Source of the DNA: an uncultured bacterium
Lineage (GTDB): Bacteria; Chloroflexota; UBA5177; JANWHV01
Length of the DNA stretch: 64,000 bases
Direction: 5' to 3'
Assembly: GCA_963827235.1 (NCBI GenBank)
Contig: CAWHAE010000018.1
Span: 96,001-160,000, forward strand
Shown: one piece after another, positions 1-64,000 of the stretch
How positions within the stretch are numbered: position 1 is the first letter of the stretch
Layout of the letters: each line of letters starts with the position of its first letter
Made by a program: the position numbers and the translations under genes
The notes under the pieces: generated by a model
The model's input: only the letters and a program-made list of their open reading frames with translations
Told to the model about the DNA's origin: nothing
Database searches by the model: none

Positions 1-41
1 TCGTGCAGCTGGCTGTGCGCTCCCGGCGCCCTTACATGTCC

Positions 42-71
42 AGTATATTCCATACCTGGGTAGGGTATCAA
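42..71 (-). promoter_or_regulatory. sigma70-type promoter (TTGATA-18-TATACT) pointing out of the window, with a CsoR/CstR-type operator ATACC-TGGGTAG-GGTAT (52-68) in the spacer
   Basis: Minus-strand -35 at 66-71 and -10 at 42-47; inverted repeat ATACC-N7-GGTAT around a G-rich core matches the general CsoR/RcnR/CstR operator layout. Confidence 0.6.
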
Positions 72-144
72 GCCCATATGAGTGAGCCCAGTCTCGCGCG
101 GGAAAGCAGCGATGCACCTCGTCGCGGTGCGCCGGGCGAACGGC

Positions 145-621
145 TCAGATGAACAGATTGACGTTTGCCTCGTCCGCTTCGCCCAGGTAGGTCGCCACGC
201 CCGCGAACTCGAGGCCGTCGATAAGCTCCTCCTCCTTGAGGCCCATGACGTCCATGGACATGGTGCAGGCAACCAGCTTTATACCTTGCTCCTTGGCCGT
301 GGCCAGCAGCTCCTCCAGCGAGGAGACGTTCTGCCCCTTCATCACCTTCTTCATCATCATGGCGCCCATGCCGCCATAGTTCATCTTCGAGAGACCGAGA
401 CGCCTGGGGCCGCGGGGCATCATCATGCCGAACATGGCCTGCAGGAAGCTCTTCTTTGCCTTCACCTTCTGGCTCTTGCGCAGGATGTTCAGGCCCCAGA
501 ACGTGAAGAACATGGTCACTTCATCGCCCATGGCGGCGGCGCCGTTGGCGATGATGAATGCCGCCAGCGCGCGGTCCAAATCCCCGCTAAAGACAATCAG
601 CGTTTTCTTGTCGGTGCGCAC
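145..621 (-). CDS. DsrE2/DsrE3-like (DsrE/DsrF/DrsH peroxiredoxin-like family) sulfur-transfer protein, ~158 aa
   Basis: Motifs FSGDLDRALAAFIIANGAAAMG, FFTFWG and ACTMSMDVMG; GTG start at 621 preceded by AAGGAGG. Confidence 0.9.
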   Translation of the reverse strand: MRTDKKTLIVFSGDLDRALAAFIIANGAAAMGDEVTMFFTFWGLNILRKSQKVKAKKSFLQAMFGMMMPRGPRRLGLSKMNYGGMGAMMMKKVMKGQNVSSLEELLATAKEQGIKLVACTMSMDVMGLKEEELIDGLEFAGVATYLGEADEANVNLFI

Positions 622-650
622 CGTATCCTCCTTCTCCGATTTCGCGACGT

Positions 651-1610
651 CTAGGCGCTGTAAGCGCGCCGGAGATACTCCGAGATGTCCGTGATTCTCA
701 TGCTCTGGCCGGCCGCCTTCCGCAGATTGACCAGGCAGAGCGGGCACATGGTCACTGCTTCCGGAGCTGCCCGGCGAAGCTGCTCCACCCGCTTCTGCGC
801 CGTGGCCGCCGCCTTGCCCGGGTACAGTGACTCGAGCGGGCCGCCGCAGCACCAGGTGAAGCGCCGGCTGTTCTCCGGCTCCACAACCGCCGCTCCTGCC
901 TGCTCGAGCAGCCGTCGAGGCTCGTCGATGACGCCTTCATAGCGGGCGAACACGCACGAGTCGTGCAGCACCATGCTCGCGTTCAGCGGCGAGCGTACGG
1001 CCGGTGCTCGCTCGGCAAGCACCTCCAGGTAGCTGCGCACGCGCACGTCGTAGACCGGCACGAGGCGCGGATACACCGATCGCAGCATGGTGGTCGTGTG
1101 CGGATCGACGGTGATCACGTTTCTCACCCCGTACCGCTTGAACAGGCGGGCGATCCGGCGGGCCTGTACGCGCACCGCCGCGTCGACTCCGAGATCGTGG
1201 ACCAGGGCTCCCGAGTACAGCTCTTCCTCGTAGAGATAGCCGAAGGTGACGCCGGCCGCGCGGAGCAGCCGCGCCACGTTCACGAGCACGTCGTCGTGCG
1301 CTTCACGGCTGCGAGCCGGCGGGCGCCCCATGAACGCCGCGACATTCACGAACCGGTTTATCCGTCTGCCCAGTGGCGTGAGGCCCGCCAGCGGCGACCC
1401 GCCGAGCCGCTCCTGCAGAGCGACCATGTGCTCGATATAGGGGATGAGCTGGTACATCAGGCCGGTGTACAGCACTGTCTCTCCGCCGCGCGGCAGATCG
1501 AGGCCGTGGGCCCATCTTGTGGCGCTTCGCCCGGAAATAGGCATCACGGACTTGCGCAGGCGCAGGTTGTCCGCCAGGATGCCTATGACGTCGCCCTTTT
1601 CCAGTGGCAT
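651..1610 (-). CDS. CCG-domain Fe-S protein (HdrB/GlpC-like), 319 aa
   Basis: C-terminal CCG domain HDSC...CCGG...MCPLC intact; N-terminal domain degenerate (YTGL, YSGA, VDPHT). Confidence 0.85.
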   Translation of the reverse strand: MPLEKGDVIGILADNLRLRKSVMPISGRSATRWAHGLDLPRGGETVLYTGLMYQLIPYIEHMVALQERLGGSPLAGLTPLGRRINRFVNVAAFMGRPPARSREAHDDVLVNVARLLRAAGVTFGYLYEEELYSGALVHDLGVDAAVRVQARRIARLFKRYGVRNVITVDPHTTTMLRSVYPRLVPVYDVRVRSYLEVLAERAPAVRSPLNASMVLHDSCVFARYEGVIDEPRRLLEQAGAAVVEPENSRRFTWCCGGPLESLYPGKAAATAQKRVEQLRRAAPEAVTMCPLCLVNLRKAAGQSMRITDISEYLRRAYSA

Positions 1611-1619
1611 GGCGCTCTC

Positions 1620-1928
1620 CTATACCGAAAAGACCGCGCGGTTGACGAAGCGTCGCAGCACGCGCACGTTCTCCGCGATGTGCACGCCGGCCGGGCAGTT
1701 GGCCTCGCAAAGCTTGCACAGCAGGCAGGAGTACACTGCTTCGTCTTCCTGCAGCACCTTGTCCTCCATGCCGAGCAACACGTAGCGGAACAGCTTGCGC
1801 GGCAGCACCGCGATACCCATGGGGCACACGGCACTGCACACGCCGCAGTTCATGCACGCCGATGCGTTGAACTCGGCGGACCTGCTGCCGACCCTCTCCG
1901 CGAGGTCCGGACGCAGAAGCACGGTCAT
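1620..1928 (-). CDS. HdrC-like 2x[4Fe-4S] protein, 102 aa
   Basis: CMNCGVCSAVCP and CLLCKLCEANCP; LPRKLFR segment as in HdrC. Confidence 0.88.
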   Translation of the reverse strand: MTVLLRPDLAERVGSRSAEFNASACMNCGVCSAVCPMGIAVLPRKLFRYVLLGMEDKVLQEDEAVYSCLLCKLCEANCPAGVHIAENVRVLRRFVNRAVFSV

Positions 1929-2173
1929 GTCTCCTCCCTGTTCAGAGCGCGGTACTGGTAGTAGCCCTCGTCGGTGGGCTCCGCGAGCGGCACGACGTAG
2001 CCGTACTTGCGCATGCCCATCATCCAGAACATCACCTCGCCTGCCGGCCGTCCCACGACCGCCGCGACCTCGGGCACGGTAAGTGGCCCATCCTGTAGAG
2101 CCTGCAGTATGGGACGGCGCATCAGGTGCTCGTCCCGGATGACCTCGCGCATGTCCCGGATTTCGGCGCTCAT
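1925..2173 (-). CDS. small winged-helix-like protein, ~82 aa
   Basis: MSAEIRD...ILQALQDGPLTVPEVAAVVG...WMMGMRKYGYV; ATGA overlaps with both neighbours. Confidence 0.75.
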   Translation of the reverse strand: MSAEIRDMREVIRDEHLMRRPILQALQDGPLTVPEVAAVVGRPAGEVMFWMMGMRKYGYVVPLAEPTDEGYYQYRALNREET

Positions 2174-3906
2174 GACGCCACCCCTGCCAGCAAGCCGTCT
2201 ATCATCCCTTTGACCTGTCCGTCCGTGTATCCCTGAAGGTCGATGGCGTCCAGCGGGCACATGGGGACGCAGCCGCCGCAGCCCTTGCAGCCGGCCTGAT
2301 CGATGACGGCGGTTTCCTTGCCGTCCACGACCGCCATGCTGATCGCCGCGTACGGGCAGCCATCGCGGCACTTTCCGCACCAGGCGCAGGCGTCGGCATT
2401 GACCCTGGCCACCTGCGGATCGAGCTGGGCCACGCGCTTCATGAGCACGGCGGCGCTCTGACTCACCGCGGCAAGGCCCGACGCCACGCTTTCCGCCGAG
2501 TTCTTCGGTCCCTGGCAGGCGCCGCACACGTAGACGCCGTCGACCACCGTCTCCACCGGCCGCAGCTTGGGGTGGATTTCGTTGAAGAATCCGTCCGTGC
2601 CCACCGGCAGCTTGAGCACCTTGACCAGATCCTCGACCGGCCGGGGCACCATGCCGGTGACCAACACCGCCAGATCGGCGCCGATCGCGACCTCCTCGCC
2701 GTCGCTGAGCAGATCGCGCACGGTCACGACCAAGCCGCCGGAGCCGTCGCGCTCCACAGTTGGCGGCGCCTGGTCAGCGAACTTGAGGTACAGCGACCCC
2801 TTCTCGCGCGACTCGGCGAACATCGTCTCGTACCGCCCGTACGTACGCATGTCGCGGTACAGATGATACTGGTGCGCTCCGGCGTCCCTGGACGCCACCT
2901 CGAGCGACGCGTGTACGGCGGCGGCGCAGCAATATCGGGAGCAGTAGGAATGCCCGTGATTCGTTCCGGCTTCCTGCCTGCTGCCCACGCAGTAGATATA
3001 GGCGACGCTTCGCACCGGCCTGCCGCGATAGATCGGCGGGCCGGATGATGCGTCGAGCATTCTCTTGAATTCGGGCAGAGTGAGCACGCCGTCGACGCCG
3101 TAGCCGAGCTCGCCGATCTCCGGCTGGTAAGTATCGAATCCGGTTGCCACGATGATGGCACCCACCTGCACGTGAATCGTGTCCGGCCTTTCGCCGTTCA
3201 GGCGAATGCCGGCCTGGTAGTTGCCGAAGCTGCCCGACTTGCTCACCAGCTCGGCGGCGGTGAATATCGTGACCTCCGGCCGCCGGCGCACGGCGTCCAT
3301 CAGCCTTTCGACCAGCTCACGGCCGTTCTTGCCGTGCGGATACATGCCGGCGAAGCCGCCGACCCAACCACCCAGCCGCTCTGCCTTTTCCACCAGGTAG
3401 ACCGCCAGGCCGAGTTCGGCCAGGGCCAAGGCCGCACGCAGTCCGGCAATGCCGCCGCCGATCACCACCGCGCCAGGCACCGTCTCCACGGAAAGCGGCT
3501 CCAGCGGCGTGCTGAGACGCGTGCGGCCGACCCCGCCGCGCACCAGCCTCGCCGCCTTGATCGTGGCCCCGGCCTTGTCGTCGGTGTGAGCCCACGAGCA
3601 CTGCTCGCGAATGTTCACCTGCGTGTACTGGTACGGATTCAGTCCGGCCCGCCGCGCTACCTCCCGGAAGGTCGTGGTGTGCAGCTTGGGCGAGCACGAG
3701 GCAACCACGATGCCGTCGAGATGCTGCTCCTGAATGTCGCGCACGATGTCCTGTTGCGTGGCATCGGAGCAGGTGAACATCGCCGTGCGGGCCACCGTCA
3801 CCCCCGGCTCACCCTGCACCTCTGCCACCACGCGCTCCACGTCGACGTAGTCCGAGATGTTCCCGCCGCAGTGGCAAATATAGACGCCGATTCTCCGCTC
3901 GCTCAT
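2170..3906 (-). CDS. hdrA: HdrA-family FAD/Fe-S protein, ~578 aa
   Basis: N-terminal YICHCGGNI...SCSP...REQC, FAD motif GGGIAG, CVGSR...CSRYCC, C-terminal 2x CxxCxxCxxxCP; start at 3906 overlaps the upstream stop. Confidence 0.9.
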   Translation of the reverse strand: MSERRIGVYICHCGGNISDYVDVERVVAEVQGEPGVTVARTAMFTCSDATQQDIVRDIQEQHLDGIVVASCSPKLHTTTFREVARRAGLNPYQYTQVNIREQCSWAHTDDKAGATIKAARLVRGGVGRTRLSTPLEPLSVETVPGAVVIGGGIAGLRAALALAELGLAVYLVEKAERLGGWVGGFAGMYPHGKNGRELVERLMDAVRRRPEVTIFTAAELVSKSGSFGNYQAGIRLNGERPDTIHVQVGAIIVATGFDTYQPEIGELGYGVDGVLTLPEFKRMLDASSGPPIYRGRPVRSVAYIYCVGSRQEAGTNHGHSYCSRYCCAAAVHASLEVASRDAGAHQYHLYRDMRTYGRYETMFAESREKGSLYLKFADQAPPTVERDGSGGLVVTVRDLLSDGEEVAIGADLAVLVTGMVPRPVEDLVKVLKLPVGTDGFFNEIHPKLRPVETVVDGVYVCGACQGPKNSAESVASGLAAVSQSAAVLMKRVAQLDPQVARVNADACAWCGKCRDGCPYAAISMAVVDGKETAVIDQAGCKGCGGCVPMCPLDAIDLQGYTDGQVKGMIDGLLAGVAS

Positions 3907-6602
3907 ACAGGTATCCTGGCTTTTTCTAGGTGCGCCGCGGCCTGTGCTACCGCGGCTCCCGCGTGCAGAATGGAGTCGGGGATGTCCTTTGCCCCGGAGG
4001 CCGCGCCGGCCACGAACACGCCGGGCATGCCCGTCCAGCCGGGGTTCATGTCCTCGTCGGGCTCGTCTATGTACCCGTAACGATCGGGCTTCAGCTCGCC
4101 GTCCGGGAAGATCTGCCGTGGGTCCAGGTTGGGCTGAACGCCCACAGCCAGCACCACGAGGTCGTACTCGGCCTCGGTGACGACGCCCCCGTGGTCGACG
4201 TCCTCGTAATGGAGAATCAGGTTGCCGTCGTCCTTCTCCGTAATCCCGGAGACGCGGCCCTTGACGAACGCGGCGCCCATCGCACTGGCCTGCTGGTAAA
4301 ACTCGTCGTAGCCTTTGCCCACGGCGCGCATGTCGACGTAGTGCACGGTGACGTCGGCAAGCGGCAGCGCACCCATGATCAGTTGGTTCTGCTTGATCGA
4401 GTACATGCAGCAGATCTTGGAGCAAAGGGGGTTCTCGACCGTCAAGTCGCGAGAGCCGGTGCACATGACGAAGGCGATGCGGTCCGGGACCTTGCCGTCG
4501 CCCGGGCGTAGCACCGTGTTGTACGGGCGGGTAGGCGCCAGCAGGCGGTCCATCTGCATGCCCGTGATCACGTTCTTGTACTTGCCGTAGCCGTATTGGG
4601 GCTTGAGGTCGGCAGGAAACAGCTTGAACCCGGTGGAGATAATCACCGCGCCTACCTCGGCCTCGATGTGCCTATCACCCATGCCCAGGTCGATGGCTCC
4701 GGCCGGGCAGGCGTGCACGCACTCGTGGCACTCCGAGCAGACGCCGCAGTCCAGGCATCGCCCGGCGCCGTAGCGCGCCTCGTCTTCGGAGAGCGGCGGC
4801 TCGATCTCCGCGAAATCCGCCGGGCCGGCACTGAGAGCCTTGGGCGCCGGCAGAGGATCGCGGCGCTCGTAGTGCTGCTGGCGGCCGATCACCTCGCCCT
4901 TCTCGATCGGGGGCAGCGAAGGCTCGCGACCGGCCGCTTTGAGATCCTCGCCGCGCAGCCAGCAGTCAATCATGGTAGCAGCGCGCCGGCCTTCGCCGGC
5001 GGCCTGCGTGATCATGGACGGCCCCGACACCACGTCGCCGGCCGCGAAGATGTAGGGCACTTCCGTCTGCAGCGTACGCGGGTTCGCCTGCACGGTGCCG
5101 TTGCGATTGACCGGCAGCGCGGGAGTGAAGGCGCCGCCCTCCGCCAGCATGCCGATCGCCAGGATAACGGCGTCACACGCAAGGTCCTCGCGGGCCGTCT
5201 CGTCGTACTGGGGACTGAATCTGCCCGAGGCATCGAAGACGGCTGTGCAGCGCTGCAGCTCCAGTCCCCGCACGGTTCCGTGTCCGTGGAACCGCCTGAC
5301 GCCCCACGAATGGTGGGGCACGATGCCCTCGGCAAGGGCTTCCTCGACCTCGAACGCGTGCGCGGGCATCTCAGGGCGCGTTTCCAGGCTGACCAGGTGC
5401 ACCGCGCTCGCCCCCAGGCGCCGGGCCGAGCGTGCGGCGTCGATGGCGACGTTGCCGCCGCCAATCACGGCCACGGTCTTGCCCGTCAGGTCGTCCGGCT
5501 GGCCCAGCTTGAGCGCCCGCAAGAAGGCCAGCGCACTGCCGATTCCGGCTTGATCGGCGCCCGGCACCTTGAGGTCGACGGCCTTGTGCGTGCCCGTTGC
5601 CAAAAGGATCGCGTCGTACCCGTCTTGCCTGAGCTCCTCGAGGTTCTCGACCCGCGTGCCCGTCGCCACCTCGATTCCCAATGCCGTCACATTGTCCACG
5701 TCCTGATCGACGACGGCGTTCGGCAGCCGATACTCGGGGATGGCCAGGCGCAGCATGCCGCCCGGACGGGGCGCCGCCTCGAACAGCTTCACACGGTAGC
5801 CCAGTCGCGCTAGTTGCCACGCCGCCGTCAGCCCGGCCGGTCCCGAGCCCACCACGGCCACCGACTTGCCGTTCGGAGCCTGAACAGGTATCCTCTTGCC
5901 GCTGTCGGAGGCGTAATGCGTGTCGGCGACGAACCGCTTGAGCCTGCGAATCGGCACCGGCCCCTCCAGGCTGCCCCGGCTGCAGGCCCCTTCGCAGGGA
6001 GCGTAGCATGCTCGACCGAGACTCCCGACCAGAGGGGTGGCCTCCGCCACGAGAGCGAACGCTTCCTCGTACTTGCCGCTGCGTACCAGCGCCACGTAGC
6101 CGTGGGCCTTGATGCCGGCAGGGCAGTCGAACGTGCAGGGCGACGTGCCTGCTCTCTCGATCACCGCTTTCTTTGGCACGGCCTGCGGGAAGGCAATGTA
6201 GGCCGCCCGGCGAGAGACCATATCGGCATTGAACTGGTCCGGCACGGCAACGCTGCAGACCATCTCACAGTCCCGGCAGCCCGTGCATAGGGCGTCGTCG
6301 ACATAGCGCGCCTTCTGCCGTACGCTTGCCATGAAGCGGCCGCTGCCGTCCCGGCGAATGTGCTCGACCTCGGTGTAGGTCAGCACCGTCACGTTCGGAT
6401 GATGAATGGTGGCACCCATCTTGGGTGTGGAGATGCAGCTCGCGCAGTCCAGCGTGGGGAACACTTTGCTGAGCAGAATCATCCTGCCGCCCACGCTGGC
6501 TTCCCTCTCCACGAGCAGCACCTTGTAGCCCATGTCGCCGAGCTTCAGCGCGGACTCCATACCGCCTATGCCGGCACCGACCACCAGCGCGTCGTAGTCC
6601 AT
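3903..6602 (-). CDS. HdrA-like protein with inserted GltD/NfnB-like NAD(P)H-binding module (HdrL-like), 899 aa
   Basis: GAGIGG, KVFPTLDCASC, CTGCRDCEMVC, then CTFDCPAG/GRACYAPCEGAC/GSGPAG/GGGNVAID, then CLDCGVCSECHEC and CTGSRD...CSKICC. Confidence 0.9.
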   Translation of the reverse strand: MDYDALVVGAGIGGMESALKLGDMGYKVLLVEREASVGGRMILLSKVFPTLDCASCISTPKMGATIHHPNVTVLTYTEVEHIRRDGSGRFMASVRQKARYVDDALCTGCRDCEMVCSVAVPDQFNADMVSRRAAYIAFPQAVPKKAVIERAGTSPCTFDCPAGIKAHGYVALVRSGKYEEAFALVAEATPLVGSLGRACYAPCEGACSRGSLEGPVPIRRLKRFVADTHYASDSGKRIPVQAPNGKSVAVVGSGPAGLTAAWQLARLGYRVKLFEAAPRPGGMLRLAIPEYRLPNAVVDQDVDNVTALGIEVATGTRVENLEELRQDGYDAILLATGTHKAVDLKVPGADQAGIGSALAFLRALKLGQPDDLTGKTVAVIGGGNVAIDAARSARRLGASAVHLVSLETRPEMPAHAFEVEEALAEGIVPHHSWGVRRFHGHGTVRGLELQRCTAVFDASGRFSPQYDETAREDLACDAVILAIGMLAEGGAFTPALPVNRNGTVQANPRTLQTEVPYIFAAGDVVSGPSMITQAAGEGRRAATMIDCWLRGEDLKAAGREPSLPPIEKGEVIGRQQHYERRDPLPAPKALSAGPADFAEIEPPLSEDEARYGAGRCLDCGVCSECHECVHACPAGAIDLGMGDRHIEAEVGAVIISTGFKLFPADLKPQYGYGKYKNVITGMQMDRLLAPTRPYNTVLRPGDGKVPDRIAFVMCTGSRDLTVENPLCSKICCMYSIKQNQLIMGALPLADVTVHYVDMRAVGKGYDEFYQQASAMGAAFVKGRVSGITEKDDGNLILHYEDVDHGGVVTEAEYDLVVLAVGVQPNLDPRQIFPDGELKPDRYGYIDEPDEDMNPGWTGMPGVFVAGAASGAKDIPDSILHAGAAVAQAAAHLEKARIPV

Positions 6603-6605
6603 CGC

Positions 6606-7034
6606 CTATTCCTCCTTGGACGGCGCCAGCACGGCGAGCGAATCAGAGAAGTCGCGCATGTAGCTGGTGAACGGCTCCGCGCAGACCGAGCAGATGGCAC
6701 CCATGCGCACGCGCCCAGGATCCAGCCCGTGGTCCCGCAGCAGCGTCTGCGCCTCGGCAATGATACGCGCTGCGCGCTCCGAGCAATCCGGCAGGTACGC
6801 GCACTCGTCGCCGTCGGCGGCAATGAACACTCCATCGCAGCCGTGTTGCAGCGCATACAGCACCCAGGCCGGCTTGATGCCGCTCGTGCATGGCAGGCTA
6901 AGCACCATTACGTTCGGCGAATAGTGCAGATGGGAGCTGCCCGCAAGGTCGATGCCGGGGTCCGAAATGTTGTTGGTCGAGAAGACGAGGATCTTGGGAT
7001 CCGGGGCGGCAGTGGCGTGGAATGGGACGGCCAC
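6606..7034 (-). CDS. MvhD/FlpD-like iron-sulfur subunit (divergent), 142 aa
   Basis: IDLAG, LPCTSGI, GCDGVFIA, ECAY, GLDPGRV pattern; position next to hdrA. Confidence 0.8.
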   Translation of the reverse strand: MAVPFHATAAPDPKILVFSTNNISDPGIDLAGSSHLHYSPNVMVLSLPCTSGIKPAWVLYALQHGCDGVFIAADGDECAYLPDCSERAARIIAEAQTLLRDHGLDPGRVRMGAICSVCAEPFTSYMRDFSDSLAVLAPSKEE

Positions 7035-7289
7035 TTACTTCAGCTTCTTGACATAGAGCTTCCAGCTGCCGGCGTCTTCGACTACGCCCAGGAACTCGTG
7101 GCCCATCTTCTTGGCCCAGGCGGGGAGATCCTTCTGCGTGCCCCGGTCGGTCGCCAGAACCTCCATGATCTGCCCGACCTTGACCTCGGCAATGCCCTTC
7201 TTGGCTGCCAGGATCGGCCCCGGGCACGAGGTCCCGCGCGCGTCCACTACCTTGTCGACGTGAATGTTCTGCAGCATGTCCGTGGCCAT
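7035..7289 (-). CDS. tusA: TusA-family sulfur carrier, 84 aa
   Basis: DARGTSCPGP motif; GGGAG RBS upstream. Confidence 0.92.
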   Translation of the reverse strand: MATDMLQNIHVDKVVDARGTSCPGPILAAKKGIAEVKVGQIMEVLATDRGTQKDLPAWAKKMGHEFLGVVEDAGSWKLYVKKLK

Positions 7290-7373
7290 CTCGTCTCACT
7301 CCCTATCGTCGGCTGCCCGAGCGGGCATTTCGCATTGGTACTGAGGATCGACGGTCACATGATGCGCCCAGGG

Positions 7374-7388
7374 TACCGTACCCGGGTA
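7374..7388. promoter_or_regulatory. putative CsoR/CstR-type operator TACC-GTACCCG-GGTA upstream of tusA
   Basis: Same TACC-N7-GGTA layout as the site at 53-67; about 85 bp upstream of the operon start. Confidence 0.5.
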
Positions 7389-7563
7389 GGGCCAAAGGCA
7401 ACGAGTCGGCGGGCCGTTGGTCCCGACTGCGACGCGGCTCCGAGCAATCGGCGAAGCAGGCTGGACAGGGCCGTCCCCGCCTCGCGGGCAGCGAGCCTGG
7501 GACCGTTAGGCGCGCAGACGGCGGCGGAGCCTCGGGCAGGGCGAAGACGCGGACATTCGGCGC

Positions 7564-8598
7564 TTACGGGTTGATGATCACCTTGTTCCGGTCCGGGCTG
7601 GCCATCACCTCCATGGCCTTGTGAATGTCCTGCAGCGGGAAGCGGTGGGAGACGATCTTCTCGATATCCACCAGCCCGGTTTCCATCAGGCGAATAGCGC
7701 TTTGCATGGCGAGTGGCGTGGTGCTGAAGCTGGCGTCCATGCGAGCCTCGAGGAAGTGAGCCAGCCCGCCGTCAAGCTCAAACTTCTCATGTGTGGTGAT
7801 GCCGAACACGTTCCAGTGCGTGCCGCGCCGTAACAGATCGACCATCAGCCTGACCGCTTCTATGGGCCCGGCGGCCTCGACCACCAGATCCGGACCGTTG
7901 GGAATGATGCCGTACACGAGCTTCTTGACCTCCGGGTCGCTCGCGTTGACGGCGTGTGTGGCACCGAGCGTCAGGGCATGCGCGAGGGCGTGGGGACTGG
8001 TGTCCACGGCGATCAGCCTGCCGGCGCCCGCGGCGCGGGCTACCATCAGGCAAAGCAGCCCGATTCCTCCCACGCCGATCACCACGACGTCGTCGCCAAC
8101 TGTCATCTCGCTGTGCTGGATCACGCCCTTCCAGGCACCTGAGAGGGGCTCGGTCTCCGCGGCGGCGTCAAATGAGATGCTGGCCGGCTTGTGGTACAGG
8201 CAGTTCTCCTTGGTCAGCATGTACTCCGCGAAGGCGCCGGGCCAGATGTCCACGGGACCGTCACCGCCCGTGGTGAAGGCGCGCTCGCAGTAGTGGGACT
8301 TGCCCATGCGGCAGTCGCGGCAGAAGCCGCAGTACCCCGAGGGCGAGCAGATCACTTCGTCCCCGACCTTGAAGTGATCGACGCCGGGACCGATTTCGGC
8401 CACCACGCCGGAGGGCTCGTGCCCGGCGATGAACGGGAAGCTCACGTTGCGCCGGATGCCCTTGACGGCCTTGTAGTCGGTAGCACAGATGCCGCACGAC
8501 CTGACTTTCACCAGCACGGTCCCCGGCACGGTGGGCTCGGGAATGGGAACATCTTCCAGTCGCAGGTCGTTGAAATCGTGGAGGACGGCGGCAAGCAT
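7564..8598 (-). CDS. Zn-dependent (MDR) sugar/polyol dehydrogenase, ~344 aa
   Basis: GICATD, GHE, CGFCRDC...C, GVGGIG; ATG at 8598 after CAGGAGA RBS. Confidence 0.9.
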   Translation of the reverse strand: MLAAVLHDFNDLRLEDVPIPEPTVPGTVLVKVRSCGICATDYKAVKGIRRNVSFPFIAGHEPSGVVAEIGPGVDHFKVGDEVICSPSGYCGFCRDCRMGKSHYCERAFTTGGDGPVDIWPGAFAEYMLTKENCLYHKPASISFDAAAETEPLSGAWKGVIQHSEMTVGDDVVVIGVGGIGLLCLMVARAAGAGRLIAVDTSPHALAHALTLGATHAVNASDPEVKKLVYGIIPNGPDLVVEAAGPIEAVRLMVDLLRRGTHWNVFGITTHEKFELDGGLAHFLEARMDASFSTTPLAMQSAIRLMETGLVDIEKIVSHRFPLQDIHKAMEVMASPDRNKVIINP

Positions 8599-8665
8599 CG
8601 GTCTCTCCTGTCCTGTCTCGGGGACTTCACCGGAAAGCCGGCCGGACCACCCGGTCGCGTCCATC

Positions 8666-8707
8666 CCCGGTAGCTCATAATACCAGCTGGTATTATGAGC
8701 TACCGGG
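8666..8707. repeat. perfect spacer-less 42-bp palindrome CCCGGTAGCTCATAATACCAG|CTGGTATTATGAGCTACCGGG
   Basis: 21 of 21 base pairs checked by hand. Confidence 0.95.
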
Positions 8708-8720
8708 TTGAGCTTGTCAA
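8692..8720 (-). promoter_or_regulatory. sigma70 promoter TTGACA-17-CATAAT for the Zn-dehydrogenase
   Basis: -35 at 8715-8720 and -10 at 8692-8697; nearly the same -10 region as the promoter at 11763. Confidence 0.8.
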
Positions 8721-8777
8721 GGCAGCGCCGATCGGCGCACGCCTGGTCAACCTGCTGTCGCGCCCGGTGGTCTTCGC

Positions 8778-10052
8778 TCACTGCAACGGATAGGCGCGAG
8801 AGCGGCGAACCGCGTCGTAGAGCGCCAGCAGGTTCTCCGTCGGAATGCCTGCCTGCACGTTGTGAATGGTGGTGAACACGAAGCCTCCGCCCGGCCCAAA
8901 GACGCGCATGCGCTCCCGCACCATCGCCCGCACTTCTTCCGGCGTGCCGAAGGGCAGGACGCGCTGCGTGTCGATGCCGCCGCCCCACAGCGTTACCCGC
9001 TGTCCGTACCTGGCCTTGACCGCCGCCGGATCCATGTCGGCGGCCGACGTCTGGATCGGGTTGACGATGTCGAAGCCCGCCTCCACGATGTCGTCCAGCA
9101 GCCGCCAGACGGAGCCGCAGGAGTGAATGAAGGTCTTCCAGCCCGTCTGCTGGTGGATCCAGCCGTTCAGTCGGGTGTGGAACGGCTTGAACAGCTCCCG
9201 GTACATCTTCGGCGAGACCAGGGGCCCGCTCTGTGCGCCGAAGTCCGTGCCGGTGACGAACGCCACGCTCACGCGGTCGCCCACGACCTGGTAGATGCGC
9301 GCCAGGTTCCGCAGCGCGATCTCCGTCTGGCGATCGAACAGCTCGTACACGAAGTCACGGCGAGCGCTCAGGCTCATGTACCATTCCGCCACGCCACGGA
9401 TGCCTCTGGGATGCTTCAGTCCCATGCCGCAGACCCGCGTGATGTCGCCGAGACTCGTACCGCCGAACGAGCCCACGATGGCCCGGCCGGTGGCTGCGAG
9501 GCGCTCCGTCTCGTCGCGCAGGAAGCCGAGGTCCTGGTCGGTGATCGGGCCCACTTCCTCCAGATTGTCGTCGACCGTGAGGGTTTCCTCGTCAATCGGT
9601 TCCTGCCGCTCGATGGCGTCGAAGTACAATCCACCGCTCGGCATGCGCGCCGAGGGCGGCGCCGAGCGGTCTCCCTCCGGATACATCAGCAGATCGCCGT
9701 TCGGCTCCCGCTCGGTGTTGAACCCTGCGGGAACCAAAGTCGGCGTGCCGTCGAACGCCGTCCACGGCTTCCAGCCTTCGTTGCGATAGCCGTACCGGGT
9801 GACAGGCAGCGTCAGGCCGACGACATCCACCCCGAGCGCATCCAGCAGGTCCTGCGCGATCTCGCCCAGCATGTGATAGGGATCGATCACCTTGACCGGG
9901 GTGCCGGGTGGATCGAGTCTCAGGGCCTGACGCAGCAGGTAGACGGAGTTTACTACCATGCCGGAGGCGCCGGTGGCGCCCAGATCGAGCGGCACCATGT
10001 CGGGCTCCTTGTGGTCGAGTGCCAGTGCGACCCGCTCTAGCGACGTGTGCAT
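8778..10052 (-). CDS. uroporphyrinogen decarboxylase/MtaA-CmuA-like family protein, 424 aa
   Basis: HKEPDMVPLDLG, GTDFGAQ, HSCG, NPIQTSA, WGGGIDTQ, GGGFVF..HNVQ. Confidence 0.85.
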   Translation of the reverse strand: MHTSLERVALALDHKEPDMVPLDLGATGASGMVVNSVYLLRQALRLDPPGTPVKVIDPYHMLGEIAQDLLDALGVDVVGLTLPVTRYGYRNEGWKPWTAFDGTPTLVPAGFNTEREPNGDLLMYPEGDRSAPPSARMPSGGLYFDAIERQEPIDEETLTVDDNLEEVGPITDQDLGFLRDETERLAATGRAIVGSFGGTSLGDITRVCGMGLKHPRGIRGVAEWYMSLSARRDFVYELFDRQTEIALRNLARIYQVVGDRVSVAFVTGTDFGAQSGPLVSPKMYRELFKPFHTRLNGWIHQQTGWKTFIHSCGSVWRLLDDIVEAGFDIVNPIQTSAADMDPAAVKARYGQRVTLWGGGIDTQRVLPFGTPEEVRAMVRERMRVFGPGGGFVFTTIHNVQAGIPTENLLALYDAVRRSRAYPLQ

Positions 10053-10074
10053 CTGCAGGTTCTCCCCTCACATG

Positions 10075-10109
10075 TATGGTGTGCCGCCCCTAGGGGGCGG
10101 TACACCATA
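10075..10109. other. 16-bp stem-loop just upstream of the UroD-like RBS (possible terminator or leader structure)
   Basis: TATGGTGTGCCGCCCC-TAG-GGGGCGGTACACCATA, one mismatch. Confidence 0.6.
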
Positions 10110-10121
10110 TGTCAGTCCAAT

Positions 10122-10176
10122 TGGTCATACCAGCCGAGCTACTGTGGACTCTAGTCGGCCGGGTAGCCGTTGTCAA
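10122..10176 (-). promoter_or_regulatory. promoter TTGACA-17-TAGAGT with downstream FadR-type operator TGGTCATACCA (10122-10132)
   Basis: -35 at 10171-10176; TGGT-N3-ACCA palindrome typical of the FadR subfamily. Confidence 0.7.
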
Positions 10177-10328
10177 GAGTGCCTGCCACGTGGTGCAGCG
10201 ATGCGCCTGCTCGAGACCGAGGATATCTTGTCCGGCGCCGTTCGCCGCCGCTCCCAGGCGAAAAGACCGCTCGCGGCGCCGGCAGGCCGCCACTGCCGAC
10301 GCCCAACGGGAGATTCGCCAAGCGTGGC

Positions 10329-11090
10329 TCAGCTGTCGGTGAACGATGCCGCGCTCTCCGGCTCCTGATCGATCCTGAACCCCTGGGCCAGGAAATCGCC
10401 CTCGGTATGGGCGAGATGGACGCGCATGGCGTCGCGTGCTGCCTCGTAGTCGTGCCGCTCGATCGCATGCAGAATCGCGGCGTGCTCGTGCACGGTGCGG
10501 TCGATGGAGACGGCACCCCGGAAGCTCGCGATGCGGCTGGCACGCAAGAGGTCGGTGATTGGATGAGTCACCGTCGTGAGCAGCCGATTGCGGGCCGCGC
10601 GAATGATCAGCTGGTGGAACTCGAAATCCGCCTGCACGTAACCCTCGGGCGACCCGGGCTGCGTCTCCAGTTCGTGCACCGAACGGCTCATCGCGGCGTG
10701 ATCGGAGGGGAGAGAGCGCTGCGCGGCCAGTCCTGCTACCTCGACCTCCAGCAGCCTGCGCACCTCCAGCAGCTCGGCGAGCGTGACGCCTTCGCGCCGG
10801 AGCAGCAGCTCGAGGAAGTCGCGCATCGGCCCGCCAGAAGGGCTGCCCACCAGGACGCCGGTGCCCTGCCTGATGGTCACGATTCCCCGCGCGGCCAGCA
10901 CCTGCAGCGCCTCGCGGATGACCGTGCGGCTGACGCCCAGCATGCTGCAAAGCTCGCGCTCGGAGGGCAGGAGCGTGCCCGTGGCGAAGCGCTCCTGGGT
11001 AATCATATCGATGAGCTTACCGACCACCTGCCGCGACAGGGTCTCGCCGGTGGCGCGCTTTCGGCGCTGCATCGGCTCGATCTCGGCCAT
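10329..11090 (-). CDS. GntR family, FadR-subfamily transcriptional regulator, ~253 aa
   Basis: LPSERELC..LGVSRTVIREAL HTH; FCD domain DFEFH...N...EH...H; GGAGGAGG RBS before ATG at 11090. Confidence 0.93.
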   Translation of the reverse strand: MAEIEPMQRRKRATGETLSRQVVGKLIDMITQERFATGTLLPSERELCSMLGVSRTVIREALQVLAARGIVTIRQGTGVLVGSPSGGPMRDFLELLLRREGVTLAELLEVRRLLEVEVAGLAAQRSLPSDHAAMSRSVHELETQPGSPEGYVQADFEFHQLIIRAARNRLLTTVTHPITDLLRASRIASFRGAVSIDRTVHEHAAILHAIERHDYEAARDAMRVHLAHTEGDFLAQGFRIDQEPESAASFTDS

Positions 11091-11297
11091 GTCCGCCCTC
11101 CTCCGTAGGCCACTGCCGAAAGTGCATCGGCCCGGTCCGCCCTCTCCGTGGCGGCCATCCCCGTTCGCGCGGCCGGCCGTGCGGATCGCTCCCCAGCGGC
11201 AGGCGCGAAGCGCCATACTGGCAAGGAGCCGGCCTGCCTCGGGCGCCGCCCGGCCACTCGCGCGATCCTCAAGGCCGCAGCTCCCACTGTAACAGGT

Positions 11298-11327
11298 ATG
11301 ATAGCCCGGTTCTACCTCCGTTGTCAA
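11298..11327 (-). promoter_or_regulatory. promoter TTGACA-18-TATCAT for the GntR gene
   Basis: Minus-strand hexamers; -10 overlaps a TACC half-site as in the sister promoters. Confidence 0.6.
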
Positions 11328-11369
11328 AGTCACGCTTGGTAGGTTCTGGTAGTTGATGCCCCGAACCGA

Positions 11370-11419
11370 TTGACAACCCTATTCACCGGACATATAATAC
11401 CTTCCTGTTATACCACCTG
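11370..11419 (+). promoter_or_regulatory. full-consensus promoter TTGACA-17-TATAAT followed by a FadR-like site TGTTATACCACCTG
   Basis: -35 at 11370-11375, -10 at 11393-11398. Confidence 0.8.
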
Positions 11420-11576
11420 ATAGTACTTGATCGAGCGTCCCGCGCGGCTCACCTGCCGCCTCTCATGGCGGCGCCCTTATTGCCGGCTATCGTCAGGTGC
11501 CCTCTGCCACCGGCCACATCGCCGGTCGCGAGCTTAGCCATATCCGTCTGGAAGCAGACTGAAGGAGCGGGTACCA

Positions 11577-11783
11577 GTGACTGCTGACCATCCTCGTCTC
11601 ATCAGCCGCGGCGCAGGTAGCCCGGCTGGCCCGGCACCCCTCGCCCTGCGAAAGCAGACAGCACGCGCAATCGCCAAGCAGCTTCGCGGACCGCTCCAGA
11701 CCGTGGAAACGCCGGCTGCCCGGCGCAGTGCGAGGCACTGCGAATTCCTTTGCCATGACGCCTTGACACGGCTTCCCTGGTAG
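11577..11783 (+). other. possible small ORF or gene remnant (68 aa), unknown function
   Basis: GTG start preceded by GAAGGAG and downstream of a consensus promoter; no recognisable motif. Confidence 0.25.
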
Positions 11784-11824
11784 CTCATAATACCAGTTGG
11801 TTATACCATCTGTTGTACCACCTG
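11763..11824 (+). promoter_or_regulatory. promoter TTGACA-17-CATAAT with FadR operator TGGTTATACCA (11798-11808) and tandem TACCA half-sites
   Basis: TACCA at 11791, 11804 and 11816. Confidence 0.8.
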
Positions 11825-11872
11825 CCGGATTGATGCGTGCACCGCCCTGTGTGGCGTGAAGGAGCGTTCAGC

Positions 11873-12640
11873 ATGGGTGCCCTGGATGGCAAGCTCGTAC
11901 TGGTGACCGGGGCCGGCATCGGCATAGGACATGGTATCGCCCTCGAATGCGCCGCCGCGGGCGCAAGCGTCGTGTTCCACTACGCGTCCAGCGGCAAGGG
12001 AGCCCAGGATGCAGTGGAGAAACTGGCCGGCGAGGGCGTCCGAGCTACGGCGATTCAGGCTGATCTCAGCCGCGTGGACGAATGCACACGACTCGTGGAC
12101 GAAGCCGCGACTTTCCTGGGCGGCCTCGACATCCTGATCAACAATGCCGGCGTCAGCCGTATCAAGCCCTTTCTCGAAACCACGCCCGAAGAATACGAAT
12201 TCACCCTTAACCTGAACTTGCGCGGCTACTTCTTCAGCGCGCAGCGCGCCGTGCACTACATGCTCGAGCGCGGGGGTGGCTCCATTCTCAACATCTCCTC
12301 CGGCCAGGCGATCATCGGTATCGCCGGGCACGCCGCCTACGCCAGTACCAAGGGCGCCATCGTCAGCTTCAGCCGCGAGCTCGCCGTCGAGCTGGCACCA
12401 AAGCGCATCCGCGTCAACGCCCTCGGCCCGGGGCTGATCGAAGTGCCCAGGCTCTTCACCGACGTGCCAGGCTATACGCGCGAGCGTGGCGCCGCACAGA
12501 TTCCTTGGGGCCGGATCGGCTTTCCAGAAGACATCGGCCGGGTAGCCGTGTTCGTGGTATCGGACGCGGCCGACTTCATCACCGGCCAGATGCTGTACGT
12601 CGACGGAGGTACGACCGCGACGATTCCAAACGTGGTATGA
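11873..12640 (+). CDS. SDR-family NAD(P)-dependent oxidoreductase, ~255 aa
   Basis: TGAGIGIG, NNAG, YASTK; GAAGGAG RBS. Confidence 0.93.
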   Translation: MGALDGKLVLVTGAGIGIGHGIALECAAAGASVVFHYASSGKGAQDAVEKLAGEGVRATAIQADLSRVDECTRLVDEAATFLGGLDILINNAGVSRIKPFLETTPEEYEFTLNLNLRGYFFSAQRAVHYMLERGGGSILNISSGQAIIGIAGHAAYASTKGAIVSFSRELAVELAPKRIRVNALGPGLIEVPRLFTDVPGYTRERGAAQIPWGRIGFPEDIGRVAVFVVSDAADFITGQMLYVDGGTTATIPNVV

Positions 12641-12886
12641 GCACTGGGCTTCGGGAGGGAGGTGAGTAGGCCCGGTCGTACTCTCGTCGGGTGCGGCTCG
12701 ACAAATTGCGTACAGGAAGCACTTGATGTTGGCACTGGTGGTTTGCCCAGGAGATGCCCTGCGCGCCGGCGCCTGCCCAGGCATGCCGTCGTGAGGATGC
12801 GAACGGATGCCGGGGAGCCCGAACGACGCAGTGATCCGCCGCAGTCAGGCCACCAGTATATGGTTCCAGGGAAAGGCAGAGTTGCA

Positions 12887-14155
12887 ATGCACACCACTCT
12901 ACGAGTGATTGCGGCGACCGCTATCATCGCCACTATGGCCCTTGGATCGCAAGCCACAGGCGCGGCGATGCATCCATCCAAGGCAGAAGCAGCCAACGCC
13001 TCGTTGATCCAGTGGTATCACCAGTACGGCGAGCAAGGTACTCGCGAAGCCGTGAATCGATACGCACAACAGTATCAAAAGCAGACCGGCGTCAACGTTA
13101 GCGTGCAATGGGCCCTGGGCGACTGGGCGACGAAGATAGCCACCGAGCTGCTCAGCAATAACCCGCCGGACGTCTGGGAGACCGAGTATGTGACGCTTGC
13201 CAACATCCGCGCCGGCAACCTCACTCCGCTCGACGACCTGCTGACCCCGGCGGAGAAGGCCGACTTCGATCCGCGCTCGCTGCAGATCAATACCTGGAAC
13301 GGCCATCTCTACGCGATGCCGATGATCACCGATGTGCGGATCCTGTACTACCGGAAGAGCATGTTCCAGAAAGCCGGCATCAGCCATCCGCCCACCACGT
13401 TCGCGGAACTGCTGGCGGACGCCAAGCTGCTGAACAAGGGCGGTGTAAAGGGCATCTACCTGGGCAACAGCGGTGGCGCCGATGGTCTTGAGGGCGTTCT
13501 GGAGTTCTCGGCCGGCAACAACATCATCAACGGCAACAAAGTGGTGTTCGACACTCCGCGGGTGGACGCCGCGATGCAAGAGCTGCGCACGCTCAACAAT
13601 GCCGGCGTCTTGCTGCTCGGGGCGCCGACCGACTGGTTCGATCCGTCGGCCTTCATCCAGGGGTTGGACGCAATGCAGTGGTGCGGCCTGTGGGCCATGC
13701 CGGCAATCAAGAAGGCCCTTGGCGATGATTTTGGCGTCATCCCCTGGCCGGCGCTCGACAACCAGAGCAAGCCTGCTCTCTGGTGGCTCGGCTGGAACGA
13801 GGCAGTGAACGGCCATAGCAAGAACCTGGCCGCGGCCAAGGCCTTCGTGAAGTGGGAGTGGGTGCAGCAAACCGCCATCCAGGCCGACTGGGCAGTAGGT
13901 TACGGCTTCCATGTGCCGCCGCGGAAGTCCGCCGTTGCCGCGGCCTCCAAGCTGAAGAGCGGAGAGCCGGCGGTCGCGGTGTCCGACCTGTACCAGTACG
14001 CGCATACCACGCCGCCGACCTATGACGCGGCGATCTCCACCGATCTCACCGACGCCGCCTCCGCGGCGCTCAAGACCAATCAATCGATCTCGTCCCTGGT
14101 GCACACCGCCGCCGTCAAGGCTCAGGCGGAGCTCGACAAGGAACTCAAGGGCTAA
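12887..14155 (+). CDS. carbohydrate ABC transporter substrate-binding protein, ~422 aa
   Basis: Signal peptide; PPDV, LYAMP, LYYRKSMFQKAG, PPTTFAEL (SBP family 1). Confidence 0.9.
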   Translation: MHTTLRVIAATAIIATMALGSQATGAAMHPSKAEAANASLIQWYHQYGEQGTREAVNRYAQQYQKQTGVNVSVQWALGDWATKIATELLSNNPPDVWETEYVTLANIRAGNLTPLDDLLTPAEKADFDPRSLQINTWNGHLYAMPMITDVRILYYRKSMFQKAGISHPPTTFAELLADAKLLNKGGVKGIYLGNSGGADGLEGVLEFSAGNNIINGNKVVFDTPRVDAAMQELRTLNNAGVLLLGAPTDWFDPSAFIQGLDAMQWCGLWAMPAIKKALGDDFGVIPWPALDNQSKPALWWLGWNEAVNGHSKNLAAAKAFVKWEWVQQTAIQADWAVGYGFHVPPRKSAVAAASKLKSGEPAVAVSDLYQYAHTTPPTYDAAISTDLTDAASAALKTNQSISSLVHTAAVKAQAELDKELKG

Positions 14156-14265
14156 CGCGTCCGGCCGTCCGCGCTCGCGGCCCATCGTCCTCATGGCGCA
14201 TGTCCTGAGGGATGGGCCGTGTGGCCGGCGGCAACGGGGCTGGACCGAGAAAAGGGGCACGGAAG

Positions 14266-15225
14266 ATGTCCGGAGGCGTCGCGGGGATCACAACAGCGGG
14301 TGGCAGCAGCGCGCGGCGGCGCCAACAGTGGAGTACCGCGCTCTCCTTCTGGATATTTGTCGGGCCGCTCCTGGCCGGCTTGCTCGTATTTACCGCCGTG
14401 CCCATCGTCTGGGGCTTCGTGCTCAGCCTGCAAGATGCGCGGGGCTCCATCTCCGGACAGAAGTGGATCGGTCTGACCAACTACGCCGACATCCTCAACG
14501 ACCCGGCCTTCGTGGACTCGCTGCGCACAATCTCCATCTTTGCCGTGCTGATCGTGCCCACCACCTTTGCCGTGGGCCTGGCCCTGGCCCTGCTGGTCAA
14601 CTCGGCTCGGCATGGCCAGGCCTTCTTCCGCTCCGTCTTCTTTGTGCCCACGGCCTGTTCGTACGTCTGCGCTTCGCTCATCTGGCGCATGGGGCTGTTC
14701 AACGGCGTGCGCTTTGGCATCGTCAACACTGTGCTGGGCACCTTCTTCGGCATCGACCCCATCGCCTGGACGTTCTCCTCCCCCTACCGCTGGGTGGTGC
14801 TGGTCACCGTCCGTCTCTGGCTGCAGCTGGGGCTGGTAATGATTCTGTTCCTGGCCGGGCTGCAGGAGATCCCGAGTACGCTCTACGAGGCGGCGCGGGT
14901 GGATGGGGCTGAGCATGGCTGGGCCACCTTCCGGCACATCACATTTCCCTTGCTGCGTAACACCTCCATTTTCGTGCTCTTCATCCAGGTGATCGCGGCC
15001 TTTCAAGCCTTTGACGAGTTCTATAACGTGCTCGGCACTGGCCAGAGCGGCTCGAGCGCGGGTATCGGTGCCCGGCCGCCGCTCTGGTACCTGTACGACG
15101 TGGCCTTCGGGCAGCAGGACTACGGCATGGCCAGCGCGGGCGCGTTCATCATCGCCGGCATGATCCTGATCGTGTCCATCCTGCAGGTCAGTGCGTTTGG
15201 TCTTGGTCGATCGGAGCAGGGGTAA
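14266..15225 (+). CDS. carbohydrate ABC transporter permease (MalF-type)
   Basis: EAA motif LYEAARVDGA...FRHITFPLL; multiple TM segments. Confidence 0.93.
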   Translation: MSGGVAGITTAGGSSARRRQQWSTALSFWIFVGPLLAGLLVFTAVPIVWGFVLSLQDARGSISGQKWIGLTNYADILNDPAFVDSLRTISIFAVLIVPTTFAVGLALALLVNSARHGQAFFRSVFFVPTACSYVCASLIWRMGLFNGVRFGIVNTVLGTFFGIDPIAWTFSSPYRWVVLVTVRLWLQLGLVMILFLAGLQEIPSTLYEAARVDGAEHGWATFRHITFPLLRNTSIFVLFIQVIAAFQAFDEFYNVLGTGQSGSSAGIGARPPLWYLYDVAFGQQDYGMASAGAFIIAGMILIVSILQVSAFGLGRSEQG

Positions 15226-15227
15226 GC

Positions 15228-16100
15228 ATGAACCCATACAGCCGTCAGGTTGGCGGTACCGCGCAGCGTCGCCGCCTGCCGAGGGGCAGAATGCTCGCCA
15301 TCTATGCGGTGCTTGTCGTGCTCAGCGCGATCTTCCTGTTTCCGTTCTATGTCATGCTGCGAAATGCCTTCCTGACCGATCTGGACATTACCAGCCCAGG
15401 CTTTGTCTGGCTGCCAAATCCACCGCATCTCGAGAACTTCTCCGAGCTCTTCTCGGACCCCGACGTCCCGATTCTGACCGGCCTGCGCAATTCTGCCATC
15501 GTCGCCGTCAGCACGACCATTTGCCAGATGGCCTTTGCCTGTATGGCCGGCTACGGCCTGGCCCGTGTCCCAGCTCGAGGCAAGGGCGTTGTGCTCGCCA
15601 TTATCCTGGGCACAATGATGATCCCGACGGCGGCCCTGTTCGTGCCCAGGTACGTGCTGGTGGACGATTTCGGCTGGGTCAACACCCTGCAAGGGATCAT
15701 CGTGCCCGATCTCTTCAGCGCCTTCTCCACATTCATGTTCCGCCAGTTCTATCTCGACTTTCCGCGAGAGATGGAAGAGGCCGGCCGCGCCGACGGTCTC
15801 GGCTACATGGGTCTGTTCTGGTTCCTGGCCCTGCCGAACTCCAAGGGCGTGATCACGGCCCTGGGACTGCTGGCGTTTATCTGGAGCTGGAATTCGTTCC
15901 TCTGGCCGCTCGTCATCGGACAGACCTCTGACCTGTGGACTGTTCAGGTTGACGTGTCCGCGTTCTTGACGGCCCAGACAGTCAATCTGCATGAGATATT
16001 CCTTTCTTCGGTCGTCGCCATTTTTCCTGTAGCCGTGCTGTTCGTCTTCGTGCAGCGCTGGATCGTCGAGGGCGTCAAACTGCAGGGCAGCAAGGGTTAG
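15228..16100 (+). CDS. carbohydrate ABC transporter permease (MalG-type)
   Basis: EMEEAGRADG; WNSFLWPL. Confidence 0.93.
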   Translation: MNPYSRQVGGTAQRRRLPRGRMLAIYAVLVVLSAIFLFPFYVMLRNAFLTDLDITSPGFVWLPNPPHLENFSELFSDPDVPILTGLRNSAIVAVSTTICQMAFACMAGYGLARVPARGKGVVLAIILGTMMIPTAALFVPRYVLVDDFGWVNTLQGIIVPDLFSAFSTFMFRQFYLDFPREMEEAGRADGLGYMGLFWFLALPNSKGVITALGLLAFIWSWNSFLWPLVIGQTSDLWTVQVDVSAFLTAQTVNLHEIFLSSVVAIFPVAVLFVFVQRWIVEGVKLQGSKG

Positions 16101-16188
16101 GTGGCGTGCAGCGGGACAGTATGACAAGGTGTTTCAGCCCGCAACGGGCTGGCGTGTGCCGCAGAAGCAGAGGGAGCAGAGCACAAAC

Positions 16189-17952
16189 ATGTTGACACGT
16201 CCAACTGCCGAGAGTGCGCAGGAGTCCCGCAGCGGCCGCTGGCTGAACCGCCTCGATTTCGAAGGCTGGGCGCAGCGAGGTTGTCTGAAAGCCGAGGGCT
16301 TTGCGGAAGTCTCGTTCCGAAATCGCCCGGTGATCGGTATCTGCAACACGTGGAGTGAGCTCGTACATTGCAACGCTCACCTGCGCGACGTCGCGGAAGC
16401 CGTCAAGCGAGGCGTGCTGCAGGCCGGAGGATTTCCCCTGGAGTTTCCGGTTATGTCTCTCGGCGAGCCCTTCATGAAGCCGACCACCATGCTCTTCCGG
16501 AATCTGATGGCGATGGACGTCGAGGAGTCGATCAGAGCCTATCCGCTCGACGGCGTGGTCCTGCTCGTCGGGTGCGACAAGACGACGGCCGCCTGCCTGA
16601 TGGGCGCGGCAAGCGCCGATATCCCCAGCATCGTGGTGCCCGGTGGGCCGCAGCTCAATGCCTACTGGCGCGGACAGCCGATCGGCAACTGCACGGACTG
16701 CTGGCGATACTCTGAAGAATTCCGCGCCGGGCGAATCACCCTGGCGGAATGGCGTGAGCTCGAGGACTCGGCAGTGCGCTCGCCCGGCCACTGCATGACC
16801 ATGGGCACCGCCTCGACCATGGCCTGCCTCACCGAGGCGCTTGGCATGGCGCTACCCGGAACGGCGGCGATCCCGGCGGCGGACTCGCGGCTGAAACGCG
16901 GCGCCGAGCAAGCAGGCCGTGCGATAGTAGACCTGGTAGGGCGCGGCACCAGGCCGTCCGACATCCTCACTCGGCAGGCGTTCGAGAATGCCGCGCGCAC
17001 CCTGCACGCGATCGGCGGCTCGACCAATGGCATCATTCATCTGATCGCGCTTGCCGGGCGTCTGGGACTCGATCTGCCGCTCGAGACCTTTGAGCGGCTG
17101 AGCGCCACGACGCCCTGGCTGGTCAATCTCAAGCCCTCCGGCAAATATCTGATGGAAGACTTCTTCTATGCAGGTGGCCTGCCCGCGGTGCTTGGACAGT
17201 TACGCGATCTGCTTCACCTGGACGCGCCAACCGTCTCGGGACGAACGCTGGGCGAGGGGCTGGATGGCGCGACAATCTTCAATTCGGACGTCATAGCGCC
17301 GCGCGATCGTCCCCTCACGGAGCGTGGCGCGCTCAACGTGCTCCACGGCAATCTGTGCCCGGATGGTGCGGTGATCAAGGTGTCGGCAGCGAGAGGGGAC
17401 CTGCTGGTGCACGAAGGTAGCGCGGTGGTGTTCGAGGACCTTGCCGATCTGGAAGCGCGCCTGGACGATCCAGCGCTCGAGGTGGAAGCGTCCAGCGTGC
17501 TCGTGCTCAAGAACAGCGGTCCAAAAGGCGCGCCGGGCATGCCGGAGTCCGGCCATCTGCCCATACCTGCCAAGCTGTTGCGGGCCGGTGTCGGCGACAT
17601 GGTGCGCATAAGTGACGCGCGCATGAGCGGAACCGCCTACGGCACGGTCGTCCTGCACATCGCGCCGGAATCCGCAGTGGGCGGCCCACTGGCTGTGGTG
17701 CGGAACGGCGACCGCATACGCCTGGACGTACCGGGCCGGCGTCTCGACCTGTTGGTTTCCGAGGCCGAGCTGGCTGAGCGCCGCCTGGCCTGGCGGCCGG
17801 CTCCCCCGCATTTCCAGCGCGGCTTCGGCAGGCTCTTCGAGGAGCACGTGCTCCAGGCCAACCTCGGCTGCGATTTCGACTTTCTGCGCAGCGTGAACGT
17901 CGCGCATGGCGCTGGGTCGATCGGGCGGCCGGGTACGGTCGGGACGACCTGA
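16189..17952 (+). CDS. IlvD/Edd-family sugar-acid dehydratase (L-arabinonate dehydratase-like), ~587 aa
   Basis: PVIGICNTWSEL..CN, GCDKTT, GHCMTMGTASTM, GGSTN, SDARMSGTAYG. Confidence 0.9.
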   Translation: MLTRPTAESAQESRSGRWLNRLDFEGWAQRGCLKAEGFAEVSFRNRPVIGICNTWSELVHCNAHLRDVAEAVKRGVLQAGGFPLEFPVMSLGEPFMKPTTMLFRNLMAMDVEESIRAYPLDGVVLLVGCDKTTAACLMGAASADIPSIVVPGGPQLNAYWRGQPIGNCTDCWRYSEEFRAGRITLAEWRELEDSAVRSPGHCMTMGTASTMACLTEALGMALPGTAAIPAADSRLKRGAEQAGRAIVDLVGRGTRPSDILTRQAFENAARTLHAIGGSTNGIIHLIALAGRLGLDLPLETFERLSATTPWLVNLKPSGKYLMEDFFYAGGLPAVLGQLRDLLHLDAPTVSGRTLGEGLDGATIFNSDVIAPRDRPLTERGALNVLHGNLCPDGAVIKVSAARGDLLVHEGSAVVFEDLADLEARLDDPALEVEASSVLVLKNSGPKGAPGMPESGHLPIPAKLLRAGVGDMVRISDARMSGTAYGTVVLHIAPESAVGGPLAVVRNGDRIRLDVPGRRLDLLVSEAELAERRLAWRPAPPHFQRGFGRLFEEHVLQANLGCDFDFLRSVNVAHGAGSIGRPGTVGTT

Positions 17953-18008
17953 GCGGTCGGACGCGGCAGCTGTCGCTGCTTGCTGATAGTGAAAGGAGGG
18001 GATATCTG

Positions 18009-18908
18009 ATGCTTGGCGGCGTAGTTTGCCCGATGATGAGCCCGGTCAGGGAAAACGGCGAGATCGATCGAGTCGCGACTGCCGCGCTCCTGCGGCACGT
18101 GCTGGCCGGCCAGGTCGACGCCGTGCTGGTAGCGGGCACGACAGGCGAGTTTCCGTGCCTCTCCGACCGGGCATGGTCAACGCTGGTCGAGGTCGCCCTG
18201 CAGGAGATCGGCAACGCCGTTCCGGCCATAGTGAACGTGTCGCATTGCAGTCTGCGCACTGCGATCGAGCGCGCACGCTTCGCTGCGGCGCGCGGAGCGC
18301 CGTACGTGGCGTCGACTCCCCCGTACTACGTGCCGCTCGCCACCGACGACGTCGTGGCCTACTACCACCGGCTGGCCGATTCGTCCAGCGTGCCGCTCCT
18401 TCTGTACAACATTCCGCAGTTCACGCAATCCGATCTCACAGCCGTTCTGCCACGGCTCGCTGAGCATCCGAACATCTGCGGCATCAAGGATTCGTCCGGA
18501 TTGTACGAAGGAGTTGCCGCCATCCCGCGGCGCATCGAACGACCGTTCGTGCGCCTGGCCGGTACCGACGTCCTGCTCCCAGCGGCCGTGGCGCAGGACC
18601 TGGATGGTGTTGTACCTGGATTGGCCAATCTCGTGCCCGGCCTGTTCCACCGTTGGTGGGCTGCCCTTCGATGCGCGGACTCCGGCGCCGCCCGGCAGCA
18701 CGAAGCAGCCGTTCGCAGGTTCACCGACCTGTACGCCGTCGTCCCCGGCTCCGCTCCCTACATGCAGGTCTTCCGCTCCGGTCTTCGCCTGCTGGGCATA
18801 GATCCCGGCAGCCCCAGCGGCATCGAGAGCGAGATCGCCGGGCCTATTCATGAACGGCTTCGTGAGGCACTCGAGAGCACCGGCATGCAGGCGCGGTGTC
18901 CAGAGTAG
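18009..18908 (+). CDS. DHDPS/NAL-family lyase (2-keto-3-deoxy sugar-acid aldolase or dehydratase-like), 299 aa
   Basis: GTTGE, YNIP, GIKDSSG Schiff-base Lys. Confidence 0.88.
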   Translation: MLGGVVCPMMSPVRENGEIDRVATAALLRHVLAGQVDAVLVAGTTGEFPCLSDRAWSTLVEVALQEIGNAVPAIVNVSHCSLRTAIERARFAAARGAPYVASTPPYYVPLATDDVVAYYHRLADSSSVPLLLYNIPQFTQSDLTAVLPRLAEHPNICGIKDSSGLYEGVAAIPRRIERPFVRLAGTDVLLPAAVAQDLDGVVPGLANLVPGLFHRWWAALRCADSGAARQHEAAVRRFTDLYAVVPGSAPYMQVFRSGLRLLGIDPGSPSGIESEIAGPIHERLREALESTGMQARCPE

Positions 18909-18967
18909 ACGGGAAAGCAGGCATCGCGGCACTACGTGCTTCGCGCGCGCCCGGTACGGCCGGCGCT

Positions 18968-21814
18968 CTAGCGTGCCTCTCGTGCCGGCTCCGCCGTCGC
19001 GACGGGCAGTCGCAGGCGGAACGTGCTCCCCTGCGGTCCTGTATCTTCGAGGTCCAGATCGCCGCCCATCGCCTCCGCCAATCCCCGGCTGATATAGAGG
19101 CCGAGGCCGGTCCCGACATGCCCGGCACGGATGCGGCTCCCCACCACTCGGCCGAACCGCGTGAAGAGCTGCTCGCGGCCGCTCTCGGGGATGCCGGGCC
19201 CGTGGTCGCGCACCCGTACCACCGCCTGCTTTCCTTCCGGACCCCACGAAACGGCGATGGCGCTTCCCTCCGGCGAATACTTGGCCGCATTGTCGAGCAG
19301 GTTCGTCAGCACCTGCGAGGCGCGCGCCGCGTCGACCCACACCCTGAGATCGGCGGCACCCTCCGCGATCACGTGCTGTCCAGGGTAGCTGACCTGCAGC
19401 TCCGCGACGACCTGTCTCAGCAGGGTAGCCAGGTAAGCAGAGGCGCTCTGCGTGATCAGGCTGGTCGCGTCCAGCCGGCTGACCAGCAGCAGATCCTCTA
19501 CCAGCCGGCGCTGCCGATTGGCGGCCGCGACAATCTGGTTGATCCGCTCCAGCCGGAGTGCCTCGCTGAATTCTCCCCAATGCACCTGCAAGAGCTCGCC
19601 AAAACCGATGATCGCCGTGAGCGGGGTGCGCAGCTCATGGCTCACTCTGGCCACGAAATCGCTTTGCAGGCCGGCCAGCTCCTGCGCGGCTGCCTTCGCC
19701 TTCTCGAGGGCGCCTTCCACCTGCTTGTGGTCGCTGATGTCCAGAACCTGCGCGATCACGTACTGCGGATCGCCGGTGCCACCTCGTAGTAGAGACGCGG
19801 AAAGAAGCACCCACACCTGCGAGCCGTCCTTCCGGATGTAGCGCTTCTCCCAGCGGCAGACCGCGACCTCACCGGCCACCAGGTCACGCAGGCGATCCAC
19901 ATCCACGCCCAGGTCGTCGGCATGGGTGAAATCCTGGTTGGCGCGAACGAGCAGCTCCTCCTCCGTGTAGCCGAGCAAGATGCACAGCGCCGGGTTAACC
20001 CGAGTCCATCGCCCGTCGAGCGCCATGAGAGCCAGGCCGATCGGGGCGTGCTGCTCAACCTGCCGGTAGCGCTCCTCAGAGGCACGCAGCGCGGCTTCCG
20101 CTTCGACACGGTCCGTAATATCGCGACTGTTGAGCACGATTCCACGTACAGCCGGGTCGTCCAGCCGGCTCTGCATGACTGCTTCGAAGGTGTGATAGGT
20201 CCCGTCCGCATGCCGGATGCGGCTCACCAATCGATGGATCATTCCAGTCTCTACGACGGCCGCCAGGGTAGCGCGGGCCAGCGGCACCACCACGGGATCC
20301 ATGAACTCGAAGCTTGTGTGGCCAACCACTGCGGCCGGATCGACGCCCAGCACCCGGCTCTGCGAAGCGCTGGCGTAGCGAATGGTGCCGTCGACGTCCA
20401 GAATGCGCGTTACGTCGCCGGAGTGCTCGGTCAGTGCACGGAAGCGCGCTTCGCTCTCAGCCAGAGTCTCCGCTGCCGTGTGCCGCTCTGTAACGTCCAG
20501 CAGCATGCCGACAATGCTCTTCACGGCACCACCGGCGTCCCGGGTGGCAGACACGGAGAGCTGTGCCCACACGACACGGCCGTCCTTGTGCACGAAGCGC
20601 TTGTCCAGGCTGTAGGCGTCTCGCACGCCGGCCAGCACTTCCTGGAATAGCTTCCAGTCGGCTGCCTTGTCATCGGGATGAGTGATCTGCACGAATGTCA
20701 ATTGGCGTAGCTCGGCATCGTCGTAGCCGAGGATGCGCTGCACAGCCGCGTTCGCCAGCAGGATCCGTCCCTCAACATCTACCATCACCATGCCCATGGG
20801 CGCATGCTCGAATATGCCTCGGAATTGCAGCTCGCTCGCCAAGAGAGCCGCCTCCGCGCGGTTGCGCTCGCTGATGTCACGCGCTATCACGGCCGAGCCG
20901 ATCACCCTGCCGCTTTCATCGGTAATCGGCGACGCGCTGAAGGCGACATCGAACAGGCTGCCGTCCTTCCGTCTGCGCACGGTTTCGTAGCGGACGACGT
21001 GCTCGCCACGCTGCACGCTCTCGGCCACGATGCTGGCTTCCTCGAGGTCCTCGGGCCGTGCGGTCAGGATCCGGGGCACCTTGCCGGTGATTTCGCCGGC
21101 GGAATAGCCGAACATGCGCTCGGCGGCGGGGTTCCAGGTGTCGACCCTGCCGTCTGAGTCGGTGCTGAGAATCGCCTCGCCCGACGCGGCTACGACGGCG
21201 GCGTAACGCGCAAGCTGTCGGTTCCACTGACGATAGCGCTCGCGTCGTCCTGCCGCCTCGACAGCTTCAACGATCATGTGGCCTGCCAGGCGCAGTAAAG
21301 GCAGCTCGCCGTTCGGCGCCGCGCGTGGCTCGGCATGAAATGCGCAAAGCGCCCCATAGGGCCGGCCGTCGTCCCAGGCAAGTGGGACGGCGGTCAGGGC
21401 ACCGGCGCGCCACGGCTGGTCGCCGGCAAGGGCTGGGAAACCAGCGTATCCGGCGAGGTCCTCGACGACCAGGCATTGCATGCTGCCGTCAGCCGTAGTC
21501 ATCTCGAGCATTGCGCGGCCGGGTAGGGATTGCCCGACCCGCAAGCCTAGGCCGGTACGTTCGTGCAGGTGCTCGATCTGCCAAATGCCATCCACGATGC
21601 GCACGAGGCCGACGGTGCCCGCGTCTAGGCTGTCGGCCACCAGGATCAATATCCTGTCGATCTCTTCGCCGGCGTCTCGGTGCCGGCTTCCGGTGAACGC
21701 TGCAAGGCGTTCCAGCACGCTGGTCACGCGCTGCCGCGTGTTCTCGGCGCCCGCGATGGGGATCGCTCTGGAATCCGGGCTGGCAGGTGGGTTGACGTCC
21801 GGAGGCACCATCAC
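18968..21814 (-). CDS. cytoplasmic GAF + 4xPAS sensor histidine kinase
   Basis: Four PAS/PAC units ending DISER, DVTER, DITDR, DISDH; SHELRTPL, NLLDNAAKY, DHGPGI, GTGLGL. Confidence 0.92.
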   Translation of the reverse strand: MMVPPDVNPPASPDSRAIPIAGAENTRQRVTSVLERLAAFTGSRHRDAGEEIDRILILVADSLDAGTVGLVRIVDGIWQIEHLHERTGLGLRVGQSLPGRAMLEMTTADGSMQCLVVEDLAGYAGFPALAGDQPWRAGALTAVPLAWDDGRPYGALCAFHAEPRAAPNGELPLLRLAGHMIVEAVEAAGRRERYRQWNRQLARYAAVVAASGEAILSTDSDGRVDTWNPAAERMFGYSAGEITGKVPRILTARPEDLEEASIVAESVQRGEHVVRYETVRRRKDGSLFDVAFSASPITDESGRVIGSAVIARDISERNRAEAALLASELQFRGIFEHAPMGMVMVDVEGRILLANAAVQRILGYDDAELRQLTFVQITHPDDKAADWKLFQEVLAGVRDAYSLDKRFVHKDGRVVWAQLSVSATRDAGGAVKSIVGMLLDVTERHTAAETLAESEARFRALTEHSGDVTRILDVDGTIRYASASQSRVLGVDPAAVVGHTSFEFMDPVVVPLARATLAAVVETGMIHRLVSRIRHADGTYHTFEAVMQSRLDDPAVRGIVLNSRDITDRVEAEAALRASEERYRQVEQHAPIGLALMALDGRWTRVNPALCILLGYTEEELLVRANQDFTHADDLGVDVDRLRDLVAGEVAVCRWEKRYIRKDGSQVWVLLSASLLRGGTGDPQYVIAQVLDISDHKQVEGALEKAKAAAQELAGLQSDFVARVSHELRTPLTAIIGFGELLQVHWGEFSEALRLERINQIVAAANRQRRLVEDLLLVSRLDATSLITQSASAYLATLLRQVVAELQVSYPGQHVIAEGAADLRVWVDAARASQVLTNLLDNAAKYSPEGSAIAVSWGPEGKQAVVRVRDHGPGIPESGREQLFTRFGRVVGSRIRAGHVGTGLGLYISRGLAEAMGGDLDLEDTGPQGSTFRLRLPVATAEPAREAR

Positions 21815-22155
21815 CTGGAAGGAGCGGCATCCGCGCTGCCATCGCCGCCGCCGTGCCGGGCCGCTCGTCGCGTAGCCATTTTGACGGTTGTCCTGAATCT
21901 AGTGTGCCAAGCGTCGCGCTAGTCTCGGATCATGCTACCACACCGGCCAGACAGAATAATCACCCGGCCGGGGCATGCCTGCAAGCCGAGGCAGCAGACC
22001 TTGCCTGATCAGATCAGCCTGAGCATGGGCGCCGCCTTTGGTGGGGCATTCGGCACTTGTGGTGTGGCAGCAGGAGTGGTATCAGAGGAGGTGGGCACGG
22101 CGGCACCTACTGCGCGGCGAGCCTGCCATGCGAAGTGCTATTGGGAGAACGCCTC

Positions 22156-22863
22156 GTGAACGTGGAGATCTGGTCCGACATAGTCTGCCCGTGGTGCTAC
22201 ATCGGCAAGCGGCGCTTCGAGACGGCGCTTGCCGCTTTTGCCCACCGCGACGACGTCTCACTGACGTGGCGCAGCTTTGAGCTGGATCCGCGGGCACCGC
22301 GCCGGTCCGAAGACAGCCTCGACGAGCATCTGGCACGCAAGTACGGTCTGGCCCCGGCGCAGGCCGCGGCAATGAACGCGCACGTCACCTCGCTGGCATC
22401 CGCCGAAGGCCTGTCCTATCATCTCGAGCGAGCGAAGCACGGCAACACCTTCGATGCCCACCGCCTGCTCCACATGGCCGACCGCAGCGGATTGCAGGCC
22501 GCGGCCAAAGAGCGGCTGTTACGCGCCTACTTCACGGATGGACTTGCCATCGCAGAGACCGAGGTTCTGGTCGCACTCGCCGTCGAGATCGGCATGAACG
22601 GCGACGAAGTGCGCGCCGCGTTGGACGGGGAAACATGTGCGGACGAGGTACGCGCAGACGAAAGCCGGGCCGCTGCCTTCGGCATCAGCGGGGTTCCCTT
22701 CGCGGTCATCGACGAGAAGTACGGCGTCTCCGGCGCCCAGTCGCCTGATGTCTTTCTGCAGGCCCTGGAGCGGGCCTGGAACGAGTCCGGCGCCCACTCG
22801 AAGGCGAATGAAAAGGAGCAGTCCGGCTCCTGCGACGGGGACAGCTGCGCCTTTCCCGCCTGA
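22156..22863 (+). CDS. DsbA/FrnE-family oxidoreductase, ~235 aa
   Basis: WSDIVCPWCYIG, GVP, GAQ; C-terminal CDGDSC; GGGAGA RBS before GTG. Confidence 0.92.
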   Translation: MNVEIWSDIVCPWCYIGKRRFETALAAFAHRDDVSLTWRSFELDPRAPRRSEDSLDEHLARKYGLAPAQAAAMNAHVTSLASAEGLSYHLERAKHGNTFDAHRLLHMADRSGLQAAAKERLLRAYFTDGLAIAETEVLVALAVEIGMNGDEVRAALDGETCADEVRADESRAAAFGISGVPFAVIDEKYGVSGAQSPDVFLQALERAWNESGAHSKANEKEQSGSCDGDSCAFPA

Positions 22864-23105
22864 GAAGCGACCTCGACTTCCAAGCGGTGTCCGGCCCAGC
22901 ATCGTCACCGGGTCCGCCTGCACGACCGCGTCGCGAACCGTCTCAGCCTGCGATGCCATCTCCGGCACCTCGCCTCCGCGGGCGCCTCCAGATCAGACTC
23001 GTGCATTGATGATACCGAGGCCCCAGCGGCCGCTGCGTAGCGTGAGACGCCCATCCGCCGGCATGCGCCGCGGACGGCATCCTCTCGCCAACTTGCGACT
23101 GCTCC

Positions 23106-24428
23106 TTACTGGCAGGCCGCGGCGACCTCACTCGCTATCCGCGACCATTCCCAGATGCGATGGGGCTCGTAGCGAGCGGTACTGATGTCCTTCATGATCA
23201 CCTCCACGTGGCAGCCGTGCGCCCGTGCCTTTGCCAGCACGCTCTCCAGTTGCTCCCGCGCCTCGGTCGGGCGCCATACGTCGTCGGCGAATATTGCCGG
23301 GCTCGGCTTGTAGGAGAACACGTAGTGGTCTCCCACGTTGGCCACCGCTTCGTCGACGTTGATCCACGGGCTCATCGACACCTTGCGCAGGTTGGGCACG
23401 TTCGCCAGAATGGCCATTTTGCGATGCAGCGGATCGCAGCAGCCATAATAGCTGAGACCAAACCGGCTCATCCACCGCACTTCATATTGCAGGGCGAACT
23501 CCCAATGCATCCGAGGAGAGACATCCGAGAAGATCTGCGCCGTGCTGCTGCCCCAAAGGTCCTCTGCCCGCACGCGCGCCGGATCGTATCCGGGTCGAGG
23601 AAGCTCCTCCGTGTAGCCAAGACCCCCTGAGCCTACGCGGTGGTAGCCGTTGTTCAAGGTCAGCAGGTTCTGCTCTTCGAACTGATCGAGCATCCTCAAG
23701 TAGGCACTCGTCAGGCGGTCTATCGCCTTGTGGACCAACTCGGGCCGATCGTACAGGTCGGTCAGAAGCTCCGTGATACCCCACCAACGCACCAGTTCAT
23801 CCCACGGCGCGCACCAGAAGCAGAATCCGTTGACACCGCGCTTCTGCACGTCCAGCAGGTCGCCGAAGACATGGCGAAGCAGCTGGAAGCTCTGCTCCGA
23901 GGCACGCACGTCGTGCGTTACCACAGGGTTCTTGATCTTCTCGAGATCCTCTTCGCCGGCTATCTGCACGTTGAAGTGCCGGGAGACCACCGAATTCGCC
24001 CGGTCGGTGGCGACCACGTCCACATCCTCGTCGATGCCAAAGCCGGAGTTGTAGACCACGAGCGGCGAGTAGACGACCGGCTCGACGACCATGTCACACG
24101 GCATATGCTCCCAGTGGTAGATCAGCCTGCGCAGCTCACTTTCGTGATAGCGGCTCCATGCGCTAGTCGCCTGCAGTCGAAGCCGGCCGTCGTAATCCAT
24201 TTCATGCCAGGGAACCTCGTCGATCCAGACCATCGGCCTGACCGGCCGCAGTCCATTCAGCTCTCGCCACATGGCCGCCGTGTTCTTCTGCACCGGCAGA
24301 GCGGCGATCGCGGCAAGTCGTTCGCCCAGGGACCGCAGGACTGTCCTGTCGTGCTCGGAGATCTCGTCTGGGCAGGCCGGCGCGGAGATGCCCGGTGCTG
24401 GATCCTCGTGAGAGCTCACGCTGTACAT
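23106..24428 (-). CDS. uncharacterised UroD/MetE-like TIM-barrel protein, ~440 aa
   Basis: VSPRMHWEFALQYE, YYGCCDPL, LRKVSMSPW, FSYKPSP, IMKD. Confidence 0.7.
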   Translation of the reverse strand: MYSVSSHEDPAPGISAPACPDEISEHDRTVLRSLGERLAAIAALPVQKNTAAMWRELNGLRPVRPMVWIDEVPWHEMDYDGRLRLQATSAWSRYHESELRRLIYHWEHMPCDMVVEPVVYSPLVVYNSGFGIDEDVDVVATDRANSVVSRHFNVQIAGEEDLEKIKNPVVTHDVRASEQSFQLLRHVFGDLLDVQKRGVNGFCFWCAPWDELVRWWGITELLTDLYDRPELVHKAIDRLTSAYLRMLDQFEEQNLLTLNNGYHRVGSGGLGYTEELPRPGYDPARVRAEDLWGSSTAQIFSDVSPRMHWEFALQYEVRWMSRFGLSYYGCCDPLHRKMAILANVPNLRKVSMSPWINVDEAVANVGDHYVFSYKPSPAIFADDVWRPTEAREQLESVLAKARAHGCHVEVIMKDISTARYEPHRIWEWSRIASEVAAACQ

Positions 24429-24996
24429 CGAATCGCCTCACTTCTTTGGCCGTCTGGCGTCGGGCAGGCGCGGTAGCCTGCTCGCTGCCAGGTTTTGGCA
24501 GCATGCGGCTCTCGACAGGCCAAGTCGAGCACGCGCAGACGACCCTGCTGAACATTGTACCCGTCGTGTAGCCGGCCACGAGCGGCTGAGTGGGACCGGA
24601 ACACTTCGTGGAACCAGCCGGGACCGCCACCAGGCCAACAGCGGCACGGCAGATTGCCGGCTTGCGCGATTCGGACTCGCCGGTCCACCAAACCGTGTCT
24701 TCCTGCCCAGCCGCCGGCCGAATCCCGGCCGCGGCACGGAGCTGCGGTGCAGGGCGGCCACGTTGTTTGCATGCGACGATGGTTGGATGTACAGGCGGTT
24801 CTCGGCCCCGTACCATGCATGAGGGGCATCTCGCCCCGGCGAAGCTGCGTGAGGGCTGAGACCGGTTCCTTGATTCTCGCACGGGCACGAACGCGCCGGC
24901 TCGCGCGCTCGCTGCCGTGCCGGTTACGGGCCGCCGGCACCGGGCCTTCGCTACTCATTTGTGCGGATCACCGCACCCGGGTACCCTTGAGCAGTC

Positions 24997-25728
24997 ATGG
25001 AACACCAACTCGCCATCGAGATCACCGACGTCACCAAGGATATTCCCGTCGGCCAAAGCGCGGTGCACGCTCTCCGTGGCGTGAGCGTCGCGGTTGCCCG
25101 GGGTGAGGTGGTAGCCGTCGTCGGCCCGAGCGGAAGCGGTAAGACCACGCTCCTTGGCCTGATCGGCGGACTCGACACCGTCAGCTCCGGCCGCATCGTC
25201 GTCAACGGAATGGACATCACGCACCTGTCGGAGAACAAGCTCGCCGGCATCCGCAATCGACAGATCGGCTTCGTATTCCAGTCTTTCAACCTCATTCCCA
25301 CGCTCACCGCGCTGGAGAACGTCGCCCTGCCCGTGCAGTTCGGGCGGGGACGTGACCCCGTTCGCAAGGCGGCCGAGGCCCTGGACGCGGTGGGCTTGTC
25401 CGACCGGCTGCACCACAAGCCGAACCAGATGTCGGGCGGCGAGCAGCAGCGCGTGGCTATCGCTCGCGCCCTGGCCAACGATCCGGCAATCATTCTGGCG
25501 GACGAGCCGACCGGCAATCTCGACTCCGCGAACGGAGAGCGCGTGATGGAGCAGCTGCTCGGACTGCGCTCGCGGTTGGGCAAGACGATCGTGATCGTTA
25601 CCCATGACCCGGCGATCGCCGTGCGCACCGACCGCATCGTCCACCTGCGAGACGGTCTGGTGGTGGAGAACGCGGGCGCGGAGTGGTCGAGACGGTTGGA
25701 AGCGCTCAGCCCGGTCGCGGCAGGCTAA
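24997..25728 (+). CDS. ABC transporter ATP-binding protein (LolD/MacB-type)
   Basis: GPSGSGKT, MSGGEQQR, ADEPTGNLD. Confidence 0.95.
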   Translation: MEHQLAIEITDVTKDIPVGQSAVHALRGVSVAVARGEVVAVVGPSGSGKTTLLGLIGGLDTVSSGRIVVNGMDITHLSENKLAGIRNRQIGFVFQSFNLIPTLTALENVALPVQFGRGRDPVRKAAEALDAVGLSDRLHHKPNQMSGGEQQRVAIARALANDPAIILADEPTGNLDSANGERVMEQLLGLRSRLGKTIVIVTHDPAIAVRTDRIVHLRDGLVVENAGAEWSRRLEALSPVAAG

Positions 25729-25756
25729 TGCGCACGCGATCGCGTTAGCCTCTCAA

Positions 25757-28360
25757 ATGCTCGACGGCACCTTTGCCCTGGCCTATGCCTGGCGGAACCT
25801 CAAGAGAGGCGGCCGGCGGTCTCTGTTCGCCGCCTTCTGCGTGGCGGTCGGAGTTGCCGCCGTGGTGGGCATGCAGCTCCTGGCCCTCAACATCAGCGCA
25901 TCCGTGGACAAGGCGCCCAACCAGGCGAACGGCGGCGACATCTCCGTCGAGCCAATCTCCAACCCGTTCCAGCGCTCGGACATTGCCGCCGTCGAATCCC
26001 TGAAGAAGCGTGGCGAGATCGTCGACTACACGATCACGCTGAATGGGCAGCGGAACGGACTCGGCGTCAAGGCGACGGCCGGCGACCGCACCACGCTGAT
26101 CTCGGTGCGCGGCATCCAGACCACCAGCTACCCGCTCTACGGCACCTTCGATTCCGTCACGCCCAAGTCGCCGGTAGATGCGCTGCTGAAGTCGCCGACC
26201 GACGCGGTGATTACCTCGGACGTCTTCGCGCGTCTGCATCTGCGCGTCGGCGAACGGGTGGATCTCGCCACGCCGGCGCCGGAGCGGGTCACCATTCGCG
26301 GCGTGATCGATCCCGCGGGCCTGTTCCAGGGCGACTTCGGCATCGGTGGCACCATCTACCAGTCCATCCAGGGACTCTGGAGCGCCGAGCCTGGCATGAC
26401 CGGCGGCGCCCACGGAACAATTGCCAGCAGACTTTACGTGCGCACCCAGGACGACGCTCACACCGCCGCCGCGCTCAGCGCTCTGAAGCACGTGCTTGGG
26501 CCGCTCTACCGGTACACGACGGCAGCCGACGTGGCCAAGCAGGAGGCGACAAACACCGAGCGGATGCAGCAGCTCTTGCTGGCTTGCGGTCTGCTGGCCC
26601 TGCTGATCGGCGGCATCGGCATCGCCAACACCATGCTCGTGTCCGTGGGTCGGCGCACCAAGGAGATCGCCGTGCTCAAAGCCCTGGGCATGAAGAGCTA
26701 CCAGGTCATCCCGCTCTTCCTCCTGGAGGCGGTGCTGCTGGGCCTGGCGGGCAGTGCCCTCGGCATCCTCGGCGGCATTGGTCTGAGCGTGGGAGCGACC
26801 GCCATCGCCGTGCAGTTCGGCGCCCAGGTCTCCTGGGCTCTGCGGCCCAGCCCAATCCTCGTCGGCGTCACGCTGGGCGTGATCGCCACCGCGGTGTTCG
26901 GCTTTCTCCCCGTGCTGCGAGCAGGCAAGACCAGGCCTATCGGCGTGCTGCGCGATGAAGACGCGCCCCTTCCACGCATCGGTTGGGCGATTACCGGTCT
27001 GGTTACGTTCGTCCTGACCGGCAGCATGGGCATCGTTGCCGGCATCGTGCTGCACAACGTCCGGCTCGGCATTGCCCTGGCCTACGGCGTGGTGATCGGA
27101 TTCCTCATCTTCAGCGCCTTCTTTCTGCTGGTGGTCTCTGTCGCCAGCCGCGGACCCAGCTTCGGCATGCTGGGCCTCAACATGGGCTTGCGTAACTTGA
27201 CTCGCCAGAAGCGCCGGGTGGCCTCCACGATGGTCGCTCTCTGCATCGGCGTGTTGGCCGTTGGCACCGTGGTCGTGCTATCGCAGAACGTGCGGGCCGA
27301 GTTTCAGGGTCTCTTTGAAAGGGATTGGGGCTTCAACGTCGCCGCCTTCGGGCCGGTCGGCCAGGAGCAGAATATGCTGGCGGAGGTACGCAGACTGCCC
27401 GGCTTCGAGAAGGTCGAGCAGGGCCTTCTGGTCGGCGGACTGCGCCTGAACACCATCGACGGCCAGCCGGCCGGCCCTATCCTGGCGCGCGGTGCGGCAA
27501 GCAATACCGGCACAGGGGAAGACCGTGTGCGCCTCTCGGAAACCCTGGATGGGCGCGATCTTCGCGTCGCTCTGCTGAACGTCAAGGTGCTTGCCGGCGG
27601 AAGATCGCTCACGGCCGCGGACGAGGGAACCGACAACGTCGTCATACCGCAGGACTTCGCACAGGCATTAAAGCTGCAACCCGGCAGCATGCTGGGCTAC
27701 GCCGACCTGACCGGCAGCCAGATCGTGCTCCACGTGGTGGGCATCATCGACCCCACCAGTATCACGCCGACCTTCGGCGAGGGCATCCTCGCCTCTTCCT
27801 CGTATCTGCGCCGATTCGCGGCCGGCTCGCCGGCTGCCGGAAGCGTCCTCTACATACAGTTCCGATCCGGCCTGGACAGCGCGGCGGCCTCCGCTATTGA
27901 CCGCGACCTGCCGCAGGACTATGCCTTCGACATCAACTCGCTCATCCCGGTGGTCGACCAGATCCTGGAGCGCGCAACCGTGTTTCCGGTGCTACTCGCC
28001 GCGCTGTCCCTGTTTGCCGGCGGCGTGATTATCGCCAACACGGTAGCCCTAGCCGTGCTCGAGCGCCGGCGTGAGATAGGCGTCATGAAGGCACTGGGCG
28101 CGCGGGGCGGTACCGTGCTGCGTCTCCTGCTTCTGGAGAGCGGCATCGTGGGCTTCATGGGCGGGGCCATGGGCACGATCATGGCGGTGATTGCCTCTGC
28201 CCTGCTCGACAACCTGGTCCTCAACATTCCGTCGATCCTCGATCCGTGGGTGATCGGCGGTCTGATCGCCCTAGCCGTGGTCCTGGCTCTCGTCGCCAGC
28301 GTGATCTCCGCGTTGCCGGCATCGCGCGAGAAGCCGCTCATCGTGCTGCGCTACGAGTGA
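25757..28360 (+). CDS. MacB/FtsX-like permease with duplicated domains, ~867 aa
   Basis: Two RRxxEIxVxKALG repeats, TM clusters, C-terminal LRYE. Confidence 0.9.
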   Translation: MLDGTFALAYAWRNLKRGGRRSLFAAFCVAVGVAAVVGMQLLALNISASVDKAPNQANGGDISVEPISNPFQRSDIAAVESLKKRGEIVDYTITLNGQRNGLGVKATAGDRTTLISVRGIQTTSYPLYGTFDSVTPKSPVDALLKSPTDAVITSDVFARLHLRVGERVDLATPAPERVTIRGVIDPAGLFQGDFGIGGTIYQSIQGLWSAEPGMTGGAHGTIASRLYVRTQDDAHTAAALSALKHVLGPLYRYTTAADVAKQEATNTERMQQLLLACGLLALLIGGIGIANTMLVSVGRRTKEIAVLKALGMKSYQVIPLFLLEAVLLGLAGSALGILGGIGLSVGATAIAVQFGAQVSWALRPSPILVGVTLGVIATAVFGFLPVLRAGKTRPIGVLRDEDAPLPRIGWAITGLVTFVLTGSMGIVAGIVLHNVRLGIALAYGVVIGFLIFSAFFLLVVSVASRGPSFGMLGLNMGLRNLTRQKRRVASTMVALCIGVLAVGTVVVLSQNVRAEFQGLFERDWGFNVAAFGPVGQEQNMLAEVRRLPGFEKVEQGLLVGGLRLNTIDGQPAGPILARGAASNTGTGEDRVRLSETLDGRDLRVALLNVKVLAGGRSLTAADEGTDNVVIPQDFAQALKLQPGSMLGYADLTGSQIVLHVVGIIDPTSITPTFGEGILASSSYLRRFAAGSPAAGSVLYIQFRSGLDSAAASAIDRDLPQDYAFDINSLIPVVDQILERATVFPVLLAALSLFAGGVIIANTVALAVLERRREIGVMKALGARGGTVLRLLLLESGIVGFMGGAMGTIMAVIASALLDNLVLNIPSILDPWVIGGLIALAVVLALVASVISALPASREKPLIVLRYE

Positions 28361-28423
28361 GCCGCGAGCTCCGGCCAAGACCGCTACCGGGTGGTCAGGG
28401 AGAAGCTGCCCAGCCGCAGACAG

Positions 28424-28451
28424 GATGCCCCGCGGTGAACCGCGGGGCATC
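28424..28451. terminator. GC-rich hairpin after the FtsX-like gene
   Basis: GATGCCCCGCGG-TGAA-CCGCGGGGCATC, perfect 12-bp stem; no U-tract. Confidence 0.55.
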
Positions 28452-28847
28452 TCATGGCTCGCCAAGCGCGGAACTGATTCCGCCCGTCCTCAAGAGCTGA
28501 GCCTGTCTTATTGTATGAAGGTGGGCACGTCGTCGCAGACCAGGGTGTCCACGATGGGAACCGCCGTCTGAGCGTGATAGTCGCCGATGGCACAGGCCTG
28601 GAAGTGGTGATCGGTGGCACCATCCTGGCCAGCGGCTGAGGGTGCAAGACAAGGGAAGCTGCAGCGTGCAGTCAGGCAGGGCGACAAGGGTCGACGGGCC
28701 AAACGGCCCTCATCTTAGGCCTGTTCAGCAACTGACGCGGGCGGCGGCTCTCCCCGATGATAGGAGAGAGCGCCAGCTCGGGTCGCTCCTGATGATGCGG
28801 CGCGAGTGCGACGATAGACCGCACGTCATGTGTATGAGGAGGCTTGA

Positions 28848-29543
28848 ATGAGCCGTGAGCCACTGATCCTGATCCTGCTCGGCGCGCCCGGTGCCGGCAA
28901 GGGAACGTACAGCAAGCCGTTGATGGAGACGTACCACACGCCTCAGATCTCCACGGGCGACATGTTCCGCGCCCATCTGAAAATCGGATCGCCGCTGGGC
29001 GTTGAAGCGCGGTCCTACATGGACAGGGGAGCCCTCGTACCCGACAGCGTGGTAATCCGCATGGTCGAAGAGCGCATCACCCAGGCGGATTGCCAGAACG
29101 GCTTCATCCTGGACGGCTTCCCGCGCACGGTGGCACAGGCAGATGCCCTTGGTCAGCTGCTGGCGGGCAAGGGCTTGAGTCTGCGCTGCGCCGTGAACCT
29201 GGACGTGGACCGCGATATCCTGATGAAACGCCTGACCGGGCGGCGCATGTGCCGCGGCTGCGAGCGGGGCAACTTCAACATCTACACGTTGCCGCCGAAG
29301 GTCGAAGCCACGTGCGACTATTGCGGCGGCGCGCTCTATCAGCGCGACGACGACAAGGAAGAGGTCATCGTCAAGCGACTCGAGACCTACCAGAACCAGA
29401 CCCAGCCCTTGATCGAGTACTACAAGGCCAAGGGCCTGCTCGAGAACGTCGTCAGCAACGGTGACATCGCCGCCATGCTGCAGAAGATTATCAGCATCAT
29501 CGAGTCTCGCGCCGTGGAGGCTCGCCAGCCGGTCTTGGCTTGA
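28848..29543 (+). CDS. adk: adenylate kinase with Zn-type LID, 231 aa
   Basis: GAPGAGKGT, STGDMFR, LDGFPRT, CRGC...CDYC, QRDDD; GAGGAGG RBS. Confidence 0.93.
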   Translation: MSREPLILILLGAPGAGKGTYSKPLMETYHTPQISTGDMFRAHLKIGSPLGVEARSYMDRGALVPDSVVIRMVEERITQADCQNGFILDGFPRTVAQADALGQLLAGKGLSLRCAVNLDVDRDILMKRLTGRRMCRGCERGNFNIYTLPPKVEATCDYCGGALYQRDDDKEEVIVKRLETYQNQTQPLIEYYKAKGLLENVVSNGDIAAMLQKIISIIESRAVEARQPVLA

Positions 29544-30300
29544 GCGTGTCCCGACAGATACCTGTGCAGACGCGGCCCACGACCGCCGGATCGACGGTCT
29601 GACTCTGACGCCGGCGTCGTGCGGCCGCGGCGCCGGCGGCCGGCGCGGGCCGTCACCTTACGCTGTGCTGCGCCTCGCCGGGTGCTGCGCCGAGGCGGTC
29701 GTCGTCATATCGAGCGAGATGTGCCCCGTGCTCTGGAGCCACATGATGCGGTAGCGGCTCGGGCGGCGACCGCCTCTGCACCGCCCCGATCCGTGCGCCG
29801 CCTCGGTCCACTGGTGCCGGCGACCGGATGAAGGTCCAGATCGCGCACGTGACCAGAACGAGAGGTCCGGCAACGGGATAGGCGTCCCAAACATGCTCCG
29901 CCGCACCTCCAGTCGCTTTGCGGGCGCGCGGGGATCGGCTGCGCCACGGCCGCTGCTTCACGGCGTGGCCGTCCGCAGAACGCTCGTTCCCGGCGCGACC
30001 GTCTCCCGTGCACACGGATGCCTGCAGGCGAGCAGCTTGCGGGACGTGCTGCCGCGCCGAAACGTCAGGCTGGGTAGCGGTATCACCGAGACGTTGCCCC
30101 CGGCCGGCTGCTAGATCCGATAGATCGGGCAGCCCAGAGGCCCGTTGGGCGAATCCCTGTGCTTTTACCTGGCCGGCCATGACTTTTGACCTACGGCATT
30201 TCACGGCCTCCTTCACTGTCGTGGTGGCACGTGCATCCTTATGCTGGTTTTGTTCGGGGGCGGTCCCCGAGGAAGCACGATCAATCGACGGGTGGATCTA

Positions 30301-31113
30301 ATGGCCATGAGGCGAGAAGCAGTGTCGACCCCGTGGGACGAGGGCAGGCTCGACCCCGCAAGCACCCTCGTATCGGTACGGCGTCTGACCAAGAGATTCG
30401 GCGATCGAACGGCCGTGGACGGGATCAGCTTCGATATCCGGCGCGGCGAGATCTTCGGCCTGCTGGGACCCAACGGAGCCGGCAAGAGCACTGTTGTGAA
30501 CATGCTCAGCACCTACACTCGGCCCGACGGCGGTGAAGTGCTAGTTGCCGGTCACGCGCTCGGCCGGGGCGATGCCGTAAAGCGCGCTATCGGCGTCGTG
30601 CCGCAGGAGCTGGCACTCTACGAAGAACTGAGCGCGCAGGAGAATTTGGCGTTCTACGCTCGCGTCTACGACCTGCCCAGGGTCGACCGCGCCTGCCGGG
30701 TGCAGGAAGTCCTGCGCCAGGTTGGGCTGGCCGATCGGGCGAGCGAACGCGTCGAGGCCTTCAGCGGAGGCATGAAACGGCGGCTCAATCTGGCGCTCGG
30801 TATTCTTCACCGGCCCGCGTTGTTGCTGCTGGACGAGCCGACGGTCGGCGTGGACCCGCAGTCGCGGGAGCGCATCTTCGAGATCCTACGCGACCTGCAA
30901 ACGGAGGGAACGACGCTGCTCTACACAACCCACTATATGGAGGAGGCCGAGCGGCTCTGCGACCGTATCGCCATCATCGACGACGGATGCATCGTGGCCG
31001 GTGGAACGCTCGAAGAGCTATTGCGGCTGCGCGTGGACGAGATCATCGAACAGCGGCCCCGCGGCCTGGAACAGCTTTTCATACAGCTCACCGGCAAGCG
31101 GTTGCGAGACTAA
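30301..31113 (+). CDS. ABC-2/DrrA-type exporter ATP-binding protein
   Basis: GPNGAGKS, FSGGMKRR, LDEPTVGVDPQSR, TTHYMEEAE. Confidence 0.93.
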   Translation: MAMRREAVSTPWDEGRLDPASTLVSVRRLTKRFGDRTAVDGISFDIRRGEIFGLLGPNGAGKSTVVNMLSTYTRPDGGEVLVAGHALGRGDAVKRAIGVVPQELALYEELSAQENLAFYARVYDLPRVDRACRVQEVLRQVGLADRASERVEAFSGGMKRRLNLALGILHRPALLLLDEPTVGVDPQSRERIFEILRDLQTEGTTLLYTTHYMEEAERLCDRIAIIDDGCIVAGGTLEELLRLRVDEIIEQRPRGLEQLFIQLTGKRLRD

Positions 31114-31142
31114 CCAACACGACGACGAGGAGGCTCAACACG

Positions 31143-32345
31143 ATGCTTCGCAAGATCTGGTACGTGGCGGCGAAAGACCTGCTGCAGATGACGAAAGACC
31201 GCATGGGCCTGGTCTGGCTGATCGCACTGCCGCTCCTGGTGATGGGCATTATCGGCTCCATGGTATCGGGATCGCTCTCCGGATCGGCGGTCACGGCCAC
31301 ATTGCCGATCGTCAACGACGATGGAGGCTCGGGCGCCACCGCGCTGATCGCCGTGCTTCGCCAAACGGCGTCGCTCAAGGTGGAGTTGCGTACCGACGGA
31401 GCGGCGCTAGAAAAGGCAGTGCGAAACGGCGACCAGGTCGGTCTGCTGATCATTCCCAAGGGGTACTCGGTGGCCCTGCACTCTCCGCATCCGTCCGCAC
31501 ACGTGATCTACTATGCCGTGGACAACAATAGCGACCAGCGGGCCACCATCGCCAGCTACAGCGTGCGGGAAGTCGTGCAGCGGATGGCCTGGACCAGCGC
31601 GACCGGAGCGGCCGTCACCCAGGCTCAGCTACATGCCGGGGGCCACGACGATCCCGCGCTGACTTCGCGGCTCGTCACCGAGGCCGGGCAACGACTGTCA
31701 CAGGCTCCTCCGGTGGTGGTGCAGACAGAGAACGCTACGGGCAAGACCAATTACGAAGACCAAGCAGTGCCCGGCTACGCCCTGATGTTCGCGCTCTTCG
31801 GCGTCTCGGCCGGCGCAGGATCGATCCTGGACGAGAAGGAGAAAGGCACGTTCAAGCGCTTGCTGATCGCACCGTTGCCGCCGTACGCCGTGCTTGGCGG
31901 CAAAATGCTCTCGCAGTTCATCCAATCGGTTGTCCAGCTCACCCTCCTCTTCGCCATCGGCGCGGCTCTGTTCAGAATCGACCTCGGATCATCGCCTCTT
32001 GCGCTTGCCCTGCTTGTCGTGTGCACGAGCGTGGCCGCCACAGGATTGAGCATGGTGCTCGCGTGTGTGGTCAAGACACAGCGGCAGCTGCGCCCGATCA
32101 GCACGCTGATCGTGCTTGGCTTCTCGGCCGTGGGCGGCTCCTGGGTGCCGCTGTGGCTGGAGCCACAGTGGCTGCAAAGCCTTTCCAAGATCTCCATCAC
32201 GGCCTGGGCAATGCAGGCGTTCAACGGCTTGATGATCTTCGACAAAGGGTTCATCGACGTGCTGCCCGATATCGCGGCCCTGCTCATCTACGGCATCGTG
32301 TGCTTGGCCGTCGCCGGACGCCTCTTTCGCTTCCGTGAAGCCTGA
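31143..32345 (+). CDS. ABC-2 type exporter permease, ~400 aa
   Basis: DEKEKGTFKRLL, GGSWVP, extracytoplasmic loop; GAGGAGG RBS. Confidence 0.9.
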   Translation: MLRKIWYVAAKDLLQMTKDRMGLVWLIALPLLVMGIIGSMVSGSLSGSAVTATLPIVNDDGGSGATALIAVLRQTASLKVELRTDGAALEKAVRNGDQVGLLIIPKGYSVALHSPHPSAHVIYYAVDNNSDQRATIASYSVREVVQRMAWTSATGAAVTQAQLHAGGHDDPALTSRLVTEAGQRLSQAPPVVVQTENATGKTNYEDQAVPGYALMFALFGVSAGAGSILDEKEKGTFKRLLIAPLPPYAVLGGKMLSQFIQSVVQLTLLFAIGAALFRIDLGSSPLALALLVVCTSVAATGLSMVLACVVKTQRQLRPISTLIVLGFSAVGGSWVPLWLEPQWLQSLSKISITAWAMQAFNGLMIFDKGFIDVLPDIAALLIYGIVCLAVAGRLFRFREA

Positions 32346-32465
32346 GCGGCGACCGCGTTTTCAGCCAGAACGTTGGGGCCTTCGCTGCCACGCCTTTCAG
32401 CGGACGCAAGCTTGGCACCGAAGGACCCCGCCGCGCGGACTGCTGCGGATGGCAAAGAGTATCTT

Positions 32466-33863
32466 ATGTTTGATAGAGACACACCGGACCAATCGAGCCT
32501 GCAACGAGCGGTCAGAATACGGAATGTGGCCCCAATGGTAGCGACCGATCCCGATTCGACAAGCAGCGAAGCTCGATCCTACGGTCGGGAGTCCTCCAGA
32601 GTACCCCCGCGTGTCGACGAATCCACGGAGGTGCCCCGCCCAGACTTCACTCTTGTCGGGCGGCTCAACTTTATCTGGCTGGGGACCCTCGTGGTCATCG
32701 TGGTCTCCGGCGACGCGACGGCGACAAGCCGCGATCCGGGGCTGTGGTCGTCCTGGCGAGGTCCGGCGATAGCGGTCCTGTCCCTCACAATGGTGGCGTG
32801 GTATCTCCCGGTGCTGTTGCGCGTCCTGCAGCCACGGGGGAACGGCAGGCGCTATGCGTGGCAGCTGGACGACCGGGGCATGGTCTATTGGCTTGGGGTG
32901 GGCTTCGTTCTGGTCGCGCTGCTGCTGATCTTCAATCGAAGCTTTGTTGGCCTGACGTATGCGCTGATGGGTGCAAGCGTGTTCCTGCCGTTGCCGCGGG
33001 CGCTCCTGCCTGTCGGTGCTGCCGTGCTCATGAACATGTGGGCGCTGGGGCTCCTTCCGCCTCCAGCCGGGCAGTCGTGGAGCGACACGGCCGGCGGGCT
33101 CTTCACCACGGTGATGAGCATCGTGCTGGTCTACGCTCTTTCCACGCTCATCCGCGAGCGGGTGCGACGTGAGCAGCTCTTCGCCGAGCTCAGCGATGCC
33201 CACCGCCGCCTGCGCCTGGCGGCAGCACGCGAATCAGACGCGGCGACCCTGCGGGAGCGCAACCGTCTGGCGCGCGAGATGCACGATAGCCTGGGGCACG
33301 CGCTCGTCTCCATCGCCATCAAGCTGGAAGGCGTGCGGCTCCTCTACCCGGTCAACGCGCAGCGCGCCGAGACACAGCTTGAGGAGACGACACAGCTGGT
33401 ACGCGCCACGATGACCGACTTGCGCCATTCGCTGGCGGGGCTGCGACCGCCCGCGCTGGAAGAGCGATCGCTGCCCTGCGCGCTCGCGGAGCTGGCCGAG
33501 CAGTTGAATCGTACCGACGGCCTCACCGCCGACTGCTCGATCGACGCCGATGCCGCGACGCTCGACCGGCGCGTGCAGGAGACGCTGTATCGCATTGGGC
33601 AGGAAGCGCTCACCAACGTAGCCAAGCACGCGCGAGCGACGCGCGTCTCTCTCTCGCTCAAGGTCAGCAGTGCCGACGCGCTGCTGGAGGTTGGCGATAA
33701 TGGCGTTGGGCTGGAGACCGCTCCTCGCCACGGTCCCGGCCAATTCGGCGTGCGGGGCATGCGCGAGCGCGTTGAGGCCCTGGGCGGCGCGTTCACCCTT
33801 GGTCCGCGGCCTGAAGGGGGAACCCTCCTGCGCGCGAGAGTTCCTCTGGCGGCAGATGTATGA
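32466..33863 (+). CDS. membrane sensor histidine kinase (HisKA_3, NarX/DesK type); start uncertain
   Basis: ERNRLAREMHDSLGH, QEALTNVAKHA, DNGVG, FGVRGMRER. Confidence 0.88.
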   Translation: MFDRDTPDQSSLQRAVRIRNVAPMVATDPDSTSSEARSYGRESSRVPPRVDESTEVPRPDFTLVGRLNFIWLGTLVVIVVSGDATATSRDPGLWSSWRGPAIAVLSLTMVAWYLPVLLRVLQPRGNGRRYAWQLDDRGMVYWLGVGFVLVALLLIFNRSFVGLTYALMGASVFLPLPRALLPVGAAVLMNMWALGLLPPPAGQSWSDTAGGLFTTVMSIVLVYALSTLIRERVRREQLFAELSDAHRRLRLAAARESDAATLRERNRLAREMHDSLGHALVSIAIKLEGVRLLYPVNAQRAETQLEETTQLVRATMTDLRHSLAGLRPPALEERSLPCALAELAEQLNRTDGLTADCSIDADAATLDRRVQETLYRIGQEALTNVAKHARATRVSLSLKVSSADALLEVGDNGVGLETAPRHGPGQFGVRGMRERVEALGGAFTLGPRPEGGTLLRARVPLAADV

Positions 33864-34495
33864 GCGCCATCCGCATCGTGCTCTGCGAGGACCAAACCAT
33901 CGTCCGTGAGGGACTGCGCACCATCCTGGACTTGCAGCCGGACATGCTCGTGGTGGGCGAGGCAGCCAACGGCGAGGAAGCGATACGTCGCACGCTCGAG
34001 GTGCGCCCCGACATTGTGCTGATGGACATCCAGATGCCCCGGCGCAGCGGCGTGGAAGCCACGGCGCTGGTGACGGCGTCATGCCCGGAGTGCCGCGTGA
34101 TCGTGCTGACGACCTTCGACTATGAAGAGTACGTGTTTGATGCGGTCAAAGCCGGTGCTATGGGCTACCTCCTCAAGGACGTGCCGGCCCGCGAGCTGGT
34201 CGACACCATCCGGCGTGTGCATGCCGGAGAATCGTTCATTCAACCCCAGGTAGCGAGCAAGCTGCTCCTGGAATTCGGCAGGCGATCGCGATCGCCGCAA
34301 GAGGAAGAGCTGACCGAGCGAGAGCGTGAGGTACTGCAGCACCTCGCCGCGGGCGACAGCAACCGCGACATAGGGGCGGCGCTGTTCCTGGCTGAAGGCA
34401 CTGTCAAGAATCATGTCTCGAACATCATGGGCAAGCTCCACGCCGCTAACCGCACCCACGCCGTGAGTCTCGCACGCGAGCAAGGCCTGCTCTGA
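33860..34495 (+). CDS. NarL/LuxR-family response regulator
   Basis: DIVLMDIQMP; LTEREREVL...GTVKNHVSNI. Confidence 0.95.
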   Translation: MSAIRIVLCEDQTIVREGLRTILDLQPDMLVVGEAANGEEAIRRTLEVRPDIVLMDIQMPRRSGVEATALVTASCPECRVIVLTTFDYEEYVFDAVKAGAMGYLLKDVPARELVDTIRRVHAGESFIQPQVASKLLLEFGRRSRSPQEEELTEREREVLQHLAAGDSNRDIGAALFLAEGTVKNHVSNIMGKLHAANRTHAVSLAREQGLL

Positions 34496-34603
34496 CCACT
34501 ACCGCTCATGGCAACCGTGCCGATGAAGACGCACCGTAGTCAGGCCAGGGTGGTACCCGCGGGGGCGGAGTGAGCTCCGCGCATGGCCCGGCATGGCTTG
34601 CCT

Positions 34604-35452
34604 TTAGTATCGCGGCGGGCCCTGCACGATGCGGGCACGCATGTCGGCGAGCGATCCGCGCCGGCTGGTCAGCTCCTCCTGCCACCACGTCAGTCCGGCC
34701 GCGGCGTAGGAAGCAACGATCTCGGTCGCCCGCCCCGGATCGTCTCCCGGCGTGGAGCCCGCCAACACGACGTCGAAAGGCCCGTCGCCGGTGCGCTCCG
34801 CCATCGCACAGGCGACGATAGCGCGCAGCTCGTCCGGCGTTGGCAGTGCGAACTCGCCGGAGATGAAGGGGAAGACGCCATCCCATCGCCCGGCACGCCG
34901 CATTGGCTTGCGGTGGGGCCAGGTACCCGCAACCCAGATCGGAATGCGCGGCTGCTGTACCGGCGTCGGCAGAAATACCGCATCGTGCACCTGGAAGTAC
35001 TCGCCCTCATAGCTGAAGGGTTGGGTGGACCAAAGACCCGTCAGCACGTCGAGGCCCTCGTCGAGCTTGCGCGCGCGCACACTCGGTGCCGGATCCTCGC
35101 CAAACGCCGCGAAGTCGGCCCCCGGCGGCTCGCCCAGCCCAACCCCGAGCGTGAGACGACCGCCGGAGAGGTGGTCGAGGGCGACGGTTTCTCGGGCGAG
35201 CTTCCAGGGGCGACGGCGCGCGATAGGCGTAATCATCGGACCGATGCGCAACCGGTGCGTGGATACCGCGATTGCCGACAGCGCCACAAAGGCATCCGTG
35301 AACGGGATGTGCATCGGCGGATCGAAGCATTGCAGGTGATCCCATACGAAGAAGCCGTCCCAGCCGGCGCTCTCGGCGTCGCGGGCCAGAGCACACAAGA
35401 CTCGCGCGTCTCCGTACTCGCCGAAAACAGGCACGTTGATCGCGTACTTCAT
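34604..35452 (-). CDS. LLM-class (luciferase-like) flavin-dependent oxidoreductase, 282 aa
   Basis: WDGFFVWDH, LDHLSGGRLTLGVGLG, IPIWVAG. Confidence 0.9.
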   Translation of the reverse strand: MKYAINVPVFGEYGDARVLCALARDAESAGWDGFFVWDHLQCFDPPMHIPFTDAFVALSAIAVSTHRLRIGPMITPIARRRPWKLARETVALDHLSGGRLTLGVGLGEPPGADFAAFGEDPAPSVRARKLDEGLDVLTGLWSTQPFSYEGEYFQVHDAVFLPTPVQQPRIPIWVAGTWPHRKPMRRAGRWDGVFPFISGEFALPTPDELRAIVACAMAERTGDGPFDVVLAGSTPGDDPGRATEIVASYAAAGLTWWQEELTSRRGSLADMRARIVQGPPRY

Positions 35453-35782
35453 TCGTCACTCCCTTCGCCCGCCATTCAGTCGGTCCCGGCGGGGGGCACT
35501 GCCATTGTACAGCCGTGCACCACGGCAGCCGATATGGCGAATTGGTGAAAATAAGTGGAGTATAAGTATGGTAAACTTGGCTTGCGCGTAGTCCACAACC
35601 GGTGGCGGATCCTCCGCCGCGCGGGATAGAGCACGTTGCCGCCTTCAGTCGTGACCGGAGCAGTATCCGGACCATCCTGCGCGCAGCCCTTGCTCATGGC
35701 GATTACCAGGGCTGGCAGCCAGTCCATCCCGGGAGTGAGTTGCACCGCAAGCAGCGTGTAGTGAACAGGAGGGCACAAGGAC

Positions 35783-36949
35783 GTGGCCAAGGTGTTGTGT
35801 GTTCTCTACGACGATCCGATAGATGGGTATCCGCCGTCGTACGCTCGCGATTCGGTCCCTGCACTCGAGCACTACCCCGGCGGCCAGACCGTGCCCAGCC
35901 CGGAACGGATCGACTTCCGCCCGGGAGCGCTGCTGGGCTGCGTGTCGGGCGCGCTCGGCTTGCGGCGCTTTCTGGAAGATCAGGGACACTCGCTGATCGT
36001 AACCGCGGACAAAGATGGTCCGGGCTCGGTATTCGAGCGCGAGCTTCCCGATGCCGACGTGGTGATCTCGCAGCCGTTCTGGCCGGCTTACCTCACCCGG
36101 GAGCGTATCGCGCGGGCGCCGAGGCTCAAGCTCGCCATCACGGCCGGCATCGGATCGGACCACGTGGACCTGCAGGCGGCCATCGAACGCGGCATCACCG
36201 TGGCCGAGGTCACGTACAGCAACAGCATCAGTGTGGCCGAGCACGTCGTGATGCTGATCCTCTCACTCGTGCGCAACTACCTGCCGTCCCACCAGTGGGT
36301 GCTCGACAAGGGCTGGAACATCGCCGATTGTGTCGCGCGCTCCTACGACCTGGAAGGCATGGACGTCGGATCCGTGGCGGCCGGACGCATCGGCACGGCC
36401 GTGCTGCGGCGCCTGCAGCCCTTCGATGTCAGGCTGCACTACACGGATCGGCATCGGTTGCCCGAGGAGACGGAGCGCACGCTCGGTGTGACCTTCCATC
36501 CCGACGTGGAATCGCTGGTCCGCGCCTGCGACGTGGTGACGATCAACTGCCCGCTGCATCCGGAAACAGAGCACATGTTTGACGACACGCTGATCGCCAA
36601 GATGAAACGCGGCGCCTATATCGTCAACACCGCCCGAGGCAAGATCTGCGATCGCGATGCCATCGTGCGGGCGCTCGAGAGCGGGCAGCTGGCCGGGTAT
36701 GCCGGCGATGTCTGGTACCCGCAGCCGGCTCCGCCGGATCACCCGTGGCGTACGATGCCCCACCAGGGCATGACGCCGCACGTGTCCGGTTCGTCGTTGT
36801 CGGCACAGGCACGCTACGCGGCAGGCACGCGCGAGATTCTGGAGTGCTGGCTCGAAGGCCGGCCGATTCGCGAAGAGTACCTGATTGTCGATGGAGGAAA
36901 GCTCGCTGGTAGCGGCGCCCACTCGTACAGCACGCGCCCGGGCGGCTGA
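35783..36949 (+). CDS. fdh: NAD-dependent (metal-free) formate dehydrogenase, 388 aa
   Basis: SQPFWPAY, TAGIGSDH, AAGRIG, YTDRH, NTARG, WYPQP, TPHVSG. Confidence 0.95.
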   Translation: MAKVLCVLYDDPIDGYPPSYARDSVPALEHYPGGQTVPSPERIDFRPGALLGCVSGALGLRRFLEDQGHSLIVTADKDGPGSVFERELPDADVVISQPFWPAYLTRERIARAPRLKLAITAGIGSDHVDLQAAIERGITVAEVTYSNSISVAEHVVMLILSLVRNYLPSHQWVLDKGWNIADCVARSYDLEGMDVGSVAAGRIGTAVLRRLQPFDVRLHYTDRHRLPEETERTLGVTFHPDVESLVRACDVVTINCPLHPETEHMFDDTLIAKMKRGAYIVNTARGKICDRDAIVRALESGQLAGYAGDVWYPQPAPPDHPWRTMPHQGMTPHVSGSSLSAQARYAAGTREILECWLEGRPIREEYLIVDGGKLAGSGAHSYSTRPGG

Positions 36950-37337
36950 GTCGGCACGGCACGGAGAAGCGAGGGCCGCGCAACTCGGTCGCCCGGCCCT
37001 CGCCCGCCAACGCGCCGTTCGCGCGGCCGGCCAGCGTGCTGCCAGGACGCCGGCAACCCATAGAGCACGTTGATATCGGTCGCCGGGGCCCGTCTGGCCC
37101 GGCATTACCGGCGCCTGGTGCGCCGGCCATGGGTGCGGCCGGCTTCCTTCCCACCATCGTAGTCGTCTCCCTGGGATCACGATCCGGTCCCAAAGCTGCC
37201 TCGGCCTTGACTTCCCGGTCCGACCCCACTCGCATGTAGTAGGCTTCATACCGACGGCGTTCTGCACGGATGATGTGCATGGAGTGGGCAGAGTCTCTTC
37301 TCCAACAGATGACGCCTCCAGATCACGGGAGAGGAAT

Positions 37338-38939
37338 ATGGACCGAAGCGAAGCCGCAATCGCAATTGAAAGCGGCAAGTCCACCCTCGGCGTCGAGTTC
37401 GGCTCGACACGCATCAAGGCGGTGCTGATCGGTGACGATCATGCGCCGCTCGCCTCGGGAAGCTATGAGTGGGAAAACCGATTCGAGAATGGGGTCTGGA
37501 CCTACCACCTCGACGACGTGTGGACCGGCTTGCAGGCCAGCTACCGCCAGCTGAGCGACGAAGTCTTTGCAACATACAAAGTCCGGCTCCAGACCGTTGG
37601 CGCCATCGGTTTCAGCGCCATGATGCACGGGTATCTGGCCTTCGATCAGGACGACCACCTGCTGGCACCGTTCCGGACCTGGCGGAACACTATGACCGGA
37701 CAGGCGGCCGAGCAGCTGACCGAGCTGTTCCAGTTCAATATTCCCCACCGGTGGAGCATTGCCCACCTCTACCAGGCGATATTGAACCAGGAACCCCACG
37801 TTCGAGACATTCACTACTTGACCACGCTGGCCGGCTATGTCCACTGGCGGCTGACGGGGCACAAGGTCCTGGGCGTCGGCGACGCCTCGGGCATGTTTCC
37901 CATCGATAGCACGACCAACACCTACGACGTGCGCATGATGGAACAGTTCCATGAACGGGTCGCGGCGGCCCAGCTGCCCTGGACCCTTGAGCGTATCCTG
38001 CCCGCGGTCCTGGTGGCCGGACAGTCTGCCGGCCTGCTCACCGCGGAAGGCGCCGGGCTCATCGACTCCACGGGACAACTGCAGGCGGGTATCCCGCTCT
38101 GCCCGCCCGAGGGTGACGCGGGCACGGGCATGGTGGCGACCAACAGCATTGCGGAGCGCACGGGCAACGTGTCCGCGGGCACGTCGATCTTCGCCATGAT
38201 TGTGTTGGAAAAAGCCCTCTCCCGCCTGCACCCCGAGATCGACATGGTGACGACGCCGACAGGGCGGCCGGTAGCCATGGTCCACTGCAACAACGGCACA
38301 TCCGACCTCAACGCCTGGGTCAACCTGTTCCGGGACTTCACTGCGGCGCTCGGGGTGGAGATCAGTCAAGCCCGGCTGTTTGAGTTGCTCTATCAACAGG
38401 CCCTCGCGGGCGATGCCGATGGTGGCGGCCTTCTCGCCTACAACTACTATGCGGGTGAGCCTATCACACAAGTGGAAGCGGGGCGTGCCCTGTTTGTCCG
38501 CACGCCCGAGAGCCATTTCACGCTGCCGAATTTCATGCGCGTGCATCTGTTTTCCGCGCTCGGCACGCTCAAGATCGGTCTGGACATCCTCTTCGACCAG
38601 GAGCAGGTCAAGCTTGACCAGATTCTCGGCCACGGTGGCTTCTTCAAGACGGCGGAGGTGGGTCAGAAAGTCATGGCAGCGGCAATGCATGTTCCGGTGT
38701 CCGTGATGGAGACCGCGGGTGAGGGCGGCGCCTGGGGCATTGCGCTGCTGGCCTCCTACTTGCTCCATAAGCAAGCAAATGAACCGCTGGACGCCTATCT
38801 CTCCACGAAGGTCTTTGCCGAGGGACGCAGCACGACCATCGCTCCCGATCCACGGGATGTCGATGGCTTTAGAGCTTTCATGGAACGCTACCAACGAGGG
38901 CTGGTCATCGAAAAAGCTGCCGTGGATGGACTGCTCTAG
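37338..38939 (+). CDS. FGGY-family carbohydrate kinase (L-ribulokinase/xylulokinase-like), ~533 aa
   Basis: [43 protein letters not shown]. Confidence 0.9.
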
Positions 38940-39064
38940 TCGGCCGACACGATCAGAAAGGGAGAGTGATGCGGCGGCCGTGTGCAGCGGCGGCACGCAC
39001 ACGTTGATCCGCAGGGCGTGTCTGAGTCGCCGCTTCGCAACTCGCACAGGTATTCCGGCACCCA

Positions 39065-39112
39065 TACCCCTGGCCGGGAGACGCGGTACGCTGCGTCTCC
39101 CGGCCAGGGGTA
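39065..39112. repeat. REP-like long inverted repeat (20-bp perfect stem)
   Basis: TACCCCTGGCCGGGAGACGC-N8-GCGTCTCCCGGCCAGGGGTA, overlapping GTAGGGCGACCCA. Confidence 0.7.
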
Positions 39113-39440
39113 GGGCGACCCACGAGTGCGGCACGGATCGGCGCCGGGGGAACGCAGCCCAGCGCATGGCAGGCTGCAGCGAGCCCAGCGAAGACCTCGG
39201 TGCAGGGAGATTTGCGTGCGCTGGCACCGCCTCACGTCCGGGGCCGCGCCGGCGCTCAACGTAGCGCATTCACCGCGTCACCGCGGAGCCAGGCTAGATC
39301 GCGTTCAGAAAAATCGCAAGTGCCCAAGCGGAGCACCTTCGCTGCCACCTGAGTCCCTCGAACTGGAGCTGCGACTCGGTCAATGCGCCTGCGCATGCGC
39401 TGGAGTAGCGAGTTCAGCAGGCCACCCATCGACGATCCTG

Positions 39441-39930
39441 CTATGGCTTGCTGGGGCCGGTGAAGCGGGCCAGCAGCGGGACGAGCACCTGCGCGTTGGG
39501 GGTTCCCAGGCCCGTTACCGGGTCCCATCCGCGAGCGGCCTGGTAGCCGTTGTAACCGGCCGTAATGTCGTGAAATGCCTTGGGGTAGCGCGAGCTACGG
39601 GCGATGCGGTAGAGGACGGGATTCACGGAGCCAAGGTCGCGAGGGGCGTACTGGTCCGCCAAGGCCACGAGTCCTCCCCACAGCGGCGCGGAGTTGCTGG
39701 TGCCAGCGGCCGTTTCGAGGTATCCCTGGCCACCGGCGGCGTCGACCCGCGCCATTTCGCCGACCTCATCAGCGCTACCGGCCACGTCGGGCACGCCCCT
39801 CGTCTTGGAGATTCCGGGGACGTCATCCTGATAGGCGGGACGGGCGTACAGGCGGCTGGAGCCGCCACCCGATTCGGGTCAGGCGATCTCGCCCATGTAC
39901 GCGCCGGTCGAAGGAAGTGCTGCGACGACG
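39441..39930 (-). pseudogene. S53 (sedolisin/kumamolisin) peptidase C-terminal remnant with in-frame stop
   Basis: GEIA*PESGGGSSRLYARPAYQ...RGVPDVA...GTSNSAP...FHDIT.G...GWDPVTGLGTP; TGA at 39879-39881 where Trp is typical; N-terminal part absent. Confidence 0.85.
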
Positions 39931-40219
39931 AGCAGGTGTGCTCGCCATGAGCGGATCAGCCGCTGCCGCCGCATGCTGGTCTCCCTCTGATCTTCTCCCG
40001 ACCTGCACATTGCTTCTACGCCACGTGCGGTTTCGCTGATCAGGTACGGTGCCGCCGCGCCAGAAAGTCGCACACGGTCAGGTACAGTGAGCCAGCGTCA
40101 ATCGTAGCACACGTCTGCCCGGGCCGGCTGCCATGGCAGAGCCCGTAGCCCGGTTGGTAGAGCGATGAGGATACTCGGGCAGCAGGGTCGTTTGCCACTT
40201 GCCGGCGCTGCGCAGCACG

Positions 40220-41479
40220 CTACGCCCGCCGGACAGTACTGCGCCGTCCCGGGAAGCCGGTTCGCAGCGTCGCGATCACCGCGAGCGCAGCCTGGGGCAC
40301 GGTGAGGATCAGTATCGTCGCAGTGCCGCCCAGTGACTGCAGGAGCACACCGGCAATTGCCAGTGCAACCGGCTCGCAGCCCACGGTGATGAGCTGGAAC
40401 ACGCTGTTGACGCGACCCAGCAGGTCCTCGGGAATGAGCTGGAGACGGTAGCTGTACTGGGTGACCCAGAAGATGGTCACCGGCAGCCAGCCGACCACGT
40501 CTGCCAGGAACAGCGCGGGCAGATTTGGTGCGAGGGCGAAGGGAAACCAGGTGATCACCCAAGCCCAGGTGACGGCGATCATGATCTGACCCACTGTGAA
40601 TCGTCTGCGCAGCCGAGCGGCAAGCAGCGCTCCGATCATGCCGCCAACGCCGCCGGCGCAGAAGAGCAGACCGGTCAGGAAGGCATCCGCGTGCATCTCG
40701 TGGGCGCGCACGATCAGGATCAACGGGTAGCCGAAACTGCACACATTGAGTCCACCGATCAACAACGCCAGGAAGCGCAGCCGGGCGTGGCCCCAGAGCC
40801 AGCGGAGCCCTTCGCGCATCTCCGCCCACAGTCCAGCCGGCACAGCGGCGCGGTCGCCCTGGAAGTCCGTCTTGATGCAGAGCAGTGATACCACGGAAAC
40901 GGCGTACGAGAGCGCGTCCGCCAGGAATGGCAGTGCCCGGCTCGCCGAGTAGAGCAGGCCGGCCAGCGATGGGCCGGCAAGGCGGGCGGCGGAGTCACTC
41001 GCGGAGCCGAGACTAACCGCGACGGGCACGTCTTCCCGGCACACCATCTGGGTGAGGCAGCTGCTCCCCGCCGCGGTGTAGAAGCTCGCGAAGGTGGCTT
41101 CCAGCAGCGATGCCAGCACGAGCTGCGCGAGCGTCAAGTGCCCGAGCAGCAACGCTATTGGGATACTGGACAGTGCCAGTCCGCGGACGGCGTCCGAGAC
41201 GAGCATCAAGCGTTTGCGATCACATCGGTCCGCCAACACTCCCGCCGGCAGGGGAAGCAGTGTCCAGGGCAGGCTGGCAAGCGCACTCAACAGACCGGTT
41301 TCCGCCGGAGATCGAGTGATAGCCAGCGTCAGCAATGGGAACGCAAGCTGCGATACCTGCGAGCCTACTCCGGACAGGGTCTGCCCGCACCACAGCAACA
41401 CGAAGTCACGATTCCTCCGGATGGAGGCCAGGGTTCCTAGTCCGGCTTGTTCAATCCTGTCAATCTGCTCCGCCACCAT
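40220..41479 (-). CDS. MFS transporter (EntS/MefA-like), ~419 aa
   Basis: GVLADRCDRKRLML motif A; about 12 TM segments; LLGRVNS. Confidence 0.9.
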   Translation of the reverse strand: MVAEQIDRIEQAGLGTLASIRRNRDFVLLWCGQTLSGVGSQVSQLAFPLLTLAITRSPAETGLLSALASLPWTLLPLPAGVLADRCDRKRLMLVSDAVRGLALSSIPIALLLGHLTLAQLVLASLLEATFASFYTAAGSSCLTQMVCREDVPVAVSLGSASDSAARLAGPSLAGLLYSASRALPFLADALSYAVSVVSLLCIKTDFQGDRAAVPAGLWAEMREGLRWLWGHARLRFLALLIGGLNVCSFGYPLILIVRAHEMHADAFLTGLLFCAGGVGGMIGALLAARLRRRFTVGQIMIAVTWAWVITWFPFALAPNLPALFLADVVGWLPVTIFWVTQYSYRLQLIPEDLLGRVNSVFQLITVGCEPVALAIAGVLLQSLGGTATILILTVPQAALAVIATLRTGFPGRRSTVRRA

Positions 41480-42030
41480 CGATCGCTCCTCTTCGCACAC
41501 ACCAACGCCGTGTGGCCGCAGGTCGCGGCCACACAGTTGTGCCCGGCGTGGGAATAGGAGAAGGAGAACGACGCGGAACCGAAGGGGATGGCTCGTCATG
41601 GGGTGCGGCCTCGACTCGGCATGGCCGGCGAGGACGACGAACGAGCGGCGCCACCTCTAGCCGCGTAGACCCAGCGCCGGGCCTACGCGGCGAAGCGGCT
41701 TGTCTGAATGAACGGCAAGGTGTTCAGGTGCGATAGCCGATGCCTCATGCAGCCCATCCTAGCGGCCCGCTTGGCGTTACGTCAACAATGTGAAGCGAAC
41801 TATACTGTGCTCCTCCCGAGGAGAGCGTCGCCTTGTGCTCGCGCGAGACGAAGGTGAGCCTGCTCGTGAAACGCTCCAGAAACGGCAGTGGCCTAGAGTA
41901 CGTCCAGGTGCGAGCGCGGCCACGATGCAGCCGATCGTCACACGGCAGCAACGCTGCCAGAAGGAGGGTTTCGGCGGTAAGGGAAGGGCGTGAGCAAGTT
42001 GGAGATGATGTAGAAGATAAGGAGTCAATC

Positions 42031-42612
42031 ATGCGGCGGACCATCGTATTGCTCAGGGTCGTCTTGCTGCTCGTGCTGACCGCCTGCGCCGGCGGGCAGC
42101 CAGGCACGTTACCGGCACGCGCGCAAGGACCGGCAGCCACGCGGCCGGCGTTGCCCGCACAGCTGCTGATCATCAAGCGTTTTGGCGCGGCGCTACGCAG
42201 CCAACCTTCCAGCAGCGCCGCCATCGTCATGGTGATGGAGTGTGGCTCGCGGGTAAACGTGTCCGGCGCCAGCGCAGGCTGGTACCGCGTGTTCGCTGGC
42301 CGCTACGCGGGGTGGGTCGGCGGCGCGCGGGTAGCGGACGCACAGAATCCTCCCGCCTACGACTGCACGGACTCGTACACGTTCCAGATGGGAGAGCACG
42401 CATATAGCTTCGTCAGGACCGGTTGCCTGAGCCTGCGTGCCCAGCCCTCGCGGCATGCTGCCTACCACTATTGCGTCTCGAATCACCACGACTATGTGGT
42501 GACCAATGGGCCGATCGAGGTAGCAGGGGAGGACTGGTTGGGCGTCACGAGCCCGTCGACGGGAGGCGGCTGGTCGCTCGCGCAATATCTGTATCCCTAC
42601 TTTCGAAACTGA
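42031..42612 (+). CDS. secreted lipoprotein with two SH3b-like domains, ~193 aa
   Basis: Lipobox LTAC; LRSQPS...GWYRV...GWV and LRAQPS...W.GV...GW; TAAGGAG RBS. Confidence 0.75.
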   Translation: MRRTIVLLRVVLLLVLTACAGGQPGTLPARAQGPAATRPALPAQLLIIKRFGAALRSQPSSSAAIVMVMECGSRVNVSGASAGWYRVFAGRYAGWVGGARVADAQNPPAYDCTDSYTFQMGEHAYSFVRTGCLSLRAQPSRHAAYHYCVSNHHDYVVTNGPIEVAGEDWLGVTSPSTGGGWSLAQYLYPYFRN

Positions 42613-42769
42613 CGCGCGAGCGACCAGCCGCACGCAAACTGGAGCGCCTCACCAGCGGTCACCGGCCCGCTCGCCCTTCCGGCCGTCGAACACAGCGGCG
42701 CAGCGATCCGCGACAACATCGAAGGCGCCTTCGGCGAGCTGCGCGGCTACCCGCGGCAGCGGCCGGTGT

Positions 42770-43780
42770 TTATCGCCAATCGACGATCACGCCGAGATGC
42801 TCGTCCGGGTGGTCCAGCAGGCCGGCGTATGCCGACGCCACGTCCTCCGGTCGAACCCGATCCGTCACCAGCTCCGCCATGTGGAGCAGGCCGTCGCGCA
42901 GGCAATCCAGCAGCCATGCGGTGATCCGGGCGATCGATTCGGTCTGACCGTCCGCGTAGCGCGGCACCTGCCACTCCCAGCCACTGCGCAGCGCCAGGTA
43001 CTTGTCGAAGACCGGCCGGATGATCTGGGCGGCCATCACGCCCGTGTCGGGTTTCCACGCTGCTCCGACCAGGAAGATCTCGCCATGCGGCGCGGCGAGC
43101 GATAGAGCGGTAAGCACGCCGCGCTCGCGGCCCGAGCACTCCAGCACAACCGGGCAGCTGTTCTGCGGTCCCACCCGTGGGTCGTTCTCAGGCTGCAGCT
43201 CGCCGGGATCCAGGACGTCGGCAACACCGCATCGCTGCGCCAGGGCGCGCCGGGCGGGCAACGGCTCGACGCCGACCACGTGCATGCCGGCGATGCCGGC
43301 AAGCTGCGCCGCCAGATTGCCGACCAGTCCCAGCCCGACCACTGCCACCCGGTTGCCCGGATGGGCGGTCATCAGCCGTATGCTCACCGCGCCCACCTGA
43401 GCCAGCCGGGCCAGCGGTGCCAGGTCCAGAGACAGGCCGTCCGGCAGGCGAACGCACACGGTGCGGCGGCTGTCGAAGCGCACGAGATCCTGGTGGGGCG
43501 TGTGCGCGAGCACCCGATCTCCCGCCGAGACCCGAGCCTCGGGTCCAGCCGCGATCACCTCCCCGACCGCCGCATAGCCGGAATGGAACGGGTAGGGCAC
43601 CGGCCGGTGACCGAGACTCTGGTCCCCGGCATAGTAAGCAAGCTCAGTGCCGGTGCTCAGGGCGCTGTAGTACGCCCTGAGCAGCACTTCGTGCGGTTCC
43701 AACGGCGTGTCCGGCAGCTCTGCCTCTTCCAGGGCTGCCTGGCGTGGGCCGCCAATCACCGCGCGCCGGATACGCGTCAC
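42770..43780 (-). CDS. MDR-family (zinc-binding type) dehydrogenase, ~336 aa
   Basis: STGTE, GYAAVG, GLGLVG; GTGA overlap with the upstream gene. Confidence 0.85.
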   Translation of the reverse strand: MTRIRRAVIGGPRQAALEEAELPDTPLEPHEVLLRAYYSALSTGTELAYYAGDQSLGHRPVPYPFHSGYAAVGEVIAAGPEARVSAGDRVLAHTPHQDLVRFDSRRTVCVRLPDGLSLDLAPLARLAQVGAVSIRLMTAHPGNRVAVVGLGLVGNLAAQLAGIAGMHVVGVEPLPARRALAQRCGVADVLDPGELQPENDPRVGPQNSCPVVLECSGRERGVLTALSLAAPHGEIFLVGAAWKPDTGVMAAQIIRPVFDKYLALRSGWEWQVPRYADGQTESIARITAWLLDCLRDGLLHMAELVTDRVRPEDVASAYAGLLDHPDEHLGVIVDWR

Positions 43781-44925
43781 GCCTCCAGCCAGTCCGGATC
43801 GACCTCGATGCCCAGGCCCGGCCGGTCCGGCGGCACCAGAAAGCCTCCTTCCGGCTGGGGCACGCCGCGGAAGTACGGGAACAGCGGGCGCAGCTCGCCA
43901 TCCACCTCCGACGCGATCACCACGTACTCCGCCCAGGGCATGTTGGCCTGGGCCGCCAGCCAGTGGATGCCCCAGGGCTGCAAGCCGCCCGCGTGCGGAA
44001 TGACCTGCACGCCGCGAGCGCTCGCCAGGGCGGCGATGTGGCATGCCTCGGTGATACCGCCGCACCAGGAGAGATCGGGCTGCACGATGTGGCAGCACCG
44101 GCGCGACAGCAGCTCCGCAAAACCCCAGCGCGTGTACTCGTGCTCGCCCGTCGCCACGGCAACGCCCTCGGCCCTGCGCGTCAGCTCGGCATACCCTTCG
44201 TAGTCGTCCGGCGGCAGGCACTCCTCGATCCAGCGCACGTTGTACGGGCGCACGGCCTCGGCCATGCGCAGGGAGAACTCCAGGTTCCACGCCATGTAGC
44301 AGTCCAGCATGATCTCGGCCGCCGGTCCGGCGGTCTCACGTGTGCGCTCGACCAGGGCGACGTTGCCTTCGATGCCGGCTGAGCCATCGATTGGCCCGTA
44401 CGGCATGGCCAGCTTGAAGCGCGTGAAACCGAACTGCTTGTACCAGCCCACCTCGTTGCCCGTGACGTAGACCGGCAGCTTGTCCTGGAACTTGCCGCCG
44501 AGCAGCTGAAAGAGGGGCAGGCCGCGCGCCTTGCCCAGCAGATCCCAAAGCGCGATATCGACCGCGCTGATCGCCATGATCGGCAGGCCCTTGCGACCGT
44601 AGGGCAGGGAGGCACGGAACATCTGATCCCAGATCCGCTCCACGTTGGTGGGATCCCCGCCGATCAGCAGGTGCGCCAGGTGTCCCTCGACGATCATCCC
44701 GGCCGGGGCGGGCGCGGTGCCGCCGATGCCCACCAGGCCGTCGTCGGTCTCCACCCTGACGAGCACGTCGTGACCCCAGCGCGGGCTCCATGAGGAGCGA
44801 CGCTCCTTGTACGAGGGGTAAATGGACATCGGATTGGCTACCAGGGATTCGGAGAGCCAGGACGCCGGGGGCTCGAAGCCGGCCGGCGGCCGCATCGGCG
44901 TCGCCCAGACACGCTTGATCTTCAT
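43777..44925 (-). CDS. enolase-superfamily sugar-acid dehydratase, L-rhamnonate dehydratase (RhmD)-like, 382 aa
   Basis: VANPMSIYPSYK..RSSW, YGRKG, LDCYM, WIEE, TGEHEYTRWGF, IPH. Confidence 0.85.
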   Translation of the reverse strand: MKIKRVWATPMRPPAGFEPPASWLSESLVANPMSIYPSYKERRSSWSPRWGHDVLVRVETDDGLVGIGGTAPAPAGMIVEGHLAHLLIGGDPTNVERIWDQMFRASLPYGRKGLPIMAISAVDIALWDLLGKARGLPLFQLLGGKFQDKLPVYVTGNEVGWYKQFGFTRFKLAMPYGPIDGSAGIEGNVALVERTRETAGPAAEIMLDCYMAWNLEFSLRMAEAVRPYNVRWIEECLPPDDYEGYAELTRRAEGVAVATGEHEYTRWGFAELLSRRCCHIVQPDLSWCGGITEACHIAALASARGVQVIPHAGGLQPWGIHWLAAQANMPWAEYVVIASEVDGELRPLFPYFRGVPQPEGGFLVPPDRPGLGIEVDPDWLEA

Positions 44926-44958
44926 TCAGCGCTCACTTCATTCACAATCACAGCCAAC

Positions 44959-47238
44959 CTACCACGCACAGGTAATCTGCATCTGCCCGCTCCGGCTGGG
45001 CTTGACGAGGCGGCACGCGGGCTCCTCCAGCCACCGATGGCCGGCGTCCACGGCGTCGAGATCCACCGCTTCGGTCAGGATACTGCCGTCGACGGCCACG
45101 TGCTGGGCACGCTCGAGCCCGGGACCGCTCAGGAGCACCGTGCCGCCCGCGTCGGGCGCCTGCAACGTCACCGCGAGCGATCGGTCCGACAGCGTGAGGT
45201 CGCTCAGCGAGTCGGCCGCGGTGACGTGGTAGCGGCCGGCGGCCGTTCGCGCCACGAGCGTGCAAGGATCGACGGGCTCGCCATCCAGCGCGAAAAGCGC
45301 GTGGCCGAGCAGGGTTGGCGTGAGCCACCAGGTATATTCCTCGTCACCCCTGGGAGCGCTGAAGGCGTCGGGATACATGCCGGCCAGCGGGCCGTCTGGA
45401 GCCTGCTGCTGCACGCCGTTCGCGATCACGCCCTCGGCCACGGACCGCCAGCGGGTGTGCGGACGCGCCGCCGCGAGATCGAGCAGGGCCCGGGCGTACA
45501 CGAGGCCGTTCCACTGCACCAATACGCCAAACCACGATTGAGCGTCGAAGAAGGTCGCACCGAAGACCGGGATCGTGCCGTAGCGCATGATCGGACGGAA
45601 CATGGGATTCCAGAGATAGACGAACGGCAGTCCTGCCAGTGCCCAGCGTTCCGCCTCGTCCAGGTACGACGGGTCCCCGGTGAGGTGGTGCGCCTCCATG
45701 GCGGCACCTACGCCGTAGGCGGCGGCCAGCACGTCCGGCACGTGCACCTGCAGCTCCCAGGTCTGCGCCCCTTCGGGACGCGGCTGACTGCGCAAGTACG
45801 CGGCACCGCGCAAGCCGGCTGTCTCGGCGGCAGGATCACCGGTCATGCGAGCAAAGCGCAGGAAGCGCAGCGCTGCTTCGGCAGTGATGCCGCTGGACGA
45901 GTCATCTTGCCGCCCAAGCTGCTGCTGGCGTTCCTCCTTCGGCTGGAAGGGAAAGGCGCCGTCCGGCCGCTGCCGCCGCGCAAGCTCGGCGAGCGAGCGC
46001 GCGGCATCCTGCAGCGCCGGTGCCAGCCCTCCGTAGGAGAAAGCAAGGTCGAGATGGGTGACCGCGTTGTGGGACTGGCGCGCGCGTCCGGCATCGACCC
46101 CCGCTCTCACGATGGCGCGCGGCAGCTCCGCCTCGCCCAGCAGTCCGCGGCGAGCCGCCTGCCACAATTGCAACGCCACGCCGGGCTCGTAACGCGGACC
46201 CGAGGTATCCGCGAGCGTGTGATGCCAGGCCCTGGCCTCCGGGTCCCAGGACTGCGCCGTGTAGCTGTGCAAACAGAGTGCCAGGGCAGCGGACCAGTCG
46301 CGCGGCAGAGGAGGAGGCGCAATGCTGCCCTGCGCTGCCAGCCAGCGTTCGAGCACCACGAGCGAGCCGTGGGCGCGCGGCGGTTGCCCGGCTCCCTCCT
46401 GCGGTCCGGCGAAGACTGGCGCCGGGCCAGCGCACAGCGTGGCCGCGATCGCCAGGCGCGCGCCGGCCGGCACGGAATACGGGTGATGCGCGGCAGTGCT
46501 GTTTTCCGCGGTCCAGGCCGATCCGGCCGGAGGAACGAAGAGCCCGATGCGATTCGGCCGCGTGGCTCCGTCCTGCACATCCGCTTGGAGATCGGGCAGC
46601 GCATACTCGGCGCCGACGTACGCGTGTGCGTTGCACCAGAGCTGGTTGGGGTCCCACCACAGACCGGCAGCAATGCCGCCCGAGGAGAGCGCCATCAGGG
46701 GAACAGTGACCTTGTAGGGATGCGGCGCGTTGCGGCGAGCGAAGACCGGAGCCGCGTTCGCCGTGTCCGATGCTTGCTCGCCGGCAAGCAGCCACTCCAA
46801 CCCCGGAAAGAGGGCATCGTCCCTCGACTGGAACAGCTGGTCGTCGAAGCTCAGACTCGGGCCACCAAAGTGAACCAGCCGGCAGTCGCGCGACGGGATC
46901 GCCCAGTAGACGACCGATATCTCGCGCGTGCCCGTGCGCCGCAGTTCGACTCCGAATCGGCAGGAGCCGAGCGTGCCATCGTCGATCAGCCCGCTCAGGC
47001 TGACTCCGTCCTGCAGGGCAGCGCCGTCGGTAGGCGCCAGGTCGAAGCTTGCCCTCTGAGCCTGCAGTTCTGCCGATGCAGGCTCAACCGCCACCACCAG
47101 CCGTCCCCACGTGAGGGTCCCGATCGATCGCCAGACGCCGTCGACCGGCACCGAGAGACGCATGCCCCGAGTGCCGGGCTCGGTGCTCAGACGGAACGAG
47201 TCGGTAGCCAGCTCCTGCCGGCTCAGCTGCACAGTCAT
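44959..47238 (-). CDS. large hypothetical protein, ~759 aa (possible (alpha/alpha)-barrel carbohydrate-active enzyme)
   Basis: Long ORF in the operon with GAAAGGAG RBS; blocks PEGAQTWE, PDVLAA, GTIPVFGATF, VQWNGLVYA look conserved. Confidence 0.7.
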   Translation of the reverse strand: MTVQLSRQELATDSFRLSTEPGTRGMRLSVPVDGVWRSIGTLTWGRLVVAVEPASAELQAQRASFDLAPTDGAALQDGVSLSGLIDDGTLGSCRFGVELRRTGTREISVVYWAIPSRDCRLVHFGGPSLSFDDQLFQSRDDALFPGLEWLLAGEQASDTANAAPVFARRNAPHPYKVTVPLMALSSGGIAAGLWWDPNQLWCNAHAYVGAEYALPDLQADVQDGATRPNRIGLFVPPAGSAWTAENSTAAHHPYSVPAGARLAIAATLCAGPAPVFAGPQEGAGQPPRAHGSLVVLERWLAAQGSIAPPPLPRDWSAALALCLHSYTAQSWDPEARAWHHTLADTSGPRYEPGVALQLWQAARRGLLGEAELPRAIVRAGVDAGRARQSHNAVTHLDLAFSYGGLAPALQDAARSLAELARRQRPDGAFPFQPKEERQQQLGRQDDSSSGITAEAALRFLRFARMTGDPAAETAGLRGAAYLRSQPRPEGAQTWELQVHVPDVLAAAYGVGAAMEAHHLTGDPSYLDEAERWALAGLPFVYLWNPMFRPIMRYGTIPVFGATFFDAQSWFGVLVQWNGLVYARALLDLAAARPHTRWRSVAEGVIANGVQQQAPDGPLAGMYPDAFSAPRGDEEYTWWLTPTLLGHALFALDGEPVDPCTLVARTAAGRYHVTAADSLSDLTLSDRSLAVTLQAPDAGGTVLLSGPGLERAQHVAVDGSILTEAVDLDAVDAGHRWLEEPACRLVKPSRSGQMQITCAW

Positions 47239-47255
47239 CGCGAGTGGATCTCCTT

Positions 47256-50168
47256 TCAGGTGTTCAGAGCGTAGAGCCAGCGGCCGGAGAGAGCCGCGGT
47301 CACGTCGAAGGTCAGCACACCGCCGTCGATCGAGCACGGAACTGACTCGCCGCGGCTGCCGGGCTTCGCGCCTTCCGCCACCAACGCGAGGCTCTCCGGC
47401 AGATCGGGGATCGGTATGTGAATGCGGCCCTCGCCTCGAATGCGTATCTGCAGCACGGCGCCGCCGGGAACGCGGCGTGCGTCACTCACCGGCGCCCAGG
47501 CCGCGTCGACGTCCAGGCCTTTCGCGAAGACAGCCTGCTGCCCGTCGACGGTAATGGACGTCGATCCGCTGCCCGCGAACGCGATCAGCTCGTCGTGGTC
47601 ATTCAGGCGGAACGTCATCGCGCCCAGGCCCTCGTAGTCGACTCGGTGCCCGCTGATGCGGGCATCCTGGAGCGCTATGGTGCGCGAAGGCAGCACGACT
47701 CCGGCCAGCGCCGCCGTGTCCGCCGCTTCGTCGCGGGCGAATCCGCCCGGCCAGCACTCCTCCACCTCGCGCAGATGCGGGGCCACGGCGATCGCGCCGT
47801 TGGGGAAGCGGCAAGCCAGGTAGGGGCCGGTGCGCGAAAGGTACTCGGTATTGTCGTTGCCCGTGCCGGAGGCGCCGGTGGGCGGATAGGCTCCCAGTGC
47901 ATGCAGGATCTCAAAGAACGTGCGCTGATCGTGCCCCAGGCTCCGCGATTGGTCGTCGCGGGCGCGGAAGCCGAGGAAGGTCGCGCTGCCTCCACCGGGC
48001 ATTATGCGGCGCACGCCGACCACCCGGTGCTTGACGCGGGCCACGACCTCCGAGCCGGCCGTGGCCGTCACCGGGTAGATCCGGTCGGGCAGCAGGTGAG
48101 TCAGTATCGTCTGTGAGGCGATGTCGCCCAACGCCCCTTCAAACACCACGTCCATGCCGGCAGCCATCTTGCCCGGCTCCTGCGAGGGTGCAGTCCGGCA
48201 GCCGAAGAGCGATTGCCAGGACTCCAGGATTCGCCGGCCGCTCGCATCGAGCAGCGGCGGCGGGCCGCTCCAGATCGCGCGCCCGCCGCTCTGCGCCAGG
48301 CCGGCAAGCATCGCCAACAGTCGGGAGTCTGGAAACGGTTCAAAGGTGATCACCAGAGTGGTGAAGCGCCTGCCGCGAATCCAGATTGCGCCGTCGCGCA
48401 CCGTGCCCAGCTCCAGCAGCTTAGTCTGGCTGATTACGTTGGCGTAGCCGTACTGCACGGTCCAGCTTCCGAAGCGCGGATCGGCGGCTACCAGATCCAG
48501 CGGATAGACCATGAGGACGTCGACGTCGCGGTGTTGCATCTCCTGCACCATGCCGAACCAGGGCTCTCCGGCGGTACCGTAGGCGTTCATCAGGTCCATT
48601 CGCCGCCTGCCGATCACCTCGGGCATGCCCCAGTGATAGGCGTAGGAATACGGCACGTCGTTGACGATCCCGGTCGAGCAGGCCAGGGCAAGGCCGAGGT
48701 AGTCGCGGTCCAGCCAGCCGCACTCCGCGTGATCGTTGCCGCCGCCGGTCAGGAACTCGCCCCACTTGAAGTAGTCGAAGCAGGCAGCCGCGGCCTGGTG
48801 CACGGTGTTGGACCACACGAATTGGCTGGTGTACTCGTACTGGCGCGCGTACTGGTTCTCCTGTCCGTGCTCCCAGCTATCGATGGTCGGGCTCTCGGCC
48901 CAGGTCGCGTGTGCACGTGCCTCCAGGCTGTAGCCGAGCCGCGTCTCCAGATGCCGCTTGGCACCCAGGAACAAGTCGACTACCTCGTCCTGCAGGAGGT
49001 GGTAGTACCGCGCGCGAAACAGAGCGGTCTGGGCAATCTCCTCCGGCGTGTCGCCGAAGACGTGCGAGAGATCTCGCTTGGCTGTCAGATCGGGCGCGGA
49101 GTCCTCCTGACCGGAAACAAAATAGAGCATGAACGGCGCGAAATCGGCGTATCGGTCGCCATAGTGCTCGGCGAAGCACCGTGCCAGGCCCGGGCTGGCG
49201 TAGCGCAGCGTGAACTCACCGTGATCGTGGTGGGTGAAGTAGCCCCAGTCCTGCTGGATGTGCAGCTCATCGGAGTAGAGCGCGTTGAGCCGCACGCCGG
49301 CGTCGATATAACGGCCGGCCAGATCGCGCAGGAACGGCGCTGCATCGGGACTGAAGTAGTCCATCTCGGGGCTGCGGTAGGACTGCACAACCAGCACGCG
49401 GTCGAGCGGGCCGGCGTCGGTGTCGCCCGACCCGTGGACGCGGACTCGCATGGCACTGTACCCGTCCGTAGCTACCCCTGCCCCGTTGCCGGGCTGAGAC
49501 TTCTGCCCGGCCCAGCGCTCCACGCCGCGTACGGTGACTTCGCGTATCGAGTCGGGCGCCACGACCAGGTAGGGCGTGCCGGGTATCGCACGCTCGCGGA
49601 ATGCGAATGCGCGCACGCCGGCGTCCTCCAGCTGCACGACACCCTTATTGTTCACCCACCGCTGCTGCTGCCAGAGCTCCACGCTGAACGCGCCGTTAAT
49701 CGGATCCCGGCGACCCTTGCGTGCCTGCAGCCACACGCCGCTCTCACCCTTCTGGCGGCGGAAGGCCGGGCCTATTTCCAGCGGGCTGAGCAGGCTCAGC
49801 TCCAGTGCCAGCCCGTAGCCGGCCGCGAAGCGAGAGAGGGCGGCTATGCGCTCAATGTATTCCGGCGCGTCCGGAGTCAAGCTGCGCGGCGCATGCTGGC
49901 CCGGCCTGTACTGGCCGAAGAAGTGGTCGTACGCGACGATCAGCGTGCGCTGTCCCCTGGACTGAGCGCGCTCGCAGACCTGGCGCAGGCTCTCCACGCG
50001 CCGCTCGTAGGTCAGCGACAGGTCGATCTGTCGATCGGGATCGGCCAGGTTGATCAAGTCTTGATCGCTGACCAGAATGAGCTGGGCCTTCTCCATGCCG
50101 AGGCCCCAGGGACCGGGATAGGTCAGCAACTCACCCCGGTACGTGTTTTCCTGCACCGTGTGCTCCAT
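47256..50168 (-). CDS. large hypothetical protein, 970 aa (possible glycoside-hydrolase-like)
   Basis: AAAGGAG RBS; YSDE, HATWAESP, GGNDHAE blocks; later region resembles a GH42-type middle domain. Confidence 0.72.
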   Translation of the reverse strand: MEHTVQENTYRGELLTYPGPWGLGMEKAQLILVSDQDLINLADPDRQIDLSLTYERRVESLRQVCERAQSRGQRTLIVAYDHFFGQYRPGQHAPRSLTPDAPEYIERIAALSRFAAGYGLALELSLLSPLEIGPAFRRQKGESGVWLQARKGRRDPINGAFSVELWQQQRWVNNKGVVQLEDAGVRAFAFRERAIPGTPYLVVAPDSIREVTVRGVERWAGQKSQPGNGAGVATDGYSAMRVRVHGSGDTDAGPLDRVLVVQSYRSPEMDYFSPDAAPFLRDLAGRYIDAGVRLNALYSDELHIQQDWGYFTHHDHGEFTLRYASPGLARCFAEHYGDRYADFAPFMLYFVSGQEDSAPDLTAKRDLSHVFGDTPEEIAQTALFRARYYHLLQDEVVDLFLGAKRHLETRLGYSLEARAHATWAESPTIDSWEHGQENQYARQYEYTSQFVWSNTVHQAAAACFDYFKWGEFLTGGGNDHAECGWLDRDYLGLALACSTGIVNDVPYSYAYHWGMPEVIGRRRMDLMNAYGTAGEPWFGMVQEMQHRDVDVLMVYPLDLVAADPRFGSWTVQYGYANVISQTKLLELGTVRDGAIWIRGRRFTTLVITFEPFPDSRLLAMLAGLAQSGGRAIWSGPPPLLDASGRRILESWQSLFGCRTAPSQEPGKMAAGMDVVFEGALGDIASQTILTHLLPDRIYPVTATAGSEVVARVKHRVVGVRRIMPGGGSATFLGFRARDDQSRSLGHDQRTFFEILHALGAYPPTGASGTGNDNTEYLSRTGPYLACRFPNGAIAVAPHLREVEECWPGGFARDEAADTAALAGVVLPSRTIALQDARISGHRVDYEGLGAMTFRLNDHDELIAFAGSGSTSITVDGQQAVFAKGLDVDAAWAPVSDARRVPGGAVLQIRIRGEGRIHIPIPDLPESLALVAEGAKPGSRGESVPCSIDGGVLTFDVTAALSGRWLYALNT

Positions 50169-50240
50169 GCGCGGCTTGCTCCTTTCGCCCGCGCCTCCCC
50201 TGCGGCGGTCGCACGGCGCGGCAGTGTGGAATCGACAGTG

Positions 50241-51131
50241 TCACGCCTTGATTGCGCCGCTGGTGATACCCGCGATGAAGTACTTCATACCGAAGAGGAA
50301 CAGCACGAGCAGCGGCACCGCTGAAATCGCGCAGGAAGCCATCAACGGCCCGTAGTCGGTAATACCGTGGGAGCCGGTGAACTGGTAGAGACCCACACTG
50401 ACTACCTGCTTGCTGTCGTCGCCGATGATCAGCAGGGGCCAGATGAAGTCGTTGTAGTCGGCCACCATGGTGAGGATGGCGATAGTCATCAGGATCGGCC
50501 AGCAGAGCGGCACGGCGATCCGGTACCAGAGCTGCAGCTCGCTGGCGCCGTCGATACGCGCCGCTTCAAAGAGCTCTTGCGGCAGGTTGGCCACGAAGCT
50601 CCGGCACAGGAAGATGCCCAACACCTGGCCGCCGGCTGCCCAGGGCAATATCAGGGCCAGAGGCGTGTTGGCGAGACCGACCTGGTGCACCAGCACGAAC
50701 AACGGCGTCAGCGTGAGAATGCCGGGAATGGCCAGCAGCCCCAGGATCAACACGAAGAGCACTTCCTTGCCGGGAAAGCGATGCCGGGCAAACACGTAGC
50801 CGGAGAGCGAGGACAGCAGTACCGTCAACACCACCGCGACCAGCGCATCGAGCGTCGTGTTGACCGCGTAGTGAATGATCTTGTGGTAGCTGTCCGCGTA
50901 GTTGCTCGGTAGCCACGGGTCGGGCAGTCCCCAGAAGTTGCTGTAGATCTGGCCGTTGTTGCGCACGGACATGGTGAGCATGATCAGGAGTGGCACGAAC
51001 GTGAGCAGGATGAAGACGCCCACTACGAGATACAGCCCGCCTTGCTGCAGCCATGCCTTGCTGCGCTGCCAGAGACGTGCCGGACCGATGTCGCCCGTGG
51101 CGGTACGCATGGATGCGTTCGGTGCAGCCAT
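50241..51131 (-). CDS. carbohydrate ABC transporter permease (MalG-type)
   Basis: ELFEAARIDGA; YNDFIWPL. Confidence 0.93.
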   Translation of the reverse strand: MAAPNASMRTATGDIGPARLWQRSKAWLQQGGLYLVVGVFILLTFVPLLIMLTMSVRNNGQIYSNFWGLPDPWLPSNYADSYHKIIHYAVNTTLDALVAVVLTVLLSSLSGYVFARHRFPGKEVLFVLILGLLAIPGILTLTPLFVLVHQVGLANTPLALILPWAAGGQVLGIFLCRSFVANLPQELFEAARIDGASELQLWYRIAVPLCWPILMTIAILTMVADYNDFIWPLLIIGDDSKQVVSVGLYQFTGSHGITDYGPLMASCAISAVPLLVLFLFGMKYFIAGITSGAIKA

Positions 51132-51141
51132 CCTACCTCCT

Positions 51142-53169
51142 TTACACCTCGTACTCGGTCGCGGTCCGCACGAATCGCAACTGAATCAGCGTGACCACGA
51201 GAATAGCGGCAAACAGGGTCACGCCGATCGCCGCCGCGAAGCCTTTGTCCGAGAATCGCGTGATGTTGTAGTACATCTCGAGGCTGGGCACGTAGGTGCT
51301 GTCCAGCGGGCCGCCGCCGGTCAGGATCAGAATGCCCGTGAAGTCCTGTATGCCGCCGATGAACGTCAGGATCATCAGCAGCTTGATCTGGCCCATCAGA
51401 AGAGGCAGGTGCATGGACGTGATGCGCCGCAGAGCGCCGGCGCCGTCTACCGTCGCGGACTCGAGCACCTCGCCCGGGATCGCCAGCAGCCCGGCGTACA
51501 GCACGAGAAGCGGAAGCGCCGTGATCCACGGGAAGCCGACGAAGATGACGGAGCCCAGGGCAGTACCCGTCTCGCCCAGCCAACTGTGTTTCCAGGAGGA
51601 GAGGCCCACCGAACCCAGGAAGTTGTTCAGCAGGCCCAGATTCGGGTCGTAGATGAAGCGCCACACCAGAATCGTGGCCACCGCCGGCACGATAGTAGGC
51701 ACGATGAAGGCAGTGCGGATCCAGTACTGCGCCCGCGTCGAACGGAGATGATAGATGATCTCCGCCACGATCAGCGGGAAGACGACAGTCTTGATGAGGC
51801 CGGTGATCAGCAGGATGGTCAGATTGGAGAAGCCGTTGGTCAGATAATGGTCCTGGCCCATAGCCTGGAAATTGTCGAATCCGACGAAGTGCGAGCTACC
51901 GTCGTCGTTCCACACAGTCAGCGAATGGTAGAGGCCGGACACGGCAGGATAGTAATTGAAGAGGGCGAGTATGGCAAAAGTGGGCAACAGCATCAAGTAC
52001 GACAGGCGCGCGCGCCAGAGCTGCCGTCCGGACCGGCGCAGCCACGTTCCCTGACTGTGCGCGAGTATCCTGCCGCGCGGCGTGGCGCGCAGATAGAGCG
52101 CGTAGAGCGACGCCAGCACGATGGCGATCGCCGCTCCTATTGCAAGACGCAGATAGAAGTCGCGCTGCGCCGCCTGGGACGCCGCCAGCTCGCCGCCGGA
52201 GCTGATCGCCGCCGCCGTGCCGTTGTCAAGCCCGTAGATCAGGGTATGGGCGTCGCCGGAGAGCGCTACCGAGTATCCCAGGTGACCGGTGGACTTGCTG
52301 AACACGACGCCGCCGTTGCCGTTCAGCAGGCTGATGTTCCCATCTTCGGAAGCGTAGGCAATGCGAGTGGCGTCGGCGGTCATGGCCACGGCATGAATCT
52401 TGTCGCCCGCGCCATGCGTCCAGAGCTGCTTGCCCGTGCCGTCGAAGACGTAGAGCGTGTGATCGTCGGAGCCTGCCGCCACCCGGCTGCCGTCCCGCGA
52501 TATCGCCACGCCATCCATGCGGTCGTTGCCGCCCTGCTGCCAGACCTGGCTGCCGCTGCCGTCGAAGTAGGTCACGCTGTCGTCGTCGGCGCCTACCACG
52601 ATGTGCTTGGCGTCGGCGGTCACGGCGACCGAGAGGGCGCTGCCGGACAACTGGGCGCGCCAGAGCAGCTTTCCTCCGTGATCGAGCTCGTAGAGGTGCT
52701 CGTCTTTCGTCAGCGACGTGGTGTCGTTCACGCCGTAGACGATGCGCTGCGCTCCCGGCGTGAGGGCCACGGAGCCGAGCGGCCCGTTGACCGTCTGTTT
52801 CCACACCAGGTGCCCGCTGGGCGTGAACAAGCTAAGGGTACTGTCGGCCGATCCGATAGCCACGTAGGTCGCGTCGGGCGCCACCGCGACCGCGGTCACC
52901 GCATTGCCGGTGGTGTATTTCCACAGCAGCTTGCCGGCGCCGTCGAACACATAGGCGGTTGAATCTCTCGAACCTATTGCCGTCAACGAGGCGTCGGACG
53001 ACGTGCTGATCGAGTAGACGATGTCTTTGGTCGCGAAGCTCCAGAGCTGGACGTTGTCCGCCCGGGCGGTCGCCGGCATGAGCCAGCAAGCAAGCACCGC
53101 TACGAGAGGCACCAGCCAGAGCAACCAACGCGTCGTGCCCCAGTGCTTCACCTTGAGCCGCCGTTTCAT
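51142..53169 (-). CDS. 7-bladed WD40/PQQ-like beta-propeller fused to a MalF-type sugar ABC permease, 675 aa
   Basis: Signal peptide (..TARA-D), seven ~40-aa repeats LW...VA...DG..VA.GS.D..L..F, a TM helix, then a permease with EVLESATVDGAG. Confidence 0.88.
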   Translation of the reverse strand: MKRRLKVKHWGTTRWLLWLVPLVAVLACWLMPATARADNVQLWSFATKDIVYSISTSSDASLTAIGSRDSTAYVFDGAGKLLWKYTTGNAVTAVAVAPDATYVAIGSADSTLSLFTPSGHLVWKQTVNGPLGSVALTPGAQRIVYGVNDTTSLTKDEHLYELDHGGKLLWRAQLSGSALSVAVTADAKHIVVGADDDSVTYFDGSGSQVWQQGGNDRMDGVAISRDGSRVAAGSDDHTLYVFDGTGKQLWTHGAGDKIHAVAMTADATRIAYASEDGNISLLNGNGGVVFSKSTGHLGYSVALSGDAHTLIYGLDNGTAAAISSGGELAASQAAQRDFYLRLAIGAAIAIVLASLYALYLRATPRGRILAHSQGTWLRRSGRQLWRARLSYLMLLPTFAILALFNYYPAVSGLYHSLTVWNDDGSSHFVGFDNFQAMGQDHYLTNGFSNLTILLITGLIKTVVFPLIVAEIIYHLRSTRAQYWIRTAFIVPTIVPAVATILVWRFIYDPNLGLLNNFLGSVGLSSWKHSWLGETGTALGSVIFVGFPWITALPLLVLYAGLLAIPGEVLESATVDGAGALRRITSMHLPLLMGQIKLLMILTFIGGIQDFTGILILTGGGPLDSTYVPSLEMYYNITRFSDKGFAAAIGVTLFAAILVVTLIQLRFVRTATEYEV

Positions 53170-53352
53170 GGCTCAGCTATGCCAGTAGCCATAAGCCCAT
53201 CAGGCCCTTCATTATTCGGCTCGGGACTCGTCCCTAACGGGAAGCGTGCTCAACCCCGGCCGCGGAGGCGGTCGCCGGCGGATCCGAAGGACATGCTCGG
53301 TCGTATCGGTCACATTCCGCCGGCGTCCACCGCCGTGGTCGGAAGGGGCGAG

Positions 53353-54969
53353 CTACTGGCGCGTAGGCGGCTGTTTGGCCGGCGTCAGCAAGTCGCTATC
53401 GGCGTACTTCTGGAACTTGAGCACGTTCTCGAAGTTGCTTTGCACGTTGTTCTCTTCGGCCGTGGCAAACTGCGGGGTCGTGACCTTGTTGGCGAGGTAC
53501 TCCTGCATGAGATTCACCCAGGCGCGCACGCTCGACTGATAGTCGTCGAAACCACGAGCGCCTACCCCGGACGTACCCTGCTTCTCGGTGTTGCCAACGA
53601 ACTTGATCGCCGAATAGCGCGCGGCGAGAGAGGAAGGAAGCTGCACGTTCTTGATGATCGGCGGCCCGGTCAGCGAGCCGTCGGGGCTGTTCACGCTGTA
53701 CTGCATGAATTTGCCGTAGCCCGCGGGGCTCGTGAACCACTCGAGGAAGTCGATGTTGAGCTTGTTCTGCGCGAAGCTCTTCTTGGGCACGCCGTAGAAG
53801 TCGATCGCCACCTCGATGGTGCGGGCCGGAGCCTGTACGTACTGTCCGGTCATCGAGGGATTGTTGAAGGTGCCAAGGCTGAACGCCTGCAGCGCGCTCT
53901 TGGTCTTCGTCACCTTCACATCCTGAAGATCCTTCTCGAAGGAGCTGAGTCGCCAGCCGCCGTCGAGCAGGATGCCTGCCTTCTGCTGCAGGAAGAGCGC
54001 ATAGGCCGTGTCCTGCGTCATGCCATACCAGCCGGGCGGCGTGTAGTTCGACAGCAGGTCGTGTAGGTTCTGATCCACTGCCTGGATGGGCAGGCTATCG
54101 TCACGCCAGCGGTCCATCTGTGCCTGCGCGGCGGTATCCGAGAAGGACTTCTGGATCGCGATCAGGCGGCGCAGCGGATTGGTGGTGACCTTGTCGTTGT
54201 CGTCGTTGAAGGGATCGGCCGGGTTGTACTTCCAGGTCGGATCGATCGTCTTGTCGTACGTATAGTCGCCCGGCTGCGAGCGCTCGTCGTTGATCAGACT
54301 GCGGGTGTACTGGTCGGCGTACATGCGGAAGAGCCAACCGCCGTTGGCCGCCCACAACGAGTTGTAGTCGCCGGCCAGGGCCAGAGGTATGAGGCCCGCT
54401 GCCTTGAGCTTGGCGCAGTCCGCCAGCAGCTGCGGCCATGTCGTCGGAATGCCGCTGATGCCGGCCTTCTGGAAGAGCGCCTTGTTATAGAACCAGAGGA
54501 CCTGCACCGTCTCGAGATTCAGGTTCCAGATGTGGCTGTTGCTGCCATTGGAGGCCAGCATGGCCCGCAGGTCGATGGCATCCTTCCAGGGCTTGCCGCC
54601 GATGTACGGATCGGGCTGGTTCAGGTACGGACCGAAGTCCAGGAATTTCCCTGCGTTGTAGAGCGAGGCGTTCTGATTGTTATAGACGATGTCGAAGCTC
54701 GGGGTACCGGCCGCGAACCCTGCACTGATGTAATCGGCATAGTGCGAATCGGCGGGCTTGATGTCGACCACAACCTTGACCTTGGGATGCAGCGCCTCGT
54801 AGTCGAGGGCCAGCCGCTGCCATACGTCCTGATTGTTGCCCGAAAGATTGATGTTGATCGTCCCGCTCAGCGTGTCTGTCGCCGCCAGCGTCCGTGACGA
54901 GCTTTGCAGGGGCCCAACCAGCCCGATCAGGACGAGTAGCGCGACGACAACACGGATGTGTCTGGACAT
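53353..54969 (-). CDS. carbohydrate ABC transporter substrate-binding protein, 538 aa
   Basis: Signal peptide; YEALHPKVKV, FYNKALFQKAG, PTTW. Confidence 0.88.
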   Translation of the reverse strand: MSRHIRVVVALLVLIGLVGPLQSSSRTLAATDTLSGTININLSGNNQDVWQRLALDYEALHPKVKVVVDIKPADSHYADYISAGFAAGTPSFDIVYNNQNASLYNAGKFLDFGPYLNQPDPYIGGKPWKDAIDLRAMLASNGSNSHIWNLNLETVQVLWFYNKALFQKAGISGIPTTWPQLLADCAKLKAAGLIPLALAGDYNSLWAANGGWLFRMYADQYTRSLINDERSQPGDYTYDKTIDPTWKYNPADPFNDDNDKVTTNPLRRLIAIQKSFSDTAAQAQMDRWRDDSLPIQAVDQNLHDLLSNYTPPGWYGMTQDTAYALFLQQKAGILLDGGWRLSSFEKDLQDVKVTKTKSALQAFSLGTFNNPSMTGQYVQAPARTIEVAIDFYGVPKKSFAQNKLNIDFLEWFTSPAGYGKFMQYSVNSPDGSLTGPPIIKNVQLPSSLAARYSAIKFVGNTEKQGTSGVGARGFDDYQSSVRAWVNLMQEYLANKVTTPQFATAEENNVQSNFENVLKFQKYADSDLLTPAKQPPTRQ

Positions 54970-55087
54970 TGCGCGTTTCTCCCTCGTGTGTACATGGCCA
55001 CCTTGCCGGTGACTGCAGGCTTACCGCCCGCTCAGGGCGGGCAAAGAATCCCGATGAGCGGCGTCCCTCCTTTCTCCTCACGTACCG

Positions 55088-56110
55088 CTAGAGCTGCCTC
55101 GCGGCACACGTCGAAGCCCGCACGACCAGGTGTGAAACGACTTCCCTGCGCGCGGGCATACGGTCGGGCGCCGCCAGTCGCTCGAGGGTGACGTGAGCAA
55201 TCTGTTCACCCATCTGCCGCGATTCGAGGTCGACGCTGGTGAGCGGTGGTACGCAGTAGCGCGCCAGATACGTGTTGTCGAACGCGGCAACGCTCATCTG
55301 TCGCGGAACGGTGATATCGTTGGCGTGCAGCGCGGCGAGCACGCCCATGGCCAGCAGATCGTTGACCACGATCAGCGCCGTCGGAAGGTCGTCGGAGGCA
55401 CAATCGGAGAGGAGCGCCTGAGTGGCCCGATAGCCCTCCTCGATCGTGGGCCCGCAGTGGCGCACCCAGCGATCGAGAATCGGCAGGTCGAGCGAGCGCT
55501 GGATTTCCAGACAGCTCTGCAGGCGCGATCCCAGCAGGTTCTCGTCGACGACGCCGTAGATGTAGCCGATGCGGCGGTGTCCGAGGTTGGCGAGATGCTC
55601 CAGCAGCTCCCGCTCACCGCTCTTCCACTCCAGCAAGACATCACTGAAGAACGTGGACACCAGATAGCCCTGAGCACGGGCGGCGCTGATCTCTTGCTCG
55701 ATCTCCTCGCCGCTGCTGGAGCACACGATCAGCGCGTCCATGCGCCGCTGCTTGAGCCATTGCAGGCAGCGGCGCTCGCGCTTGACGTCGAACTTGGTGA
55801 TGATCACGACCACGCTGTAGCCGCGCTGCTCGGCCAGCGCTTCGATGGCGTCCGCGAGCTCCAGATAGTGCGGATTGCCGGCCTCGGGAATTGCCACGCC
55901 GAGAGTGTGCGTCGCTTTGCGGCTCAGGCTTCTGGCAGCCTCATGGGGATGGTAATCAAGCGCCGCGACGGCTTCATGCACGCGGGCGCGGGTCTCAGGC
56001 GTGATGGCAACGGCTTGAACGTCGTTGATGACGAGCGATACTGTCGTTTGCGAAACGCCGGCTAGACGCGCTACGTCGCGACTGGTGGCCCGCTTGGCCG
56101 GCGTTCTCAT
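55088..56110 (-). CDS. LacI-family transcriptional regulator, 340 aa
   Basis: TSRDVARLAGVSQTTVSLVIN, YHP...ARSL, GHRRIG, PPLTSV. Confidence 0.95.
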   Translation of the reverse strand: MRTPAKRATSRDVARLAGVSQTTVSLVINDVQAVAITPETRARVHEAVAALDYHPHEAARSLSRKATHTLGVAIPEAGNPHYLELADAIEALAEQRGYSVVVIITKFDVKRERRCLQWLKQRRMDALIVCSSSGEEIEQEISAARAQGYLVSTFFSDVLLEWKSGERELLEHLANLGHRRIGYIYGVVDENLLGSRLQSCLEIQRSLDLPILDRWVRHCGPTIEEGYRATQALLSDCASDDLPTALIVVNDLLAMGVLAALHANDITVPRQMSVAAFDNTYLARYCVPPLTSVDLESRQMGEQIAHVTLERLAAPDRMPARREVVSHLVVRASTCAARQL

Positions 56111-56133
56111 CGGTGAGAAACCTCCTCCCGTTA

Positions 56134-56193
56134 CTGTTCCGTATTACTAATACGGAACAGCGCAATCATAGGAGCTTTTGTCCTGCCTGTCAA
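56134..56193 (-). promoter_or_regulatory. promoter TTGACA-17-TATGAT for lacI, with a perfect inverted repeat CTGTTCCGTATTA-C-TAATACGGAACAG (56134-56160) at the start site
   Basis: -35 at 56188-56193, -10 at 56165-56170; 13-bp perfect arms. Confidence 0.75.
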
Positions 56194-56242
56194 GACGCCT
56201 GGACAATCTCGCTTATCGACCGCGAACGCGTACTTTCACGAA

Positions 56243-56271
56243 TTGACAAACCCCGGGCACCGCTGTACCGT
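56243..56271 (+). promoter_or_regulatory. promoter TTGACA-17-TACCGT for the GH106-like gene
   Basis: Hexamers at canonical spacing, divergent from lacI. Confidence 0.55.
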
Positions 56272-56444
56272 AGCGCTAGCGTGGTGGCACGGAGCGCCGC
56301 TGGCCTCGCCGATGAGCGCAGGGGCCATGGTTGGTGCTGAGCCGTCGTGGCCAGCGGGCCGACACCATTGCACTCCACACAGGCACCGTGTCCGAGGTCG
56401 ACGCATGGACCGCGAATACCCGTTGCCCAGAAATGAGATACAGA

Positions 56445-59400
56445 ATGGCCACACAATCGCAATCGACGACCGTCCTCGATCTGCAGCAGGTCGCTCGTCC
56501 GGCGGCGCGCTTCCGGCCTGCCCCGTTCTGGGCTTGGAACGAGGTGATGGAGCCGGACGAGGTCCGCCGCCAGGTACGCGAAATGGCCCGCGGCGGCCTG
56601 GGCGGCGCCTTCATGCACGTACGCGTGGGACTGCTCACCCCGTATATGAGCGAGGAGTTCTTCGCGGCCATGGCCGCCGCACTTGAGGAGGCCCGCGGAT
56701 TAGGCCTGCACCTCTACCTGTACGACGAGGACCGCTGGCCCAGCGGTTGGGGAGCCGGGGCAGTGCCGCTGGCCGATCCCTCCTTCCGCACCAAGTGGCT
56801 GCTGCGCGTGCCCGCCGGCGAGCAGCTTCCACTCGAGGGCGAGGCAGCGTTGCTCGCCACCGGTCCGGACGGCGTGCGCTACTACCGCTATCTCAGCCCC
56901 CTCAACCAGGCCTGGTTCTCCGGCGCCACGTACGCCGATCTGATGGATCGGCGGGCCATGCAGACCTTCCTGAAGGCGGCCTACGAACCGTACGCGGCCC
57001 GCTTCGGCGCCGACTTCGGCGGCCTCATCCCCGCCATCTTCACCGACGAGCCCGCCATTACCTTCCTTCCAGCCTACGTGGCCGTGCCCAGGGGAATGCT
57101 CTTCTGGACCGACGAGCTGCCTGCATGCTTCCTGGCCCAGCACGGCTACGACATACTGCCACGTCTGCAGGAGCTGTTCGAGGACCGCGGCTCCTTCACC
57201 GCCACTCGCACCGACTATTACCGCACCTGCGCCTGGCTCTTTGAGGAGCACTTCAGCAAGCAGCTCGGGGCCTGGTGCCGCGCCCACGGCATCGCTTTCA
57301 CCGGCCACTACATGCTCGAGGGCAGCCTCACCGCCAATCTGGCCTGGGACGTCTGCACGCTGCCCCATTACCGGCACATGGACTGGCCCGGCATCGATCA
57401 CCTGGGACTGCAGATTCACGAGGTGATCACCGGCCTGGGCTGCCGTAGCGTGGTGAATCAGTATGGCAAGCAGCGTATGGTGAGCGAGCTCTACGGCTGC
57501 TGCGGGCAGCACCTCTCGTTCGAGGACCGCAAGTGGATTGGCGAGCAGCAGATCATCCTGGGCGTCAACCTGCTGGTCCACCACCTTCTCCTCTATACCA
57601 TGGTCGGAGAGCGCAAGCGCGACTTCCCCTGCAACATGTGGTACCAGCAGCCCTGGTGGCCGCTCAATCAGGTCGTCGACGACTACCTTGGCCGGCTCTG
57701 CGCATTGCTCACCCAGGGCTCGATGGTGCCTGAGTTCCTGGTCCTGCACCCCATCGAGAGCCTATACGCCCTCCGCCGCCCTCCTTCGAGCGAGCAGGGT
57801 GCCTGGGCCACTCATCACACTGATGATGCGGCACGGTTGACTCCGCTCGATGAGGGCTTCCAGGCCCTCAGCCACTACTTGCTCGGCCATCAGCGCCAGT
57901 TCGACTACGGCGACGAGACCGTGCTCGCCGACTGCGGCACGGTCGAGAACGACGGCGATGCACCGCTGCTGCGGGTCGGGGCGATGACCTATCCCCTTGT
58001 GCTGCTGCCGGATCTGGCGAGCATACGTGCCGGCACGCTTGCCCTGCTCGAGCGGTTTGCCGCCGCGGGAGGACCGGTGCTCTCCACGGGCAGCCTGCCG
58101 TGGATGCTGGACGGCCGCGCTGACCGCACCGGACGGCTGGTCCGGTTCCTGGAGCAACACGTGCGACGAGTCGATATGCAAGGCGAAAACGATCTCGCCT
58201 CGCTGCTCGATCGCCGTCTGCTCCCGCTGGTCTCCGTCGAAGTCGAGGGGCCACGGCAGTGGCTGTGGCACCATACCAGGCGCGCCGGTGATGCGCACAT
58301 CATACTGCTGGCCAACCTGCACCGTGCGGCGTGCGTAACCGGCACACTGCACCTGGGGCCGGATCTGCGCGGCCCACTGTTTCGTCTGGATCTGGTGAAC
58401 AACACGGCGATCACCCTGTATGCCGCCGAGGGCCCGTTGCCGGCGATGCCCCTGCTCCTGGATCCCGGAGAGTCGCTGGTGCTAGTGGCCGGCGATGCCG
58501 TCCTCGCCGGCTTCTCCAGCGGCTCGCGGCCTTCACCGTCCGACGATACGGCGACCCTGGCGACCGTGCGCGAATGGAGCGTCGAACGACTGGACGACAA
58601 CGCGCTGACCCTGGACATGGCCGGCTTCCGGCGGCGCGACGAGCCGTTCGGCACCCCGTGCCCGGTGATCGCCATCCAGGAGGTGCTCAACGATACGCAC
58701 TACGACGGCCCGCTCACGCTGCGCTACGCGCTCGTCAGCGAGCTCGCACCGGCAAGCGCGGGGACCGTCCGCCTGGTTCTGGAGCATCCCGAGCAGTGCA
58801 CGGTCCGCATCAACGGACAGATCGTCGAAGAAGACGGCCTGCCTCCCTGGCGCGACATGCGCTGGCGGCAGCTGGCAATCGGGCACTCCCTGCGCCAGGG
58901 CGAGAACTGCATCGAGGTGGAGTATCCGACGTTCCAGCACGGAGACCCGAACAGCACCTACGACCAGTCGCGCCGCTATGGCACCGAGATCGAGTCGATC
59001 TATGTGGTGGGCGAGTTCGGCGTGCGTAGCCGGCCCGCCGGCGACCTGAGCCTCACTGAGCCGCCGGAACCCACCCCGCCGTGGGCACTGTGCGCCGTGG
59101 ACGGCCCGTTTGCACTGGAGGCGTCGCGCTCGCTCGCCGTGGGTAACCTCGTCGAGCAGGGATTGCCCTTCTATGCCGGCCGCATTTCCTGCCGGGCGAG
59201 TCTTTCACTGGACGACCTGCCGGCCGGACCGGTCTGGCTCGCGCTCGAGCGCCTCAGCGTGCCGGTCGTCGAGGTCCTGGTCAACGGTCGGCCGGCAGGT
59301 ACGTTTGCCTGGCGCCCGTACCGGGTGGCCATCGACTCCTTCCTGGTACGGGGCGAGAATCGCATTGAGCTCGTGCTCTACCACAGCCTGCGTAACCTGC

Positions 59401-59627
59401 TCGGTCCGCATCACTTTCCCGCCGGCGAGGAGTACGGGACTGGCCCGCACAGCTTCAGGGGGCAGGATGCGGATTGGGCCGACCTGCTGGTGCGTGGCGA
59501 GGAAGGTGCAGGCTGGCGCCCCTCCTACGCGCTTACCGAGTTCGGCCTGTTCGGCACGGTCCGGGTGCTCGTCGCCGGTGGCGGCGCGGAACCCGGGCCG
59601 CACTCTGGAAGCACGGGAGAGGCGTGA
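56445..59627 (+). CDS. GH106-like (alpha-L-rhamnosidase-like) glycoside hydrolase, ~1060 aa
   Basis: PFWAWN, GLGGAFMH, LYDEDRWPSG, IFTDEP, TGHYMLE, PGIDHL, SELYG, C-terminal PFYAG...W.PY...N.IE. Confidence 0.8.
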   Translation: MATQSQSTTVLDLQQVARPAARFRPAPFWAWNEVMEPDEVRRQVREMARGGLGGAFMHVRVGLLTPYMSEEFFAAMAAALEEARGLGLHLYLYDEDRWPSGWGAGAVPLADPSFRTKWLLRVPAGEQLPLEGEAALLATGPDGVRYYRYLSPLNQAWFSGATYADLMDRRAMQTFLKAAYEPYAARFGADFGGLIPAIFTDEPAITFLPAYVAVPRGMLFWTDELPACFLAQHGYDILPRLQELFEDRGSFTATRTDYYRTCAWLFEEHFSKQLGAWCRAHGIAFTGHYMLEGSLTANLAWDVCTLPHYRHMDWPGIDHLGLQIHEVITGLGCRSVVNQYGKQRMVSELYGCCGQHLSFEDRKWIGEQQIILGVNLLVHHLLLYTMVGERKRDFPCNMWYQQPWWPLNQVVDDYLGRLCALLTQGSMVPEFLVLHPIESLYALRRPPSSEQGAWATHHTDDAARLTPLDEGFQALSHYLLGHQRQFDYGDETVLADCGTVENDGDAPLLRVGAMTYPLVLLPDLASIRAGTLALLERFAAAGGPVLSTGSLPWMLDGRADRTGRLVRFLEQHVRRVDMQGENDLASLLDRRLLPLVSVEVEGPRQWLWHHTRRAGDAHIILLANLHRAACVTGTLHLGPDLRGPLFRLDLVNNTAITLYAAEGPLPAMPLLLDPGESLVLVAGDAVLAGFSSGSRPSPSDDTATLATVREWSVERLDDNALTLDMAGFRRRDEPFGTPCPVIAIQEVLNDTHYDGPLTLRYALVSELAPASAGTVRLVLEHPEQCTVRINGQIVEEDGLPPWRDMRWRQLAIGHSLRQGENCIEVEYPTFQHGDPNSTYDQSRRYGTEIESIYVVGEFGVRSRPAGDLSLTEPPEPTPPWALCAVDGPFALEASRSLAVGNLVEQGLPFYAGRISCRASLSLDDLPAGPVWLALERLSVPVVEVLVNGRPAGTFAWRPYRVAIDSFLVRGENRIELVLYHSLRNLLGPHHFPAGEEYGTGPHSFRGQDADWADLLVRGEEGAGWRPSYALTEFGLFGTVRVLVAGGGAEPGPHSGSTGEA

Positions 59628-59787
59628 GATCGCTCTGCGCGAACGTCGAGTAGATTGGACCGTGGCAGAGCACGACGGGGGGCACGCCGGCCGTTGCAGT
59701 GCGACTCGTTTCTCGGACGGACAAGCTACCGGCAGGAACCGGTGGCCTGTCCGTGCCGCCGCGTGGTGACGCTGTCTCGACCCAGGC

Positions 59788-59815
59788 CATTTCTCTGACT
59801 ATAATCAGAGAAATG
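59788..59815 (+). promoter_or_regulatory. MarR-type operator CATTTCTCTGA-N6-TCAGAGAAATG enclosing -10 TATAAT and the start codon (leaderless)
   Basis: 11-bp perfect arms; TATAAT at 59800-59805; ATG at 59813. Confidence 0.75.
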
Positions 59816-60697
59816 GATGCCGCGGCAGTACAGCAGGTACGCAGCTTCAACCGCACGGTCGCCGAACGGATCGGTGCCCTCGAGGACCGTTTCCTTGGAC
59901 GCGCCCGTCCCATGGCCGAGGCGCGAACGCTATGGGAGATTGGTCCTTCCGGCACCGACGTGCGGGCCCTGCGCGCCCGCCTGAGTCTCGATTCGGGCTA
60001 CATGAGTCGCCTGCTGCGGTCCCTGGAGCGCCAGGGCCTGGTCGCGCTCACCACGAGTGCCGCTGACCGCCGGGTGCGGCGCGTGCAGCTCACCACGGCC
60101 GGGCTCGCCGAGCGAGCCGAGCTGGACCGGCGTTCCGATGAGGTCGCCGAGGGCATGCTGGAGCCGCTCAGCACGAGCCAGCGGGTCAGGTTGCTGGCGG
60201 CCATGCGGGAGGTCGAGCGGCTGCTCGCCGCCACTCTGGTGCGCTTCGCCGTCGAGGTTCCGTCGTCGCCCGATGCCCTGTATTGCCTGCAGCAGTACTT
60301 CGACGAGCTGAGCACGCGCTTCGAGGCAGGCTTCGACCCGTCGCGCAGCATCTCTGCCGGCGCACACGAGCTGGCACCGCCGGCCGGCGTGCTGTTGGTG
60401 GCGCGGCTGCGGGCCCGGCCCGTCGGCTGCGGCGCACTCAAGCTTCATCAGGACGCCCCGGCCGAGCTGAAGAGGATGTGGGTGGCACCGGAAGCGCGCG
60501 GACTCGGGGTCGGCCGGAGGCTGCTGCACGAGCTGGAGCGGTATGCGCGGCAGGCGGGCGCGCGGGTGATACATCTGGAGACCAATCGAGCCTTAAGCGA
60601 GGCCATCGCGCTCTACCGCGGCAACGGCTACCGGGAAGTACCGGCATTCAACGACGAGCCCTACGCCCATCACTGGTTTGAGAAGCTGCTGTCCTGA
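59813..60697 (+). CDS. MarR-HTH + GNAT acetyltransferase fusion, ~294 aa
   Basis: LSLDSGYMSRLL...DRR; ELKRMWV...RGLGVG...LY...GY. Confidence 0.92.
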   Translation: MDAAAVQQVRSFNRTVAERIGALEDRFLGRARPMAEARTLWEIGPSGTDVRALRARLSLDSGYMSRLLRSLERQGLVALTTSAADRRVRRVQLTTAGLAERAELDRRSDEVAEGMLEPLSTSQRVRLLAAMREVERLLAATLVRFAVEVPSSPDALYCLQQYFDELSTRFEAGFDPSRSISAGAHELAPPAGVLLVARLRARPVGCGALKLHQDAPAELKRMWVAPEARGLGVGRRLLHELERYARQAGARVIHLETNRALSEAIALYRGNGYREVPAFNDEPYAHHWFEKLLS

Positions 60698-60886
60698 GTC
60701 GCGCCGTCGCTCGCTCATACGGCATGTAGACATGTAATTCTCAGGAGCCGGCTACGGAGCGCCATAGTACACTACAGGTAACCCGCGTGAGCACGCGCTT
60801 GGCGTTGGCTCCCCTGGATGTAGTAGCCGATCGATCAGGACGCGGGACGCCACGGCTTGGCCTGTGCCGCGAGGGAGTATCGGAGC

Positions 60887-61243
60887 ATGGGCTTGTCGCG
60901 CGCGCCCGCTCTCTACGAGCAGATCTACGGGCTCGTCGCCATGGTGCCAGCCGGGAAGGTCGCCACCTACGGTGACATCGCCGGCATTCTGGGTACCTGC
61001 GAGGCGCGTACCGTCGGCTATGCGCTCAATGCCCTGCCTCCGGGTCGCGATCGCGAGGTTCCCTGGCAGCGCATCGTCAACAGCAGGGGTGGTGTCAGCA
61101 CGCCCGGCCCCGATCAGCGCGCTCTGCTGGAAGCTGAAGGCGTCGTCTTCGACGAGCGCGGCTACATTCCCCTGAGCCGCTATCGCTGGCAGGGCCCGGT
61201 GGACGACGACGCGGGCGGCGAGCAGCAACTGGCGCTGTTTTGA
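60887..61243 (+). CDS. alkyltransferase-like protein (ATL/YbaZ, MGMT family), ~118 aa
   Basis: VPAGKVATYGDIA, ARTVGYAL, PWQR (Trp replaces the catalytic Cys). Confidence 0.9.
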   Translation: MGLSRAPALYEQIYGLVAMVPAGKVATYGDIAGILGTCEARTVGYALNALPPGRDREVPWQRIVNSRGGVSTPGPDQRALLEAEGVVFDERGYIPLSRYRWQGPVDDDAGGEQQLALF

Positions 61244-61360
61244 CCGGCGGGTCTTTGCCTATTGGAACGCGGCCTTGAACAGCAATGGACAACACGGCGC
61301 GGTATGCCGGTGCCCGGCCAGGCCGGCGGGGAGAAGTGCCAAGCCGAATCGAGTGGTGAG

Positions 61361-61783
61361 ATGAAGTCGCATACCGAGTACCTGACGCTCAACATCCCGG
61401 CCCGTGTTGCCTTCGAGAACATCACCCCGCTGGTCGACGCCATCGTGCGCAAGAGCGGCGTCAAGGAGGGCCTCGTGCTCTGCAACGCCATGCACATCAC
61501 CGCCAGCATATTCATCAACGACGACGAGCCCGGTCTGCATGAAGACTACGCGCGCTGGCTGGACACCATCGCACCCTTCGATCCATCGCCCACGCGCTAT
61601 CACCACAACCGCACCGGCGAGGACAACGCGGATGCCCACATGAAGCGGCAGGTCATGGGCCGCGAGGTGGTGGTTGCGATCACGAACGGCAAGCTGGATT
61701 TCGGCCCGTGGGAGCAGATCTTCTACGGTGAGTTCGACGGCCGGCGGCCCAAGCGGGTGCTCGTCAAGGTGATCGGAGAATAG
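61361..61783 (+). CDS. yjbQ: YjbQ/UPF0047 family protein, 140 aa
   Basis: [28 protein letters not shown]. Confidence 0.92.
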
Positions 61784-62282
61784 CCAAGCGGCGCCGTCGA
61801 GAGCCAGGACCGGATTCCGGATCGCGGTCTGGTGCAGGTCGCTGCCCAGGACGCCATCTTCTGCGTCGTTGGTTGGCCGGGGCGCCGCCTGGTCGGGCGG
61901 CGGGCCAGGAGCCCGTATTCCGTTTCCATCGTCCTGCCTCTTGGTGCCATTCTATCGTCGGCATGCGGATCGGAGCGGACTCGAGGGGAGGCGTGGACGA
62001 GGCGCCGATCTGCTATCATCAGTTGCGGCGACGGGGCCAGCGACATCGGCAATGATCCGCCGAACGACGTTCAGCGCGTGGCGATGGTGGAGCCCGCCGC
62101 AGGGCATCGTCCCTTGCCTGGCGGTTGCCCGCAGCATCCGCTCCCTCAGACCCTGCAGCTCGACGTTGCGATTCGGCGACTGGCGCCTCAGGCGCCGCGG
62201 ACGCTGCGGATGTCGTTGCCGCGAATGGGGCAAAGTGCCGGCGGCGCCCGCGTTTGCGGGCGTTCGTGGCAAGGGGGGTGGT

Positions 62283-63602
62283 ATGCGCGTTTACGACTAT
62301 GCGTCCATGACAGCCGGCGAGCTGCGTACCGTGCTGCGCCGCTCCACGGCCGACATCTTCAAGCCGGAGCACATGAACGCCGTCCGCTCCATCTTCGAGC
62401 GCGTGCGCGAGTCCGGCGACGCGGCGCTCGTCGATGCGTTGAAGGAGTTCGACGGCGTGAGCCTGGGGGCCTCCGATCTGCCTATCTCTGCGCGCGAGAT
62501 AGACGAAGCCAAACGGCAGGTCTCGCCGACCGTGCAGCGTGCGATCTCGGCGTCGATCGATGCGGTGCGCCGCTACAATGAGCGGCTGCTGCAGGGCAGC
62601 TCCTGGCTGGAGACCTTCGCGCCCGGCGTGGTGCTCGGCGAGAAGAGCACGCCTATCGATCGCGTCGGACTGTACGTACCCTGCGGCAAGGGCTCGTTCC
62701 CCTCCGTGCTGGTGCAGATCGCCACGCCGGCCGTCGTCGCCGGGGTGCCCGAGATCGCCGTCGTCCTGCCTCCCATGAAGGGTCGCGGCAAGGCCGTCGA
62801 TCCCGCCGTGCTGGTCGCCGCGGATCAGTTGGGGCTGCGGGAGATCTATCGCGTGAACGGACCCTCCGGCGTGGCCGCGCTGGCAATCGGCACCGCCACC
62901 ATCCCGCGCGTGCGCAAGATCGCCGGCCCGGGCTCGCCGGCGGTAACCGCCGCGCAGATCCTGGCTCAGCTGGAGGGCGTCGAAGTGTCGCTGCTCTTTG
63001 GTCCGTCCGAGAGCCTGATGCTGGCCGACGATTCCGCCGATCCGCGTATTCTGGCAGCAGACTACCTCAACGAGGCGGAGCACGGCCACGACTCGGCGTC
63101 GCTGCTCGTCACACCATCCCAAGCCCTCGTGGAAGCGGTGGAGCGCGAGGTGGAGATTCAGCTGGCAGCGCTGCCGGAATGGAGGCGAGAGTTCGCCGTC
63201 TCCGCCACGACGAAGTTCGGCGGCGCCATCATCGTGCGCGATCTGGACGAGGGAATCGCGTTTGCCAATGACTACGCGGCCGAGCACATGCAGATCGCCA
63301 CGCGCGACCCGCTCTTTGTGCTCGCCAAGCTGAACAACGCCGGCGAAATGCTGCTGGGCCAGCACACGCCGGTCTCGGCGGCCAATTTCGCCATTGGAGT
63401 GCCGGCTACCCTGCCGACGGGTGGATTCGCGCACGTGAGCTCTGCCGTGACCGCGCACAGCTTCCGCAAGCGCAGCTCCGTGGCCTACCTCAGTGAAGAG
63501 GGCCTGGCACCGATGGCGGACACAATTCTCGCCCTGGCCGACCATGAGGGGTTTCCCCAACATGCGGCCAGTATTCGTATTCGCGGCCTGGGATCCCTGT
63601 AG
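62283..63602 (+). CDS. histidinol dehydrogenase-family paralog with altered active site, ~439 aa
   Basis: GLYVP.G, GPG, GPSE, EAEHG, AEHMQI, LPTGG, EGFPQH. Confidence 0.85.
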   Translation: MRVYDYASMTAGELRTVLRRSTADIFKPEHMNAVRSIFERVRESGDAALVDALKEFDGVSLGASDLPISAREIDEAKRQVSPTVQRAISASIDAVRRYNERLLQGSSWLETFAPGVVLGEKSTPIDRVGLYVPCGKGSFPSVLVQIATPAVVAGVPEIAVVLPPMKGRGKAVDPAVLVAADQLGLREIYRVNGPSGVAALAIGTATIPRVRKIAGPGSPAVTAAQILAQLEGVEVSLLFGPSESLMLADDSADPRILAADYLNEAEHGHDSASLLVTPSQALVEAVEREVEIQLAALPEWRREFAVSATTKFGGAIIVRDLDEGIAFANDYAAEHMQIATRDPLFVLAKLNNAGEMLLGQHTPVSAANFAIGVPATLPTGGFAHVSSAVTAHSFRKRSSVAYLSEEGLAPMADTILALADHEGFPQHAASIRIRGLGSL

Positions 63603-63710
63603 CCTGCCGCGCGTGGGTGTCGCGGCGGGTACCGTCCGCTGATGCACGGCTGACATCTCTCGCCTGCCAGGCAGTGGCGGCGAGCCGAAGCATAATGTAG
63701 GGAGGCGGTA

Positions 63711-64000
63711 ATGGCTCGACAATCGATCCGGGCACTGGTAGTTCGCGCACTGGCTTCGACTGTGCTCCTCACCGGCATGCTTGGCGGTGCCTTGCACGGT
63801 GCCGGCACGGTGTCGGCGCAGCACGCGGGACTTGCCTCGCTGGCAATGGGCACCGAGCCGTGGATCGGCTACGGGCCGTGGTGGATCGCCAAGGCAAAGG
63901 GATTCTTCCAGAAGGAAGGGCTCAACGTCCAGCTGATTACCTTCGAACAGGACGCCGATCTTGACGCCGCTCTGGCCTCCGGCCACACCCAGGTGGCCAA
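63711..64000 (+). CDS. NMT1/THI5/SsuA-like ABC substrate-binding protein (5' part, runs off the window)
   Basis: GGGAGG RBS; MARQSIRAL...EPWIGYGPWWIAKAKGFFQKEGLNVQL. Confidence 0.85.
   Translation, partial: MARQSIRALVVRALASTVLLTGMLGGALHGAGTVSAQHAGLASLAMGTEPWIGYGPWWIAKAKGFFQKEGLNVQLITFEQDADLDAALASGHTQVA

Follow-up and report, generated by a model that had tools for sequence, protein, structure and literature searches.

Hdr-type complexes play central parts in methanogenesis, in sulfate reduction (as Qmo and Flx-Hdr), and in sulfur oxidation (as sHdr); to our knowledge, neither the substrate nor the partner of most bacterial HdrA paralogs is known. Persulfide-stress operons encode flavoprotein persulfide reductases (Npsr, CoA persulfide reductase), which are single flavoproteins with redox-active cysteines. 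In methanogen HdrA, according to passages of PMC13518236, U197 lies beside the FAD, the inserted ferredoxin domain serves as the low-potential branch, and the N- and C-terminal regions, together with VhuD, bind the input modules. Type II Qmo is nearer HdrA, and the QmoAB-HdrCB form occurs in Gram-positive sulfate reducers. Parts of PMC10504309 describe QmoAB-HdrBC alternatives and a type II Qmo that is found in hosts with or without Dsr/Apr and has no known role. Flx-Hdr is NADH-linked and interacts with DsrC; portions of PMC6776052 and PMC10504309 outline it as a pyridine-nucleotide-linked Hdr that includes an MvhD-like subunit and has protein-bound sulfur as its substrate. The HdrL of D. autotrophicum is an HdrA/glutamate-synthase fusion encoded beside mvhD, and locus VIII of that organism carries an hdrL/hdrA tandem with hdrCB (PMC2702500, in the passages on these loci). 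We found no biochemical characterization of HdrL in the literature searched. For sHdr, sections of PMC11094781 distinguish type I (shdrC1B1AHC2B2) and type II (shdrC1B1AHB3-etfAB-emo) clusters, with LbpA; the fused HdrB3 of type II has only one non-cubane cluster, and the known systems are always paired with TusA/DsrE/rhodanese sets. Archaeal DsrE3A and TusA bind and transfer thiosulfonate, as stated in part of PMC4175335.

The operon and its subunits

The window analyzed here is a 64,000-nt stretch of an uncultured Chloroflexota bacterium (UBA5177; JANWHV01), positions 96,001-160,000 of contig CAWHAE010000018.1 in assembly GCA_963827235.1. ORF coordinates and Pfam and NCBIfam assignments place eight closely spaced genes at 145-7289 on the minus strand, in the order tusA-mvhD-hdrL(HdrA with GltD)-hdrA2-wHTH-hdrC-hdrB-like-dsrE2-like (Table 1). 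The tusA stop abuts the GTG start of mvhD (gap 0), mvhD and hdrL are 3 bp apart, the hdrL/hdrA2, hdrA2/wHTH, and wHTH/hdrC junctions are ATGA overlaps, and gaps of 9 and 29 bp precede hdrB-like and dsrE2-like. An RBS-like GGGAG lies 5' of tusA, and AAGGAGG precedes the GTG start of dsrE2-like. This eight-gene cluster is a real operon. An earlier sequence-only reading had described gaps of 0-29 bp or ATGA overlaps, which the coordinates confirm; it also named the right families, but in the order HdrA/HdrA'-MvhD-HdrC-HdrB, whereas the actual order is tusA-mvhD-hdrA(GltD)-hdrA'-wHTH-hdrC-hdrB-dsrE2. The eighth gene, left unnamed there, encodes an 82-aa winged-helix (wHTH) protein.

Table 1. Features of the operon and its flanks, in window coordinates
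Feature	Position	Strand	Description
tusA	7035-7289	-	84-aa TusA-family sulfur carrier, CPGP motif
mvhD-like	6606-7034	-	142-aa FlpD/MvhD-type iron-sulfur electron-transfer subunit
hdrL-like	3903-6602	-	899-aa HdrA with inserted GltD/NfnB NAD(P)H-FAD module
hdrA2	2170-3906	-	578-aa HdrA
winged-helix (wHTH) gene	1925-2173	-	82-aa, Cys-free protein
hdrC	1620-1928	-	102-aa ferredoxin-like subunit, two CxxCxxCxxxCP motifs
hdrB-like	651-1610	-	319-aa two-domain CCG-fold protein
dsrE2-like	145-621	-	158-aa DrsE_2-family sulfur-transfer protein
intergenic region 5' of tusA	7290-7563	-	274 bp, presumed promoter/operator region
promoter-like hexamers TTGATA-18-TATACT	42-71	-	between dsrE2-like and off-window OsmC-like/rhodanese/DUF302 genes

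The intergenic region 5' of tusA contains no cluster ORF and no sigma-70-like match, and the hexamers at the other end are a weak match (one site versus 1.0 expected by shuffling). A search of RNA runs turned up none that contains the locus. TusA and the DsrE2-like protein do stand at the ends of the eight-gene set, as had been proposed, but OsmC-like, rhodanese, and DUF302 genes (Pfam) follow dsrE2-like on the same strand just beyond the window, so the operon is not the fully self-contained module it was taken for. These three genes may form a separate transcript. Upstream in the window, the operon is neighbored by genes for a Zn-ADH and a URO-D-like protein. The absence of hydrogenase, formate dehydrogenase, Flx, Apr/Dsr, and lipoate-binding protein genes, claimed earlier for operon and window, was borne out by a scan of the 36 other window ORFs; Sat was likewise not found among the window ORFs, and etfAB is absent from operon and window. 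A genome-wide search found no DsrC and no DsrA above cut-off, and DsrC is therefore not the substrate in this genome. The genome's sole GcvH-type gene (PF01597) lies on a contig (C12) other than the operon's, and its NiFe hydrogenases are confined to a contig (C16) where they adjoin a second, ordinary hdrA-mvhD.

The presence of two HdrA paralogs, one with a GltD/NfnB-like NAD(P)H module, is confirmed by Pfam, NCBIfam, and alignments to 5odc_A and NfnB chains. Pfam and NCBIfam resolve HdrL into HdrA, a GltD/NfnB-type Pyr_redox_2 module, and Fer4_20. Its core is the thioredoxin-reductase-like part of HdrA: residues 4-150 align with 145-290 of 5odc_A and residues 618-898 with 289-571, and residues 154-628 align with the NfnB/GltD-type chains 9bov_A, 9n5u_A, and 4ylf_B, so that the NAD(P)H-FAD module (approximately residues 150-616) sits inside the "inserted ferredoxin" domain. 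HdrL lacks the N- and C-terminal ferredoxin domains of HdrA (5odc_A residues 1-144 and 572-654) and retains a CxxC (C53/C56) adjoining the flavin site, with C56 aligned to the U197 position of methanogen HdrA; 21 of its cysteines are invariant in 57/57 sequences. HdrA2 consists of the N-terminal, flavin, and C-terminal ferredoxin domains and is missing both the inserted ferredoxin domain and the CxxC; its residues 1-234 align with 5odc_A 1-234 and 239-573 with 312-650, skipping chain residues 235-311. Judged by these alignments, the domain losses of the two paralogs are complementary. Both match methanogen HdrA best (375.8 and 334.8 bits), and the HdrA2 flavin domain scores 181.1 bits against methanogen HdrA (5odc_A) versus 106 bits against sHdrA (6tjr_A). 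The HdrA2 of the cluster is a distinct ortholog: in two cultured Desulfotomaculia genomes, identity is 62-63% to the HdrA2 ortholog versus at most 40% to other HdrA copies. The domain split and the exact NfnB-type insertion point in the low-potential branch provide a natural experiment on the rewiring of HdrA electron paths.

The metal-binding and carrier cysteines of the cluster are invariant across 57-81 orthologs. The MvhD-like protein (PF02662, 98 bits) has five such cysteines (49, 78, 84, 115, 118; 59/59). HdrC has two 4Fe-4S motifs (Pfam Fer4_17/Fer4_8) with eight cysteines invariant in 72/72; its TIGR03290 match covers model positions 2-77 of 144, and the C-terminal extension seen in methanogen HdrC is missing. 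The HdrB-like subunit has a single CCG match (Pfam, residues 214-297), and its cluster cysteines (C219, C254, C255, C289, C292) lie in the C-terminal domain only, invariant in 81/81. Its N-terminal pseudo-CCG domain is free of cysteine in all 62 sequences of one alignment (A4) and in all 81 aligned sequences, and carries the invariant polar motifs YTG, YSGAL, and DPHTT. The AlphaFold2 model (pLDDT 83.7) preserves the two-domain HdrB fold, with Foldseek hits to EtfD (9ojn, E 8.8e-12), LutA (9a6l_A, 1.8e-7), and HdrB (8rwn_B/5odc_B, E 6e-6 to 3e-5). The wHTH protein has a weak, below-cut-off Pfam match to HTH_20 (E 4e-4), and its model (pLDDT 90.2) resembles a generic MarR/ArsR-type winged helix (best Foldseek E 5.5e-4). 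Its median pI is 5.39 (75 sequences), and its gene is translationally coupled to both neighbors. It may be a structural subunit or adaptor, or a regulator.

TusA matches PF01206 (84.8 bits) and scores below the cut-off of the NCBIfam TusA equivalog (52.4 versus 78 bits); its Cys22 is invariant in all 61 aligned sequences. The earlier dsrE2 call holds for the family (DrsE_2, PF13686, 229.6 bits) but not for the DsrE2 equivalog NF047629 (106.6 bits, cut-off 210); Cys119 is invariant in 59/59.

Conservation and regulatory context

Sampling 401 genomes of the phylum turned up an HdrB' ortholog in 10 (58-100% identity), and all nine relatives' loci fetched for those genomes have the complete gene order. 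A species-genome collection (one genome per species) gave 341 related stretches, from which 80 loci were kept; 59 of these extend at least 6.3 kb upstream, 55 at least 2 kb upstream, and 53 include both flanks. The order tusA-mvhD-hdrL-hdrA2-wHTH-hdrC-hdrB is preserved in 58-59 of the 59 assessable loci (MvhD and HdrL in 59; TusA, HdrA2, wHTH, and HdrC in 58 each). A DsrE2-like gene accompanies 47 of the 53 two-flank loci, on the 3' side in 28 and the 5' side in 19, and is not found nearby in the other six. The association of tusA and dsrE with the Hdr genes, on which the sequence-only reading depended, thereby holds in homologues, as does the seven-gene order. Record titles assign the carriers to Actinomycetota, Chloroflexota/Dormibacterota, and Bacillota; many name Thermoleophilia, Gaiellales, or Dormibacterota, which are largely aerobic lineages, and strictly anaerobic sulfate reducers are also carriers. 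Desulfotruncus and Desulfoscipio are cultured carriers. Synteny conserved across phyla rules out chance clustering. Hundreds of bacteria from soil and peat, and sulfate reducers, share these genes; no prior description or test of the set was found in the literature searched.

Genes for sulfur handling recur around the cluster. Rhodanese genes neighbor 12 of the 80 related loci, a DsrE-like gene is sandwiched by two tusA copies in 10, and a SufS-like cysteine desulfurase is near five. Mrp/NUBPL-type and NifB-like Fe-S assembly genes stand beside several loci (neighbor cluster 3, six loci). The DsrE2 gene and additional DsrE and TusA copies shift in position yet are retained in the cluster. Sulfite exporters, sulfite oxidases or reductases, and thiosulfate importers are absent from the recurrent neighbor families, and a Pfam scan found no GcvH-like protein in the ten most recurrent families of the 80 loci. 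Clusters of HdrL, HdrA, MvhD, and HdrB/C-type genes without TusA also occur in the same phylum, one of them adjoined by ETF genes.

An ArsR- or CsoR-family regulator is encoded just upstream in 32 of 55 loci (within 1.5 kb: ArsR/SmtB family 26, CsoR/RcnR family 6); the window's own locus has none upstream. Known persulfide sensors belong to both families (SqrR/BigR to ArsR, CstR to CsoR), and a role in sulfane-sulfur chemistry is consistent with this family membership. The three ArsR-type regulators that were scanned score 43-47 bits, far under the BigR equivalog cut-off of 155, and the three CsoR-type proteins scanned matched FrmR/RicR/RcnR models only, below cut-off, and no CstR model. Conserved Cys pairs are visible in the regulators and may be equivalent to the persulfide-sensor cysteines.

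Proposed electron transfer between NAD(P)H and carrier-bound sulfur

We put at about 0.5 the probability that the operon encodes a soluble Hdr/Qmo-type complex that shuttles electrons between NAD(P)H and TusA-carried sulfur, a reading drawn from gene content, domain architecture, invariant ligands, strict co-inheritance with TusA, and the frequent DsrE2 and ArsR/CsoR-type neighbors. The two complementary HdrA paralogs would form a heterodimeric core, in which HdrL provides the flavin site, CxxC included, together with an NAD(P)H:FAD module of GltD/NfnB type wired through the inserted-ferredoxin clusters, and HdrA2 provides the N- and C-terminal domains that dock MvhD-type input modules in methanogens. 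MvhD, the short HdrC, and the HdrB-like subunit, with its single non-cubane-type site, would complete a path between NAD(P)H and a persulfide, or related sulfane species, on TusA, which may be fed by DsrE2 and, in this genome, by the neighboring rhodanese. Sulfur would react at the single HdrB cluster or at the CxxC/flavin site of HdrL. For the version with NAD(P)H and HdrB, the thermodynamically easy course is probably to reduce the carrier's sulfane sulfur to sulfide and regenerate the carrier thiol, possibly when the cell meets reactive sulfur species. Ferredoxin-coupled bifurcation may be added to this scheme; the potentials of NAD(P)H (about -320 mV) and persulfide (about -270 mV) leave little energy for ferredoxin reduction, making bifurcation with a persulfide substrate doubtful. 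The sequence-only reading, a persulfide-linked NAD(P)H oxidoreductase, is partly supported; the physiological role it suggests for a heterotroph, detoxifying or respiring sulfur, is conjectural.

Sister loci bear on both partner and direction. They retain TusA, MvhD, both HdrA paralogs, and wHTH, and encode a QmoC-like membrane subunit in place of hdrC and hdrB; this protein matches the qmoC model over its full length and scores 203.4 bits, under the NCBI cut-off of 300. TusA is present in 10 of the 11 QmoC-type loci, the eleventh being without upstream DNA, and in four of the 11 the NAD(P)H insert is exactly missing. Since loci without HdrB or the insert keep TusA, the process that involves TusA requires neither HdrB nor NAD(P)H: the sulfur on TusA need not react at HdrB, and NAD(P)H is one partner among several that can stand in for each other. 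A broader proposal, which we advance tentatively as less likely than not, would place the operon in a horizontally mobile and so far undescribed family of TusA-dependent HdrA heterodimers, as its soluble form linked to NAD(P)H. The invariant core of the family would be TusA, MvhD, two complementary HdrAs, and a wHTH adaptor, with carrier-sulfur redox chemistry at the HdrA flavin/CxxC, interchangeable ports for NAD(P)H through the GltD insert, for quinone through a QmoC-like subunit, and for thiol/disulfide through the single-cluster HdrB, bifurcation or confurcation with a protein persulfide allowed, and a persulfide-sensing ArsR/CsoR switch in ordinary bacteria of soil and peat and in sulfate reducers.

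Persulfide reduction by quinol is energetically uphill, and the opposite direction is accordingly favored at least in the QmoC-type versions. Oxidation of sulfide or carrier sulfane sulfur (H2S + TusA-SH -> TusA-SSH, or further, as proposed for sHdr), with electrons passing to NAD(P)+ in the soluble form or to quinone in the QmoC-like form, could serve supplementary energy or detoxification in soil heterotrophs; as an account of this operon we consider it somewhat unlikely. Transfer from sulfide-level sulfur to quinone is downhill, TusA persists in QmoC-like versions of which some lack the NAD(P)H insert, and many carrier titles fall in the largely aerobic lineages, but transfer from sulfide or persulfide to NAD(P)+ is slightly uphill, and strict anaerobes carry the cluster too. 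The sHdr systems of PMC11094781, in the sections on their clusters, are always linked to TusA/DsrE/rhodanese and include a single-cluster HdrB3, as here; against an sHdr-like oxidation stand the absence of LbpA near the cluster, with the lone GcvH-type gene on another contig, the lack of a second HdrC1B1 pair (the proposed sHdr catalytic unit), and the closer match of HdrA2 to methanogen HdrA than to sHdrA.

An unlikely account is that of a generic HdrL/Qmo-type bifurcating or confurcating module with NAD(P)H, a ferredoxin-type partner at MvhD/HdrA2, and a thiol/disulfide at HdrB, to which TusA and DsrE2 would be accessory (e.g., sulfur supply for Fe-S clusters) or unrelated travelers. The three-port architecture suits flavin-based bifurcation, Fe-S assembly genes flank several loci, and the TusA-free clusters of the phylum, one with ETF genes, and the hdrL/hdrA tandem with hdrCB and fdhB in D. 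autotrophicum (PMC2702500, in its passages on that tandem) are compatible with it. Such an accessory role fits poorly with the near-constant presence of TusA in both the cross-phylum and the QmoC-type loci, with its invariant active-site Cys, and with DsrE2 and extra DsrE/TusA copies that move yet stay, a persistence unusual for a biogenesis factor. Least probable, and in our view improbable, is a thiosulfonate/thiosulfate-type substrate, in which TusA or DsrE carries -S-SO3- that is reductively cleaved to sulfite and thiol: the precedent of DsrE3A/TusA (in the relevant part of PMC4175335), two flavin sites plus an NfnB-type flavin in excess of what simple NAD(P)H:persulfide reduction needs, and a cleavage at low potential, for which an HdrA core capable of bifurcation or confurcation would make sense, speak for it, but the carrier is DrsE_2-type rather than DsrE3A, the recurrent neighbors include no sulfite or thiosulfate proteins of the kinds named above, and no other sequence feature separates this substrate from persulfide.

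Here the partner is indicated by genetics, in that a sulfur-carrier protein travels with the complex in at least three phyla. If TusA-bound sulfur is the substrate, the complex would give soil and peat lineages that are abundant but little studied a new way, based on an Fe-S flavoprotein, of handling reactive sulfur species, and would be a rare example of an HdrA-based, possibly bifurcating, machine with a protein persulfide as substrate. Desulfotruncus and Desulfoscipio, as cultured carriers, put the hypothesis within experimental reach.

Relation to described complexes

That the operon matches neither methanogen Hdr-Mvh nor sHdr, as noted in the sequence-only reading, is supported, in the case of sHdr by gene order and the absence of LbpA. 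The operon shares MvhD, HdrC-type, and HdrB-fold subunits with methanogen HdrABC-MvhAGD, where its HdrAs find their best matches, but identity with that complex was rejected: four HdrA domains are split over two paralogs, and no hydrogenase or Fdh is adjacent. Unlike methanogen HdrB, which has two non-cubane cluster sites, the HdrB-like subunit has one, and HdrC is truncated. Like sHdr, the operon ties an Hdr-type complex genetically to TusA, DsrE-family proteins, and rhodanese, places a small gene between the A and C/B genes (here that of the 82-aa winged helix, compared with sHdrH by position only), and has a single cluster site in its HdrB-like subunit, as in type II HdrB3. It is not sHdr, having one HdrC and one HdrB-like protein, no C1B1 pair, no LbpA, and no ETF/EMO; both of its HdrAs are long and methanogen-type, unlike the approximately 350-aa sHdrA, and the operon includes MvhD and an NAD(P)H module.

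With Flx-Hdr, the operon shares a pyridine-nucleotide link, an MvhD-like subunit, and a (proposed) protein-bound sulfur substrate; its NAD(P)H site, however, is GltD-type and fused into HdrA. FlxABCD-HdrABC was rejected as an identity: operon and window are free of FlxA/B/C-type genes, and the genome search found no DsrC. The net reaction proposed here, NAD(P)H + RSSH -> RSH + H2S, is that of Npsr and CoA persulfide reductase, and rhodanese, TusA/DsrE-type proteins, and regulators of the CstR/SqrR-type families occur alongside as in Npsr-type operons, but a multi-subunit Fe-S flavoprotein complex belongs to an unrelated enzyme class.

The likeness to Qmo and HdrL (two HdrA paralogs plus C and B) had been missed in the earlier reading. 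By domain composition, the closest architectures are HdrL and QmoAB-HdrCB. As in D. autotrophicum HdrL, HdrA is fused with an NAD(P)H-binding GltD-type module and mvhD is co-located, and the operon has the features by which passages of PMC2702500 define HdrL: a fusion of HdrA with the glutamate-synthase small subunit, an NAD(P)H site, and mvhD before or after it. The tandem hdrL-hdrA followed by hdrC/hdrB-type genes is also alike, compared by architecture; the D. autotrophicum hdrL loci are drawn with fdhB or dsrABC and without TusA/DsrE2 in the part of PMC2702500 that depicts them. Unlike Qmo, the operon has no aprAB or sat alongside in the window, TusA/DsrE2 occupying the place of the Apr genes, and it adds a GltD/NfnB NAD(P)H module in one HdrA, a separate mvhD gene, and a conserved winged-helix protein. 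Like QmoABC and QmoAB-HdrCB, it combines two different HdrA-like flavoproteins with a C-type ferredoxin subunit, and the choice of a soluble HdrC plus HdrB or a membrane QmoC as terminal module in Qmo is the same swap that separates the operon from its sister loci.

Gene layout, borders, and genome context

The TusA-linked Hdr-like operon comprises eight genes, the number given in the sequence-only reading, which had left the winged-helix gene unnamed and whose gene order is corrected here to tusA-mvhD-hdrL-hdrA2-wHTH-hdrC-hdrB-dsrE2. The tight spacing it described was reproduced, with spacers of 0, 3, -4, -4, -4, 9, and 29 bp from tusA to dsrE2. All eight genes have a gene-like codon-position GC bias (the genome has 65% G+C), and the families of all eight products are backed by Pfam and NCBIfam.

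Genes of the operon (window positions) and their detection in related loci, as judged in those 59 of the best 80 of 341 loci that have at least 6.3 kb available 5' of hdrB
Gene	Position	Strand	Product and start	Loci with the gene
tusA	7035-7289	minus	84 aa	58/59
mvhD	6606-7034	minus	GTG start abuts tusA stop	59/59
hdrL	3903-6602	minus	899 aa	59/59
hdrA2	2170-3906	minus	578 aa	58/59
winged-helix gene (wHTH)	1925-2173	minus	82 aa	58/59
hdrC	1620-1928	minus	102 aa	58/59
hdrB-like	651-1610	minus	319 aa	
dsrE2-like	145-621	minus	158 aa, GTG start	

The tusA and dsrE2 genes, previously said to bracket the cluster, do lie at the operon ends, but the cluster runs on past the window edge on the same strand. 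An OsmC-like gene, a single-domain rhodanese, and a DUF302 gene follow 164 bp 3' of dsrE2, possibly behind a weak promoter-like site of their own (window 71-42). Promoter and terminator scans 5' of tusA found nothing useful. Directly 5' of the operon (7564-11333, minus strand) are a Zn-dependent alcohol dehydrogenase, a URO-D-fold protein that may be an enzyme of the methyltransferase type, and a GntR/FCD regulator, none of them evidently linked to the sulfur cluster. A search of sequencing runs found no RNA run with the locus, and two DNA runs contain only 5-6% of the sampled words.

The absence of hydrogenase, Mo/W formate dehydrogenase, Flx, Apr/Dsr, and LbpA genes from the window, also noted earlier, held when the 36 further ORFs were scanned. 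Genome-wide searches found no DsrC and no DsrA over the cut-off, and a single GcvH-type gene on contig C12. DsrC was therefore ruled out as a substrate in this organism. NiFe hydrogenases occur only on contig C16 (about 667600-674000; loci L022 and L131-L136), where they directly adjoin a further, ordinary set of hdrC ... hdrA-mvhD genes; a classical Mvh/Hdr-type module thus exists in this genome apart from the TusA-linked operon. With no hydrogenase in the window and those of the genome beside another hdrA-mvhD, hydrogen as a donor via MvhD was rejected. A selenium role was likewise rejected, as YedF models score below TusA.

Elsewhere in the window, a 675-aa ORF (51142-53169, minus strand) in a sugar ABC transporter operon is an unusual fusion of an N-terminal beta-propeller (PQQ_2/WD40-like matches) with an ABC-transporter permease domain (BPD_transp_1). 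Three minus-strand ORFs of 792, 970, and 440 aa (44959-47337, 47256-50168, and 23106-24428) have gene-like codon bias and match no Pfam family at E 1e-5; an enolase-superfamily gene and an ABC transporter flank the first two.

Domain architecture of the subunits

Aligned to a solved methanogen HdrA (5odc_A, 654 aa), HdrL and HdrA2 are complementary in domain content. HdrA2 aligns to residues 1-234 and 312-650 of 5odc_A and HdrL to residues 145-290 and 289-571, the HdrA-type parts of HdrL being the flavin domain and the inserted ferredoxin domain only. A complete GltD/NfnB-type module (about residues 150-616 of HdrL) lies between the two cluster motifs of the inserted ferredoxin domain; its best solved relatives are the NfnB-like parts of 9bov_A, 9n5u_A (NfnA of NfnABC), and 8oh5_C, and NfnB 4ylf_B. 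According to passages of a 2026 structure paper (PMC13518236), the inserted ferredoxin domain of methanogens serves the bifurcating FAD as its low-potential exit, electron-input modules are bound by the N- and C-terminal HdrA regions with VhuD/MvhD, and U197 of HdrA lies beside the flavin. This residue aligns with C56 in the HdrL motif DCASC, which is invariant in HdrL and absent from HdrA2.

Relationships among HdrA, Qmo, and sHdrA were judged by bit-score comparisons, in place of a phylogeny with named references. In two cultured Desulfotomaculia genomes, the cluster HdrA2 is 62-63% identical to that of the window, whereas the many other HdrA copies reach at most 40%, and HdrA2 is thus a distinct orthologous group. 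In several metagenome-assembled loci (L043:5931-8619, L056, L060, and L103), two to six separate ORFs stand in place of an intact hdrL or hdrA2; these breaks are probably assembly frameshift errors and not real gene decay.

The HdrB-like protein (HdrB') carries the cysteine set of a single CCG domain, five residues in all (C219, C254, C255, C289, and C292). Its N-terminal half is cysteine-free in every ortholog and has the invariant polar motifs YTG, YSGAL, and DPHTT at the corresponding places. An AlphaFold2 model (pLDDT 83.7) has a two-domain HdrB-type fold. Among solved folds, it comes closest to mycobacterial EtfD (E 8.8e-12), followed by LutA and, after that, methanogen HdrB (E 6e-6 to 3e-5). 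Among the sequences of solved structures, the HdrB' family profile matched EtfD (9ojn_A) only and missed HdrB, so kinship with HdrB is recovered at the fold level only; DsrK is among the weak NCBIfam matches. HdrC is a bare two-cluster ferredoxin domain. All presumed metal ligands, TusA Cys22, and DsrE2 Cys119 are 100% conserved across 57-81 orthologs.

The winged-helix protein yields a confident winged-helix model (pLDDT 90.2) with generic MarR/ArsR-type resemblance, no cysteine, and a median pI of 5.39. Candidate roles are those of regulator, adaptor, or complex subunit. Its profile had no significant match among the sequences of solved structures (best E 0.057), and a protein atlas returned only clusters automatically named 'MarR/transcriptional regulator' and lacking a Pfam family. 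Complex prediction of HdrB' and HdrC with the winged-helix partner scored 0.01 against a mark of 0.32, which gives no answer either way. At one locus of the QmoC type (L155:7049-9037, plus strand), the HdrA2 ORF exceeds that of the window by about 84 residues and a separate winged-helix ORF was undetected. This long HdrA2 could be a fusion with the winged-helix protein and, if real, would favour a subunit role for the latter.

Distribution, neighbouring genes, and a sister version with a QmoC-like protein

HdrB' matches were found in 15 of 401 genomes sampled from the phylum. Ten, including the window's own, are full-length orthologs (58-100% identity); the other five are 27-32% identical, and the three of these whose loci were examined have none of the other cluster genes. 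The order tusA-mvhD-hdrL-hdrA2-wHTH-hdrC-hdrB is the same at all nine ortholog loci of relatives in the phylum. Scanning one genome per species across 185,579 species recovered 341 related stretches, the best 80 of which were taken as loci. By record title, 49 of these 80 belong to Actinomycetota lineages such as Thermoleophilia, Gaiellales, Acidimicrobiaceae, and Solirubrobacterales; 16 are labelled Chloroflexota, Dormibacterota, or Limnocylindrales, and four have other or unspecific labels. The remaining 11 are Bacillota, among them the cultured Desulfotruncus alcoholivorax DSM 16058, D. arcticus DSM 17038, Desulfoscipio geothermicus DSM 3669, and Desulfallas sp. The DsrE2-like gene varies in placement: among the 53 of the best 80 loci with both flanks, it lies 3' of hdrB, as in the window, in 28, lies 5' in a dsrE2-tusA-dsrE-tusA block in 19, and is nowhere nearby in six. 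HdrB' identity to the window protein is similar inside (58-71%) and outside (58-67%) the phylum, which suggests that the cluster moves horizontally as a unit.

In a TusA-less cluster of the same phylum (L018:6371-16646, plus strand), genes for MvhD, an Fe-S protein, and HdrL precede one for an HdrC-HdrB fusion that has two CCG domains; hdrA, a thioesterase gene, and etfBA come next. The same HdrL/HdrA core here has other partners.

We clustered 758 flanking ORFs of the best 80 of 341 loci and scanned representatives. The commonest neighbour family is an ArsR/SmtB-family regulator, and a CsoR/RcnR-family regulator is also recurrent. A wider BLAST count took in the 55 loci with 2 kb or more of DNA upstream: within 1.5 kb 5' of the cluster, 26 have an ArsR-type gene and six a CsoR-type gene (either one in 32). 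The window's own locus has neither upstream. These two families hold the known persulfide sensors (SqrR/BigR and CstR, respectively), and the neighbouring regulators carry conserved cysteine pairs. They score far below the BigR equivalog cut-off, however, and the CstR model matched none of the regulators scanned, so that a tie of the operon to persulfide sensing is suggestive only. Other neighbours in the best 80 of 341 loci include a rhodanese (12 loci), a DsrE-like gene flanked by two tusA copies (10 loci), and a SufS-like cysteine desulfurase (five loci); PadR regulators, a TPMT/TehB-like methyltransferase, and Mrp/NifB-like Fe-S assembly genes also recur.

In one phylum-mate, a 397-aa protein directly after the winged-helix gene replaces hdrC and hdrB. 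It matches the QmoC model from end to end at 203.4 bits (E 6.9e-60), short of the 300-bit cut-off, and its C-terminal half is hydrophobic. Relatives with at least 45% identity occur in 14 of the 401 phylum genomes, and three more genomes have relatives at 30-32%. Eleven QmoC-type loci were examined. MvhD, an HdrL/HdrA-type gene, and HdrA2 precede the QmoC-like gene in that order in 10, and the winged-helix gene was detected in 10. TusA was also detected in 10; the eleventh locus starts 283 bp before mvhD and is hence not assessable for it. Six loci have a long HdrL, four have a short HdrA that lacks exactly the GltD module and retains the CxxC, and one is a reduced, aberrant form. The reduced membrane version at L160:2668-5786 (minus strand) has dsrE-like and tusA genes, a short HdrA2-like fragment, and the winged-helix and QmoC-like genes, with mvhD and hdrL undetected.

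Three genomes have both versions. On two contigs, from Limnocylindrales and Thermoleophilia MAGs, the two lie side by side in opposite orientation (L097:11936-18900 and L068:13259-18900, both minus strand). Judged by the gene content of the soluble and QmoC-type loci, TusA, MvhD, two HdrA paralogs, the winged-helix protein, and an HdrC-type domain thus make up the constant core, and the NAD(P)H module and the HdrB-or-quinone module are exchangeable.

Candidate function and comparison with known systems

The sequence data establish which parts are present, the wiring that homology implies for them, and their co-inheritance with sulfur carriers. With a probability of about 0.5, the operon encodes a redox enzyme that is linked to NAD(P)H and acts on sulfur carried by TusA/DsrE2. 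HdrL and HdrA2 would pair as a heterodimer, together restoring a single asymmetric HdrA dimer. The GltD flavin and its clusters would be the way in or out for NAD(P)H electrons, leading to the inserted-ferredoxin clusters and the HdrL flavin; a second branch would run through the flavin-domain cluster, HdrC, and the single HdrB' cluster. MvhD with the HdrA2 terminal domains would provide a third port, for a further partner.

NAD(P)H has a potential of about -320 mV and the persulfide couple of about -270 mV, and the easy direction of the NAD(P)H version would be reduction to sulfide. Within the TusA/DsrE2-sulfur reading, we favour the reductive direction in this version about two to one. Operation in the oxidative direction is favoured by the quinone-linked versions and is unlikely overall. 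The substrate is taken to be carrier-bound sulfane sulfur because TusA is an invariant non-redox partner; that the operon encodes a generic bifurcating HdrL module, with TusA as an accessory, appears less likely again, and a thiosulfonate substrate is improbable.

For an enzyme acting on TusA/DsrE2-carried sulfur, the reactive site would lie either at the HdrL flavin/CxxC site or at the HdrB' cluster. The cluster is favoured by the precedent of single-CCG catalysts (DsrK, for example, acts on the DsrC trisulfide) and by the weak DsrK match of HdrB'. The retention of TusA where HdrB is absent argues for the flavin/CxxC site.

The operon falls outside three known systems. It differs from methanogen Hdr-Mvh in its split HdrA domains, one-cluster HdrB, and absent hydrogenase, and from Flx-Hdr in having no flxABC. 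It shares the company of sulfur carriers with sHdr but has no C1B1 pair, no LbpA, no ETF, and a long methanogen-type HdrA. It does fit HdrL as loosely defined in a passage of PMC2702500, namely a heterodisulfide reductase/glutamate synthase fusion beside mvhD, and it has the subunit pattern of QmoAB-HdrCB, with no apr genes linked within the window. Sections of PMC10504309 describe the same interchange of C+B and QmoC for the Qmo of Gram-positive sulfate reducers, and 'type II' Qmo proteins near HdrA, of unknown role, in organisms without Dsr or Apr. Within the full-text literature searched, we found no description of the tusA-mvhD-hdrL-hdrA cluster or of its QmoC-type sister. The cluster is widespread, sharply defined, and open to experiment; on the genomic association from which its function is drawn, it would work like the Qmo/HdrL-type complexes, and it is built like them.
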